Part shown: in pieces, positions 1-40,299 of the stretch
Layout of the letters: every line of letters starts with the position of its first letter
How positions within the stretch are numbered: the first letter of the stretch is position 1
Source: a virus
Lineage: Duplodnaviria > Caudoviricetes
DNA: 40,299 bases
IMG/VR virus record: IMGVR_UViG_3300037423_000838
Location: 1 to 40,299 of that record
Direction: 5' to 3' (one strand)
Notes under the pieces: generated by a model
What the model saw: only the letters and a program-made list of their open reading frames with translations
The model's database searches: none
Told to the model about the DNA's origin: nothing
Position numbers and translations under genes: made by a program

Positions 1-62
1 GCCTTCTTACGTTTAACCTGTTGTAGTTGAGTCTGAAGATTTACGTACTGGTTATAACTCAT
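1..62 (-). CDS. 5' part of a gene running off the left edge (MSYNQYVNLQTQLQQVKRKK...)
   Basis: ATG at 62-60 overlaps the TGA of 59..700 (ATGA); AAGGAG upstream; frame open to the window edge. Confidence 0.6.
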   Translation of the reverse strand, partial: MSYNQYVNLQTQLQQVKRKK

Positions 63-700
63 TCGCTAATCTCCTTCATTGAATTAACGAACCTGAGGAA
101 TTTATGCAGGTCCTCGGTTTGTGGTGAGTCTTTTCCACCGAAAACTGCCAGGAATTTAGACATGTTACCTGTCATCGATTCGTGATCAGTTACTGTGTCA
201 ATCCAATCAATTGCTTTTGCCATCGCTGCTCTAGCATTAGTTAGCTCCTGCACTACTAATTGCCATTGCCTCTTAAGGTCGGCTTCTTTAAGTCCCTCTT
301 GCTGAGCAATTACAAACAGCTGTCCAAACAGCAGTGGAACTCTATTAACTGCTTTCTCGTCTAGCTGTTTCCAAACCCGGCGCTCGTCAATTAATTGATC
401 TGCCTTTAACATGAAAAAGCTAATGGGGAAAACTGTCCCATCATTAGCCTTCACGTGAGGCAATTGATTAATGTTTGTCTTTCGATAAAACTTCTTCTTA
501 TTGACTGTCTTGTAAAAGACAATCTGGTGTTTCTTCTCCAATTTCTGAAGAGCTCGATACAGAGGCCAGTAATCCGTAGTTGGGAAGGCTTGCTGAATCT
601 CACTCATAGAGAAAGGAATAACTTCATCCATTACATTGAGAATTCGTTCGTCTAATGGTTCACGATCTCCCAAAGCAAAGTCTACTGCTTGTTCTGTCAT
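59..700 (-). CDS. Putative winged-helix DNA-binding protein with helical C-terminal domain
   Basis: N-terminal pattern ERILNVM..FSMSEIQQAF..WPLYRALQKLEKKHQIVFYK..KKFY fits wHTH helices plus wing; GAAGGG RBS; amphipathic helical C-terminus. Confidence 0.6.
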   Translation of the reverse strand: MTEQAVDFALGDREPLDERILNVMDEVIPFSMSEIQQAFPTTDYWPLYRALQKLEKKHQIVFYKTVNKKKFYRKTNINQLPHVKANDGTVFPISFFMLKADQLIDERRVWKQLDEKAVNRVPLLFGQLFVIAQQEGLKEADLKRQWQLVVQELTNARAAMAKAIDWIDTVTDHESMTGNMSKFLAVFGGKDSPQTEDLHKFLRFVNSMKEISE

Positions 701-719
701 TATTTAATAACCCTTCAGT

Positions 720-1045
720 TGCAGAGATACTCAGCGCTAGACTGTTGCAGAGTTCCGAAGAGAGCTCCTCATTGTGCAGAGATAGCTGCTGTAGTACGCA
801 AGGATTGCAGAGATGGGAGCGTAGGTCAAGGTGCATAGATAATGCTTATAGAGGGAATATCTCAGTTGCACACTGGATTCTTGGAGAAGCGCAAAAGATG
901 CAATAATAGCCTTTGACGTGCTGAATCTTGAACGCATAGATAAGCAAGACTTGCAAGGGCCCTGAGTATTGAGTGGGCCGTACTAAGGAGGCCCACTCAG
1001 GGGCATACAAAGTTTGCAGTTTATAATTGATTCCAGTGCTGAGAT
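720..1045. repeat. Array of short direct repeats TGCAGAGAT with unique spacers
   Basis: Copies at 720 (exact), 746 (TGCAGAGTT), 775 (exact), 806 (exact), 832 (TGCATAGAT), 933 (CGCATAGAT), 1037 (TGCTGAGAT); weaker copies at 867, 890, 919. Confidence 0.75.
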
Positions 1046-1067
1046 AATTGTACTAATTTCTAGGGCT

Positions 1068-1089
1068 GCACACTATTGAATTGTCAAGA
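1068..1089 (-). promoter_or_regulatory. boxA/rrn-leader-like motif copy 1 (TCTTGACAATTCAATAGTGTGC)
   Basis: 21/22 identical to 2358..2379; about 60 nt downstream of a consensus promoter. Confidence 0.55.
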
Positions 1090-1151
1090 ATAACCTTATG
1101 CTGACGCTTTAATTGGCTACTTATTCACCAATAGCTCGACCGCATGCATCA

Positions 1152-1180
1152 ATTGTAGCACAACCGATGGTACACGTCAA
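1152..1180 (-). promoter_or_regulatory. Sigma70/HrdB-type early promoter
   Basis: TTGACG-17 bp-TACAAT with extended -10 (TGC TACAAT). Confidence 0.8.
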
Positions 1181-1263
1181 TGTATAATATTATAGACAGA
1201 CTAATGGAATAGCAACTCGACTGATGGAAGTTTATCCACTCGTTTTTCCAGCGAATTTCAGAC

Positions 1264-1297
1264 AAAAAGAAAAGCCCTAGCTTAATAGCTAGGGCTT
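1264..1297 (-). terminator. Intrinsic terminator
   Basis: 11-bp stem AAGCCCTAGCT/AGCTAGGGCTT, 4-nt loop, U-tract on - strand, just after the stop at 1302. Confidence 0.85.
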
Positions 1298-1301
1298 AGT
1301 C

Positions 1302-1469
1302 TTACTTCTTAAGATTGAGGATCAAACGCTTATTGTTCTTATCAATGAATCGACCACAACTACAGGCGCGTGATCCATCTTTGAAATGAACAATAGTACG
1401 GGTCTGTCCTTCTCGCTCACCACAGAAAAGAGAGTCTTCAATAACACGAATGTCTGAGAGTAGAATCAT
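1302..1469 (-). CDS. Small hypothetical protein, 55 aa (C...CxC)
   Basis: ATG at 1469 preceded by AAAGGA; ends at the terminator. Confidence 0.55.
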   Translation of the reverse strand: MILLSDIRVIEDSLFCGEREGQTRTIVHFKDGSRACSCGRFIDKNNKRLILNLKK

Positions 1470-1529
1470 TGTCTTTGTCCTTTGCTGTGTAAGTTTTGTT
1501 AACACAACAGTGTGCGCTCCTGTAGCTAA

Positions 1530-2303
1530 TTACTTAGTAACTCGGATAAAGTAGGACTTGTCCTTGAGCGAGTAGTTAAAGGTGGTCTGCTCAGGAAGAA
1601 CGTTCCAATCCTTAACATCACCGTTCTGCCCAAACCAAGCCTCGTGCAAGTCACTAGCACCAATAGTCTCGCCGGTTTCCTTCTTCAGCCACTGAGTCAG
1701 AACACTAAAGGTAGACTTACCATCCTTCTCGACCTTAGTGTAAGACTGGCCATTATCAGTGCTAACTGCAATCTCACTAACACGCGGCCGGGAAGATCCT
1801 TCGCCCTGCCCAGACTTAGCACCAGAAGCACTACGCTTAGCCTTAGGAAGCTCACCTACATAATCGTAGATGTTAAGCTCAGGGTGATTAGATCCGACCT
1901 CCATAGTAAACATGCTATCGAGAGTCTTCACGTTACTTACGAGGTTCTTGTACTCCTCTTCGGCAGCCTTGATTTCCTCATCAGAAGGAATAGCAAGAGT
2001 AGGCTTAACCTTAGCCTCGATCTCCTTTTGCCAATTGAGAATAGCCTCATTAGCCTTCTCAATACGCGCAAGAGCCTGCTTAACCTCAGGATCCTCAGAC
2101 TGCTTAATAGCCTCACTAAGCAACTCGCCAATGTTTCCGGCCGCATTAACCTTAGCGGCAACACCCTTAAGCTTATCGACCAAAACCTGAGCCTTGGTAA
2201 CAACCAGACTGACCATAGGCGCATCAGTAAAAGAGTCCAGCTCCGGAATAACCTTGCTCGGCTTAACCTCAGCCTCAGGCGCAACAACAGTTTCAGTAGA
2301 CAT
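1530..2303 (-). CDS. Early protein, 257 aa: coiled coil, basic G/S linker, globular C-terminal domain
   Basis: ATG at 2303 with AAGGGG RBS; strongly biased codons; no family recognised. Confidence 0.8.
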   Translation of the reverse strand: MSTETVVAPEAEVKPSKVIPELDSFTDAPMVSLVVTKAQVLVDKLKGVAAKVNAAGNIGELLSEAIKQSEDPEVKQALARIEKANEAILNWQKEIEAKVKPTLAIPSDEEIKAAEEEYKNLVSNVKTLDSMFTMEVGSNHPELNIYDYVGELPKAKRSASGAKSGQGEGSSRPRVSEIAVSTDNGQSYTKVEKDGKSTFSVLTQWLKKETGETIGASDLHEAWFGQNGDVKDWNVLPEQTTFNYSLKDKSYFIRVTK

Positions 2304-2357
2304 AACAATCCCCTTAATGGATAGATAAATGAAAGCGCGTTTGTTTGCTGAAGGAGC

Positions 2358-2379
2358 GCACACTATTGAATTGACAAGA
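2358..2379 (-). promoter_or_regulatory. boxA/rrn-leader-like motif copy 2 (TCTTGTCAATTCAATAGTGTGC)
   Basis: Direct repeat of 1068..1089; its 3' part is complementary to 1505..1521. Confidence 0.55.
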
Positions 2380-2441
2380 CCTGCCATGTGGTTAGGGATA
2401 GCTCAGGCTAGGCGCCCGACCCCTTCCCTCCCAACACCTCT

Positions 2442-2471
2442 ATTAGATCATGGCTCATGGGTGGTACACAA
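2442..2471 (-). promoter_or_regulatory. Candidate early promoter
   Basis: TTGTGT-18 bp-TCTAAT with TGn extension; same -35 hexamer as 35143..35171; similar distance to the boxA-like motif as in copy 1. Confidence 0.4.
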
Positions 2472-2636
2472 CCCCTACGCCTAATCTTTTTCCATAACTT
2501 TGAGTTAACTCGAATTACCCAGCGTCACCAAGGACTGTTACATAATCGTTATCATGTTGTCTGGCTTTTTGGGTCCCATTCCACTAGCTTTTCCCCTATT
2601 TGCTTTACAAATTTTTAGAAAAATCAGACCAATTTC

Positions 2637-2882
2637 CTAGAATTGTCTTTGATGCCACCAACTTGGAAGGTGTCCAGATTTAATTAGTGTGTTCTCTAGA
2701 GTCTCTAACATGAATTGCTGGATAGTCAGTTGCTTTTCTTTAGCAGCCTCCTGTAGCCCCTGAATAATCCTTTCATCCTTTAGCGTCCATTCAAATTTAA
2801 TTCTAGCGGCTGTCGCTTCTTTTAACTTGACATTAGTAGTGTTATGTGTACCATTAGGGGTATGAAGACTATCCTTGTCCAT
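2637..2882 (-). CDS. Putative ribbon-helix-helix DNA-binding protein
   Basis: AGGAGG RBS; alternating strand RIKFEWTL then two helices (ERIIQGLQEAAKEK, TIQQFMLETLENTL). Confidence 0.55.
   Translation of the reverse strand: MDKDSLHTPNGTHNTTNVKLKEATAARIKFEWTLKDERIIQGLQEAAKEKQLTIQQFMLETLENTLIKSGHLPSWWHQRQF
2827..2854 (+). promoter_or_regulatory. Candidate promoter for a leaderless transcript starting at ATG 2862
   Basis: TTGACA-16 bp-TACCAT, ATG 7 nt downstream. Confidence 0.5.
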
Positions 2883-3359
2883 CCGTGGGCCTCCTATCGT
2901 CGGTCAGCTGGTTATACTCAGCTGCAAGTTGCACGCATTATGTGTGTTTCAAGACACTACTATATTCGATTAGAACAGGGACTATTTAACCTACCACCAC
3001 CTGGGGTGTGCGACCGCCTGGGGAAATTATTTAAGGTGGAGACTAAAGACATGCTGCAGAGTTACTTAGATTACCAAAAGAACACTAGATTAGCCTTCGG
3101 TAAAAATTACGAGAACTTCGACTTACTTTACAATTACAAGGGAGAAACGCACCCACTAGTTTTCTGGCGGGAACAACAGGACTTAAGTAGGATTGGATTA
3201 TGTAAGGGGTTATGCTTACACCAGGACTTAGTCAGAAATTACGAGAACAACAAGCAGAGGCACCCACCTCAGGAATTATATACTGCATGTGACTTGATTG
3301 GTTGGGATATCCTGGCCTTAACAGGCGCTGTGGAATCTTGGAGGGTTAGATGGCACTAA
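2862..3359 (+). CDS. Tandem XRE/Cro-type helix-turn-helix protein
   Basis: Two similar halves: HPWASYRRSAGYTQLQVARIMCVSRHYYIRLEQG and HPLVFWREQQDLSRIGLCKGLCLHQDLVRNYENN; start may alternatively be 2844. Confidence 0.75.
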   Translation: MKTILVHPWASYRRSAGYTQLQVARIMCVSRHYYIRLEQGLFNLPPPGVCDRLGKLFKVETKDMLQSYLDYQKNTRLAFGKNYENFDLLYNYKGETHPLVFWREQQDLSRIGLCKGLCLHQDLVRNYENNKQRHPPQELYTACDLIGWDILALTGAVESWRVRWH

Positions 3360-4030
3360 CTGAAATTGAACGTAGAATAGTCGCAACTATTGAAGAAAGA
3401 TGGATGAGACATGCGAGCATTCCCAGTCCCAGAGAAATTGCAGAAGCATTTGGACTCCCGGAAAAGAAGGCAAGTGAACTTCTTATGGGAGATGCAATTA
3501 TCGGGGCACTCAAGTCCCGAGGAATACCTACGACTAATGCAAATGGTCTTAACCCAGAACAAGTAACAGCTATTAACACTGTTGTAAATCCAATGGATAC
3601 TAGGTCACGTAGGAAGAAGCTACAGGACCTGGGAGTAAGTGCTCAGCAATGGGCAGGTTGGATGAAGCAGCCTAAGTTTAAAGAATACTATGCAGACTTA
3701 TCTAGGAAGCTCTTAGAAGAAGCAATTCCTGAAGCTCACATGGCACTAGTAGATAACGTACTACGTGGAGACTTAGGAAGCATTAAATATCTCAATGAGA
3801 TGACTGGAGAGTATAGAGGCACTGAGCAGCAAATTAATCCTGCAGAGCTAGTTCAAAAGGTTATTGAAGTAATTCAGGTCCACGTAAAAGATCCAGAAAC
3901 ACTATTAGCTATCTCCCAAGATCTTTTGGGGCTTGCATCTCCTGGTAGAGTTAATGTCAACACAGTCCCTGGTGAAATTATTTCTCCGGCCCCTGTAGCT
4001 CCGTCTTCTACTATACTGGAGATGTTCTAA
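3350..4030 (+). CDS. terS: Probable terminase small subunit (HTH-containing)
   Basis: HTH-like segments PSPREIAEAFGL and LQDLGVSAQQWAGWMKQPKFKEYY, GDLGSIKY helix; upstream of terL; GGAGG RBS. Confidence 0.65.
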   Translation: MALTEIERRIVATIEERWMRHASIPSPREIAEAFGLPEKKASELLMGDAIIGALKSRGIPTTNANGLNPEQVTAINTVVNPMDTRSRRKKLQDLGVSAQQWAGWMKQPKFKEYYADLSRKLLEEAIPEAHMALVDNVLRGDLGSIKYLNEMTGEYRGTEQQINPAELVQKVIEVIQVHVKDPETLLAISQDLLGLASPGRVNVNTVPGEIISPAPVAPSSTILEMF

Positions 4031-4596
4031 TGTCCCAAACTACCACACCTAGATTAGGTCTTATCAAGAACACACCTGGCACTAATGAACAGGTTAACAT
4101 TGGTGAGATCAACTCTGGATTTGATGCTATTGACGCTAGTTTTATCCCTGCTTGTAAGATTCGTTCTACTATTGTACAAACACTTACTTCTAGTGCTTCT
4201 CCTACAGCTGTTAACTTTGACACCACTAGTTATGACACGACTGTAGCTACTCCTTTAGGTGCTATGGCAGATCTAGCTAATGAGCGGATGATTTGTAGGT
4301 TTGATGGACTCTACACTATTGTTCTCTCTCTTATCTATGCAGCTAACGCTACAGGTGCTCGTGTAGGTAACATTGTAATTAATGGATCAACTGTTAAGCG
4401 ATTCTCTATGTCTCCTAGCTCTGGTAACAACACGAGTATTTTAGTTACAGATGACATTCCATTAGTTGCAGGTGATCTCATTTCTGCTAGTTGTCTGCAG
4501 ACTTCTGGAGGTAACTTGGACTTACTTAACCAAGCTAGTTCAGGAGATCCTGATGGAGTTATGCTTCTAGCTCGTTGGAATGGAAAGCACCCATGA
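4030..4596 (+). CDS. Putative tail fibre/receptor-binding virion protein with C1q/TNF-like beta domain
   Basis: N-terminal TTPRLGL..P..NE...INSGFDAID fibre-anchor-like motif; VNFDT, DGLYTI and VAGDLIS beta pattern. Confidence 0.5.
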   Translation: MSQTTTPRLGLIKNTPGTNEQVNIGEINSGFDAIDASFIPACKIRSTIVQTLTSSASPTAVNFDTTSYDTTVATPLGAMADLANERMICRFDGLYTIVLSLIYAANATGARVGNIVINGSTVKRFSMSPSSGNNTSILVTDDIPLVAGDLISASCLQTSGGNLDLLNQASSGDPDGVMLLARWNGKHP

Positions 4597-4928
4597 CAAT
4601 TAATGATCCTAGAGATAGTCCTGAGTATCAAGTTGGTGGAGACAAGTTCAAAGGTAAGTATGAGAATACTGGTACTGATGTACCACCTCAGGTAGTCAAG
4701 GATTTCCATAAGAGAGCTGATACTGACTCTAGCGCTCAAGCTATTCACCACACTTTAGGTATGAAGGCTGGACAAGCTTCTCCTGGTGATCATAGACATG
4801 ATGGAGCTAGTTCAATTAAGATCCTTAAGGGAACTACTATTACAGGTTCTAGATCAGGTGGCTCTGCTTTAGTGAGTATTATTGATGCTCTTGAAAAACT
4901 CGGAGCTACTGACTCGACTACGGCTTAA
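4593..4928 (+). CDS. Small virion-associated protein with His-rich motif (HHTLG...ASPGDHRHDG)
   Basis: ATGA overlap with the previous gene; motif resembles actinophage minor tail/fibre segments. Confidence 0.5.
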   Translation: MTINDPRDSPEYQVGGDKFKGKYENTGTDVPPQVVKDFHKRADTDSSAQAIHHTLGMKAGQASPGDHRHDGASSIKILKGTTITGSRSGGSALVSIIDALEKLGATDSTTA

Positions 4929-4930
4929 TT

Positions 4931-6466
4931 ATGCCTAAGCAAACTAAGCAACTACAGTTCCCCAACATTGGTGAGATGTTTCGCACTATGGGGGAATCTG
5001 TTAAGAAGCAAGCAATTACGCCTAACATGCACGGTTATGTGCCGCATGACAAGCAAGTTGCTTTCCATTCGGCGCCCGCTAGAAATAGGCTTTACATTGG
5101 TGGTAACCGTTCCGGTAAGACTACTGGTGGAATTCTCGAAGATTTAATGTGGTTAACAGGTAAGCATGAATACAGAAGAATTCCTGAAGGTGGAGTTCGT
5201 GGACGTATTGTAGCTGTTGACTTTATTAATGGTATTGAGAAGATCATCTGGCCTGAGATTAAACGTTGGACTCCTATGTCTGCCCTACGTGGTGGGACTT
5301 GGACGGATGCTTATGATTCTCTCGAAAGAACCCTCAATTTTGAGAATGGTTCGTTTGTTGAATTCATGTCCTATGACCAGAAGTTGGACAAGTTCGCCGG
5401 TACTAGTCGTCACTTTGTACATTTTGACGAGGAGCCGCCTCAAGATATTTTTACTGAATGTCTTCTTCGTCTTCTTGATACTGAAGGCTCTTGGTGGATG
5501 ACTCTTACCCCAGTCCAGGGTATGTTATGGATGTATGACGAGATTTATATGAAAGGTAAGATGGATCCTATAGGTAGCGATATCTCAGTTATTGAGGTAG
5601 AGACCTATGAGAACCCTTACCTAAAAGAAACTGAGATTAAGAAGTTAGAGGTTGCTCTTAAGGACGAGGCAGACGCTCGTATTAGGGGTAAGTTTATTAG
5701 GCGTGGTGGACTTGTCTACAGTACCTTTGATCCTCAAATTCACATAATTGATCCTATTAAAGACATTCCTGAGCACTGGGAAATTTATGCATCTGGGGAC
5801 CACGGATTTAACAATCCTACTTCTTGGCACTGGCATGGAGTGGATAGTGATGGTAACGTGGTTACTTTTGCTGAGCACTATGAAAGAGAAATGGTCGTTC
5901 AAGACCATGCAACAAGAATTAAACAGATTAATAAAATTATTGGTCGTGATCCAGGTATGTACATTGGTGATCCTGCTATGTCTCAACGTAATGGAATCAC
6001 TGGAAGCACAGTTCAATCAGAGTATGCACTTCATGGTATCTATATTAATCCTGCTAACAATGAAATCCTAAGTGGAATTAACAAGATTAATAGCTACTTG
6101 CAGTTAAACTCAGCAGGTAAGCCTAGGTGGACTATTACTAGGAACTGTGCTAATGCAATCTGGGAGATCCAGCGTTATCGTTGGAAGACTTGGGCTAGTA
6201 AGCAGACAGAGCGTGAGAATAACAAGTACGACATCCCTCATAAGAAGGATGATCACGCTATGGATGATCTTCGCTATTTCTTCACGATTATGCCAGATCT
6301 CACCCCTGTAGCTCCTTTTGAAGTAAAGCATGAGATTCCTAGATTAGGATCTGACGGAGTCTTGCCAGATAAGCACAGGTTCGATGAAGTACTAAATGGT
6401 TTAGCTCCTGTGAATACTGATTGGAATATTATCTCCACTGATCAATATATGGGTGGAGAATGGTAG
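4931..6466 (+). CDS. terL: Terminase large subunit
   Basis: Walker A GGNRSGKT, Walker B FVHFDEE, coupling motif TLTP, nuclease motifs GDHGFNNPT and DDHAMDDLRY. Confidence 0.95.
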   Translation: MPKQTKQLQFPNIGEMFRTMGESVKKQAITPNMHGYVPHDKQVAFHSAPARNRLYIGGNRSGKTTGGILEDLMWLTGKHEYRRIPEGGVRGRIVAVDFINGIEKIIWPEIKRWTPMSALRGGTWTDAYDSLERTLNFENGSFVEFMSYDQKLDKFAGTSRHFVHFDEEPPQDIFTECLLRLLDTEGSWWMTLTPVQGMLWMYDEIYMKGKMDPIGSDISVIEVETYENPYLKETEIKKLEVALKDEADARIRGKFIRRGGLVYSTFDPQIHIIDPIKDIPEHWEIYASGDHGFNNPTSWHWHGVDSDGNVVTFAEHYEREMVVQDHATRIKQINKIIGRDPGMYIGDPAMSQRNGITGSTVQSEYALHGIYINPANNEILSGINKINSYLQLNSAGKPRWTITRNCANAIWEIQRYRWKTWASKQTERENNKYDIPHKKDDHAMDDLRYFFTIMPDLTPVAPFEVKHEIPRLGSDGVLPDKHRFDEVLNGLAPVNTDWNIISTDQYMGGEW

Positions 6467-6485
6467 TTGACGAGCCCTGTAGCCT
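6467..6485 (+). promoter_or_regulatory. Candidate late promoter TTGAC-N8-TAGCCT
   Basis: Same geometry at 9785 and 17015. Confidence 0.55.
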
Positions 6486-6520
6486 AGTATTAGTGGATCC
6501 ACTCCCGAAGGGAATTAGTA

Positions 6521-6994
6521 ATGTCTGAAACTCCTAACGAGGTAGTTGAAGAGGACACGTTAGATCTTTATGATGCTAATAAGGGTCTTCTTAAGCGTGA
6601 TGGTGGTCCTTATTTAGATGAGGTAGAGCGTGAGCGTGACGAGAAGATTCGTGCGGCACGTGAAGGACGTGAGCCTGATTTAGATAACCCGCCTCCGTCT
6701 GTTGGTACTGTGTTAGTTCCGAAGCATTATCTCAAGGAAACTGACGCTTCTAAGTCTCACGTTAGTGCTGCAGCTGAGTTAGAAAATGAGCCTGAGGCTA
6801 CTATTACTGTAGATAACACGGATGCTTTTGCTGGAGATCCTGACCCGATGCAAGCTGATTGGGATAATGATCACCAGAAGGTTCGTGCTATGGAGCAGAA
6901 GGCTGCTTATGCTGGAGCTGAGGAAAAGGTTACTACTCCTGATCCGGAACCTGTTGACACTGATTATGAGACTTCCAACGACTGGGAAAAGTAA
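6521..6994 (+). CDS. Acidic hypothetical protein, 157 aa
   Basis: AAGGGA RBS; phage-typical codon bias; D/E-rich. Confidence 0.75.
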   Translation: MSETPNEVVEEDTLDLYDANKGLLKRDGGPYLDEVERERDEKIRAAREGREPDLDNPPPSVGTVLVPKHYLKETDASKSHVSAAAELENEPEATITVDNTDAFAGDPDPMQADWDNDHQKVRAMEQKAAYAGAEEKVTTPDPEPVDTDYETSNDWEK

Positions 6995-7516
6995 ATGACT
7001 GAAACTTTCCTTAGGGAAAGTACGAAGTTTCGCGTACTCTCGGCGCCTATTCAGGTGCCGGGAGTATGTGCTAGTTGTGGCTCTAGTTCTACAGATGATC
7101 GAAATTATGTAGATTTTGATATGTTTGTAGATTATGTTGGAGTCATCTACTTCTGTACTTTCTGCTTCGATGAATGTGCTAATGCTCTTGGCTATATTAG
7201 TCCTGAGCAGGCGCGAGTACTTGAAGCTAAGCTAGAAGCTGCTGAAAAGAAAATTCTAGACTTTTATACAAAGGATCGTGCCTTAAATGACGCAATCAAT
7301 CTTTTACGTGATTCTGGGCTTTTTGACCTTGTTGATGGTGCTGCAAGCGCTTCTAACGAAGTTCCTAGTAGTGAAGTCAACGGAAGCTCTAAACAAGACG
7401 ATCTCGGAACAAATGAATCTGATAAACACAATGGCAAACAAGATTCTGAGCAAGGATCCCCTGACTTATCAGCAACTGGAGACGATGAACTCTTCGGTCT
7501 CGGGATTAAACTCTGA
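6995..7516 (+). CDS. Zinc-finger (CxxC...CxxC) plus coiled-coil protein with disordered tail
   Basis: CASC and CTFC motifs; starts directly after the previous stop. Confidence 0.7.
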   Translation: MTETFLRESTKFRVLSAPIQVPGVCASCGSSSTDDRNYVDFDMFVDYVGVIYFCTFCFDECANALGYISPEQARVLEAKLEAAEKKILDFYTKDRALNDAINLLRDSGLFDLVDGAASASNEVPSSEVNGSSKQDDLGTNESDKHNGKQDSEQGSPDLSATGDDELFGLGIKL

Positions 7517-7649
7517 AGTAGTAGACATGTCTGATTGGGGTGAGGCTCAGAGATGGGCTGAAACTCATGGAGAAAATCCTGGTTTAGGGGATGCCATTTA
7601 TGACTCAGATGATGCAGAGGCCCTCAGGGCTTTCGGTACCAGGAATTAA
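7287..7649 (+). CDS. Putative membrane-anchored protein overlapping both neighbours
   Basis: N-terminal hydrophobic helix IFYVILGFLTLLMVLQALLTKFLVV; AAAGGA upstream; fills the gap before the portal. Confidence 0.55.
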   Translation: MTQSIFYVILGFLTLLMVLQALLTKFLVVKSTEALNKTISEQMNLINTMANKILSKDPLTYQQLETMNSSVSGLNSEVVDMSDWGEAQRWAETHGENPGLGDAIYDSDDAEALRAFGTRN

Positions 7650-9780
7650 TGAGATAATTCCGGACCCTAATGCAGCTGTAACACAGCTCACCCCTGATCA
7701 GGCTCGCTTTATTGCTAGCTGGACTAATAGTAATTATACAAAAGCTAAGAATGCCCGCCTAAAGTTTGAACGCCAGTGGTATCTTAATATGGCGTTCTAC
7801 TTTGGCAAGCAGAATTATATTATGAATGATATTAGGGGGATTGGAACTCGATTAATCCTTCCTCCTGCTCCTCCGTGGCGTGTTCGTCAGGTTGTTAATA
7901 GGGTTCGTCCTATTATTCGTGCGGAGCTTTCTAAGCTTGTTTCTCAGAAGCCTAGTGCTAGTGTAATCCCTGCCTCATCTGAGGATAAGGATTTATTTGC
8001 TGCTCAGGCTGGGGAACAAATTTGGGAGTCTATGTACGCTGCTAAGAATATTCAGCGTACTCTTAGGCGTTCATTGTGGTGGACCTGTATCACAGGTACT
8101 GGATACACAAAGACTTATTGGGATAATACAGTTATTGATAAGGTTTCAGGACAAGCAGGAGATATTTGCTATGATCCTGAGACTCCTTTTCATGTCTTAG
8201 TCCCTGATTTACGAGAAGAAGAGTTAGAGAATCAGCCTTTTTTGATTCACTCTTCAACTCGAACCCCTGAGTGGGTTAACATGCGTTATAAGGTTAGTCT
8301 TGACGGTAAGGAAGTTAAGCCTAACGCTAAGTCTAACAATGAGATTCTTGATGATGCCTTCTTGAATCTTCTTGGCTCTAACAATGATGACAATAACTCT
8401 GTACTGATTCACGAAGTTTATATCAAGCCTGGCCAAATTCCTAAGTTCCCCAATGGTGCTATGTTCACTGTGTCTGAAGACTTAGTGCTTCAGTTCTTTG
8501 ATCATTACCCCTACTCGCATGGGGAATACTGCTTTGCTAAGTTTGACCATATTCCTACTGGTCAGTTCTATGCAGACTCTGTCATCAATGACTTAATTCC
8601 TGTACAGCGTGAGTACAACAGAACTCGTAGTCAGATTATTGAAGCTAAAAACCGTATGGCTAAGCCTCAGTTAGCTGCTCCTGCAGGTTCTGTTGATGTT
8701 AAGAAAATGACTACAGAGCCAGGTCAGGTTATTGAATATAAGCCTGGTTTTACTCCTCCTCAGCCTATTCCGCTACAGGGACTTCCTTCTTATGTATTAC
8801 AGGAAATCCAGCAATTACAGCAGGATATGGATGATATCTCTGGACAGCATGAGGTTTCTCGTGGAGCGGTACCCCCTGGAGTTACGGCTGCTACGGCTAT
8901 TAGCTATCTTCAAGAACAAGATGATAGTAAGTTGGCAACAACTATTGATTCCGTTGAAGCGGGTATTGAAAAGATTGCGCGTCATACGCTCTCTTATGTT
9001 GCTCAGTATTGGGATATTCCTAGGCTCGTTAAAATTACCGGTACAGATGGTAGTTTTGATTCTGCTATGTTTGCTGGTGCTCAGCTCAACGGTAATACTG
9101 ATATTAGAGTTGAAGCAGGTTCGGCATTACCTACAAGCAAAGCCGCAAAACAAGCCTTAATTATGGACTTTATGAAGCTTGGGTTTATCCGGCCTGAAGA
9201 AGGAATGCAAATTCTCGAAATGGGCGGTATTACTAAGCTTTATGAGTCGGTGCAAATTGATCAGGCTCAGGCTCGCCGTGAGAACCTTAAAATGGCGAAT
9301 ATTGATCCTCAGATGATTATGCAGGATCTACAGCAGAAGACTATGGCAGCACAAACTGGTGTTGATCCAGAAACTGGTCAGCCTGTAGCCCCTAATATTA
9401 ATCCTCGCACTGGGGTTCCTAAAATCCCTGATCCGATTATTCCTGTTAACACTTGGGATAATCACGCAATTCACATCGACATGCATAACCGTTTCCGTAA
9501 GTCTCAAAGCTTTGAATCTTTAGACCCTATGAACCAGATGCTATTTGAAATTCACGTACAAAAGCACATGGAAGCTATTGCAGCTCCGCATATTGGTGGA
9601 CCGCCTACTCCTGAGATGATGATGAGTATTGCGGAACAGCAAGCTAATCAGCCTCCACCTTCTGATTCCCAAACTCCTATGGATCCTATGTCTGGAGAAA
9701 ACCCAGAGAATATGCAACAGCCTGGCCCGGAACCTATGCCTCCTGATAGTTCTCAGGGTGGGGGAGCGGAACCTTACTAA
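7591..9780 (+). CDS. Portal protein (podovirus type)
   Basis: 729 aa between terL and scaffold; VNRVRPII, LIPVQREYN, DISGQ..GVTAATAI..LQEQ motifs; Q/P-rich tail; start may be 7600. Confidence 0.9.
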   Translation: MPFMTQMMQRPSGLSVPGINEIIPDPNAAVTQLTPDQARFIASWTNSNYTKAKNARLKFERQWYLNMAFYFGKQNYIMNDIRGIGTRLILPPAPPWRVRQVVNRVRPIIRAELSKLVSQKPSASVIPASSEDKDLFAAQAGEQIWESMYAAKNIQRTLRRSLWWTCITGTGYTKTYWDNTVIDKVSGQAGDICYDPETPFHVLVPDLREEELENQPFLIHSSTRTPEWVNMRYKVSLDGKEVKPNAKSNNEILDDAFLNLLGSNNDDNNSVLIHEVYIKPGQIPKFPNGAMFTVSEDLVLQFFDHYPYSHGEYCFAKFDHIPTGQFYADSVINDLIPVQREYNRTRSQIIEAKNRMAKPQLAAPAGSVDVKKMTTEPGQVIEYKPGFTPPQPIPLQGLPSYVLQEIQQLQQDMDDISGQHEVSRGAVPPGVTAATAISYLQEQDDSKLATTIDSVEAGIEKIARHTLSYVAQYWDIPRLVKITGTDGSFDSAMFAGAQLNGNTDIRVEAGSALPTSKAAKQALIMDFMKLGFIRPEEGMQILEMGGITKLYESVQIDQAQARRENLKMANIDPQMIMQDLQQKTMAAQTGVDPETGQPVAPNINPRTGVPKIPDPIIPVNTWDNHAIHIDMHNRFRKSQSFESLDPMNQMLFEIHVQKHMEAIAAPHIGGPPTPEMMMSIAEQQANQPPPSDSQTPMDPMSGENPENMQQPGPEPMPPDSSQGGGAEPY

Positions 9781-9784
9781 GGGC

Positions 9785-9803
9785 TTGACACCGTAGATAC
9801 TCT
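9785..9803 (+). promoter_or_regulatory. Candidate late promoter TTGAC-N8-TACTCT
   Basis: In the gap upstream of scaffold/capsid; matches 6467 and 17015. Confidence 0.55.
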
Positions 9804-9853
9804 TAGAACAAGAGGCCAGGGCCACGTGTACAGCCTCGGAAAGTAGCAATATT

Positions 9854-10711
9854 ATGGGACAGTCAATTAATGATGGAGATCCGGGATTATCTCAAGGCCA
9901 GGATAGTACAGGTACCCCTCCTGTAGCTCCGGTACAAGAAGAAACAATTAACCCGGCTTGGAACCCATTATTAGAGCAGCTGCCTAGTAGTTTACATGGA
10001 ATGGTAACTCCTCACTTGAAGAAGTGGGATAAGAATTACCAAGAGGGTTTGCAAAAGGTACACTCCGAATATGAACCTTGGAAGCCTTTTATTGAGCATA
10101 AGCTCGATCCGAGTGCCCTGTATCAATCTTGGCAGGCTATTCAGAATCTAGAGGCTGATCCCCAGGGATTTGTTAAGGCTGTAATCGAGCACTATGGATT
10201 ACAGAATGTATTAACAGCAGTAGCGGAGCAGGGCCAGCAGCAGCCGCAAGCAAATAATGTGGGCGAAGAAACACTCGGAGAGTATGATTTCTCCCAGACT
10301 CCTGAATATCAGGCAATGTCTCAGGAGCTGCAGAGAACTACGGGTATGACTGAGCAAATGGCTCAGTTACTTTTAGCCCAGTATCAGCAGCAGCAGGAAA
10401 CAGAGGCTGATCAGCAAGTCGAGGCTGATTTACAGGCAGCTAAGCAAAAGCATGGGGAATTTAACGAAGAGTATGTGTTACAGCGTATGTATGCTACGGG
10501 CGAGACTATGGACGCAGCTGTAGCTAACTGGCAAGCACTTACTAATCAAATCCTCAGTCAGTCGCGTAATCCGTCTGCTGGTGCTCCCATTATTATGGGA
10601 TCAGGTGGAGGTACTCCTGCAGTTAATGCAGGGGATAAACTCAAGACACCCCAAGATCGCAGGGCATTTATTGCTCAGCAACTAGCTAACGCAGCCGCTA
10701 ATGGAGGATAG
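9854..10711 (+). CDS. Capsid scaffolding protein
   Basis: Acidic, Q-rich helical protein between portal and capsid, ending in a short helical segment. Confidence 0.8.
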   Translation: MGQSINDGDPGLSQGQDSTGTPPVAPVQEETINPAWNPLLEQLPSSLHGMVTPHLKKWDKNYQEGLQKVHSEYEPWKPFIEHKLDPSALYQSWQAIQNLEADPQGFVKAVIEHYGLQNVLTAVAEQGQQQPQANNVGEETLGEYDFSQTPEYQAMSQELQRTTGMTEQMAQLLLAQYQQQQETEADQQVEADLQAAKQKHGEFNEEYVLQRMYATGETMDAAVANWQALTNQILSQSRNPSAGAPIIMGSGGGTPAVNAGDKLKTPQDRRAFIAQQLANAAANGG

Positions 10712-10713
10712 AA

Positions 10714-11916
10714 ATGCCTGCTACTCTGGCAACAGTTTCTGCCCTTCTCAAGGAAGTTTATGAGAAGGACGTACAGGATCAGCTTAATAATGATACTGTA
10801 GGTTTAAAGCGCATCGAGAAAACTGCTGAAGGTGTTACTAATGAGGTTGGTGGACGTTATGTCGCCTTCCCGATTAGGACCGGACGTAACTCTGGTATCG
10901 GTGCTCGTAATGAGAATGAGGCGCTTCCTAGTGCGGGACAGCAGAAGACTGCTGCAGCCCGAGTGGGACTTAAGTACTTATATGGTTCAGTTCAGTTAAC
11001 TGGTCAGACTATTTCTCTGGCTGATAGTAACTTCCAGGCTTTTGCCTCTGCTCTCGATGAGGAAATGACTGGCCTTAAGCGAGACCTCGCTAAGGATATG
11101 AACCGACAGTTCTACGGTAACAACACTGGTGTTATGGCAACTGTTACTGCGGATGCTGCTAACACTGTTACTGTCTCTAATGCTCAGTACCTCGAAATTG
11201 GTATGCAGATTGATATCTACGCTGCAGACCTTACTACTGTTCGAGTTTCTGACCGACAGATTACTAACATTGTTCCGGGAACTGCTCCTGCAGCTACTAT
11301 TACTTACTCTGGCGCCGATGGTTCTGCTTCTATCGTTGCTACGGATGTAGTTGTTCGTAAGGGTAACATTAGCCGAGAGATCACTGGTCTTGCTTCTATT
11401 ATCAAGACTACTGGTACTCTGTACAATATTGACCCGGCTGTTGAACCGGTTTGGAAGGCTGTTGTTAATGCCAACGGTGGAACTCCTCGTGCATTAACTG
11501 AAGCTCTTATGATCCAGACTGTCGACCAGGTTCGTCAGAACGGTGGAAATACTACGGTTGGTTTAACTAGCCTTGGTGTCCGTCGCGCTTATTACAACCT
11601 GCTTAAGACGGATCGTCGATTTGTTAACACTCAGGAATTCGAGGGCGGCTTTAAGGGCCTCGCTTTCACCACTGATAATGGTGAGATTCCGATTGTTGTT
11701 GACGTGGATGCTCCTTATGGACAGATTCAGTTTGTTAATGAGAAGTCCATTAAGTGGTATCGTGAGAGTGACTGGTCTTGGATGAACCGTGATGGTTCTA
11801 ACCTGCAGCGCGTTATTGGTTTCGACGCTTACCAGGGAACTATGTATCAGTACTGTGAGATGGGTACGCACCGTCGTAATACTCACGCTGTTCTGGCGGA
11901 TATTACTGAGGGCTAA
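10714..11916 (+). CDS. Major capsid protein
   Basis: 400 aa after the scaffold; strong codon bias; ENEALP..GQQ and long spine helix (LKRDLAKDMNRQFYG); followed by a hairpin. Confidence 0.9.
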   Translation: MPATLATVSALLKEVYEKDVQDQLNNDTVGLKRIEKTAEGVTNEVGGRYVAFPIRTGRNSGIGARNENEALPSAGQQKTAAARVGLKYLYGSVQLTGQTISLADSNFQAFASALDEEMTGLKRDLAKDMNRQFYGNNTGVMATVTADAANTVTVSNAQYLEIGMQIDIYAADLTTVRVSDRQITNIVPGTAPAATITYSGADGSASIVATDVVVRKGNISREITGLASIIKTTGTLYNIDPAVEPVWKAVVNANGGTPRALTEALMIQTVDQVRQNGGNTTVGLTSLGVRRAYYNLLKTDRRFVNTQEFEGGFKGLAFTTDNGEIPIVVDVDAPYGQIQFVNEKSIKWYRESDWSWMNRDGSNLQRVIGFDAYQGTMYQYCEMGTHRRNTHAVLADITEG

Positions 11917-11942
11917 CCTCTAAATTAATACCCCTTAAACAA

Positions 11943-11974
11943 CAGGGCCCAGGTCTTCATTGGCCTGGGCCCTG
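11943..11974 (+). terminator. GC-rich hairpin after the capsid gene (terminator or stabiliser)
   Basis: 13-bp stem CAGGGCCCAGGTC/GGCCTGGGCCCTG with one G-U; weak U-tract. Confidence 0.7.
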
Positions 11975-11993
11975 AGTTCTATCTGGAGGAATT

Positions 11994-12422
11994 ATGCCCG
12001 TTATTATTGACTCAGCGGCTCGTAATGCTGCAGTTGATGCCATTACAGCGCGTATTGATAGTGGTTCTGGTCCTGGAGTATTACGTATCTATTCTGGTTC
12101 TCAGCCTGCTGGTCCTGGTTCTGCACCGACTGGAACTTTATTAGCTGAGTTTACTCTTTCTGATCCTTCTTTTGCAGCTGCTTCTGGTGGATCTGCAGCT
12201 CTAGATGTTACTCCTGCTGTTAACGATCCTCTAGCTAATAACAGTGGTACTGCAGGTTGGGCTAGGTTTTTAACTAGTACTGAAGCTGCAGGAACTGGCT
12301 TAGGTGTTATGGATGGTGCAGTGAGTACTTCAGGCCAAATGATTAACCTGGACAGTACTACGATTACTTCTGGTCAGCCTGTTACTATCAACTCCGGTTC
12401 TATTACGATGCCCGCGAGCTAA
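11994..12422 (+). CDS. Virion structural protein (decoration/fibre-base type)
   Basis: GGAGG RBS; ARNAAVDA..LRIYSGSQP..GTLLA..GTAGWAR pattern of small G/S/A/T-rich phage structural proteins. Confidence 0.65.
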   Translation: MPVIIDSAARNAAVDAITARIDSGSGPGVLRIYSGSQPAGPGSAPTGTLLAEFTLSDPSFAAASGGSAALDVTPAVNDPLANNSGTAGWARFLTSTEAAGTGLGVMDGAVSTSGQMINLDSTTITSGQPVTINSGSITMPAS

Positions 12423-12423
12423 T

Positions 12424-14418
12424 ATGCTTACTCTTGCTGATGCTGAGATTGCTTTCTATAAGACAGCTACAGGACAATCTGTTGGAACCATCAGTGACTT
12501 AGAATTCAAATACTACTCAGGTCTAAGTGGTTTAACTCCTGTAAATAGATATACTCTTCAAGATCATAAGAGAGCTTACTGGTCCGGCTTAACGGGTATT
12601 ACTAAGGCTAGCCTAGCTGACTTAGAAATGGCTTACCTTGATACCATCGGCATTGCTTATGGATCTCTGAATAATCGTAGATACTTGTTCTTTAATGGTG
12701 GTGGAGTTCCTCCAAGAACAGGTACTTTGGATGCAGTTCTGCCTCCGTTATCCGCTTCTTTCAACGGCTTTATTGGTCGTATGGGAGCTGTAGCCGCAAC
12801 ATTACCTCCGTTAACTGCTACCTTTAGTGGAACTACTGGAGGATTACTTCCTGTTCAGTTTATTGGTTCTACTTCTGGCTCTGTTGATAGTGCTACTAGC
12901 TTCACTGTAGCTTGGAATTCATTTGATGTAGCTCCTGCTGTTGGCGATGAAATTATTTTTATCTGGTCTGGCTTACAGACCTCAGTTATGTCACTACCCG
13001 CAGGATTCACTCATGTAGGGGCATCTCCTTATAGCGATGGAACTAACCTCAAGACTCTAGTTATTAAACGTAAGTATGATGGAACAGAGACGGGAAGCAT
13101 TTCATTTACTACAGATACAGCCCAACGAATGTCTTGTGTTGGTGTTGCTTATCGAGGTGTAGATGACGTATTACCTGCTACTACTCCGACTAACCCGCCT
13201 GTCACTACTGGTGGGGGTACAGTTGTTAATAACCACGTAATTCCTGCTATTACTCCTGGTACGGATAACCCAGTATTCCTTTACATTCACTCTGAGCGTG
13301 CTTCTGCTGGTAACTCTACGAGCACTGTTCCTGGTGGAGTCACTAAGCGAAAAGAAGCTAGCTTAGTAGGTACTGGTGGTACTTATCAGTGTGTTTCAGA
13401 TGATGGGTTAGTAACTGCTCATCCTAATGGAGTATTAGTAGCTTCACCTGGTAACTATGGAACTACTGTAGCCACTGGTCGTTATCACACATTCACATTA
13501 GCTTTAACTCGCGTCCCTTTTAGTCAGCCCCCAGTAGCTAATAATAAGCCACTAATGGGGGCATCTACAAGCAATAACACCAATTTTAATACATTAAATG
13601 GTGTTGCCGGTCCCCTGTCTTGTAGGCGCATCTTCTTAGGTAATATTGCAGCTTCTACAACTTGGCAAAACAGTGCTACTAGCCAGGAAACTGGTACAGG
13701 TAGAAGGTGTTACTTATCCTTCAAACCTACAAATATGACTACATTTGCTACAGATTTAACAGCTCAAGGAAACTTCTCTAACTTCTTAGATACCATTCCT
13801 GTAGACCAAGAAGTAGTTATTACTTGCTTCCATGAACCTGAGCAAGAGATTAATGCTGGACAGTTTACCTTAGCTCAATGGAAGGCTGCTGTTCAGAAGT
13901 GTGGAGAAATTATTCACAACAAGAACCGTCCTCTACTGAGAAATGCTTTCATTCTCATGGGTGGATGGAGCTTCGATAACAACAGTCCTTACAACGCTTA
14001 TGACTGGATTACTTGGTCTGATCCTAGTAAGATTGATGTTATTGGTATTGACCCTTACATTGAAACTTCTAACGATCCTTCTATCTCTACCATCTTAACA
14101 GTTAACAACTCTGGTAAGGGTTCTGGTTCTAATGACTCAGCTCTTACCAACCTCCTTACTATCAATAAGCCTTTCTTTATTGGAGAGTGGGGAGTCACTG
14201 AGACCAATAAGACTTTGACTCAGAAGGCTACAGAGATCACAAACTTCTATAACTGGATGAAGAATACTTGGAACCCTGCTCATCCTAACAATAAGTTTGA
14301 GGCTGCTATTTACTTTAATAACAACCTTGACGTACCCTCTGATCCTGATAGAACATGGGAATTACACGACGCACCGCTAGACGCATTTGTTGCGGCTTGC
14401 GCAGACTCTAGGACTTAA
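12424..14418 (+). CDS. Virion fibre/spike with C-terminal GH26-like (clan GH-A) glycoside hydrolase
   Basis: FHEPE (acid/base), IDVIGIDPY, KPFFIGEWG (nucleophile), AIYFN; N-terminal helical repeats; central beta-rich domain. Confidence 0.75.
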   Translation: MLTLADAEIAFYKTATGQSVGTISDLEFKYYSGLSGLTPVNRYTLQDHKRAYWSGLTGITKASLADLEMAYLDTIGIAYGSLNNRRYLFFNGGGVPPRTGTLDAVLPPLSASFNGFIGRMGAVAATLPPLTATFSGTTGGLLPVQFIGSTSGSVDSATSFTVAWNSFDVAPAVGDEIIFIWSGLQTSVMSLPAGFTHVGASPYSDGTNLKTLVIKRKYDGTETGSISFTTDTAQRMSCVGVAYRGVDDVLPATTPTNPPVTTGGGTVVNNHVIPAITPGTDNPVFLYIHSERASAGNSTSTVPGGVTKRKEASLVGTGGTYQCVSDDGLVTAHPNGVLVASPGNYGTTVATGRYHTFTLALTRVPFSQPPVANNKPLMGASTSNNTNFNTLNGVAGPLSCRRIFLGNIAASTTWQNSATSQETGTGRRCYLSFKPTNMTTFATDLTAQGNFSNFLDTIPVDQEVVITCFHEPEQEINAGQFTLAQWKAAVQKCGEIIHNKNRPLLRNAFILMGGWSFDNNSPYNAYDWITWSDPSKIDVIGIDPYIETSNDPSISTILTVNNSGKGSGSNDSALTNLLTINKPFFIGEWGVTETNKTLTQKATEITNFYNWMKNTWNPAHPNNKFEAAIYFNNNLDVPSDPDRTWELHDAPLDAFVAACADSRT

Positions 14419-14419
14419 T

Positions 14420-14848
14420 ATGGTTGTTTATGTTCCTACCGAGACCGGGCATTGGGTCAATGAGAACTTTGCCCGGCTTGCGGAGATCATTAGTGATTAT
14501 GATCCAGAAGTTCATTTAGCTTGGATTCCACCTGAGAATCGTACTGCATTTGATAAGAAGCCTTATGCTGTTATTCACATTAATGGTACTACAGGTAAGC
14601 AGTATGTATTCTTCTACCTTGAAGAGTCTGAGTTAGAGCGGTTTGATGTTGTTCTAGCTCGGCTCTTTAATGGTGATCTTAAGAATGGAGATCCCTTAGC
14701 TCGTATTGAAGCTGAGGAGAGAGCTAGAAAGCTCATGGAACTTAAGATTAAGATGGAGCAGGCCGAGGAACGTCAGGACTTCATCAAGTCTGTTGTGGGC
14801 TCAAAGAAGCATAGTTTCAAGCACAAGGGGCGGGTGATTCCTAAGTGA
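14420..14848 (+). CDS. Hypothetical protein in the head-tail module
   Basis: ATG 1 nt after the previous stop, AGGA upstream; GTGA overlap with the next gene. Confidence 0.7.
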   Translation: MVVYVPTETGHWVNENFARLAEIISDYDPEVHLAWIPPENRTAFDKKPYAVIHINGTTGKQYVFFYLEESELERFDVVLARLFNGDLKNGDPLARIEAEERARKLMELKIKMEQAEERQDFIKSVVGSKKHSFKHKGRVIPK

Positions 14849-15486
14849 TTGTTCAAGATGTTATCACTAGAGTTCAGAGGCAGTTTGGTGATGAAGCTTC
14901 TGTGCAAGTTACTTCTGACGATGTGATTCGTTGGATTAATGATGCACAGAAGGAAATTGCAGTTCAGAATGATTTAATGCAAGCAACTGCAACTGCTCCC
15001 TCCGTAGCTGGAGTTAATTCTTACACATTCCCCTCTGATATGCTGGGGCTTAATAAGCTCTTTTACAACAACTTGAAGCTTAGGTACTTAAGTCGTCAAG
15101 AGTATGATGCTTACGTAAACACTCAAGATCCCAATGAAGTAGCTAATGGTGATCCCCTTCTTTATACTCGATGGGGAAACCAGTATCTTGTCTATCCTAA
15201 ACCTCAATCTGTTGGAACATTTAAGCTCTTATATACTCAGAGGCCACCAGAAGTTGCTAATGGTGCCGATTCCCTGTCGCTCTCTTTAGAGTATCATCCT
15301 CGTATTGTTGAATTCTGTTTACGTCAAGCATATGAGATGGATGAAGACTGGGATGCTGCTGCAGTTAAGGCAACTCAGTTTGACTCTGGTTTGTCTATTC
15401 TGAAAGAAAATGAGTATAGTAAGGATAGGGAGACTTATCCTACGATTACTGTACTCCCTGAAGATTCGGGACTTTACTATGGCTAG
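14845..15486 (+). CDS. Head-to-tail adaptor (tail tubular protein A-like)
   Basis: VIRWINDAQKEI, GVNSYTFPSD, VYPKP pattern; typical size and position. Confidence 0.75.
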   Translation: MIVQDVITRVQRQFGDEASVQVTSDDVIRWINDAQKEIAVQNDLMQATATAPSVAGVNSYTFPSDMLGLNKLFYNNLKLRYLSRQEYDAYVNTQDPNEVANGDPLLYTRWGNQYLVYPKPQSVGTFKLLYTQRPPEVANGADSLSLSLEYHPRIVEFCLRQAYEMDEDWDAAAVKATQFDSGLSILKENEYSKDRETYPTITVLPEDSGLYYG

Positions 15487-17023
15487 TGGTGGAGAGCCTA
15501 TTAGGTTAGGTCCCTTTGTTGGTGGGATGAATATTCTTTCAGATCCTACTGCTCTCCAAGATACAGAATTAGTAGATGCTGTTAACGTTGATTTAGACCT
15601 TGATGGTTCATATATTGGTCGGCCGCCGTTCTTTACTTTAGCTTCGGCTGCTAGCGGTGGACATATGACACTTCTTGGTTACTATATTGATAACGCTACT
15701 CTGAGACTCATTGGTAAGAATACTTCTGGTATTTGGCATTATACTACAGGAGCTTGGTCTCTTATTGCTGGAACTGCTGGTGTAGATGGAGCAGCTTTAG
15801 TTCAGTATGATGATAAAGCTTGGATTGTTGCTTCTCCTTCATCAGCTAACCCAGGAGGATTTGTTGGACCTGGAGCTTCTTGGACTTCTGTAGCTGCTAT
15901 GCCAAAAGGTGGAGCTGCTGTAATACATAAAGAACGTATGTATATTGTTCCTGGTCCTCTTATTACAGGAGCTAACAGTACTCTCTTAAGATTCTCAGAC
16001 CCTGCTGATTTGAATACTTGGCCAGGCGGAAATGCTATCTTCATCAACAAGGGAGATGGAGAGAAGTTAGTAGACATTGTTGTTTACAACGATAACTTGT
16101 TGCTGTTTAAAGAAGACTCTACTTACGTACTAGCTTTTGATACTTCACCTTCTGATGCTATTAGTCGTAATATCAACTCCACCATTGGTGTTTCATCGAC
16201 TCACTGCGTAGTAGCTTATGAAAACTCTCTATATGTTTTACATGAAAACTGTGTCTATGAAGTAGTTAACTATGACTTTGCTAAGATCAACTCCAAGATG
16301 CCTCTTATGTACAATAACGCAGCTCCTGTTGGTGGTTGGTCTGATCCTTTCTTCTTAACTCTTCTAGGTGATCGACTAGTTGTTAAGTACTGGGATAAGC
16401 TGTACCTCTTTGGTCTTAAGACTAAGGTCTGGACTAGGTGGGATACTTCAACAGTAGGCAACCGTTATATTGGACCTGCTGTTCCAGTACCTATTAAAGA
16501 TGAAGCAAATGCTATTCCTCAGTATTTGATGAGTTCTTCAGCTGCTAGTAGTAACGCTATCTATGGCTTCAGAGATGTAATTGATACTCTTAACTCTGAA
16601 ACCATCCCTATCACTATTAAGACTAAGAATTATGACTTTGGTGTTCCTCATCGTTATAAGAGACTCTTCTGGTGGGGTGTAGATGTTACTACGATTGGAA
16701 CTCTTACAGGAACAGTACAGCCTATTATCGTAGGATTCGCTGTCACATGGGATCAGCTCTTTAATGGCTATCCTGCTATTACTTGGGACAATCTGAATAC
16801 TTGGGATCAGCCTTTAACTTTACCCGTAATTGTTCAAACTGTTACAGATGCTCAAGGTACTCCAAGAAAGTTTGCTAAATTCCTCAAATCACTTAGATTC
16901 CGACAGGCCAATTTTCAACTTGATCTGTCTTATGATGGGACTTCTCTTACTGGTCCCATTAGAATCTTCACTATCACTACTATTATTGGCACCAAGGAAC
17001 ATGTTTCAAAGTCCTTGACCTAA
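15479..17023 (+). CDS. Tail nozzle (tail tubular protein B / P22 gp10-like beta-propeller)
   Basis: GGMN start motif, LRFSDPAD..W, LLLFKE, KTKNYDFGVP..YKR; 514 aa after the adaptor. Confidence 0.75.
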   Translation: MASGGEPIRLGPFVGGMNILSDPTALQDTELVDAVNVDLDLDGSYIGRPPFFTLASAASGGHMTLLGYYIDNATLRLIGKNTSGIWHYTTGAWSLIAGTAGVDGAALVQYDDKAWIVASPSSANPGGFVGPGASWTSVAAMPKGGAAVIHKERMYIVPGPLITGANSTLLRFSDPADLNTWPGGNAIFINKGDGEKLVDIVVYNDNLLLFKEDSTYVLAFDTSPSDAISRNINSTIGVSSTHCVVAYENSLYVLHENCVYEVVNYDFAKINSKMPLMYNNAAPVGGWSDPFFLTLLGDRLVVKYWDKLYLFGLKTKVWTRWDTSTVGNRYIGPAVPVPIKDEANAIPQYLMSSSAASSNAIYGFRDVIDTLNSETIPITIKTKNYDFGVPHRYKRLFWWGVDVTTIGTLTGTVQPIIVGFAVTWDQLFNGYPAITWDNLNTWDQPLTLPVIVQTVTDAQGTPRKFAKFLKSLRFRQANFQLDLSYDGTSLTGPIRIFTITTIIGTKEHVSKSLT

Positions 17024-17033
17024 GGGATAGGAT
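17015..17033 (+). promoter_or_regulatory. Candidate late promoter TTGAC-N8-TAGGAT, possibly leaderless to ATG 17040
   Basis: ATG 6 nt after the -10 hexamer. Confidence 0.55.
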
Positions 17034-17039
17034 GGTAGT

Positions 17040-17264
17040 ATGGCTGGTGGATATAACGCCTACGCTGCTGGCTCTAAGGTTTATAACGGAGGGAGTTCTG
17101 CTCCTAATATCGGCCCTGTAGATAAGATGGGCTACAGGGAAAGAGACCTTAAGTACAAAGTCAGGCAAAGGCAAAATGCGATTCTAAGAAGGATGCAGGC
17201 AAGGCAGAAGGGTGATTATACTTCTTCTGCTAACTTAAGCGCTCCAATTGGGAGGACCGTTTAA
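17040..17264 (+). CDS. Small basic protein, probably virion core
   Basis: 74 aa, R/K-rich; TAATG coupling to the next gene. Confidence 0.65.
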   Translation: MAGGYNAYAAGSKVYNGGSSAPNIGPVDKMGYRERDLKYKVRQRQNAILRRMQARQKGDYTSSANLSAPIGRTV

Positions 17265-17926
17265 TGGCAAACGCTGATTCTGAGGGCAGACAGCAAACAA
17301 TTGTCCCTCCTAAGAGGTTACCTCCGCAGAAACCCTCTTCTGTTTTACAGGGCAATCGTCCTAGGAAGACGGGTAATGGCAATTACAGTCGGGATAAGGG
17401 ACAGAATTATGCCCGTGCTGTAGGTCGTAGGTCTAGTGGATCTAAGACTCCTAGTTCTCCTGGGCGTCCGGATAGTAAGATTATTGTTCCTCCGAGTCCT
17501 CCTAAGCCTGTAGCCCCGGATATTAATAAGTTCCTCGCTGGTGACTCTACTTATCAGCGACAGGTGGCTGCATTTGCTAAGTCTCTGGCAGATTTCCGAG
17601 CCGATCAGAACTTAGATCAGCAGGATTATCTGACTAACTACAATAACACTTATCGTGATATTGGCTTAGCTAAGGGAGACGCTTCTAAGAATCTTGAAGA
17701 TGACTATGCTTCTCGTGGTCTTCTTAAGTCAGGTCTCTATAACACAGCTTTAGGTGAGCTTAATCAGCAGTATCAGAACCAGTATACGGATCTGGATAAG
17801 CAGAAGGCTGGATACTTAGCTAATTTAGCTCAGGAACTTACTAAGTACAATAACGGCTTGGGTGTTCAGAAGGGTAATGCTTACAACGAAGCGGTACGTC
17901 GCCGAGCAGAACAGTATAACCTCTAA
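17264..17926 (+). CDS. Putative internal virion/ejection protein
   Basis: Basic P-rich N-terminus, helical C-terminus with ASRGLLKSG; GGAGG RBS. Confidence 0.6.
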   Translation: MANADSEGRQQTIVPPKRLPPQKPSSVLQGNRPRKTGNGNYSRDKGQNYARAVGRRSSGSKTPSSPGRPDSKIIVPPSPPKPVAPDINKFLAGDSTYQRQVAAFAKSLADFRADQNLDQQDYLTNYNNTYRDIGLAKGDASKNLEDDYASRGLLKSGLYNTALGELNQQYQNQYTDLDKQKAGYLANLAQELTKYNNGLGVQKGNAYNEAVRRRAEQYNL

Positions 17927-19287
17927 TGAATATTAATATTAACCAGCGTGACTGGCAGAAGTTATTGGGTGGAGGAGCTCAGCCAGGAGTTACTGGTGGA
18001 GATGCTGGGATTCCCGGAATTCTTGGGATGTTAAACCAGCAGAAGAACCCGCCAGTTATGACAGCCCCCTTTAACCCAATGCTTAACACTCAGGAATTAA
18101 TCAATCCTCAGCGTATGAATCCTTATTCTTCGGGAGCATACAATGGGGGAAACACTAGCCAATATGACACTACTTCTGATAGTGGAATGTCGGCTATCAT
18201 GGAGCAGATTACAAAGCTTTTAAATGAAGGCCCACCTAATCCGCAGTTCTCTCCTATGTCTCTTCCTAAGTTTGATCCCACTGCTTTTGAGGATCAGGCT
18301 GAGGGAATTGTAAATAGGCAGTATGACCCGGTTATTCAGAACTTAAGAAGCCAGGCTACAGCAACCCAGGGTAGAGCTAAGGGTAATCAAAAAGCTGTTG
18401 GTGATATGTATAACCAGTTGGCAGCTTATCTGGGCCAGGAAACAGCTAATCAGAATAAGTCTTATGACGCAGCTCAGCAACAGTCTGGTCAGATGTATGA
18501 AGACGAGCGTGATAAGATTGCCGCTATGTATGCTGCAGATGCTGCTGCTCAGCGTAAAGAAGCTCAAAGATTAGGAACTGAAGCCTTCGGTACTGGGGAA
18601 GCTTTAGCTCAGCAAGCTAATGATAAGACGTTTACAGAAGGTCAGTTAGGTCAAAGTAAATTAGCTCAGAATCAGGCTTTTGAGCAGCAGCAACTTGCTA
18701 TGCAGGACTATGGTAAGGCTATGCAAGGAGCTGCTAAGTCTGAAGGTGGAGAAGCACAGCAAGCTATTATTCGTCAGCTTGAAGATTACATGAACCAGTC
18801 TGACACTAACATTGCTAATGTGCAGTCTCAGGCGGCTGGATCTATTGGTGACCTGATGATGAAGTTAGCTCAGGGAACTTATGATCGTGATGCGGCTAAT
18901 GCTCAGTTTGGTTACCAGCAACAGCGTGATTACATTGGTGATCAGAATAACTTATATGATCGTAACTTAGATCTTATGATGAAGCAGCTCGAATTAACTC
19001 AGGCTGCTTCTGGTTCTGGGAGTTCTGAGAAGCTTAATCCTTGGCAGTCTACTGCTAGTTTCGCTGATCAGTTAGCTCCCGGACAGGGTCAGGATTATAT
19101 TTCAGCTATTCAGGCAGCTATGTCTGATCGTCCTGAAATTTATGCTCGATCCAAGGATGATCCAGTTCCTATGACTCCTGCTCTTTTTGCTAAGCTAATT
19201 GCAGAAAGTCAGGATGCAGGTGGCCTAGATAAGAACAAGTTAATGATGGCTGCTCAGCAGCTTTACAGTCTGCTATACGCTAAGTAG
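17926..19287 (+). CDS. Putative internal virion/ejection protein (Q/A-rich coiled coil)
   Basis: 453 aa helical protein in the typical podoviral position. Confidence 0.65.
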   Translation: MNININQRDWQKLLGGGAQPGVTGGDAGIPGILGMLNQQKNPPVMTAPFNPMLNTQELINPQRMNPYSSGAYNGGNTSQYDTTSDSGMSAIMEQITKLLNEGPPNPQFSPMSLPKFDPTAFEDQAEGIVNRQYDPVIQNLRSQATATQGRAKGNQKAVGDMYNQLAAYLGQETANQNKSYDAAQQQSGQMYEDERDKIAAMYAADAAAQRKEAQRLGTEAFGTGEALAQQANDKTFTEGQLGQSKLAQNQAFEQQQLAMQDYGKAMQGAAKSEGGEAQQAIIRQLEDYMNQSDTNIANVQSQAAGSIGDLMMKLAQGTYDRDAANAQFGYQQQRDYIGDQNNLYDRNLDLMMKQLELTQAASGSGSSEKLNPWQSTASFADQLAPGQGQDYISAIQAAMSDRPEIYARSKDDPVPMTPALFAKLIAESQDAGGLDKNKLMMAAQQLYSLLYAK

Positions 19288-19294
19288 GTAAATA

Positions 19295-22200
19295 ATGTCC
19301 TACAGTTCAGAGTATGCTGACCGGCTGAAGCGCCTGCAAGCATTAGCTTCTTTGGGAGTTAGTGCCCAGGCGCTTAGTCGCCCTGCCAGCAAAACTGATC
19401 TCGCTAATCTTATCTTACAAAAGGCTCGCTCAGACTTCAATGTCAGCGAGCCTATTAGTATGCCCAAACCCAAAAAGAATATCCTTGAAAAGGGTAAGAG
19501 TGTTGCACTAGGAATTTTAGATGTCCTGTCGCGTCCTGGTTATGCTGTAGCCAGTGCTGCTGATGAGGGATTTAATGATCCTAATGCTTCTATTGGAAGT
19601 GTAATTAAGGCGGCCGGGCAAGGAATTTCCGGTAAGTCTGATACTTCTTTTATTGACGTTTTGCAGCACCAGCACATTAACGACATTACAGAGCGGCCTG
19701 AATATAAGAGGATCCTTCGTGATTATGGTCAGAAGGAAGCTGACTATTATGCGGAGTCTGAAAAGCAGCTTGTCGAAAAGGGCGAATTAAGAGACATTAT
19801 CCCTGGTGTTGTCAACGATTTTGTCTTTGATCCTCTTAACTTAGTGGCTGCAGGCCCTGTAAAGAACGCTATTAAGGGTCTGGGTAAATCTGCCAGCGGT
19901 TTATCAGATTTGAGGGCACTGGTGGAGGGGACCGCAGAGTTAGGCTCTCCAGAGGCAACCTCGCTTGCTACAGAGGCAGTCCAGCGCCTCCCAAGCCAAG
20001 CTCAGGAGGTCCCTCAGGTTGGAGATAATTTACCTGCAGGACTATCTAAAGCTCCTGAGACTTTATCTCCTGGGAAATTAGGCGATGTTCTTTTTGCTAG
20101 CACTCAGCCTAGTAATATTGAGATGCCTAAGATTAGTACCAACTTTAAGCTTCCTCGGCCTGATAAGAAGGTCATTGAAGATGTCCCTGTTACAGCTGTA
20201 AGAGGTAAGCGGCTACAGGATCTGTTATCTACTGTCAATAGTAATCCTCAGTTTGCAACTCTTGATCATGTATTCAATAAGGATATCACTCCTAAGGAAT
20301 ACGAGGGATTAACCAAGGCTCGTGTTATTAATGAATCAGCTCAGATTGTTGATCAGGCAGCTAAATCTAATCCCTCAGCTCTAGAATTTCTATCCGCTAA
20401 GAGGCCAGGAACACTTACTCCTGTAGCTCAGAAATTTGTGGACGATTCTGTCGAAAGAGTTACTAAGGAAATTAAGGAATCGATTGCTGATCCTGTTAAG
20501 GCTAAAGCCGCAGGTAAGCAGCCGCGTCATCCTGTCTTTAATGCACCTACTCAGAACAACTTAAGTAATAAGCTTACTAATGCTGCGCGTCGTCAGTTTG
20601 AGGTAGAATCCTTTAATCCTCGTACTGGTAGTAAGATGTCTAAGGGAGCTTCTCCTACTTTTGTTCCTGCAGTTTATGACCGTTACATTACGATGCTTCG
20701 CAATGCTGAAGAATCTATGATTAGTAAGGGACGTGAATTAGGGGATGATTCGTTTTATCCGCGAGGTGGTATCCAACCATCCAGTCCATACCTTAGACTT
20801 TCTGATGTTTTGGATCGTCTCCCTGCTGATCTTGCTCGCAGTATTATCTTAGGTCCTTCTACTAAGGATAAGGTATTACCTTCGATTCTTCTTAGAGCTG
20901 TCACAGGAGATAAGAAGGCATTAGCTAGTATTGCTCGTAACAACAAGGAGCTATCAACGGCAATCGGTCAGATTGACTGGGGACCGTTGATGACTAAGGA
21001 ATACTCTTTACGAGTAATTGATGCTACTAACAAGATGCAGCCTGTCTTAGATGAGTCAGCTGACTTAGTACAGCAAGCTAAGGCACTTCCTAATAGTGAT
21101 GCTGAAAGAGCAGCAGCTACAGATGCTGTTATTAAAGAGGGTAAGAACCAGATCAAGAATGAGATGCCTGCTGTTAGAGGGACATTCTCAGATCTTCTTA
21201 GGAAAATGGCTAATCCTAAGGAAGATGTTGTACAAGGAATTATTGACTCCCGTAAGCGTAAGTTAGCTGCTGGTGTAGCTAGTGGAGTTAATGGTCAAAA
21301 GGTTGCTCAAGGTCCTAGAATTGCTACTGCTACAGCTGTTCTAGAAGATATGACTGGGCAGCCTGTAGATGCTATTCTTCCTAAGAGTCTTACTCCTTCT
21401 GATTTAGCTTGGCAAGCTTCGGAGAATTCTGCTGATGGAATCTTTGGTACGGTCCTTCGCTGGATTAAGCCTGATCTTGGGTACGAAGCCTTACGACCCA
21501 CTGTTATTAAAAATGTCTCTGTTAGAAAATCCAGTGCCGCGGTGCGGGCATCTCAATTCACCAAAATCCTTAATATGGTTCCTGTTGGGGAACATTTAAC
21601 ATTCTGGAAAGAAGCTCAAGGTGTTATCCCTGTTGTTCCTGCTCATGCTCAGGCAGTCCAGGATCTACAAAGAGTTATCGGCAACATGTTTGGCGAATCA
21701 GGTTTACTGGATAAGTTTGAAGGAAACTCTTCTGTAGCCCGTGCTGGTGTAAGTGTAAACGATTTAAATAAGCATCTTAGAATTGCTGGTATTAAGGACT
21801 TCCAGTTCACTAAGGAAGCTAAGGACCCTCTTACTGGTAAGATGATTAAGTTTGATGGTCCTATGATGCTTCAGACTTGGAAGAACTATAACCCCAAGAG
21901 TGAGAATGATCTTCGCAGATTCATCTTTGGTTTAACTCAGGCCACTGAAAATGCAATGGTTGAGTACTCAGCTTTTGCTAATATCGGTGCTCTTTGGGGA
22001 AGTAAGACTGCTAGAACTGGTTCCATAAAGGTAACAGACATGCATCCTGCAATTGACGGTATGCATTTTCCCCAGGAGATTGCTCAGCAAATTGGAAAGT
22101 TCGCGCGGGGGATTGATGAGTTTTACGAGCCACTGAGTAACAATAAGCTTTTGTCCCTTTACGACAAAGCTCTTCGTACCTGGAAATCCGGCGTAACCAT

Positions 22201-23497
22201 TTATGCGCCTAGCCACCATATTCGAAACCTGACCGGGGATATGTTTCTCGCCTGGTTGGACGGCGTAAATAACCCTATCTACTACGAGAAGGCCCGAAGA
22301 GTCCTCCTCGCTAATCACGGGCATTACTCTGACATCGATCCCCATAAGAACCCACTTAGTCAAATTCTCGGTGAAGGAAGAGAAGCTGAGATTATTGGGG
22401 AAATTATGGGTCAAGGTGATAAGCGTATCCCTAAGGGGACCAGGGTTGTCGTGAGTCCTAGAGTAGGTGGCAAGCGATACCAAGTTACGATCGATCAAGT
22501 TTATCAAATGGGCTTTAGACATGGTCTTTTCCCTCATTCAAATGTGATTGAAGATATGCCCGGGTCTGAAACTCTAATGGAGTCACTGGCTGCAAGGTAT
22601 CATCCTGGAAAAGCCGGAGTCTTTCAGCCTTTAGGCGGTAGGGGTCAAAAAATGGCCCGGGAAGTTTCTGAAAGTCGAGAACACTACGTCCGTCTTGCTC
22701 ATTTCCTTCATGCAATAGAGCATACACCTGCGAAGAATCTCCCTGAGTTGTTTGAAAAGTCAGCACAACGTGTACGGAAGTATCACCCAGATGGTCTAGA
22801 TTTAACGACAATAGAAAAGCGCGTATTACGTCGTCTATTTCCTTTTTATGCGTGGACACGAAAAGCCATTCCTCTCATTGTTGAAGGTATTGTTACTAAT
22901 CCTGCAAAGATCATGGCCTATCCTAAACTTAATAGTGCTATGCAGGAACTTGAAGGACAAGATAGTTCAGTCAGTGATCCCTGGCCAGATGATCAGTTAT
23001 TCCCTGACTGGTTAGCAGGTAACGCTATTGGTCCTATCTTTGATCCGAATAGCGCATTAGCCCATGCTGTAGCTAGAAATGATGATGAACTAGGCTATAC
23101 TCTAATTAACCCAGGTAACCCTGCTACAGATATCATGAGCCAGTACTTTAATGATCCTGTTAAGGGTGTAGGAAACTCTATCTCTCCCTTCTTAAAGATT
23201 CCCGCAGAAATTGGATTTGGACGAGACTTCCAATCTGGTGCTCCTATTGAAGACAAGACTCAATACATTGATAAGAATGTGCCTATGCTATCTACCATCA
23301 GCCGACTGACCAATGGAGCTATTGGATCTGGTTTAGCTGAAGGTGGAGACTTAAAGAATAAGGAAACTTCTCCCGCCAATATTGCTGCTATTCTTAACTA
23401 CTTGACAGGTGCAGGTATTCTGGATACAGGACGCTACATTAAGGGCGGGGAGTTCGACTTAAGAGAGCGTATTGCTAAGCAAAGGGCAGGAGGCTAG
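19295..23497 (+). CDS. Large internal virion/ejection protein, 1400 aa
   Basis: Largest gene of the module; DVLSRP, FDPLNLV, HHIRN, LFPFYAW motifs typical of large podoviral core proteins. Confidence 0.7.
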   Translation: MSYSSEYADRLKRLQALASLGVSAQALSRPASKTDLANLILQKARSDFNVSEPISMPKPKKNILEKGKSVALGILDVLSRPGYAVASAADEGFNDPNASIGSVIKAAGQGISGKSDTSFIDVLQHQHINDITERPEYKRILRDYGQKEADYYAESEKQLVEKGELRDIIPGVVNDFVFDPLNLVAAGPVKNAIKGLGKSASGLSDLRALVEGTAELGSPEATSLATEAVQRLPSQAQEVPQVGDNLPAGLSKAPETLSPGKLGDVLFASTQPSNIEMPKISTNFKLPRPDKKVIEDVPVTAVRGKRLQDLLSTVNSNPQFATLDHVFNKDITPKEYEGLTKARVINESAQIVDQAAKSNPSALEFLSAKRPGTLTPVAQKFVDDSVERVTKEIKESIADPVKAKAAGKQPRHPVFNAPTQNNLSNKLTNAARRQFEVESFNPRTGSKMSKGASPTFVPAVYDRYITMLRNAEESMISKGRELGDDSFYPRGGIQPSSPYLRLSDVLDRLPADLARSIILGPSTKDKVLPSILLRAVTGDKKALASIARNNKELSTAIGQIDWGPLMTKEYSLRVIDATNKMQPVLDESADLVQQAKALPNSDAERAAATDAVIKEGKNQIKNEMPAVRGTFSDLLRKMANPKEDVVQGIIDSRKRKLAAGVASGVNGQKVAQGPRIATATAVLEDMTGQPVDAILPKSLTPSDLAWQASENSADGIFGTVLRWIKPDLGYEALRPTVIKNVSVRKSSAAVRASQFTKILNMVPVGEHLTFWKEAQGVIPVVPAHAQAVQDLQRVIGNMFGESGLLDKFEGNSSVARAGVSVNDLNKHLRIAGIKDFQFTKEAKDPLTGKMIKFDGPMMLQTWKNYNPKSENDLRRFIFGLTQATENAMVEYSAFANIGALWGSKTARTGSIKVTDMHPAIDGMHFPQEIAQQIGKFARGIDEFYEPLSNNKLLSLYDKALRTWKSGVTIYAPSHHIRNLTGDMFLAWLDGVNNPIYYEKARRVLLANHGHYSDIDPHKNPLSQILGEGREAEIIGEIMGQGDKRIPKGTRVVVSPRVGGKRYQVTIDQVYQMGFRHGLFPHSNVIEDMPGSETLMESLAARYHPGKAGVFQPLGGRGQKMAREVSESREHYVRLAHFLHAIEHTPAKNLPELFEKSAQRVRKYHPDGLDLTTIEKRVLRRLFPFYAWTRKAIPLIVEGIVTNPAKIMAYPKLNSAMQELEGQDSSVSDPWPDDQLFPDWLAGNAIGPIFDPNSALAHAVARNDDELGYTLINPGNPATDIMSQYFNDPVKGVGNSISPFLKIPAEIGFGRDFQSGAPIEDKTQYIDKNVPMLSTISRLTNGAIGSGLAEGGDLKNKETSPANIAAILNYLTGAGILDTGRYIKGGEFDLRERIAKQRAGG

Positions 23498-23499
23498 AA

Positions 23500-24105
23500 G
23501 TGTCAAATTTAGATGATGCCTATAGGCGACTGCAGACAATTTCTCAAGGTGGAAAGTCACAGACTGACTACCAAGAAATGGCTGGCGCTAGAAGTAGAAA
23601 CTATCAAAAAGTCTTACAAGATATTGCAAATGAACAAGCTGCACGTATTAGATTCTCTGTATCAATCCCTCCACAAGATTATCAAAATCAAGGTGCTGGT
23701 GGAGTAGCAGGAGGATTACCTGGTGGTGATTGGAGATATCCACTATCAGGTAAGCTCCGTGTAACTTCACCTTATGGAGTTAATAGAGAAGGACATAAAG
23801 TAGCTCATACTGGCATTGACTGGGGAGCTGCTATGGGTACTCCTATCTATGCTCCTAAAGCTGGTATTATCAGTTCAACCGACTTCAACAAGATTTATGG
23901 TAATCGTACTATCCTAGATCTTGGGGGAGGAATTCAGGCCATGTTTGGTCATCAGTCCAAGTTTGCTGTTAAGCCTGGTCAGCATGTTAAGGCTGGACAG
24001 TTAATTGGATATGTAGGCTCTACAGGTAACTCAACTGGGCCTCATTTACACTTTGAGACCTGGGTTAATGGGAAGACAGTTAATCCCTTAAGTTGGTTCA
24101 TGTAA
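23500..24105 (+). CDS. M23 family peptidoglycan endopeptidase with N-terminal helical domain
   Basis: HTGID (HxxxD), FGHQS, GYVGSTGNSTGPHLHFE (HxH). Confidence 0.93.
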   Translation: MSNLDDAYRRLQTISQGGKSQTDYQEMAGARSRNYQKVLQDIANEQAARIRFSVSIPPQDYQNQGAGGVAGGLPGGDWRYPLSGKLRVTSPYGVNREGHKVAHTGIDWGAAMGTPIYAPKAGIISSTDFNKIYGNRTILDLGGGIQAMFGHQSKFAVKPGQHVKAGQLIGYVGSTGNSTGPHLHFETWVNGKTVNPLSWFM

Positions 24106-24809
24106 TGGCCTACATGAATCCGAAGTATATGCAGGAAGACAAAACTACAGAAAAAGAAAAAGCACAGCAACAGTTCAGAGCACAGTTATTAGGTCTTAGA
24201 CCTGCTGAAAGAGATAAGGGCGACTTTTACCAAAGAGAAGACAACATTATCCAAGGTGGCGAACAAGCTACAGCTGCTGCTATTGCTAAGAGAACTAGGC
24301 AGATGCAGGAGGAATTAAATGCTAGGCGTCAAGCTATGCTTAACTCTCCTGGTAGGACTGTAGATACTAGCGTTGGACAAGGCGTAGGACCTGATTTATC
24401 TTTCCTTGGTGGAGGAAAGGGTGGAGGTTCTGCCTTTGATAAGTTCATGGCTGCTATCTCAGGACAAGAATCTGGTGGAAACTATAGAGCTGTAAATAAG
24501 GATTCAGGCGCTCTGGGTAAATACCAGATTATGCCTGGGAACTTATCAGGTAAAGGTAGAGGTTGGGACTATGAGGCTTTAGGACGAGATGTCTCTTCAA
24601 GCCAGTTCTTAAATAGTCCTCAGCTACAGGAGCAGATTGCTCGTTATCAGATGCAGCAATACTACAATAAGTGGGGGCCGAGAGGCGCCGCTATTGCTTG
24701 GTACGCAGGACCTGGGGCAGTTAATAACAAGAACTTGAATGCTCCCCAGGGAAGTTATCCTAGTATCAATCAGTATGTAGCGGCTGTTCTGAGACGACTG
24801 GGGTTATAG
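24105..24809 (+). CDS. Lytic transglycosylase (lysozyme-like) with N-terminal helical domain
   Basis: ISGQESGGNY, SGALGKYQIMP, AAIAWYAGPG, YVAAV; TAATG overlap. Confidence 0.88.
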   Translation: MAYMNPKYMQEDKTTEKEKAQQQFRAQLLGLRPAERDKGDFYQREDNIIQGGEQATAAAIAKRTRQMQEELNARRQAMLNSPGRTVDTSVGQGVGPDLSFLGGGKGGGSAFDKFMAAISGQESGGNYRAVNKDSGALGKYQIMPGNLSGKGRGWDYEALGRDVSSSQFLNSPQLQEQIARYQMQQYYNKWGPRGAAIAWYAGPGAVNNKNLNAPQGSYPSINQYVAAVLRRLGL

Positions 24810-25256
24810 ATGCCTACTGTGATTATCTCGCCTATTAAATGGAGTAGATCACCTTTACTTAGCTTCTTGTTAGTTCTCATTTCATTCTCTGGAGTTTTAA
24901 TAGCTCTCAATGTCCAGAGAACAGCTGTAGTAAAAGATATGGAAGAACCTTGGGCTACTATCTGGGGGATAGCTTTAGCCCTTGGTTCTGCCACTTCTGT
25001 TATTGGCACTTATTGGAGAGATCAGATAGATGGAATGCTCATTGAGAGATCAGGAGCTTTTCTTTTAGGAGCATCTGCTGGTCTTTACTCCTTCCTCATC
25101 TTACTCTTTACAGACTTTAAACAGCCTCTATCAAGCATCGTTTACCTCTTATTTTCAGTGGCCTGTTTTCGCCAGGTGAAGTACATCAATGAACACTTAG
25201 GGTTGATAATTGAGGCTCTTAGAAAGAGTGAGGAGTCTGATGGGGAATCTGGATGA
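24810..25256 (+). CDS. Four-helix membrane protein (lysis cassette)
   Basis: Four hydrophobic segments; next to other membrane genes. Confidence 0.7.
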   Translation: MPTVIISPIKWSRSPLLSFLLVLISFSGVLIALNVQRTAVVKDMEEPWATIWGIALALGSATSVIGTYWRDQIDGMLIERSGAFLLGASAGLYSFLILLFTDFKQPLSSIVYLLFSVACFRQVKYINEHLGLIIEALRKSEESDGESG

Positions 25257-25590
25257 TCTCATCGTCAAAATTCTGGTTGTATTATTGACCGGAGGATATT
25301 TTGTCGAAATCGTACGGGGCATATTCCAAAGAAAGCAAGTTAAAGCAGCGGCTAATTTAAGCGATGCTAGTGCAACTCAGGTTATTGTAGCTTCTACAAC
25401 TACTCTCCTAAAGCCTCTTCAAGAGAGAATTAATGAGTTAGAGCAAGAGCTTGTTGAAGTTAGAAAGCAAGCTCGGAGAGCTATTAACCAACTGCAAGAT
25501 GCCACTGCAGAGAATAGACGGATTACAACAGAAAACCGTATGATCTCTGACGAAAATAGGAGACTACGAGCTAGATTAGGAGAAGCATGA
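25240..25590 (+). CDS. Single-TM coiled-coil membrane protein (lysis accessory)
   Basis: GAGGAG RBS; N-terminal TM helix; long heptad region. Confidence 0.7.
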   Translation: MGNLDDLIVKILVVLLTGGYFVEIVRGIFQRKQVKAAANLSDASATQVIVASTTTLLKPLQERINELEQELVEVRKQARRAINQLQDATAENRRITTENRMISDENRRLRARLGEA

Positions 25591-25847
25591 ACGCCCCAGT
25601 AGAACGTAAGGTTTATGCAGCTACTCTTGGAGCAGGAGCAGGTACCACAGTCTCTCAGTTTGGTTTATGGGCAGTAGATCAAATTTGGTGGCCAGACCCT
25701 GAAGTAGATATTCCGATTCCTGTAGCTGGGTTTGTCACACTAGTAATTACTGTTGGATTGACTTTTATTACTGGTTGGCTAGCTAAGCATGGCGATAATG
25801 AAATCGTGTACGAGGAGGACCCTGCCAATCCGCATGGTACCCTCTAA
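25587..25847 (+). CDS. Probable holin (two TM helices)
   Basis: MNAPVERKVYAAT start, two hydrophobic helices, GWLAKH and acidic tail; AGGAG RBS. Confidence 0.7.
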   Translation: MNAPVERKVYAATLGAGAGTTVSQFGLWAVDQIWWPDPEVDIPIPVAGFVTLVITVGLTFITGWLAKHGDNEIVYEEDPANPHGTL

Positions 25848-25849
25848 AT

Positions 25850-25905
25850 AGCTAAACCCCCTGTTAGAAAGCCTATTGACAAGGCCCTAGCAGGGGGTTT
25901 AGTTT
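25850..25905 (+). terminator. Terminator hairpin that also contains the whiB promoter
   Basis: 16-bp stem 25852-25867/25887-25902 (one G-U); TTGACA at 25876-25881 and TAGTTT at 25900-25905, 18-bp spacing. Confidence 0.7.
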
Positions 25906-25911
25906 GTCCTC

Positions 25912-26322
25912 ATGACAACACTGTTGGCCATAGGGATATGGCGGAAGTGGGCACAGTGCTTAGGACAAGAAGCTTTATTTCAACAAAATCCCAAAAAAGC
26001 TAAAAAAGAGATTTGCAGTAATTGCCCAGTTATAGAGCAATGTTTAAAGTACGCCTTAATTTATGATGAACACGGAATTTGGGGAGGAACTACGAAAGAA
26101 TCCCGAGAGCTAATAATTCGGGATCAACCTGAGATTCGGACGATGTTGATACAGGAGGCGAGGGCTCTTGGGATTTATGAGGTTCGGAAATCTGCTGATG
26201 ATTACTATCAGGCGATGAGGAAGACTCAGGCTCGTTACTCGAAAGAGAAAGTATTTGATCCTGTGGCGTCTCAGTGGGATTGGAACGATCCTGATACTTG
26301 GCTAGTTCAAGCAGAACTTTAA
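25912..26322 (+). CDS. whiB: WhiB family Fe-S transcription factor
   Basis: W..WAQC, AKKEICSNCPVIEQCLKYAL, GIWGGTT..R: four Cys plus the G[IV]WGG turn. Confidence 0.93.
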   Translation: MTTLLAIGIWRKWAQCLGQEALFQQNPKKAKKEICSNCPVIEQCLKYALIYDEHGIWGGTTKESRELIIRDQPEIRTMLIQEARALGIYEVRKSADDYYQAMRKTQARYSKEKVFDPVASQWDWNDPDTWLVQAEL

Positions 26323-26671
26323 GTGCTTTTGGAGGAATAGAGTACTCAGTAGGAATCTGAGATCTTCTCCACATATCGTCAGCATGCATAGGATTCCAAT
26401 AGATTCCCACTTTCTCAAGGGAAGCTATTCTGCATTCAGTTGAGCAGTTGCTGACGAATTTATATGTCGTGAGGAAAGTTTCACGACAATTAGCACAAGT
26501 TTTTCTTTTGAAAGCATCAGGTGTTTCTAAGAATAAACCAATAGCTTCAGCTTCTCGGGCGTGGCCACTAGCAAGGTGGCCACGTCTTTTTTCTTGTACT
26601 TCTTCAACAGTGATACCAAGAATTTCAGCTGTTGCCTGATCCAATTTTAGCTGTTTGGTCGATTCTTTCAA
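26090..26671 (-). CDS. Hypothetical zinc-binding protein (CxxC...CxxxC) with S/P-rich tail
   Basis: CANC and CSTEC motifs; TTG start uncertain; tail overlaps whiB antisense. Confidence 0.6.
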   Translation of the reverse strand: MKESTKQLKLDQATAEILGITVEEVQEKRRGHLASGHAREAEAIGLFLETPDAFKRKTCANCRETFLTTYKFVSNCSTECRIASLEKVGIYWNPMHADDMWRRSQIPTEYSIPPKALKVLLELAKYQDRSNPTETPQDQILSLSSNEPESSSSPDSNHQQISEPHKSQEPSPPVSTSSESQVDPELLALGILS

Positions 26672-27137
26672 CGTAGTAACACCTCATCTCATTTCTCTTC
26701 TCAATGAGATTTTTAATTAGCCAAGTATCATACAAAGATTGACCCGCGAAGTGATGCAAAGATTCGTGTGAGATCTCCCAATAAGTATGCCATTTCCCAA
26801 AGGCGAGATATTGATAGATGTATTTGTTCTTTTCTCGATTATAGAACATTTGCCATTTATCAGTACAGCCTAGCAGATTATACCAGTATCTTTGCTCAAT
26901 AGGCTCCTGAAGACTTTTCTCATTAGATAACCATACTTGAACTATTCTCCCATCCCAAAACCAAATTCTTTGTCGGGAGTAAGTATGGACGTCTAATCTT
27001 ATATCATAGTCATAAGGATCATATTCATAAAGAGGTCTTCTATTTTCATTTAGAACATTATAATGAGGGTAAGTATCTGGCCAGTCTACAAAGGTGTCAT
27101 CATATTTCTCAGGTCCACCTATGACAAGTCGTCTCAA
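26625..27137 (-). CDS. Hypothetical protein, aromatic-rich
   Basis: TTGA overlap with the resolvase stop; AGGTG RBS. Confidence 0.6.
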   Translation of the reverse strand: MRRLVIGGPEKYDDTFVDWPDTYPHYNVLNENRRPLYEYDPYDYDIRLDVHTYSRQRIWFWDGRIVQVWLSNEKSLQEPIEQRYWYNLLGCTDKWQMFYNREKNKYIYQYLAFGKWHTYWEISHESLHHFAGQSLYDTWLIKNLIEKRNEMRCYYVERIDQTAKIGSGNS

Positions 27138-27592
27138 AGTTTCACCTGCTTAATTTTGTTTTGAATTAGCCAGTACTCACCGTGGTTGTAGGCATCAATA
27201 ACATGTGTTCTGTTATGAGCCATTCCCTTAGTGAATTTTCCAGTGAGTCTCTCAGCAATAGATTTAATGCCAGAAGGTTGTTGATACATTGTAGCTCCCC
27301 AGAGATGAGCATATGTCTCAATTTTGCCAATAGCTACAGAGGCTGGCATTCTGCTACCAATTTGGGCTTTAGCTTTGTTTGGAAACAAGATAAAATCTTC
27401 ATAGATGACTACTTTAATACTAGTGGGAAATCCTGAAAGTAGCTCATCTAATTCTTGATGTGACCAGACAGTTCCCATATCCAACCAGATACCATCTTGA
27501 TCCCAAGTTGCCCACCCTGTAGCTTTTCCTGGGTCTAGAGCTAAATAATAGGGTAATCGCTCTGTAGCTACTTCTTGAGTCGACTCGGCCAT
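27134..27592 (-). CDS. RuvC-like Holliday junction resolvase
   Basis: YLALDPGKATGWA, VIYEDF, HVIDA RNase H-fold acidic motifs. Confidence 0.8.
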   Translation of the reverse strand: MAESTQEVATERLPYYLALDPGKATGWATWDQDGIWLDMGTVWSHQELDELLSGFPTSIKVVIYEDFILFPNKAKAQIGSRMPASVAIGKIETYAHLWGATMYQQPSGIKSIAERLTGKFTKGMAHNRTHVIDAYNHGEYWLIQNKIKQVKL

Positions 27593-27792
27593 TTTAGTAT
27601 ATTCTCTACAATCTTTAGATTACGTTCCAACAGCATTTGCTTAGCTGAGGATTCTCCTTCGTACTTACAGATAGAACACCATTCCGCAAAAATCTCATGA
27701 ATACAAGTTGTTTCTGCCATCTTTGCCTCTATCTCTTTTCTTGGAGGGAGGTCGGTAAGGAACTCAATAATTTGCTCTGATACGTCCCCCAT
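27568..27792 (-). CDS. Small hypothetical protein (CxH...CxxC)
   Basis: TAATG coupling to the polymerase stop. Confidence 0.6.
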   Translation of the reverse strand: MGDVSEQIIEFLTDLPPRKEIEAKMAETTCIHEIFAEWCSICKYEGESSAKQMLLERNLKIVENILKWPSRLKK

Positions 27793-29516
27793 TAGGCTGC
27801 CTTAATCTCGTGAATATCTACTTTGAAAGGAATGCCAAATTCTGCAGGAGGTGAGGTTTCCATGATTCTCTTAATTTCAGGTAGGTGCTTATCCTCAGTT
27901 CCTTCTGGGATTTCAAACCAGACTGAGTCATGTACCTGTAGCTCCATTAAGCATTCAGGATCTAATTCTTTATCAAGTTGAATCATTGCTCGTTTAACAA
28001 TTTCGGCGGCACCTCCCTGCATGACAGCATTTAGAGCCTTGTGAGCCTCCGCTCTGGGGTTCTCAAAGTGCCTCCTGCGGTTGGTCCAGTAACGTACAAA
28101 TCCCTGCTCTTTAGCAAGACGCATAGCCATTTCATTAAGTTCTGCAATCTTACTAAATCTTGTGAAATAGCTATTGTATAGATTCTGTGCTTTCCATAAA
28201 GGAATGCCCAGCATCATAGCTACCTTTGCAGGCTTAGCCCCGTACCCTGTAGCGTAGTTAAGTTGCTTAACGTCATATCGAGGGTATCCAAGCTCTTTTG
28301 CCATTTCGTCGAATAGATCACGGGTATCATCATTGAATACTTCGACAAGAAGGGGTTCTTTAGAATAGGCTGCTTGAATCCGCATTTCCAATTGTGAGTA
28401 GTCGGCTTCCCACAATCTATAACCAGGCCGCGCAAGGAATCCCGCTTTAACACGTTTATTCCAAGGTTTCTCTGTAACTCTCGGGATTTGCTGTAGGTTC
28501 GGATCGCGGCAGCTAAGCCTGCCAGTTTTTGTTCCATGCTGCATGAAATTAGGTCTAAGTCGCCCATCAGGACTGACGAGTCTGAGGTAAGCTTTCCAAT
28601 AAGAGCTAACTGCTTTCTGATATCCACGATACTCCAAAATATTACTAGCTACAGGGGAGTCCATTGTGGCTAGGATCTCCTCATATAGCTCCATATAGTT
28701 CTTAGCAAATGAGAGATTGCCTGAGGCAGTTCTTTGACCTGTAAAGATAGGCAGTTGTAAATCTTCAATCAGAAGTTTTTCAAGGTCCTTACGAGAACCT
28801 AAGTTATAACCAATCTCATCCAATAACTCAGTCATACGGAACTCACCTAAGAGAATCTGCTGCTGAGCTAAATCAAGATCTACTAAGATGCCTTGCTTCT
28901 CAATTTTATTAAGGAGATACAGGAAGTCTAACTCTACCTTCCAACGTTCAGCGTTATCAGGTTCTTCCTCCATAAATTTAGGCCAATAATAATCGTGCAT
29001 AGCCAGATGTAGAATAGCATCCTGAGCACCATAATCAGCCATAGCAAAAGAGGGAATACCACCCCAACCGAAAGCCTTCTTGATAGTTTCAAAGTCGTCA
29101 TCTCTCATCTTTCCTGGAATGCCTAATACATTTCTAGCTTGGAAATCAAGGCCAAATGATAATTGATCTTCTCTTACATTATGTGCAGCTAACATAGAAC
29201 AGCGAGAGTCAGGAGGAGCTTTAATTCCTAGCGAATTGAGAGCTGGGATGTCATGTTTAAGATTATGACAAGTAATGGGTTTGGACTCAATGAGCTCTTT
29301 AAGCTTATCCCTATAATCCCATCCCAAGTTACCGTTATCTGGATGTCTGAAGGGAAAGTAGTAAGAATAGCCGTTAACACCATCATACTTGAATGCAATG
29401 GAAGCTCCCATAGTGAAGCCTCTACCATCACGTAAATCTTCTCCATTAGATTCCGTATCTACGCCTAGGACTGGTGCAAATTCATGAGCTAATTTTAGGA
29501 AGAGTTGAAACTCCAT
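27792..29516 (-). CDS. polA: Family A DNA polymerase with 3'-5' exonuclease
   Basis: ExoI VDTE, ExoII HNLKHD, ExoIII YGAQD; TGRLSCRDPNLQQIP; motifs A DYSQLEMR, B KQLNYATGYG, C QVHDS; start placed at ATG 29516. Confidence 0.95.
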   Translation of the reverse strand: MEFQLFLKLAHEFAPVLGVDTESNGEDLRDGRGFTMGASIAFKYDGVNGYSYYFPFRHPDNGNLGWDYRDKLKELIESKPITCHNLKHDIPALNSLGIKAPPDSRCSMLAAHNVREDQLSFGLDFQARNVLGIPGKMRDDDFETIKKAFGWGGIPSFAMADYGAQDAILHLAMHDYYWPKFMEEEPDNAERWKVELDFLYLLNKIEKQGILVDLDLAQQQILLGEFRMTELLDEIGYNLGSRKDLEKLLIEDLQLPIFTGQRTASGNLSFAKNYMELYEEILATMDSPVASNILEYRGYQKAVSSYWKAYLRLVSPDGRLRPNFMQHGTKTGRLSCRDPNLQQIPRVTEKPWNKRVKAGFLARPGYRLWEADYSQLEMRIQAAYSKEPLLVEVFNDDTRDLFDEMAKELGYPRYDVKQLNYATGYGAKPAKVAMMLGIPLWKAQNLYNSYFTRFSKIAELNEMAMRLAKEQGFVRYWTNRRRHFENPRAEAHKALNAVMQGGAAEIVKRAMIQLDKELDPECLMELQVHDSVWFEIPEGTEDKHLPEIKRIMETSPPAEFGIPFKVDIHEIKAA

Positions 29517-29520
29517 ATTG

Positions 29521-31299
29521 TCACATGCCGAAGATTCCGTCCCTCCCGGGAGTAGGCTCTTCTCGTTTTGCCTTATCACGTATTGCCTCCTCTCTACTTT
29601 CTTCAGCTTGCTTTAATAAGCCAGTTGGAGAGACTTCCTCAAACATAAGTCCCTCAACACGAATAATAGACATCTCATCAGGCTCTTTAGCAAGACGTAC
29701 TTTCAGCCAGGAAAGTTCAATTTCATTAGTCCGAAGATTGCGCCACACACCAAGAACAGAGGTAGCTTGCGCAGTAATAAAGTTTGATCCGTAAACGTCA
29801 GAAAGGCCATTTGGCTTCTTGTTATTGACCTGTGCTTTCCTGTTGTGATGAATGAATATAATACTGCAGTCAAATTCGTTTCGCATTTGGCTGGCAACGT
29901 CCATAACACGCTTAGCAGTACGTTCTTCAGATAATTCATCCATCGTAGTCGTGGAGAGGGAGTCAAAGACAACACACTCAGGCTTCTTAAGTCGAAGTAC
30001 GTTTTCAATCTTTTTTCTATCAGTCGCACTCTCAAACATAATACCTTGACCGATAGGGACAAGAGAGAAGTTTTGTTCAAGTAAAGCTTTTTGCTCGTCT
30101 GTAAGAATCGCATCCATTTGTCCCATGATGTATTTGAGATCTGCAGGACCCATCTCCATACTAAAGAAGCATACTGGCCTAGGAGTTTCAATCTTCCAAT
30201 CTAGGAAATTCTTACCCATAGCAATATGCATAAGGGCCTGCATTACAATCTGAGTTTTACCAGCGCCAGGAGCCCCCGCAACAATCATGATACCCTGTCG
30301 CTGAAGTTTTCCTTCAATCATCCAATCTACATGGATTTCAAGATCTAATAGTTGCTTCCAAGAGTAGATAGGAAGTTCTTCAACGACGATTTCGGGATCA
30401 ATGGGGTACTTATGTCTAGCTCTATTAATGAGATCGAGAAGTCTTCTAGTCTGGTCTGTTCGTCCTTTGAATTTCTTCCATCGCTCATCTGCATTTGCAA
30501 GGATTGCGTAGGCTTCTTCATCTGACATCTTCATTTCTGCGCAAAGATAAGCAAGTCTCATCAATGCACTAGATCTGGATCCTGTAGAAATCTCAGGCTT
30601 ACGGAAAAATTCCCAATCCTCAGGTTGCCATGGATACTTAGCAACTACAGCTAGAGGCTCAGGAACATCTCCTAGTACTATGTCTTCTTTTGTAAGTTGC
30701 TTAGGGATCTCTAGATTATTAAAGAACTCATAGCTATAGGTACTAGCTGATCTAGTGAGAATCCTAACCATCTTGTCACGTTTGTGATTCCTAGTTCCCG
30801 GAGGTCTAAGAATCTGATTAGCATCCCAACCACTTGTATCAGCTTGAAAAAGATAAGCTACAGCTCTATTGATCTCTTCAAATCTATTAACATCTGTTTC
30901 AAAATGTTCTAGACGCCAGTATAGGTGCTCATGTCCCTCATTTGACGAACGTACCCGCATAGTTGGAAGAGGAATCTTATCTCCTAAAATACCATCCTGA
31001 GGAGCATTACCATCAAACTCAACCCATACTATCTGGGAACCTAATACATTACTCTTATCAGGATCTTTAACTCGAAACAATGCAGGTCCGAAATAGCACT
31101 CACTACTAGCTGTATTCTCTAAAACGTGCTCGATCAGAAGAGACTTTTCTTCTGGCCACTGAAAGAAGTGCTTTTCCCATTGATCAGTCCCTGCTAGCTT
31201 AAGGGGCGCATAGGCATATCCTGTATTGTCTCCCCACATGAAGTTAAAGAACTCTTCTAGATCTGCTTCTGGTCTTAGAGACAGAACATCGCTCGTCAA
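29521..31299 (-). CDS. Primase-helicase (RepB'/AEP-like primase, PriCT-like domain, RecA-like AAA_25 helicase)
   Basis: WVEFD, HEHLYW, LRPPGTRN; GSRSSALMRLA; Walker A GAPGAGKT, VVFDSL, IHHNRK; TTG start at 31299 after GGGAGGT. Confidence 0.88.
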   Translation of the reverse strand: MTSDVLSLRPEADLEEFFNFMWGDNTGYAYAPLKLAGTDQWEKHFFQWPEEKSLLIEHVLENTASSECYFGPALFRVKDPDKSNVLGSQIVWVEFDGNAPQDGILGDKIPLPTMRVRSSNEGHEHLYWRLEHFETDVNRFEEINRAVAYLFQADTSGWDANQILRPPGTRNHKRDKMVRILTRSASTYSYEFFNNLEIPKQLTKEDIVLGDVPEPLAVVAKYPWQPEDWEFFRKPEISTGSRSSALMRLAYLCAEMKMSDEEAYAILANADERWKKFKGRTDQTRRLLDLINRARHKYPIDPEIVVEELPIYSWKQLLDLEIHVDWMIEGKLQRQGIMIVAGAPGAGKTQIVMQALMHIAMGKNFLDWKIETPRPVCFFSMEMGPADLKYIMGQMDAILTDEQKALLEQNFSLVPIGQGIMFESATDRKKIENVLRLKKPECVVFDSLSTTTMDELSEERTAKRVMDVASQMRNEFDCSIIFIHHNRKAQVNNKKPNGLSDVYGSNFITAQATSVLGVWRNLRTNEIELSWLKVRLAKEPDEMSIIRVEGLMFEEVSPTGLLKQAEESREEAIRDKAKREEPTPGRDGIFGM

Positions 31300-31322
31300 A
31301 TTTACACCTCCCTTCAACGACA

Positions 31323-31359
31323 AATAGGTTGGCTCCCCTGGTGAAGGAGCCAACCTATT
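31323..31359 (-). terminator. Terminator-like hairpin after the amidase
   Basis: Perfect 14-bp stem AATAGGTTGGCTCC/GGAGCCAACCTATT. Confidence 0.75.
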
Positions 31360-31374
31360 ATGACTTAGCGCAAC

Positions 31375-32058
31375 TTACTTCTTGTAAACATTGGGGTTAG
31401 CAGCCTCGTACTCAGCACGCTTACCAATACTAGCGTAATAGTTCCAGTTTGCACGGTAAAGAACTTCCTGTACCTCTACGGGTGATCCGTCAGGATCCTT
31501 AATGTTAGGAACGTGATCCTTAAAGTCCATGTCCTTTAAATCCTCTCCCAGAGAGCTTGGGCGAGGAGCACCAATCCTAACCCAAGCATAGAGTTCGTTG
31601 CCAGGACAATCAGTCTCATTTGTATCTCTATGACCGAGAATCTTGTTTCCTGCATGGCCCTTGGCGCGAAGATATTCAATTGCATCTCGGGCAGCTTCTT
31701 TAAGATCGTCCGGAGCATTACCAGACTTGCTACCCCACATACATTGAACAGCAAAATACTTGTAATTGACGTCAGAGTCGCCATTTGCGGAACTCCTACG
31801 ATCGTACCCACGTCCCTCAAAGACATACCTGTGAGGACAAGCAAGGTAATTATAGGCAATGTCCGACCAATTATGCGTACCATGCATATGATCTTCCTGC
31901 ATAGCCCTAACTTTGTCATCACAAGTACTATGTGGCCAAGGCCATTCCCAACCTCCACCTTCCCAGTGGATAACTACTCCCTCAGGTGCAATAGAAGTAG
32001 TACCAGCTTCTCTAGGTTGTGCTCCCCATTGTGCTCTTGTAATTAGCTGAATAGTCAT
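31375..32058 (-). CDS. N-acetylmuramoyl-L-alanine amidase (Amidase_2/PGRP-like endolysin)
   Basis: ITRAQWGA, VVIHW, DIAYNY, FEGRG, GHRD, CPG; AAGGAGGT RBS. Confidence 0.92.
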   Translation of the reverse strand: MTIQLITRAQWGAQPREAGTTSIAPEGVVIHWEGGGWEWPWPHSTCDDKVRAMQEDHMHGTHNWSDIAYNYLACPHRYVFEGRGYDRRSSANGDSDVNYKYFAVQCMWGSKSGNAPDDLKEAARDAIEYLRAKGHAGNKILGHRDTNETDCPGNELYAWVRIGAPRPSSLGEDLKDMDFKDHVPNIKDPDGSPVEVQEVLYRANWNYYASIGKRAEYEAANPNVYKK

Positions 32059-32075
32059 TTATACACCTCCTTTCG

Positions 32076-32141
32076 TAGCGTAGCTGGGAATCGAACCCAG
32101 GTTCCTTAAAAATAAGTGACTGACCCTCAGCCTACTACGCA
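32076..32141 (-). ncRNA. tRNA-like element with truncated anticodon arm
   Basis: Acceptor GCGTAG/CTACGC, canonical T arm CTGGG-TTCGATT-CCCAG, D-like hairpin GGCTGA/TCAGTC, anticodon arm only CTTA-TTTT-TAAG. Confidence 0.6.
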
Positions 32142-32218
32142 ACCCCCGGCAGGACTATGTGTTTCTACCTTTCCGAGTGGCTTTATTTGATTATCATAGG
32201 AGCCTTAGAACCTATGCG

Positions 32219-32291
32219 TAGCGATGGTGGGATTCGAACCCACACTGTACGGAGTTTAAGTCCGCTCTCTCTGCCATTGGAGTACATCGCC
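32219..32291 (-). tRNA. tRNA-Leu (anticodon UAA), short variable loop, CCA not encoded
   Basis: Acceptor GGCGATG/CATCGCT, discriminator A, anticodon arm GCGGA-CTTAAAC-TCCGT, T arm GTGGG-TTCGAAT-CCCAC. Confidence 0.9.
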
Positions 32292-32559
32292 GCACCTCTT
32301 ATATTATCCTCAGTGGGCAGGGTCACTGAGTGCACGTATAATATAAGAGGGCCTGCAACCCAGCTGCGCCTGTAAGCTGGGGAGTCTAATTAATGTGGGC
32401 TGCTGTAGTTTGTACCCAGCTTTTCTACCACTTAGCTTCTCTGCTGGCTTAGCACCTTTACCACGATCCCTAAGGAGTCCAGTAATAAGGGCTTTCCTTG
32501 TATACTCTTGAAGCACCCACTAGTTTAAAACGGTGGTTCTTTTGTATCGCCTACTCTAT

Positions 32560-33012
32560 TCACTCGAAAGGGTTACCACCACTGCCCGTAGAAGCATCCG
32601 CTACAGCAATACTGCGGACGTTCTCGCTACCATTCTTGTTGTAAATAGTAACATCGTACTGCTGGTTCATGTTCATAAGATCTTCAGCCTGCAGATCATT
32701 AATACGCTCAGCAGGAACACCCATGTCCATCATGGTCTTCTTAAGCTGAGAAACTGCAGTAGCTGCCTTACCTCGGAATTCATCATCCGAACTCTTAAGG
32801 TCTGCAGCAGTAGGGATCCAATACCAGGGAGTGATATTGCGTCCCTTCTTTTCTCCCTTAACAATCTTAAATTCCAGCCGAAGGCCCTGCTTATCTCCCT
32901 TAGCAGTAGGCTTAACAGAAAGCCCCACAAGATCACAGAGATAAGTACCGTCCGGCTTAAGCCACGGGTTGTCCTCTGCCGACTCTACGTCAAGTTCACC
33001 AAAAAGACTCAT
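32560..33012 (-). CDS. Putative single-stranded DNA-binding protein (DUF669-like)
   Basis: KPDGTY...LRLEFKIVKGEKKGR OB-like pattern; flexible tail ending NPFE; next to a Sak4-like ATPase. Confidence 0.7.
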   Translation of the reverse strand: MSLFGELDVESAEDNPWLKPDGTYLCDLVGLSVKPTAKGDKQGLRLEFKIVKGEKKGRNITPWYWIPTAADLKSSDDEFRGKAATAVSQLKKTMMDMGVPAERINDLQAEDLMNMNQQYDVTIYNKNGSENVRSIAVADASTGSGGNPFE

Positions 33013-33013
33013 T

Positions 33014-33898
33014 TTAAATTTCCAATCCTGTAGCTACTTCAATTTCTTCTGGGTCGTTTTCTAGTTCCATTGGAGCATCTTTTTCTGGCAGTAGTTCTCC
33101 TCCTGTAGCTTGCCATTCATCCACAATTTTACGAAGACTCCAAAGATTACTTACGTTAATGGTAAGAGGTAAGCCACCGATACGAGTCTTAGCGATAGTT
33201 GTCTTCGTCGGATGCACTTGGAGTTCGCGTTCGTAGATAACGTTACCAGCGCTGTCAAGATCCTTTGCAGTAGCACTCATATAACCAATCATACTGGTCA
33301 TACCGTTAATAGATGCAAGAATCTTAGGTGAGAAGTCAGGGACTGTCTTGATTCCCATCTCAATGCCAGCCTTTTTAAGTTGAACGTCTCGGGCATGAGC
33401 CGTAACTATGATGTTGACTGGACACATGAAGAGATTCAGGAAAGCCATACGAACTCTATGTGCGTTCTGTTTGTAGTTAGCCCACATATCGTTATCAAAG
33501 TCGAATCTATCGATGCCACCCTTGGCTTCAATAGCCTTCTTAGTAACAACATCTAGATCTAGATTAGCGATATTAGATCCAGTGTCAATCAGAACTGTGT
33601 CATGCTTAGTGATTCCTGGAATGCCTTCTTTATAAGCTTGTGCAATTGCTTCAATCTGAGAGACACCCTGATAAGGCATACGAGTCATTCGATTGTTGGC
33701 AACTAGTTCTGGGTGATTAAAGAGGGACTGCCAACCTTCAGGATCTGCTTCTACATGCAAGACCTTATGTCCAAAAGTTCCTGCAAGAGCTGTCTTACCT
33801 ACACCAGGATCTCCAAAGATAAGAGACTTGAAATACTTAGTACTCTCCTCCATTGGAAACATGCCGTCTAACAGAGCATTTAGAATTTTAGCATCCAT
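33014..33898 (-). CDS. AAA_24/Sak4-like ATPase (recombination)
   Basis: LIFGDPGVGKT, TVLIDT, NIIVTAH, AKTR. Confidence 0.85.
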   Translation of the reverse strand: MDAKILNALLDGMFPMEESTKYFKSLIFGDPGVGKTALAGTFGHKVLHVEADPEGWQSLFNHPELVANNRMTRMPYQGVSQIEAIAQAYKEGIPGITKHDTVLIDTGSNIANLDLDVVTKKAIEAKGGIDRFDFDNDMWANYKQNAHRVRMAFLNLFMCPVNIIVTAHARDVQLKKAGIEMGIKTVPDFSPKILASINGMTSMIGYMSATAKDLDSAGNVIYERELQVHPTKTTIAKTRIGGLPLTINVSNLWSLRKIVDEWQATGGELLPEKDAPMELENDPEEIEVATGLEI

Positions 33899-34830
33899 TA
33901 GGCTTCCTCATTGTATCCATAAGTTCTAGCTTGGTAGTTGCTTCTAATCAAAGGTCTGTAATCAATTCCTTCTTCCATCATCTCACAAGGTGCTTTAAAA
34001 GGACAGTTACGACATACCATCCTATTCATTACAGGTAGAGCTTCCATCTCCTGTAGCTCGATTGGTAAAGAACGACGATCCATAATACGCTCAGAAGCAA
34101 TTAGCTGTTGCTTGAAAGCATTTCTGATTCGTTCTGGTTTAACACCTGTAGGTGAGTTTTGGAATAGATCCTCATCAGGCTTCTGTTTAATTAGGTGAGC
34201 TGGGAATCTAGTACGGAACTGATTTAGATAACCATCTTCGACAGGGATTCCAGCATTACGCAAGACTCCAATATACTTAGGTGTCTGTGGATTCAACTTT
34301 AGATCATCGAAAGAAAAGAAGTCGTAAGTGAACTTGTGATCTACCAGGTAAATATAGTTTTGATTGCGACCAGAAAGAGCACGCACCAGCAGATCCAAGC
34401 GCATACCATACCAAAAACTTTCATTGACTGGTAGGTAAAAATCTTTTTCGACTTCAAGGATCTCAGTAGTTTCCGCAATTGAATCAACTTGTACATAACG
34501 AGCAAATAATGATTGTAGGACAGCTATGGTTTCAATTTCGTCGTTAGTATCGGCTAGTATCATGAATTGCGTTAGTACTTTAGCACCTGCCTGATAACCG
34601 TCTTTCTTAGTGCCACCTTCCTTAATAGCAGTGTAATAAGCAGCAAGAACCTCATGCCCAGTGATCCCAATACTAAGAGCTCTACTTTTACGCTTAGGTT
34701 CTACGTTAAGAATGAAGCCAAAGAAATGCTTACGTTCACAGTCAAGAAATGAACTAACTTCTGAGTTGCTTACAATTCTTGCACCTTCTGGAAGTTTTCT
34801 CTGGTATGTCTCTAACTCAAAGCCTGTCAT
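33898..34830 (-). CDS. Cas4/AddB-like PD-(D/E)XK exonuclease with Fe-S cysteines
   Basis: SNSE...CERKH, EVEK, GMRLDLL, LVDHK, Q...Y, CRNCPFKAPC. Confidence 0.85.
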   Translation of the reverse strand: MTGFELETYQRKLPEGARIVSNSEVSSFLDCERKHFFGFILNVEPKRKSRALSIGITGHEVLAAYYTAIKEGGTKKDGYQAGAKVLTQFMILADTNDEIETIAVLQSLFARYVQVDSIAETTEILEVEKDFYLPVNESFWYGMRLDLLVRALSGRNQNYIYLVDHKFTYDFFSFDDLKLNPQTPKYIGVLRNAGIPVEDGYLNQFRTRFPAHLIKQKPDEDLFQNSPTGVKPERIRNAFKQQLIASERIMDRRSLPIELQEMEALPVMNRMVCRNCPFKAPCEMMEEGIDYRPLIRSNYQARTYGYNEEA

Positions 34831-35120
34831 AGTTTCTCCTCACAGGGAGGACAGACAGCGCCCAATCCCATGTTAGCAAATTTAACTGTCTTCTGCTTTT
34901 CAGGTACGAAAGGTTGTTCGCATTCTTCACATTCTACAACACAGGCTAATACTGAAGGTTTATCACAACCAGGTTTGTCTCCATATCTGCTTCTGTAAAC
35001 TCTGTGAACCCAATATCCTGTAGCTTCGTCGTATCCATAACCGTCTTTTTGATCTTTTCCTATACACATGCAAATTTTTGAAATAACATCTGGGGGTAAA
35101 TGGCTCCAATTAATTGACAT
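34827..35120 (-). CDS. Cys-rich zinc-ribbon protein
   Basis: CMC, CEEC, CPPC; GGGAGG RBS. Confidence 0.65.
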   Translation of the reverse strand: MSINWSHLPPDVISKICMCIGKDQKDGYGYDEATGYWVHRVYRSRYGDKPGCDKPSVLACVVECEECEQPFVPEKQKTVKFANMGLGAVCPPCEEKL

Positions 35121-35142
35121 CTGCCCTCCCTTCTATGAGTCA

Positions 35143-35171
35143 AGTATACCATAGGTTAACTATCCACACAA
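35143..35171 (-). promoter_or_regulatory. Promoter for the recombination/replication genes
   Basis: TTGTGT-17 bp-TATACT with TGG extension. Confidence 0.65.
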
Positions 35172-35459
35172 GCCATAAAGGTTAATTCTTGAGTTCATCT
35201 CAAAATCATCTAGCTTGTCTTCATATGGACGCTCAGAGATAGGATAAACTTCTACTTCTTCAGGAATATCTCCTTCACAAGCCTTACCTGTAATAATCAT
35301 AGGACCATCAATCAAATCCTCTAAGCTACAGTTGCGCTCTTTAAGATCTGTAATGTCCATTTCAACCATAGCAGCATACTTACGATCATCATTAGGAAGA
35401 TCATCATAATTTTGTTCATTGAGAGGATACCTAATAATAATTGTCAATTCACCATACAT
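35160..35459 (-). CDS. Acidic hypothetical protein (paralog of 35459..35644)
   Basis: TGATG coupling; GAGG RBS. Confidence 0.65.
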   Translation of the reverse strand: MYGELTIIIRYPLNEQNYDDLPNDDRKYAAMVEMDITDLKERNCSLEDLIDGPMIITGKACEGDIPEEVEVYPISERPYEDKLDDFEMNSRINLYGLCG

Positions 35460-35644
35460 CAGATTGCCTCATCCTCATAGATTCTGCCAGTAACAGTATC
35501 CATCAACTCAAAAAAGGATTCAGGATCCTCTTTACAAGCTTCAATCTCAACTTTAAGAGCTTCCTCTTCAGTCATGTCATCGGCATAACTATTAGGCTCG
35601 AAAGGAAAAGAAAGCTTAATGACTAATTCCATCATCTTCGTCAT
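35459..35644 (-). CDS. Small acidic hypothetical protein
   Basis: TAATG coupling to the HNH gene. Confidence 0.65.
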   Translation of the reverse strand: MTKMMELVIKLSFPFEPNSYADDMTEEEALKVEIEACKEDPESFFELMDTVTGRIYEDEAI

Positions 35645-36162
35645 TAATCCCTACCAACTTTCTGTGGCTTATTACGTGAAAAGTACAGCTCGGACTCTAG
35701 CCATTCCTCATCCGTTGCCAAAGTTTTCTCATCGTGTCTGTGAGGGATAACTCCGGCTTCATATTCAGGATCATTTTTGGCATGCCACCTGTTGTGACAG
35801 GTATGACAGATACGGTGTACGTTACCTTGGTCGTTATTGAGTGTATTTTTGTCGGGACCATGATGACGCGCTTGTTGGGTACCGTTCCTACAACCGACAA
35901 TAGGGTACTTACCACCTCCTGCAGATTTAAGTCCTTTCCATTCACAGGATGCCTCTCTATCAAGAGGATAAAGGGCGGCAGCCCGCTTTCTTCCAGTAGA
36001 TTGTTGATCCTTAAGAGTTGCGTTTCTTCGTCCTCTTCTCCAATCCCCATACTCTTCCTCAGTTTCTTGTAATAACTCAGGGAGTATATTTCCGGAGCTA
36101 CAGCAGCATGGATCTTCTTCGCATTCTCCATGAAAACCTGCCCCACAACTAACGCAAGTCAC
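35644..36162 (-). CDS. HNH endonuclease family protein, Cys-rich
   Basis: RHHG..NTLNNDQGNVHRICHTCHNRWH. Confidence 0.75.
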   Translation of the reverse strand: MTCVSCGAGFHGECEEDPCCCSSGNILPELLQETEEEYGDWRRGRRNATLKDQQSTGRKRAAALYPLDREASCEWKGLKSAGGGKYPIVGCRNGTQQARHHGPDKNTLNNDQGNVHRICHTCHNRWHAKNDPEYEAGVIPHRHDEKTLATDEEWLESELYFSRNKPQKVGRD

Positions 36163-36607
36163 TAGAAGGTTCTATCTTAGTGCCTCCTAGAAATTTAAGA
36201 AGACGCTCGGCTACAATCTCAGGAGTATGTCCATCATATTCTGCTGATTGAAGTCTATCCTCGATATCAAATAAATCCCAATACTCCATTTTGTAATGAT
36301 TAGAGATCTGACCCGTAGGGAGCTGAGCTACAACAATAAACCAACCACCATCGAAGCAGAGTTCTCCATCACTATGACGCATACTCTTGTGCACATCATA
36401 GAGATTTAGCTGCCACCACTCATTAAATAAGGCAGCATTATAAAGCATACGATAGGTATAAAGTTCTCTATAAGAGTGATGCCCATCAGAGACTTCATCC
36501 AAATCAAAATACACATGAAGGTCTTTAGGTTCGATAGGTCGCCAATTAGTAGAACCAGTTCTTACAAAAAGTTCATGAGACACTTCGACTTCTCCTTCTG
36601 TAGCCAC
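36149..36607 (-). CDS. Conserved phage protein (WDGH-like)
   Basis: DGHHSYRELY, KSMRHSDG, GWFIV..LPTGQISNHY..WDLF, YDGHT. Confidence 0.7.
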   Translation of the reverse strand: MATEGEVEVSHELFVRTGSTNWRPIEPKDLHVYFDLDEVSDGHHSYRELYTYRMLYNAALFNEWWQLNLYDVHKSMRHSDGELCFDGGWFIVVAQLPTGQISNHYKMEYWDLFDIEDRLQSAEYDGHTPEIVAERLLKFLGGTKIEPSSDLR

Positions 36608-36725
36608 GAGTTGCTTGCTTAAGACGTAGAGAAATTGTATAGACGCCTGTAGGGCTATTCTCTGAAATTAAAGCATCAGCTACACGGCCACCTAATTCAA
36701 TTTGATCCAGCTTGCGCCTATTCAT
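36573..36725 (-). CDS. Small hypothetical protein, 50 aa (not in ORF track)
   Basis: TAATG coupling, AGGA upstream; MNRRKLDQIELGGRVADAL... Confidence 0.45.
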   Translation of the reverse strand: MNRRKLDQIELGGRVADALISENSPTGVYTISLRLKQATRGYRRRSRSVS

Positions 36726-36871
36726 TAAAGCATCCTATCAATAATATCTTGAATATCTTCTCCATCTTTCACAATAGAAATAATTACGGGGAGATTTTCA
36801 TCATCAACCTCACCTGTTATTGTAATGAGTTCATTTTCATCATTACGATACTCAATAATTACAGTTCTCAT
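36725..36871 (-). CDS. Small acidic protein, 48 aa (not in ORF track)
   Basis: TAATG overlaps at both ends; MRTVIIEYRNDENELITITGEV... Confidence 0.6.
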   Translation of the reverse strand: MRTVIIEYRNDENELITITGEVDDENLPVIISIVKDGEDIQDIIDRML

Positions 36872-37125
36872 TACGTCCCTGCCATGTGATAGTCAGTAAG
36901 TCTATTATCTCCGAACTCGGGATCAACCCATACAACATATGAGTCTCCACCATGACCATGAATTGCTTCCATATCTTCTAATGTATTCCAGACATGAGTT
37001 ACTGGCCTTTTACCTCTCCAACGAACTGCTAAAGAACCATCTGGAAATTGAATACCATCAGCTACAGGGCCTGTGCCACTAACACCTGATGGATCTACAT
37101 CTCTATACCAGATAAATCTTCGCAT
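36871..37125 (-). CDS. Conserved actinophage-type hypothetical protein (HGH motif)
   Basis: RDVDPSGVSGTG.VADGIQFPDG..AVRW...IHGHGG. Confidence 0.75.
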   Translation of the reverse strand: MRRFIWYRDVDPSGVSGTGPVADGIQFPDGSLAVRWRGKRPVTHVWNTLEDMEAIHGHGGDSYVVWVDPEFGDNRLTDYHMAGT

Positions 37126-37139
37126 TGTTCCCCAGCTTT

Positions 37140-37313
37140 CTATCTAGGACAGTTATGGGTGTTAGCTTTTTCAACTAAATCAGAAAGGCTATCCCCATTT
37201 ACACTTAAATTCTCACCCACTGTACAGCCACACATTCTATGAATTAAAAGCACGTCCTCTGGAGATACTACATAGACATTAAATTCTGATAAATCAGCCA
37301 TTGGTCCTGCCAT
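37140..37313 (-). CDS. Small hypothetical protein, 57 aa (HxxC...HxC; not in ORF track)
   Basis: TAATG coupling; AAGGA RBS. Confidence 0.55.
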   Translation of the reverse strand: MAGPMADLSEFNVYVVSPEDVLLIHRMCGCTVGENLSVNGDSLSDLVEKANTHNCPR

Positions 37314-37600
37314 TAGAATAGTTCCTTATTCTTCTTAGCTTGTTCAAGATTCTTCTTAGCTCTTTCATAGTTAAACTCAGCCCTTAAAGCTGCTACTCGC
37401 ATTTCTTCAAGGACCATTCGTTGATTGGCAATACTCTCTTCTTGCCATTCTTGCATATCTGGGAGCTGAATTGACATATCACGCCAACCCTTAGATTGCA
37501 TCCAATTAATAAACCATTCCTGATGTACTTCAAAGATCTGATCTAGCTCATGGTGAAATGCTTCTTCAGGCTCAGCAGCCTTGTCATTTGGTGCAGTCAT
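37313..37600 (-). CDS. Hypothetical coiled-coil protein
   Basis: AAGGAG RBS. Confidence 0.7.
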   Translation of the reverse strand: MTAPNDKAAEPEEAFHHELDQIFEVHQEWFINWMQSKGWRDMSIQLPDMQEWQEESIANQRMVLEEMRVAALRAEFNYERAKKNLEQAKKNKELF

Positions 37601-37620
37601 AATCTAATTCTCCTTATAAA

Positions 37621-37790
37621 CGCTTGTTGGGGCTAATACAAGGGATGAGAGGTCTGACATTACGCCAGACATGATGCCTTGTATAGCCCCAACTCTTTTG
37701 CGATTACTCGCAGCTTATGAAATTTTAGGTGAAGGCTTAACCGACCTTCATGAGAGAGATTGTTAAGAACAAGCGAAGCTCTCACGGCTT
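37621..37790 (-). ncRNA. Structured intergenic RNA (long hairpin, GNRA hairpin, boxA-like site)
   Basis: Stem 37626-37658/37664-37693 with internal loop; TGCGA-GTAA-TCGCA; TGTTCTTAACAAT at 37771-37759. Confidence 0.5.
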
Positions 37791-37801
37791 GTGTTATTTA
37801 C

Positions 37802-38182
37802 TTACTCCTCCGCAGAAGCTACCTTAGTAGCCGGAGGAGGATTAAAGCGAAGATAAAGAGCAGAAGCTCCTCTATCGGTAACAATTCCCTTGTCATCAGT
37901 AACCGGCTTGCGGGTTACCTCGTGACGAGCTTCCCAACCCTTATCGGCAGGGAAATCCTTGGTGTTGTTGTTATTAATCTGCGAAGACTTAGATTGTGCT
38001 CCCTGCGCACTATCGTAGTCATTCTTAACGCAAGCCCACTGTCCAGGATTCTCTTCTAGCAAAAGCTTTGCAGTCGCCCACCGCTCAGTATCAGTAGTAC
38101 GCGGACGAGGAGCAGGCGGGACCTTATCCTCAGAGACGAAAGTAATGCCGTGTGCGTTCGGAATCTGGGTAACTTCAGTCAT
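37802..38182 (-). CDS. Hypothetical protein, 126 aa (W...L.ENPGQWA motif)
   Basis: AAAGG RBS; own promoter; biased codons. Confidence 0.75.
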   Translation of the reverse strand: MTEVTQIPNAHGITFVSEDKVPPAPRPRTTDTERWATAKLLLEENPGQWACVKNDYDSAQGAQSKSSQINNNNTKDFPADKGWEARHEVTRKPVTDDKGIVTDRGASALYLRFNPPPATKVASAEE

Positions 38183-38213
38183 GATGTGTGCCTTTCAAAG
38201 GGTTGTTGGGTAC

Positions 38214-38242
38214 AGCTTACCTGGGTAGCGAACGAATGTCTA
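38214..38242 (-). promoter_or_regulatory. Promoter for 37802..38182
   Basis: TAGACA-17 bp-TAAGCT. Confidence 0.6.
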
Positions 38243-38861
38243 TATCTTTTGCCGACGATTCGTACATCTTTACCTGATCCCATGGCCCGAGCTTGTCCAC
38301 GAGCTTCAGATCCAGACCAGTAGCAATCAGAGGATACTTACGATAATAGTTACCATCAAACATACAACTATTACGACTGCCAAGAACATGACCAAGACCG
38401 AGGATATGACCAAATTCATGACAGACCGTCGTTTCTTTTTAGGCTCCTGTGATATTGATTATATTATTTAGTCGAATGACCATACTAGAAGGAATACCTC
38501 GGCGGCCGAAGTTAGTTTCCCCAGCATATTCTGTAGAGAGATTGTTAACTTTGGAAACTGTTACACAAGGATAGTTCCATCCGGGACACTTGGATACAAA
38601 CTTAATCTGTGTGTACTTAGCTTTCTCCCAACTTGAAATGGCCTCCTGTAGCTTCCAATTAGGGTCTACATTTTTATTGATAACGTAGATCGTGACCGTT
38701 TGTACTTCTGGGGTGCCCAATGACACACTCGACGGCTGTTCGGGCGTTACAGGTGCCATTGTGGGCGAATGAGAGGCATCTGAGGGGGTCACGTAGCGGT
38801 GGGGATCGACCGCGCAGCCCGTTAATAAACACGCAATCACCACTAATTTTAGTAGCTTCAT
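38217..38861 (-). pseudogene. Metzincin-type zinc metalloprotease lipoprotein interrupted by an in-frame TAA at 38441-38439
   Basis: Lipobox LTG-C; the frame continues after the stop as KETTVCHEFGHILGLGH...SCM to TAA at 38217. Confidence 0.85.
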
Positions 38862-38864
38862 TAG

Positions 38865-39047
38865 TCACTCCCAATACTTCTGATTCGAATAGATAGCCTC
38901 TGACAACTTATCCAGATCATTTTCATTAAGATCAAAATCACCTGAATCGGCAGCTTTAGCTACAGCTTTCATAGCTGAAACCTCATCTGCCTCAAGATCT
39001 TCAACAAGAATCTCTTCAATTGCTGAGTGGAATTTAAATCTAGCCAT
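38865..39047 (-). CDS. Small acidic hypothetical protein
   Basis: TAATG coupling; AAGGTG RBS. Confidence 0.65.
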   Translation of the reverse strand: MARFKFHSAIEEILVEDLEADEVSAMKAVAKAADSGDFDLNENDLDKLSEAIYSNQKYWE

Positions 39048-39334
39048 TAGTTCACCTTCCTGTATCTATAGATTTCCCACATCTGATGGAGAAAACGCTT
39101 TACACGTTTCTCATCCCAGAGAATATCTAAATCCTCCCAACCAATATTTGTTCTGAATTGCCAATACCCAGCTACAGGAGTGCGGGATATCTCAAAGGCA
39201 TCTCCACTTTTCTCAAAATTAGTCCAGTAAGTAGAGATGCCTGTACTTACTCCTACCTGTTGAGTCTCAGGAATGTAGTCAAAGTTAGCCTTGGGATTCT
39301 TTCCCTTACCCATTTCGAGATTAACATTATTCAT
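39047..39334 (-). CDS. Hypothetical protein
   Basis: ATGA overlap; packed operon. Confidence 0.6.
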   Translation of the reverse strand: MNNVNLEMGKGKNPKANFDYIPETQQVGVSTGISTYWTNFEKSGDAFEISRTPVAGYWQFRTNIGWEDLDILWDEKRVKRFLHQMWEIYRYRKVN

Positions 39335-39624
39335 GCACTATCTCTCTTCTCGGCATCTGCTTCATACTTAGCTCTCCACATTACTTCAGGGACTAGCATA
39401 ACAGGAACCTCCTGTTCGTGATAAGGCTCATCAACTACTACGATGAACCTATCAAGCATATCCCTTTTACCTTTGTCTTCGAACATCTGTATGACAGCAT
39501 CAGTAGACGTGAATCCTACAGTGTAGTATTTAGACATATCCCAAGCCTCAGTCATATACCATTTACCTGAAGGCTTATAGAAATCTACCTTAACTGATCC
39601 ACTGTTTTCTGAATAATTACTCAT
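39331..39624 (-). CDS. Hypothetical protein (VDFYKPSGKWY motif)
   Basis: ATGA overlap; packed operon. Confidence 0.7.
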   Translation of the reverse strand: MSNYSENSGSVKVDFYKPSGKWYMTEAWDMSKYYTVGFTSTDAVIQMFEDKGKRDMLDRFIVVVDEPYHEQEVPVMLVPEVMWRAKYEADAEKRDSA

Positions 39625-39707
39625 GCCCAGGCCCTGTGTCTTCCCTTATTGTGCTTCTCAAAGAGATGCCAGCGAAAGATATCAATTACCTCACTTAAGA
39701 GAAACAT
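39621..39707 (-). CDS. 28-aa peptide with GRHR motif (not in ORF track)
   Basis: MFLLSEVIDIFRWHLFEKHNKGRHRAWA; purine-rich RBS; ATGA coupling to the next gene. Confidence 0.45.
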   Translation of the reverse strand: MFLLSEVIDIFRWHLFEKHNKGRHRAWA

Positions 39708-39862
39708 CCTCCCACCTTCACCTCGTATTCAGCTTGATTCATTCCTACTTCAAAGCCCAAGCCAAATAACTCAACCCAAATACCTTTTTGAATATCTGAT
39801 AGACCAGACCAAAAGGCTCCTAAGTTATCTGCTAGGTATGCTCTAATCTCTTCGTCATTCAT
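39695..39862 (-). CDS. Small hypothetical protein, 55 aa (not in ORF track)
   Basis: MNDEEIRAYLADNLGAFW...; GAGG RBS; fills the gap. Confidence 0.55.
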   Translation of the reverse strand: MNDEEIRAYLADNLGAFWSGLSDIQKGIWVELFGLGFEVGMNQAEYEVKVGGCFS

Positions 39863-40043
39863 GTTTTGGCCTCTTATCTACTATATGCCTATGGGTACTA
39901 TGAGATCCTGGAACTCTCTCTGTTGGTTCAACTCGAAAATCGATATCGTAGCAAATCCAGTTCTCGTACTCCCACTTTCTTAGAGTAATAGTTTCGCCTG
40001 TAGCAGACTCCCACTTTTGTTCAGTTAACTTTGGCTCATCCAT
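39855..40043 (-). CDS. Hypothetical protein
   Basis: TAATG coupling; AAGGA RBS. Confidence 0.6.
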   Translation of the reverse strand: MDEPKLTEQKWESATGETITLRKWEYENWICYDIDFRVEPTERVPGSHSTHRHIVDKRPKHE

Positions 40044-40297
40044 TATTCATCCTTGGGCTCCTCAGGAACAATACCTCTAAGAATATCCATCAGCTGTTGT
40101 TGTAGATCTGCGTGCAACTCAAAGCCTTCAATCATTTCCTTCTTTTGAGCAATGAGATTTGCCATCCAAGTGTCAATAGAATTCTTAACACGCAGAACGT
40201 GAACTGTAGTTTCTTCAGTCTGGCCCATACGATCATTACGACCATAAGCCTGGTCTTCTTTACCTGGATTCCATTCTTCATCAAGGATAATCATCTG
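40043..40297 (-). CDS. C-terminal fragment of an SNF2-family helicase (5' end outside the window)
   Basis: IILDEEWNPGKEDQAYGRNDRMGQ = motif VI (WNP...QA..R..RxGQ), then SID. Confidence 0.85.
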   Translation of the reverse strand, partial: QMIILDEEWNPGKEDQAYGRNDRMGQTEETTVHVLRVKNSIDTWMANLIAQKKEMIEGFELHADLQQQLMDILRGIVPEEPKDE

Positions 40298-40299
40298 AG

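Follow-up and report, generated by a model that had tools for sequence, protein, structure and literature searches.

The short direct repeats at positions 720-840 of the 40.3-kb partial phage genome analysed here (40,299 nucleotides, hereafter the window) appear, from comparison of related sequences, to belong to a larger, origin-like module that borders a predicted terminal repeat. The best reading of this arrangement, to which we give a probability of roughly 55%, is an iteron-type initiation site that would be read by the winged-helix protein encoded beside it. Repeats and hairpin together make up a DNA module, likely a landing pad at which DNA copying would start at the predicted chromosome end; it recurs in a family of soil phages that resemble Jasmine and infect actinobacteria. 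A sequence-only reading of this region had proposed three functions for the array: a CsrB-like RNA decoy, a precursor of ~28-nt guide RNAs, or an iteron or operator array for the adjacent winged-helix protein. The last fits the comparative evidence and the two RNA functions do not. That reading had not picked up the hairpin (962-1003), the TTGACGTGC motif (913-921) or the predicted terminal-repeat border.

The window belongs to a Jasminevirus/Shocker-like actinobacterial podovirus and encodes a terminase, portal, capsid, WhiB, PolA, primase-helicase, Sak4 and exonuclease, with a helicase gene cut at its right end. In the capsid protein it shares 44-49% identity with Cellulosimicrobium phage DS1, Microbacterium phage Shocker and the Jasminevirus group. 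No gene for a phage RNA polymerase turned up in this partial genome. The array region is flanked by the first leftward early gene (59..700) and by a gene at the position of the Lsr2-like gene of Jasmine, a podovirus described in PMC5513430 as having a 1,330-bp direct terminal repeat that holds the Lsr2-like gene. The protein of the window gene (1530..2303) resembles Jasmine gp1 only weakly (BLASTP E 0.083; profile E 0.0065) and gave no Lsr2 Pfam match. GC-skew turning points track gene strand and were set aside.

Several further observations concern the genome at large. CTGTAGC is the commonest 7-mer in the window (54 copies, both strands), and CCTGTAG occurs 39 times, in coding and non-coding DNA, against ~4 expected from base composition; this word is common in uncultured relatives (0.6-1.6 per kb), while Jasmine, Adat, Shocker and DS1 have it at only 0.07-0.19 per kb, and it may serve as a nicking, protein-binding or modification site. 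The WhiB-like gene at 25912-26322 (plus strand) overlaps an opposite-strand open reading frame at 26090-26671 (minus strand) at the convergence point, as likewise in Jasmine, Adat and Casserole. A strain in run X2 is without 143 nt between 32073 and 32217 of the window, and breaks or branches occur at ~32224-32275 in several X1 contigs, which suggests a variable or shared element in this intergenic stretch. At 36600-38440, long gaps separate short leftward genes (for example 36607-36871, 37125-37313 and 38182-38439).

The features of the module and its surroundings are as follows.

59..700, minus strand: gene for a 213-aa protein with an N-terminal winged helix (~10-77), a beta-hairpin and a C-terminal helical hairpin (model and fold matches); likely reader of the repeats
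711..715, minus strand: ribosome-binding-like AAGGG of the 59..700 gene (sequence)
720..840, plus strand: five TGCAGAGAT-type direct repeats, at 720, 746, 775, 806 and 832, with unrelated spacers (sequence, shuffles, comparison with the relative L005)
913..921, plus strand: TTGACGTGC, a one-mismatch form of the NTGACCWGS motif; L005 has GTGACCTGC here
933..941, plus strand: sixth repeat copy, CGCATAGAT, exactly 11 nt past the motif; L005 has TGCAGAGAT at the same spacing
962..1003, core 970-999 with a 10-nt loop: GC-rich hairpin or palindrome (DNA fold, conservation in L005)
1005..1075: modestly AT-rich stretch, candidate unwinding region (66% A+T; L005 71%; window average 57%)
1152..1180, minus strand: sigma-70-type promoter TTGACG-17-TACAAT pointing through hairpin and array (consensus match only; kept in L005)
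1272..1297: terminator-like hairpin, 3' of the 1530..2303 gene
1530..2303, minus strand: gene at the position of Jasmine's Lsr2-like gene, within the predicted terminal repeat (synteny)
2553..2584, plus strand: CATGTTG-N19-TTCCAC motif, predicted right edge (2584) of a direct terminal repeat (mapped ends of relatives)
3350..4030, plus strand: terminase small subunit, rival reader of the repeats (PHROG 24579, E 7.5e-8)

The array was found much as the sequence-only reading had described it. Three copies of TGCAGAGAT, at 720, 775 and 806, are perfect, and the two at 746 and 832 each differ at one position, giving periods of 26, 29, 31 and 26 nt and spacers of 17, 20, 22 and 17 nt; TCAGTTGCA occurs only at 715 and 862. 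These five copies are the largest one-mismatch family of 9-mers within 125 nt anywhere in the window, and dinucleotide shuffles, 40 of the whole window and 1000 of the local stretch 701-1150, never reached five copies, so that the clustering exceeds chance. The decaying copies that had been claimed at 867-1037 stand at 933 (two mismatches) and at 1037 (one mismatch, a lone copy inside the AT-rich stretch); those at 867, 899, 952 and 1016 share little beyond TGCA. Helical phasing was tried and rejected: the window repeats are not phased (p 0.87), and 4 of 24 tests were nominally below 0.05. Nucleotide searches returned no match to the array in phage or plasmid records, plasmids giving only a terminator-like 32-nt match. 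A pattern scan for motif plus repeat gave 14 viral loci, which were taken as chance since none had a second repeat copy. A near-identical 22-nt element, TTGWCAATTCAATAGTGTGC, lies on the minus strand at 1068-1089 and 2358-2379, with similar copies in L005 and L026; it is possibly an operator or a phage-specific promoter element.

The closest comparison comes from L005, a metagenome contig that holds the upstream DNA of a homolog of the 59..700 protein. Between it and the window, 41 of 54 repeat columns are identical (76%) as against 34 of 76 spacer columns (45%), the pattern of kept repeats and varying spacers that had been suggested as a check, and the hairpin core is identical in 21 of 22 columns. 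The alignment contains only 5 gap columns over 701-1003, which together with the higher identity of repeats than of spacers indicates that the spacing is constrained. The hairpin folds as DNA with z scores of -3.8 in the window, -4.2 in L005 and -4.8 in Jasmine, and beats all 200 shuffles in each.

A terminase-based scan, from which the best 80 of 313 related loci were taken, gave 89 loci with the named genomes added and 64 after redundancy was removed. As judged from their sequences, many of these relatives have the same layout: a short-repeat array, a CTGACCWGS motif, then a hairpin. Around 80 non-terminator hairpins in the 64 loci, TGACCWGS was present within 300 nt on the left 24 times and on the right once (~5 expected per side). 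The 260 nt to the left of the hairpin were richer in repeats than shuffles in 10 of 12 loci selected by motif and in 6 of 6 selected by synteny, in a test for which several arrays had been seen before locus choice and the motif itself was left unmasked; six of the 12 motif-selected loci were repeat-rich to the right as well, more weakly in most. The repeat unit is specific to each phage (TGCAGAGAT, GGGAAAC, TGTCAA, TGAGAA, ACTGAA, CGTGTA, TATGCA, CCTAG or CTATCC), and most relatives carry it on both strands; all copies in the window and L005 are on one strand. Repeats on both strands, with a unit that differs between phages, point to double-stranded DNA sites and argue against RNA decoys or guides.

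The first or second gene to the left of the module encodes an HTH-type protein in 9 of 26 loci (seven profile-supported, two by eye); in the other 17, no HTH gene was recognised among the nearest leftward genes. The nearest recognised HTH gene of Jasmine lies several genes away from the module, and another gene sits between module and winged-helix gene in L026. One informative pair, L017 and L018, has small terminases that are 69% identical, winged-helix proteins that are 30% identical and different repeat units.

Three of the relatives have peculiarities of their own near this junction. L048 has a second dense array at 450-640 (TAGCAG/CAGCATTAG units), ~600 nt left of its TATGCA module. The gene at the Lsr2 position is inverted in L018 (~1400-2680) relative to other relatives. 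Upstream of the rightward operon, L007 (~2668) and L018 (~2818) carry CGAAC-N4-GTTCG-like sites, which resemble actinobacterial LexA boxes.

The winged-helix call for the adjacent gene holds for residues ~10-77. The AF2 model of the protein has a pLDDT of 90, and its fold matches are of the Fur/PadR/MarR-type winged helix (best Z 9.0, rmsd 1.8, 62 aligned); the C-terminal part gave generic helical matches only (Z<=6.1), with nothing distinctive. Searches of the ESM Atlas returned only archaeal wHTH-like clusters and Fur-type folds, and no known initiator family stood out in sequence or fold searches. On its modelled fold the protein could as well be a transcription regulator of the Fur/PadR/MarR kind as anything else, and an initiator role is suggested because of its genomic context, not homology. 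Its family comprises 37 profile matches at E<=0.001, itself included, with four close homologs at 47-54% identity. The HTH protein of L050 is a remote homolog (E 2.6e-4), and the similarity of the L038 and L034 proteins to the family was not significant. The HTH proteins of DS1 (32659-33291), Jasmine (gp50) and Shocker (gp57) have no detectable homology to it. Scans of viral contigs with this protein, its alignment, the 1530..2303 protein or the hairpin pattern were blank.

The module also coincides with mapped genome ends in cultured relatives. The genomes of Jasmine, Adat and Casserole start within a hairpin loop, and the hairpin comes immediately after a CTATCC array located at the same gene position. 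At the other end, the mapped right ends of Jasmine, Adat and Shocker coincide exactly with the end of a YATGTTR-N11..21-TTCCAV motif (17 plus-strand and 2 minus-strand matches in the 64 loci); in Casserole the motif runs 8 nt beyond the mapped end. This conserved motif can be used to predict genome ends across the phage family. By analogy with Jasminevirus, the left genome end is predicted to lie in the hairpin at 962..1003, so that right-end motif and hairpin loop together predict a terminal repeat at ~990-2584 of the window; its length of ~1.6 kb is close to the 1,551 bp of Adat. Shocker is a misfit at its left end, where no hairpin folds (z +2.4) and the motif-plus-repeat cluster lies ~520 nt away; GATCGA repeats precede its GACC|GGTC end, a short palindrome. 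Contig depth in one run, possibly that of the source sample, was, rightward from 873, 13.2, 11.6, 9.1 and 9.3, and 6.4 left of 789, a step that weakly hints at something starting at the array and running rightward; the contig gap at 789-873 itself carries no weight as evidence of a genome end.

The motif links the module to the chromosomal origin of actinomycetes. A scan of genomes for the motif before a DnaA box returned 120 loci, mostly actinobacterial; among the 80 matches listed, 9 lie between dnaA and dnaN, 8 of these with an 11-nt gap. An unselected, class-level sample of oriC comprised 30 loci, of which 22 dnaA-dnaN gaps were used after exclusion of 2 unpublished loci and 6 without a dnaN call. 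CTGACCWGS was present in 13 of the 22 gaps, with 12 of 14 matches on the dnaA-sense strand, and a DnaA box stood exactly 11 nt past the motif for 4 of the 12 dnaA-sense matches by script (<=1 mismatch) and for 4 more by eye. Motif density in the gaps (1.37/kb) is near that of coding DNA (0.92/kb), and the strict motif-plus-box pattern was found in only 8 of 151 genomes of a phylum-wide sample, with varied spacing. Since the motif also stands beside DnaA boxes away from oriC (71 of the 80 listed loci have no dnaA-dnaN call), the motif alone is no origin marker. In Streptomyces loci among L092-L167, CTGACCTGS precedes a DnaA box by 22 nt (45 of the 120 loci), mostly away from oriC, a spacing one helical turn longer than that of oriC.

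In the phages, a locally repeated 5-mer was found at offset 11 from 8 of 62 non-coding motif matches against a background of 2.7% (p 2.5e-4; 0.015 over 61 offsets), in a test that used loci inspected beforehand and that at another threshold (9 of 62) was not significant after correction (0.24). The 11-nt spacing is common to the window, where the motif has one mismatch, and L005. L038 has TTATCCAC at offset 11 from the motif, and MW202795 carries DnaA-box-like sites in its module, four to the left and two to the right of the hairpin. The 300 nt left of the window's own hairpin contain no DnaA box, and one TTATCCAC lies to its right at ~1232. In several phages, the window included, the phage's own repeat appears, on sequence, to occupy the slot that the DnaA box has in oriC.

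Several other explanations were weighed. That the cluster arose by chance, or that the region is an unannotated protein-coding gene, is so improbable that it hardly needs to be entertained. Two open frames in the window, of 83 aa (655..906) and 66 aa (737..937), do run across the array, and a 111-aa frame is present in L005; none is common to the two sequences, identity by codon phase is flat (0.52/0.53/0.60) and no PHROG matched, which bears out the earlier statement that no credible reading frame occupies the array, and the shuffles speak against chance. An RNA function, either a multivalent decoy or a ~28-nt small-RNA precursor made from the 445-nt leader, is very unlikely. It is true that in the window and L005 every copy is on a single strand, behind a conserved promoter, and the hairpin could form in RNA too. 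In most relatives, however, the repeats are on both strands; the leader folds with a z of only -1.07 (13 of 100 shuffles fold as well) and contains only three GGA, no Rfam family matched at threshold, and the spacers match the phage genome no better than shuffles do (best p 0.03 of four).

Two explanations that keep the array as DNA deserve more weight, and both are compatible with the iteron reading, not exclusive of it. The stronger of the two, though still improbable, is a packaging or end-processing signal, in which the small terminase, whose N-terminus carries an HTH-like segment, would bind the repeats and direct the first cut to the hairpin loop; comparable elements are the short repeats that flank T7-type terminal repeats and the pac boxes of SPP1 and P1. 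The Jasmine, Adat and Casserole starts in the hairpin loop, the GATCGA repeats before the Shocker end and the right-end motif conserved in the window all agree with it, and packaging from the array would fit the depth step as well. The T7-like fPS phages offer a parallel, in which a stretch of 11-34 repeats separates the left terminal repeat from promoter P1 (PMC5923468, Table 4). Against packaging, the repeat unit does not follow small-terminase similarity (L017 and L018, among few pairs), neither DnaA-box-like sites nor oriC-type spacing would be needed, and the mapped-end evidence comes from one genus, with the Shocker motif cluster away from its end. Somewhat less probable still is an operator array at which the winged-helix protein would repress or roadblock the early leftward transcript of its own gene and play no part in DNA synthesis. 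The regulator-like fold and the position of the array within the leader of the first leftward gene suit this explanation, but none of the sites overlaps the promoter, from which they are 210-430 nt downstream, another gene separates module from winged-helix gene in L026, and the conserved hairpin, the fixed 11-nt spacing and the coincidence with Jasminevirus ends are left unexplained.

Under the iteron-type reading, several copies of the 59..700 protein would load onto the array as double-stranded DNA sites, together with a host factor that would occupy the CTGACCWGS site. The DNA might then be opened or nicked on the side of the hairpin and AT-rich stretch, and the phage primase-helicase and polymerase would synthesise rightward, for genome replication, terminal-repeat duplication on concatemers, or both. 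The predicted minus-strand promoter, a consensus match as previously noted, would read leftward (1180-1152) through the module and place the initiator gene first among the early genes, so that autoregulation is possible as a side role. A more speculative extension, which we consider rather doubtful, is that these phages borrowed an element of oriC (CTGACCWGS 11 nt before an initiator site), swapped its DnaA box for a fast-evolving repeat read by a new winged-helix initiator, and use the module hairpin as the left genome end. If that were true, replication initiation and long-terminal-repeat duplication would be one reaction, and a sequence-specific host factor would act at actinomycete oriC.

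The module bears on how replication starts in podoviruses that have a T7-like polymerase and primase-helicase and no recognisable RNA polymerase, and on how phages with kilobase-long terminal repeats duplicate them. It provides a defined candidate of 300-400 bp that is testable in the cultured relatives Jasmine, Adat, Shocker and DS1, and the spacing it has in common with actinomycete oriC (CTGACCWGS-N11-box; CTGACCTGC-N11-box) points to a host origin component. The literature searched, which included few subscription papers and old scans, gave no description of the module, the oriC-like spacing, the right-end motif or the host component; PMC4925675 and PMC12628072 gave general background only.

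Among known systems, there are those in which a short repeat with variable spacers lies in a transcribed leader, namely the CsrB/RsmZ decoys and CRISPR arrays. The window has all of these properties, its transcription resting on the predicted promoter. It differs from them in that its leader has neither GGA loops nor a structure signal, its repeats are only 9 nt as against 20 nt or more for CRISPR (too short, as the sequence-only reading had said), the units in relatives are independent of orientation, and neither did the spacers match targets in this genome nor the array any phage or plasmid record.

Repeats beside terminal repeats are a known kind, exemplified by the SRL and SRR short repeats and the M-hairpin of T7. 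As in the T7-type flanks, a non-coding short-repeat array lies between the terminal repeat, here a predicted one, and the first early gene, and there is a hairpin, that of T7 being implicated in terminal-repeat duplication. The terminal repeats of T7 have to be duplicated, and models for this involve nicking and a hairpin (PMC4281155). The window differs in that no phage RNA polymerase is present in the part covered, the predicted terminal repeat contains a gene, and the repeat unit is an unrelated one, tied to a host-type motif and to a winged-helix gene. The Jasminevirus (cluster AV) junction has array then hairpin in the corresponding place, with the last of the leftward genes on one side and the Lsr2-position gene on the other, and it has the right-end motif; it differs in its CTATCC unit, beside which no TGACCWGS was found, and in having no detected homolog of the 59..700 protein. 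The literature searched gave no description of this terminal-repeat junction.

The oriC of the actinomycete genomes sampled shares with the module the order of CTGACCWGS, an initiator-type site 11 nt later, a GC tract or hairpin and an AT-richer stretch. The combination of motif and initiator-type site at 11 nt, which was defined in this analysis and is not a published criterion, is found in the window with the one-mismatch motif at 913 and the repeat at 933, and one relative (MW202795) has DnaA-box-like sites. The difference is that a phage-specific repeat replaces the DnaA box, which the window array lacks.

Iteron-type origins, also a known kind, include lambda ori with O, SPP1 oriL with G38P and the Rep-iteron origins of plasmids. 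The module departs from them in its shorter units (5-9 nt), irregular spacing and, in most relatives, both orientations, in a hairpin that looks obligatory, and in a winged-helix protein with no detected homology to a known initiator. It resembles them in having short repeats beside a winged-helix gene, a modestly AT-rich stretch on one side as a candidate unwinding region and a predicted promoter reading through, and in the way that unit and protein diverge between relatives.

What the first reader, a model, noticed from the sequence alone, without database searches (positions are those of the whole stretch)
1068..2379. Early transcripts carry a motif mimicking the actinobacterial rRNA-operon leader (boxA plus processing stem)
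Seen: TCTTG(A/T)CAATTCAATAGTGTGC occurs about 60 nt after each of two leftward promoters, preceded by a possible small hairpin; a third, shorter site TGTTCTTAACAAT lies at 37771-37759. From memory, actinobacterial rrn leaders read approximately TTGTTTGAGAACTCAATAGTGTG and E. coli rrn boxA is TGCTCTTTAACA, the NusB/NusE loading site. Inference: the phage borrows host rRNA antitermination (hairpin then boxA, the rrn order rather than lambda nut order) to read long early operons; no N-like gene was recognised.
Basis: partly seen in the sequence, partly recalled or inferred. Interest (0 to 1): 0.75.

Follow-up and report, generated by a model that had tools for sequence, protein, structure and literature searches.

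The report
Phage mRNA framed like 16S rRNA
An uncultured soil phage of actinobacteria brackets one early protein gene with close copies of both strands of the long helix that its hosts place around 16S ribosomal RNA, and repeats the first strand alone ahead of a long early leader, which likely lets it borrow the host's rRNA processing and elongation machinery for its own messenger RNAs.

Summary
The two 22-nt copies are real. They match the actinobacterial rrn leader at 17 and 18 of 20 bases; the best of 200 shuffles reached 16. The match covers the 3' half of boxA and the boxC/NusA region. boxA's invariant G2 is missing, so NusB/E loading is doubtful.

Copy 1 pairs with 1493-1521, just after the stop of a 257-aa gene. 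That partner matches the host's spacer strand at 13 of 14 bases, in the register of the 16S leader-trailer helix. Four other phage loci (three with unrelated genes) show the same one-gene frame, with compensatory changes.

Copy 2 has no partner in the held sequence. It precedes a 387-nt untranslated leader, like fuller boxA copies in 10 cultured actinophages. The third site is unsupported.

Best reading: RNase III-type processing that likely stabilises one mRNA, plus likely NusA-type docking; untested at the bench. No paper on this came up in 10 searches. The scan has noted similar rrn mimics on other DNA.

The parts
2442..2471 (-). Promoter P1 (candidate): -35 TTGTGT at 2471-2466, -10 uncertain (TCTAAT at 2447-2442)
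   Evidence: Same -35 word upstream of gene A homologues in L032, L033, L036, L037; not listed by the promoter scan; inferred
2386..2437 (-). Leader hairpin before copy 1 (boxB position)
   Evidence: -26.8 kcal/mol, z -2.49, 3 of 200 shuffles as good
2352..2380 (-). Motif copy 1 (2358-2379) and its extension: 5' strand of a 16S-type leader-trailer helix
   Evidence: 17 of 20 match to host core; pair probabilities 0.71-1.0 at 26 of 29 positions in the full transcript
1530..2303 (-). Gene A, 257 aa, enclosed by the helix; coiled-coil N-terminus homologous to that of Jasmine gp1 (Lsr2-like); C-terminal domain has no clear fold match
   Evidence: 71 other homologues; hhalign 83.8% to Jasmine gp1 and 93.9% to a DS1 253-aa gene; start at 2303 chosen because homologues begin there and L036 has in-frame stops upstream
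1493..1521 (-). 3' (trailer) strand of the helix, starting 8 nt after the gene A stop; 13 of 14 match to the host 16S-23S spacer strand
1302..1469 (-). Gene B, 55 aa, between the trailer strand and the terminator; absent from L036
1262..1297 (-). Intrinsic terminator closing the P1 unit (11-bp stem plus T run)
1152..1180 (-). Promoter P2, TTGACG-17-TACAAT with TG extension
   Evidence: conserved in L036
1098..1145 (-). Leader hairpin before copy 2 (boxB position)
   Evidence: z -1.19 alone; same outer fold with a different tip in L036, z -2.09
1068..1089 (-). Motif copy 2: 3' half of boxA plus boxC/NusA region; no partner found
   Evidence: 18 of 20 match; best downstream helix reached by 53 of 100 shuffles; 16 of 20 in L036; no listed difference in the run X4 relative
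701..1067 (-). Untranslated leader, C-rich, with four CTCTGCA repeats (starting at 812, 781, 752, 726)
   Evidence: C/G 1.48, reached by 3.8% of 799 minus-strand windows; alignable with L036
59..700 (-). Gene C, 213 aa, first gene after the P2 leader; no Pfam or PHROG match
37759..37771 (-).

Best explanation
The phage carries two copies of the back half of the actinobacterial rRNA-leader signal: the first is predicted to pair with a matching trailer strand right after gene A, framing that mRNA like pre-16S rRNA so that host RNase III likely cuts it out as an end-paired, stabilised message, and the second, unpaired copy likely docks NusA-type elongation factors ahead of a long untranslated leader. 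SHOWN in sequence: identity to the host leader; identity of the trailer to the host spacer strand; the same pairing register; compensatory change across five phage stems; a terminator closing the unit. INFERRED steps: (1) NusA binds the boxC region as it leaves the polymerase and holds it; (2) when the trailer emerges after the gene A stop, the helix closes, as in the rrnTAC looping model; (3) RNase III cuts the outer helix, leaving about 15 inner pairs that hide both ends from exonucleases and free gene B's mRNA; (4) at P2 no trailer follows, so the factors stay on and protect the C-rich 387-nt leader and the downstream early genes from premature termination.
For: Host identity and position upstream of 16S. 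Trailer 13 of 14 to the host spacer strand; 1 of 200 shuffles reached this. Helix score 20.2 against a shuffle maximum of 14.5. Gene A is the only one of 55 window ORFs with such a flank helix, 22.3 against 13.6 for the next. Register identical to five host helices, including the U.G pair at motif position 13. Same frame around the homologous gene in L036 and around three unrelated genes in L032, L192 and L186, each above 100 of 100 shuffles, with the trailer close behind the stop. Positions 20-27 differ among the five stems while pairing is kept. In positions 6-25, G.U pairs outnumber A.C mismatches 8 to 1, as expected for RNA of this strand (counted). Staggered cuts in the strands flanking 16S are reported in the actinobacterium P. 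acnes (PMC3848588, passages). The RNase III site overlaps boxC (PMC10250234, passages). The boxC region is a specific NusA site in mycobacteria, with AUA critical (PMC2724277, passages), and both copies keep AUA. In 10 of 10 cultured actinophages examined the motif is in sense orientation, 137-497 nt ahead of the next gene. Viral record G407 has, like the window, one paired and one unpaired copy.
Against: No RNA data of any kind. The frame is absent around gene A in the more distant relatives L032, L033, L034 and L037, and DS1 has the motif there without a significant partner, so it is not needed for gene A expression in general. Copy 2 has decayed to 16 of 20 in L036 and is absent in L032 and L033. 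About 5 kb of the genome is missing, so a distant partner for copy 2 is not excluded. The window stem has a U.U mismatch at motif position 9, where the hosts pair, and five mismatches in 34 positions. In E. coli the helix matters independently of RNase III (PMC10250234), so cleavage is not implied. An RNase III cut could also destabilise the message.
Confidence: 0.55

Rival explanations
1. Full rRNA-type antitermination: both copies load NusB/NusE and the rrn complex, and read-through of early operons is the main job; the trailer only unloads the complex before the terminator.
For: Hairpin-then-motif order about 60 nt after promoters. Other actinophages keep boxA G2 in 31 of 34 sites. Jasmine has a full boxA at the copy-2 position. 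Copy 1 fits a one-U-short boxA register with G2, like lambda boxA as quoted in PMC2724277. The leader after copy 2 is C-rich.
Against: In the rrn register G2 is missing in both window copies and both L036 copies, and boxA is described as necessary and sufficient for rrnTAC (PMC10250234). The copy-1 unit is short and terminated. The terminator scan lists only three minus-strand candidates in 25800-40299.
Confidence: 0.2
2. The helix is a down-regulating or timing device: RNase III cleavage, or sequestration of the 5' leader, limits gene A expression to a short early burst.
For: RNase III cuts in 5' leaders can open mRNA to decay, as for pnp (PMC3848588, passages). boxA near a ribosome-binding site represses suhB (PMC5725501, passages), and copy 1 ends about 50 nt before the gene A start.
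Against: The long, G+C-rich inner helix would remain after a cut and pair both ends. The ribosome-binding site lies outside the high-probability helix. A local hairpin would suffice for decay, so a gene-spanning stem is not needed.
Confidence: 0.12
3. Decoy: abundant early RNAs bearing the host's NusA/RNase III signal titrate these factors and depress host rRNA synthesis.
For: Strong early promoters; near-identity to the host signal; many unrelated actinophages keep it before long non-coding leaders.
Against: Only one or two copies per genome. Fixed promoter-proximal spacing and gene-specific trailers point to action in cis.
Confidence: 0.07
4. Double-stranded DNA operator for a phage repressor, with the trailer as an inverted third site.
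For: The trailer read on the + strand matches the core at 16 of 20. An HTH protein gene lies nearby at 2844-3359. Orientation bias alone does not exclude DNA sites (stoperators; recalled).
Against: The same word occurs in unrelated phages and in host rrn leaders. Inner stems change sequence freely while staying complementary, with G.U bias. A separate word, GTGTACCA, lies in all three promoters of this region and is the better operator candidate.
Confidence: 0.04

Closest known systems
16S rRNA leader-trailer helix (hLT) with boxC, an RNase III substrate (Warner et al. 2023, PMC10250234; staggered cuts in P. acnes, PMC3848588)
   Same: Helix of about 29-34 positions between transcript flanks, boxC region in the 5' strand, same sequence and register as actinobacterial hosts, similar predicted stability (-43.5 against -38 to -43 kcal/mol)
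   Different: Encloses a protein-coding gene, not rRNA; the outer boxA-paired part is shifted and less regular; cleavage untested
Actinobacterial rrn nut-like site, boxB-boxA-boxC, with the mycobacterial NusA site (as summarised in PMC2724277 and PMC12781872; primary papers not read)
   Same: Promoter-proximal, hairpin first, 3' half of boxA and the AUA-containing boxC region kept
   Different: 5' half of boxA, including G2, is lost in this lineage; lies in phage mRNA leaders
Lambda nutL/nutR with N protein
   Same: Phage early leader using host Nus-factor signals
   Different: Order is hairpin then boxA; sequence copies the host rrn leader; no antiterminator family among 57 ORFs in PHROGs
Phage T7 early RNase III sites such as R1.1 (PMC8708148, passages)
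   Same: Phage mRNA maturation and protection by host RNase III
   Different: T7 sites are local hairpins between genes; here the two strands lie about 830 nt apart around a gene and copy the rRNA site
boxA-regulated mRNAs such as suhB (PMC5725501, passages)
   Same: rrn-type signal in an mRNA leader
   Different: There Nus factors repress, in gammaproteobacteria, and no trailer helix is involved

Membership tests
16S leader-trailer helix | Long (25-40 bp) helix between 5' and 3' flanks | tested here: met
   29 of 34 positions pair; in the MFE fold and at high probability
16S leader-trailer helix | Conserved boxC region in the 5' strand, in host register | tested here: met
16S leader-trailer helix | Covariation between the strands | tested here: met
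   Five phage stems, positions 20-27 differ with pairing kept; only L036 frames a homologue of gene A
16S leader-trailer helix | Encloses 16S rRNA | tested here: not met
   Encloses a 257-aa ORF; Rfam finds only two tRNA matches in the window. It works like an hLT but is not one
16S leader-trailer helix | Cut by RNase III | not testable with these tools
   Needs RNA end mapping or in vitro cleavage
rrn antitermination site (boxB-boxA-boxC) | Promoter-proximal, preceded by a hairpin | tested here: met
   the copy-2 hairpin is weak alone and P1 is inferred
rrn antitermination site (boxB-boxA-boxC) | Complete boxA with G2 | tested here: not met
   G2 in 79 of 79 host sites (20 distinct sequences), absent in both copies in rrn register; copy 1 fits only with a one-base gap
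rrn antitermination site (boxB-boxA-boxC) | boxC/NusA region with AUA | tested here: met
   Both copies; criterion from PMC2724277
rrn antitermination site (boxB-boxA-boxC) | NusB-NusE binding and read-through of Rho terminators | not testable with these tools
   Bench assay needed
Lambda nut/N system | boxA upstream of boxB | tested here: not met
   The hairpin precedes the motif
Lambda nut/N system | Phage-encoded N-type protein | tested here: inconclusive
   No such PHROG match, but N proteins are short and divergent and about 5 kb of the genome is missing
T7-type RNase III hairpin | Local intergenic hairpin | tested here: not met
   Strands lie about 830 nt apart
Repressor operator / stoperator array | Many phage-specific DNA copies across the genome (recalled definition) | tested here: not met
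   Two direct copies and one inverted copy; the word is shared with hosts

The most novel reading that the evidence does not exclude
Actinophages broadly hijack the host rRNA-leader signal, and several lineages have independently turned it into an mRNA packaging device. A trailer placed after one chosen gene makes the host treat that message as pre-16S rRNA: looped out, excised and end-sealed into an unusually stable RNA. The same trailer unloads the Nus complex, so one signal gives gene-limited processing where a trailer follows and operon-wide antitermination where none does.
Probability: 0.3. Interest if true: 0.85.

Novelty: new variant of a known kind. Interest (0 to 1): 0.64.

Why it matters
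How actinophages transcribe long early regions without an N-type protein is unexplained (own knowledge). The motif sits ahead of the early genes of cultured phages of Mycobacterium smegmatis, Streptomyces, Gordonia and Arthrobacter, so host-type antitermination or processing can be tested at once in laboratory strains. The gene-framing form would be a natural design for stabilising one mRNA, with use in actinobacterial expression systems. Natural copies that keep boxC but lose boxA, or keep the trailer, separate the functions of boxA, boxC and the helix; the role of boxC is stated to be unclear (PMC10250234).

Tried and rejected
Third site: rejected as chance-level or unrelated. No homologue of the gene before it was found in three related records, so conservation could not be tested.

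Motif as a promoter: its TTGACA/TTGTCA has no -10 at 16-18 nt.

Longer 285-aa start of gene A across the motif: rejected.

Partner for copy 2: none above shuffles in the 1051 nt held; best on the whole minus strand 13.3.

Rfam: nothing at the locus.

Nucleotide searches of cultured phages with the region or the window's own motif: no match. tblastn with gene A: none. Single-protein locus scans for genes A and C: none.

Viral pattern scans with window-type words gave mostly chance hits. New paired cases: 1 of 31 loci (L027), 2 of 13 (both the L032 site) and 0 of 7. Shocker has no good copy.

Sequencing runs: no RNA holder listed. The run X4 contig covering gene A gave no aligned piece over either strand, so it cannot tell whether the frame is present.

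Fold searches of gene A and its C-terminal domain: no clear match in solved structures, best Z 5.5 and 4.4. The Atlas gave only unnamed clusters below 0.9.

Literature: 10 searches found no paper on boxA, NusA sites or leader-trailer helices in actinophages. Most subscription papers are not held, so this is not proof of absence. The NusA-RNA structure paper is not held. No supplements were read.

Full report
The window is most of a podovirus-like phage genome of actinobacteria. Its capsid protein is 44-49% identical to those of Arthrobacter phages Jasmine and Adat, Microbacterium phage Shocker and Cellulosimicrobium phage DS1, and it has a WhiB gene. The record is 40,299 bases against 45-47 kb for these relatives, and both ends cut genes, so about 5 kb of the early region is likely missing. 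The host is not identified.

Observation. The 22-nt motif occurs exactly twice, at 2379-2358 and 1089-1068 on the minus strand, and never in 100 shuffles. Each copy lies about 60 nt after a promoter and just after a hairpin. P2 is a consensus promoter; P1 is inferred from relatives. The third site carries only a boxA-like 10-mer, matched equally well twice inside genes on the antisense strand, and is not accepted.

Likeness to the host. A pattern scan of bacterial genomes returned 120 loci from the 2 of 64 parts scanned, nearly all Actinomycetota. In 24 of the 30 cases where the 16S end was held, a strict partner word follows in the spacer. A phylum-wide sample found the signal in 100 of 401 genomes (four unpublished genomes enter only this tally). 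It included rrn leaders with the TTGACAAC variant. Against the 20-base host core the window copies score 18 and 17; the best site in 200 shuffles scored 16. Against the first 12 bases, the boxA, the window has nothing above chance. In the six bases before the core, which were outside every search pattern, G2 and T4 are invariant in 79 of 79 host sites (20 distinct sequences). G2 is kept in 31 of 34 viral sites; two loci were left out, one coding repeat and one host-like contig end. Both window copies lack G2 in that register, although copy 1 fits if one base is gapped. G2 substitutions weaken NusB-NusE binding (PMC3177189, passages). The retained part is the boxC region, a specific NusA site in mycobacteria with AUA critical (PMC2724277, passages; primary papers not read).

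Copy 1 is complementary to 1493-1529, directly after the stop of gene A. The core pairs have probabilities near 1 in the full transcript. The helix beats all 100 shuffles and is unique among 55 window ORFs. The trailer matches the host spacer strand at 13 of 14 bases and pairs in the same register as five host 16S helices. Relative L036 (gene A 58% identical) has the same frame with a different inner stem and 24 contiguous pairs, running straight into a terminator. Three further viral loci frame unrelated single genes the same way: a 458-aa gene with weak FAD-oxidoreductase hits (L032), a 104-aa gene (L192) and a 263-aa gene (L186). Positions 20-27 differ among the five stems while pairing holds, and G.U pairs outnumber A.C mismatches 8 to 1 in positions 6-25 (counted). 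This argues for RNA, not DNA.

How widespread. A host-type pattern hit 39 viral loci. Of 34 distinct sites with enough downstream DNA, 7 had a helix above all shuffles and 2 of these frame one gene; the rest are unpaired. BLAST with the motif found many cultured phages of Streptomyces, Mycobacterium, Gordonia and Arthrobacter, mostly intergenic, beside within-gene chance hits in coliphages. I opened ten with a copy: Lika, Adzzy, Bongo, FlowerPower, Gilson, Bantam, Rings and Phlei, picked from intergenic rows, plus the relatives Jasmine and DS1. Orientation was not selected, and all ten are in sense, 137-497 nt before the next gene; none has a significant partner within 2.5 kb. Jasmine's copy is at the copy-2 position. 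DS1's is at the copy-1 position, before its gene A homologue. Record G407 has one paired and one unpaired copy, like the window. Against generality within the family, L032, L033, L034 and L037 lack the frame around gene A, and Shocker has no good copy.

Mechanism. In E. coli, boxC is proposed to be held at the polymerase until the trailer emerges, and the RNase III site overlaps boxC, though the helix also matters without RNase III (PMC10250234, passages). RNase III processing there is aided by NusA and NusB (PMC8708148, passages). Staggered cuts flank 16S in an actinobacterium (PMC3848588, passages). I therefore read copy 1 as a processing frame, likely yielding an end-paired, stable gene A message. 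Gene A resembles the N-terminal part of Jasmine's Lsr2-like gp1, so it may be a DNA-binding protein needed early in bulk; that is inference. The unit ends at a terminator at 1297-1272, which rules out a long-operon role for copy 1. Copy 2 precedes a C-rich 387-nt untranslated leader and likely serves as a NusA-type docking site. Whether a full antitermination complex forms without G2 is open. All binding, cleavage and read-through steps are untested.

Comparison and novelty. It works like the rrn leader and the 16S leader-trailer helix but is a member of neither: it encloses no rRNA and lacks a complete boxA. It differs from lambda nut sites in order and from T7 RNase III hairpins in spanning a gene. 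Ten paper searches found nothing on this in actinophages (listed under Tried and rejected); PMC12781872, PMC5725501 and PMC12360218 were also read as passages only. Earlier unchecked notes of this scan describe similar mimics in other genomes; none is on this genome or sequence. They are not independent support, and I took from them the term leader-trailer helix and one paper. Verdict: a real, conserved element; a new variant of a known kind; interest 0.64.

Noticed in passing
window 37615-37715 (-): Very stable hairpin region (z -6.34) in the gap before the gene at 37600, with an 18-bp interrupted stem; could be a T7-type RNase III site or a small RNA. A candidate promoter, TAGACA-17-TAAGCT, lies near 38242-38214.
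   Followed up: partly
window 1168-1175 (-), 2462-2469 (-), 2846-2853 (+): GTGTACCA lies inside all three promoters of the divergent control region (1 of 100 shuffles reach 3), and related words occur in relatives and DS1; candidate operator or activator site.
   Followed up: partly
window 720-840 (-): Four CTCTGCA repeats plus a variant in the P2 leader; all 9 genome copies of this word are on the minus strand. Similar TGCA repeats occur in L036 and L033; possible origin iterons, or protein or Rho sites.
   Followed up: partly
window 945-1000 (-): Hairpins in the P2 leader whose sequence is nearly identical in L036; one resembles a weak terminator.
   Followed up: no
window 32076-32141 and 32218-32291 (-): tRNA-Leu(TAA) and a second, shorter tRNA-like gene found by Rfam but not ARAGORN.
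   Followed up: no
window 1530-2303 (-): Gene A family (71 other homologues) joins a coiled coil related to Jasmine's Lsr2-like gp1 to an invariant RPR motif and a confidently modelled C-terminal domain with no clear fold match.
   Followed up: partly
L257 (G407:C1:49751-52765); L166 3000-3660: Unpaired or weakly paired motif copies head about 1.1 kb (L257) and 0.4-0.6 kb (L166) of apparently non-coding, structured-looking sequence; candidate large phage ncRNAs.
   Followed up: no
L032 1684-3060 (-): A 458-aa FAD-oxidoreductase-like gene inserted in the opposite orientation in a related phage, with its own promoter, motif, trailer and terminator: the frame looks like a portable cassette.
   Followed up: partly
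G051, G364, G368, G400 and others: Besides the multi-copy rrn word, some large actinobacterial genomes have single variant copies; these may be prophage or mRNA leaders under Nus control.
   Followed up: no
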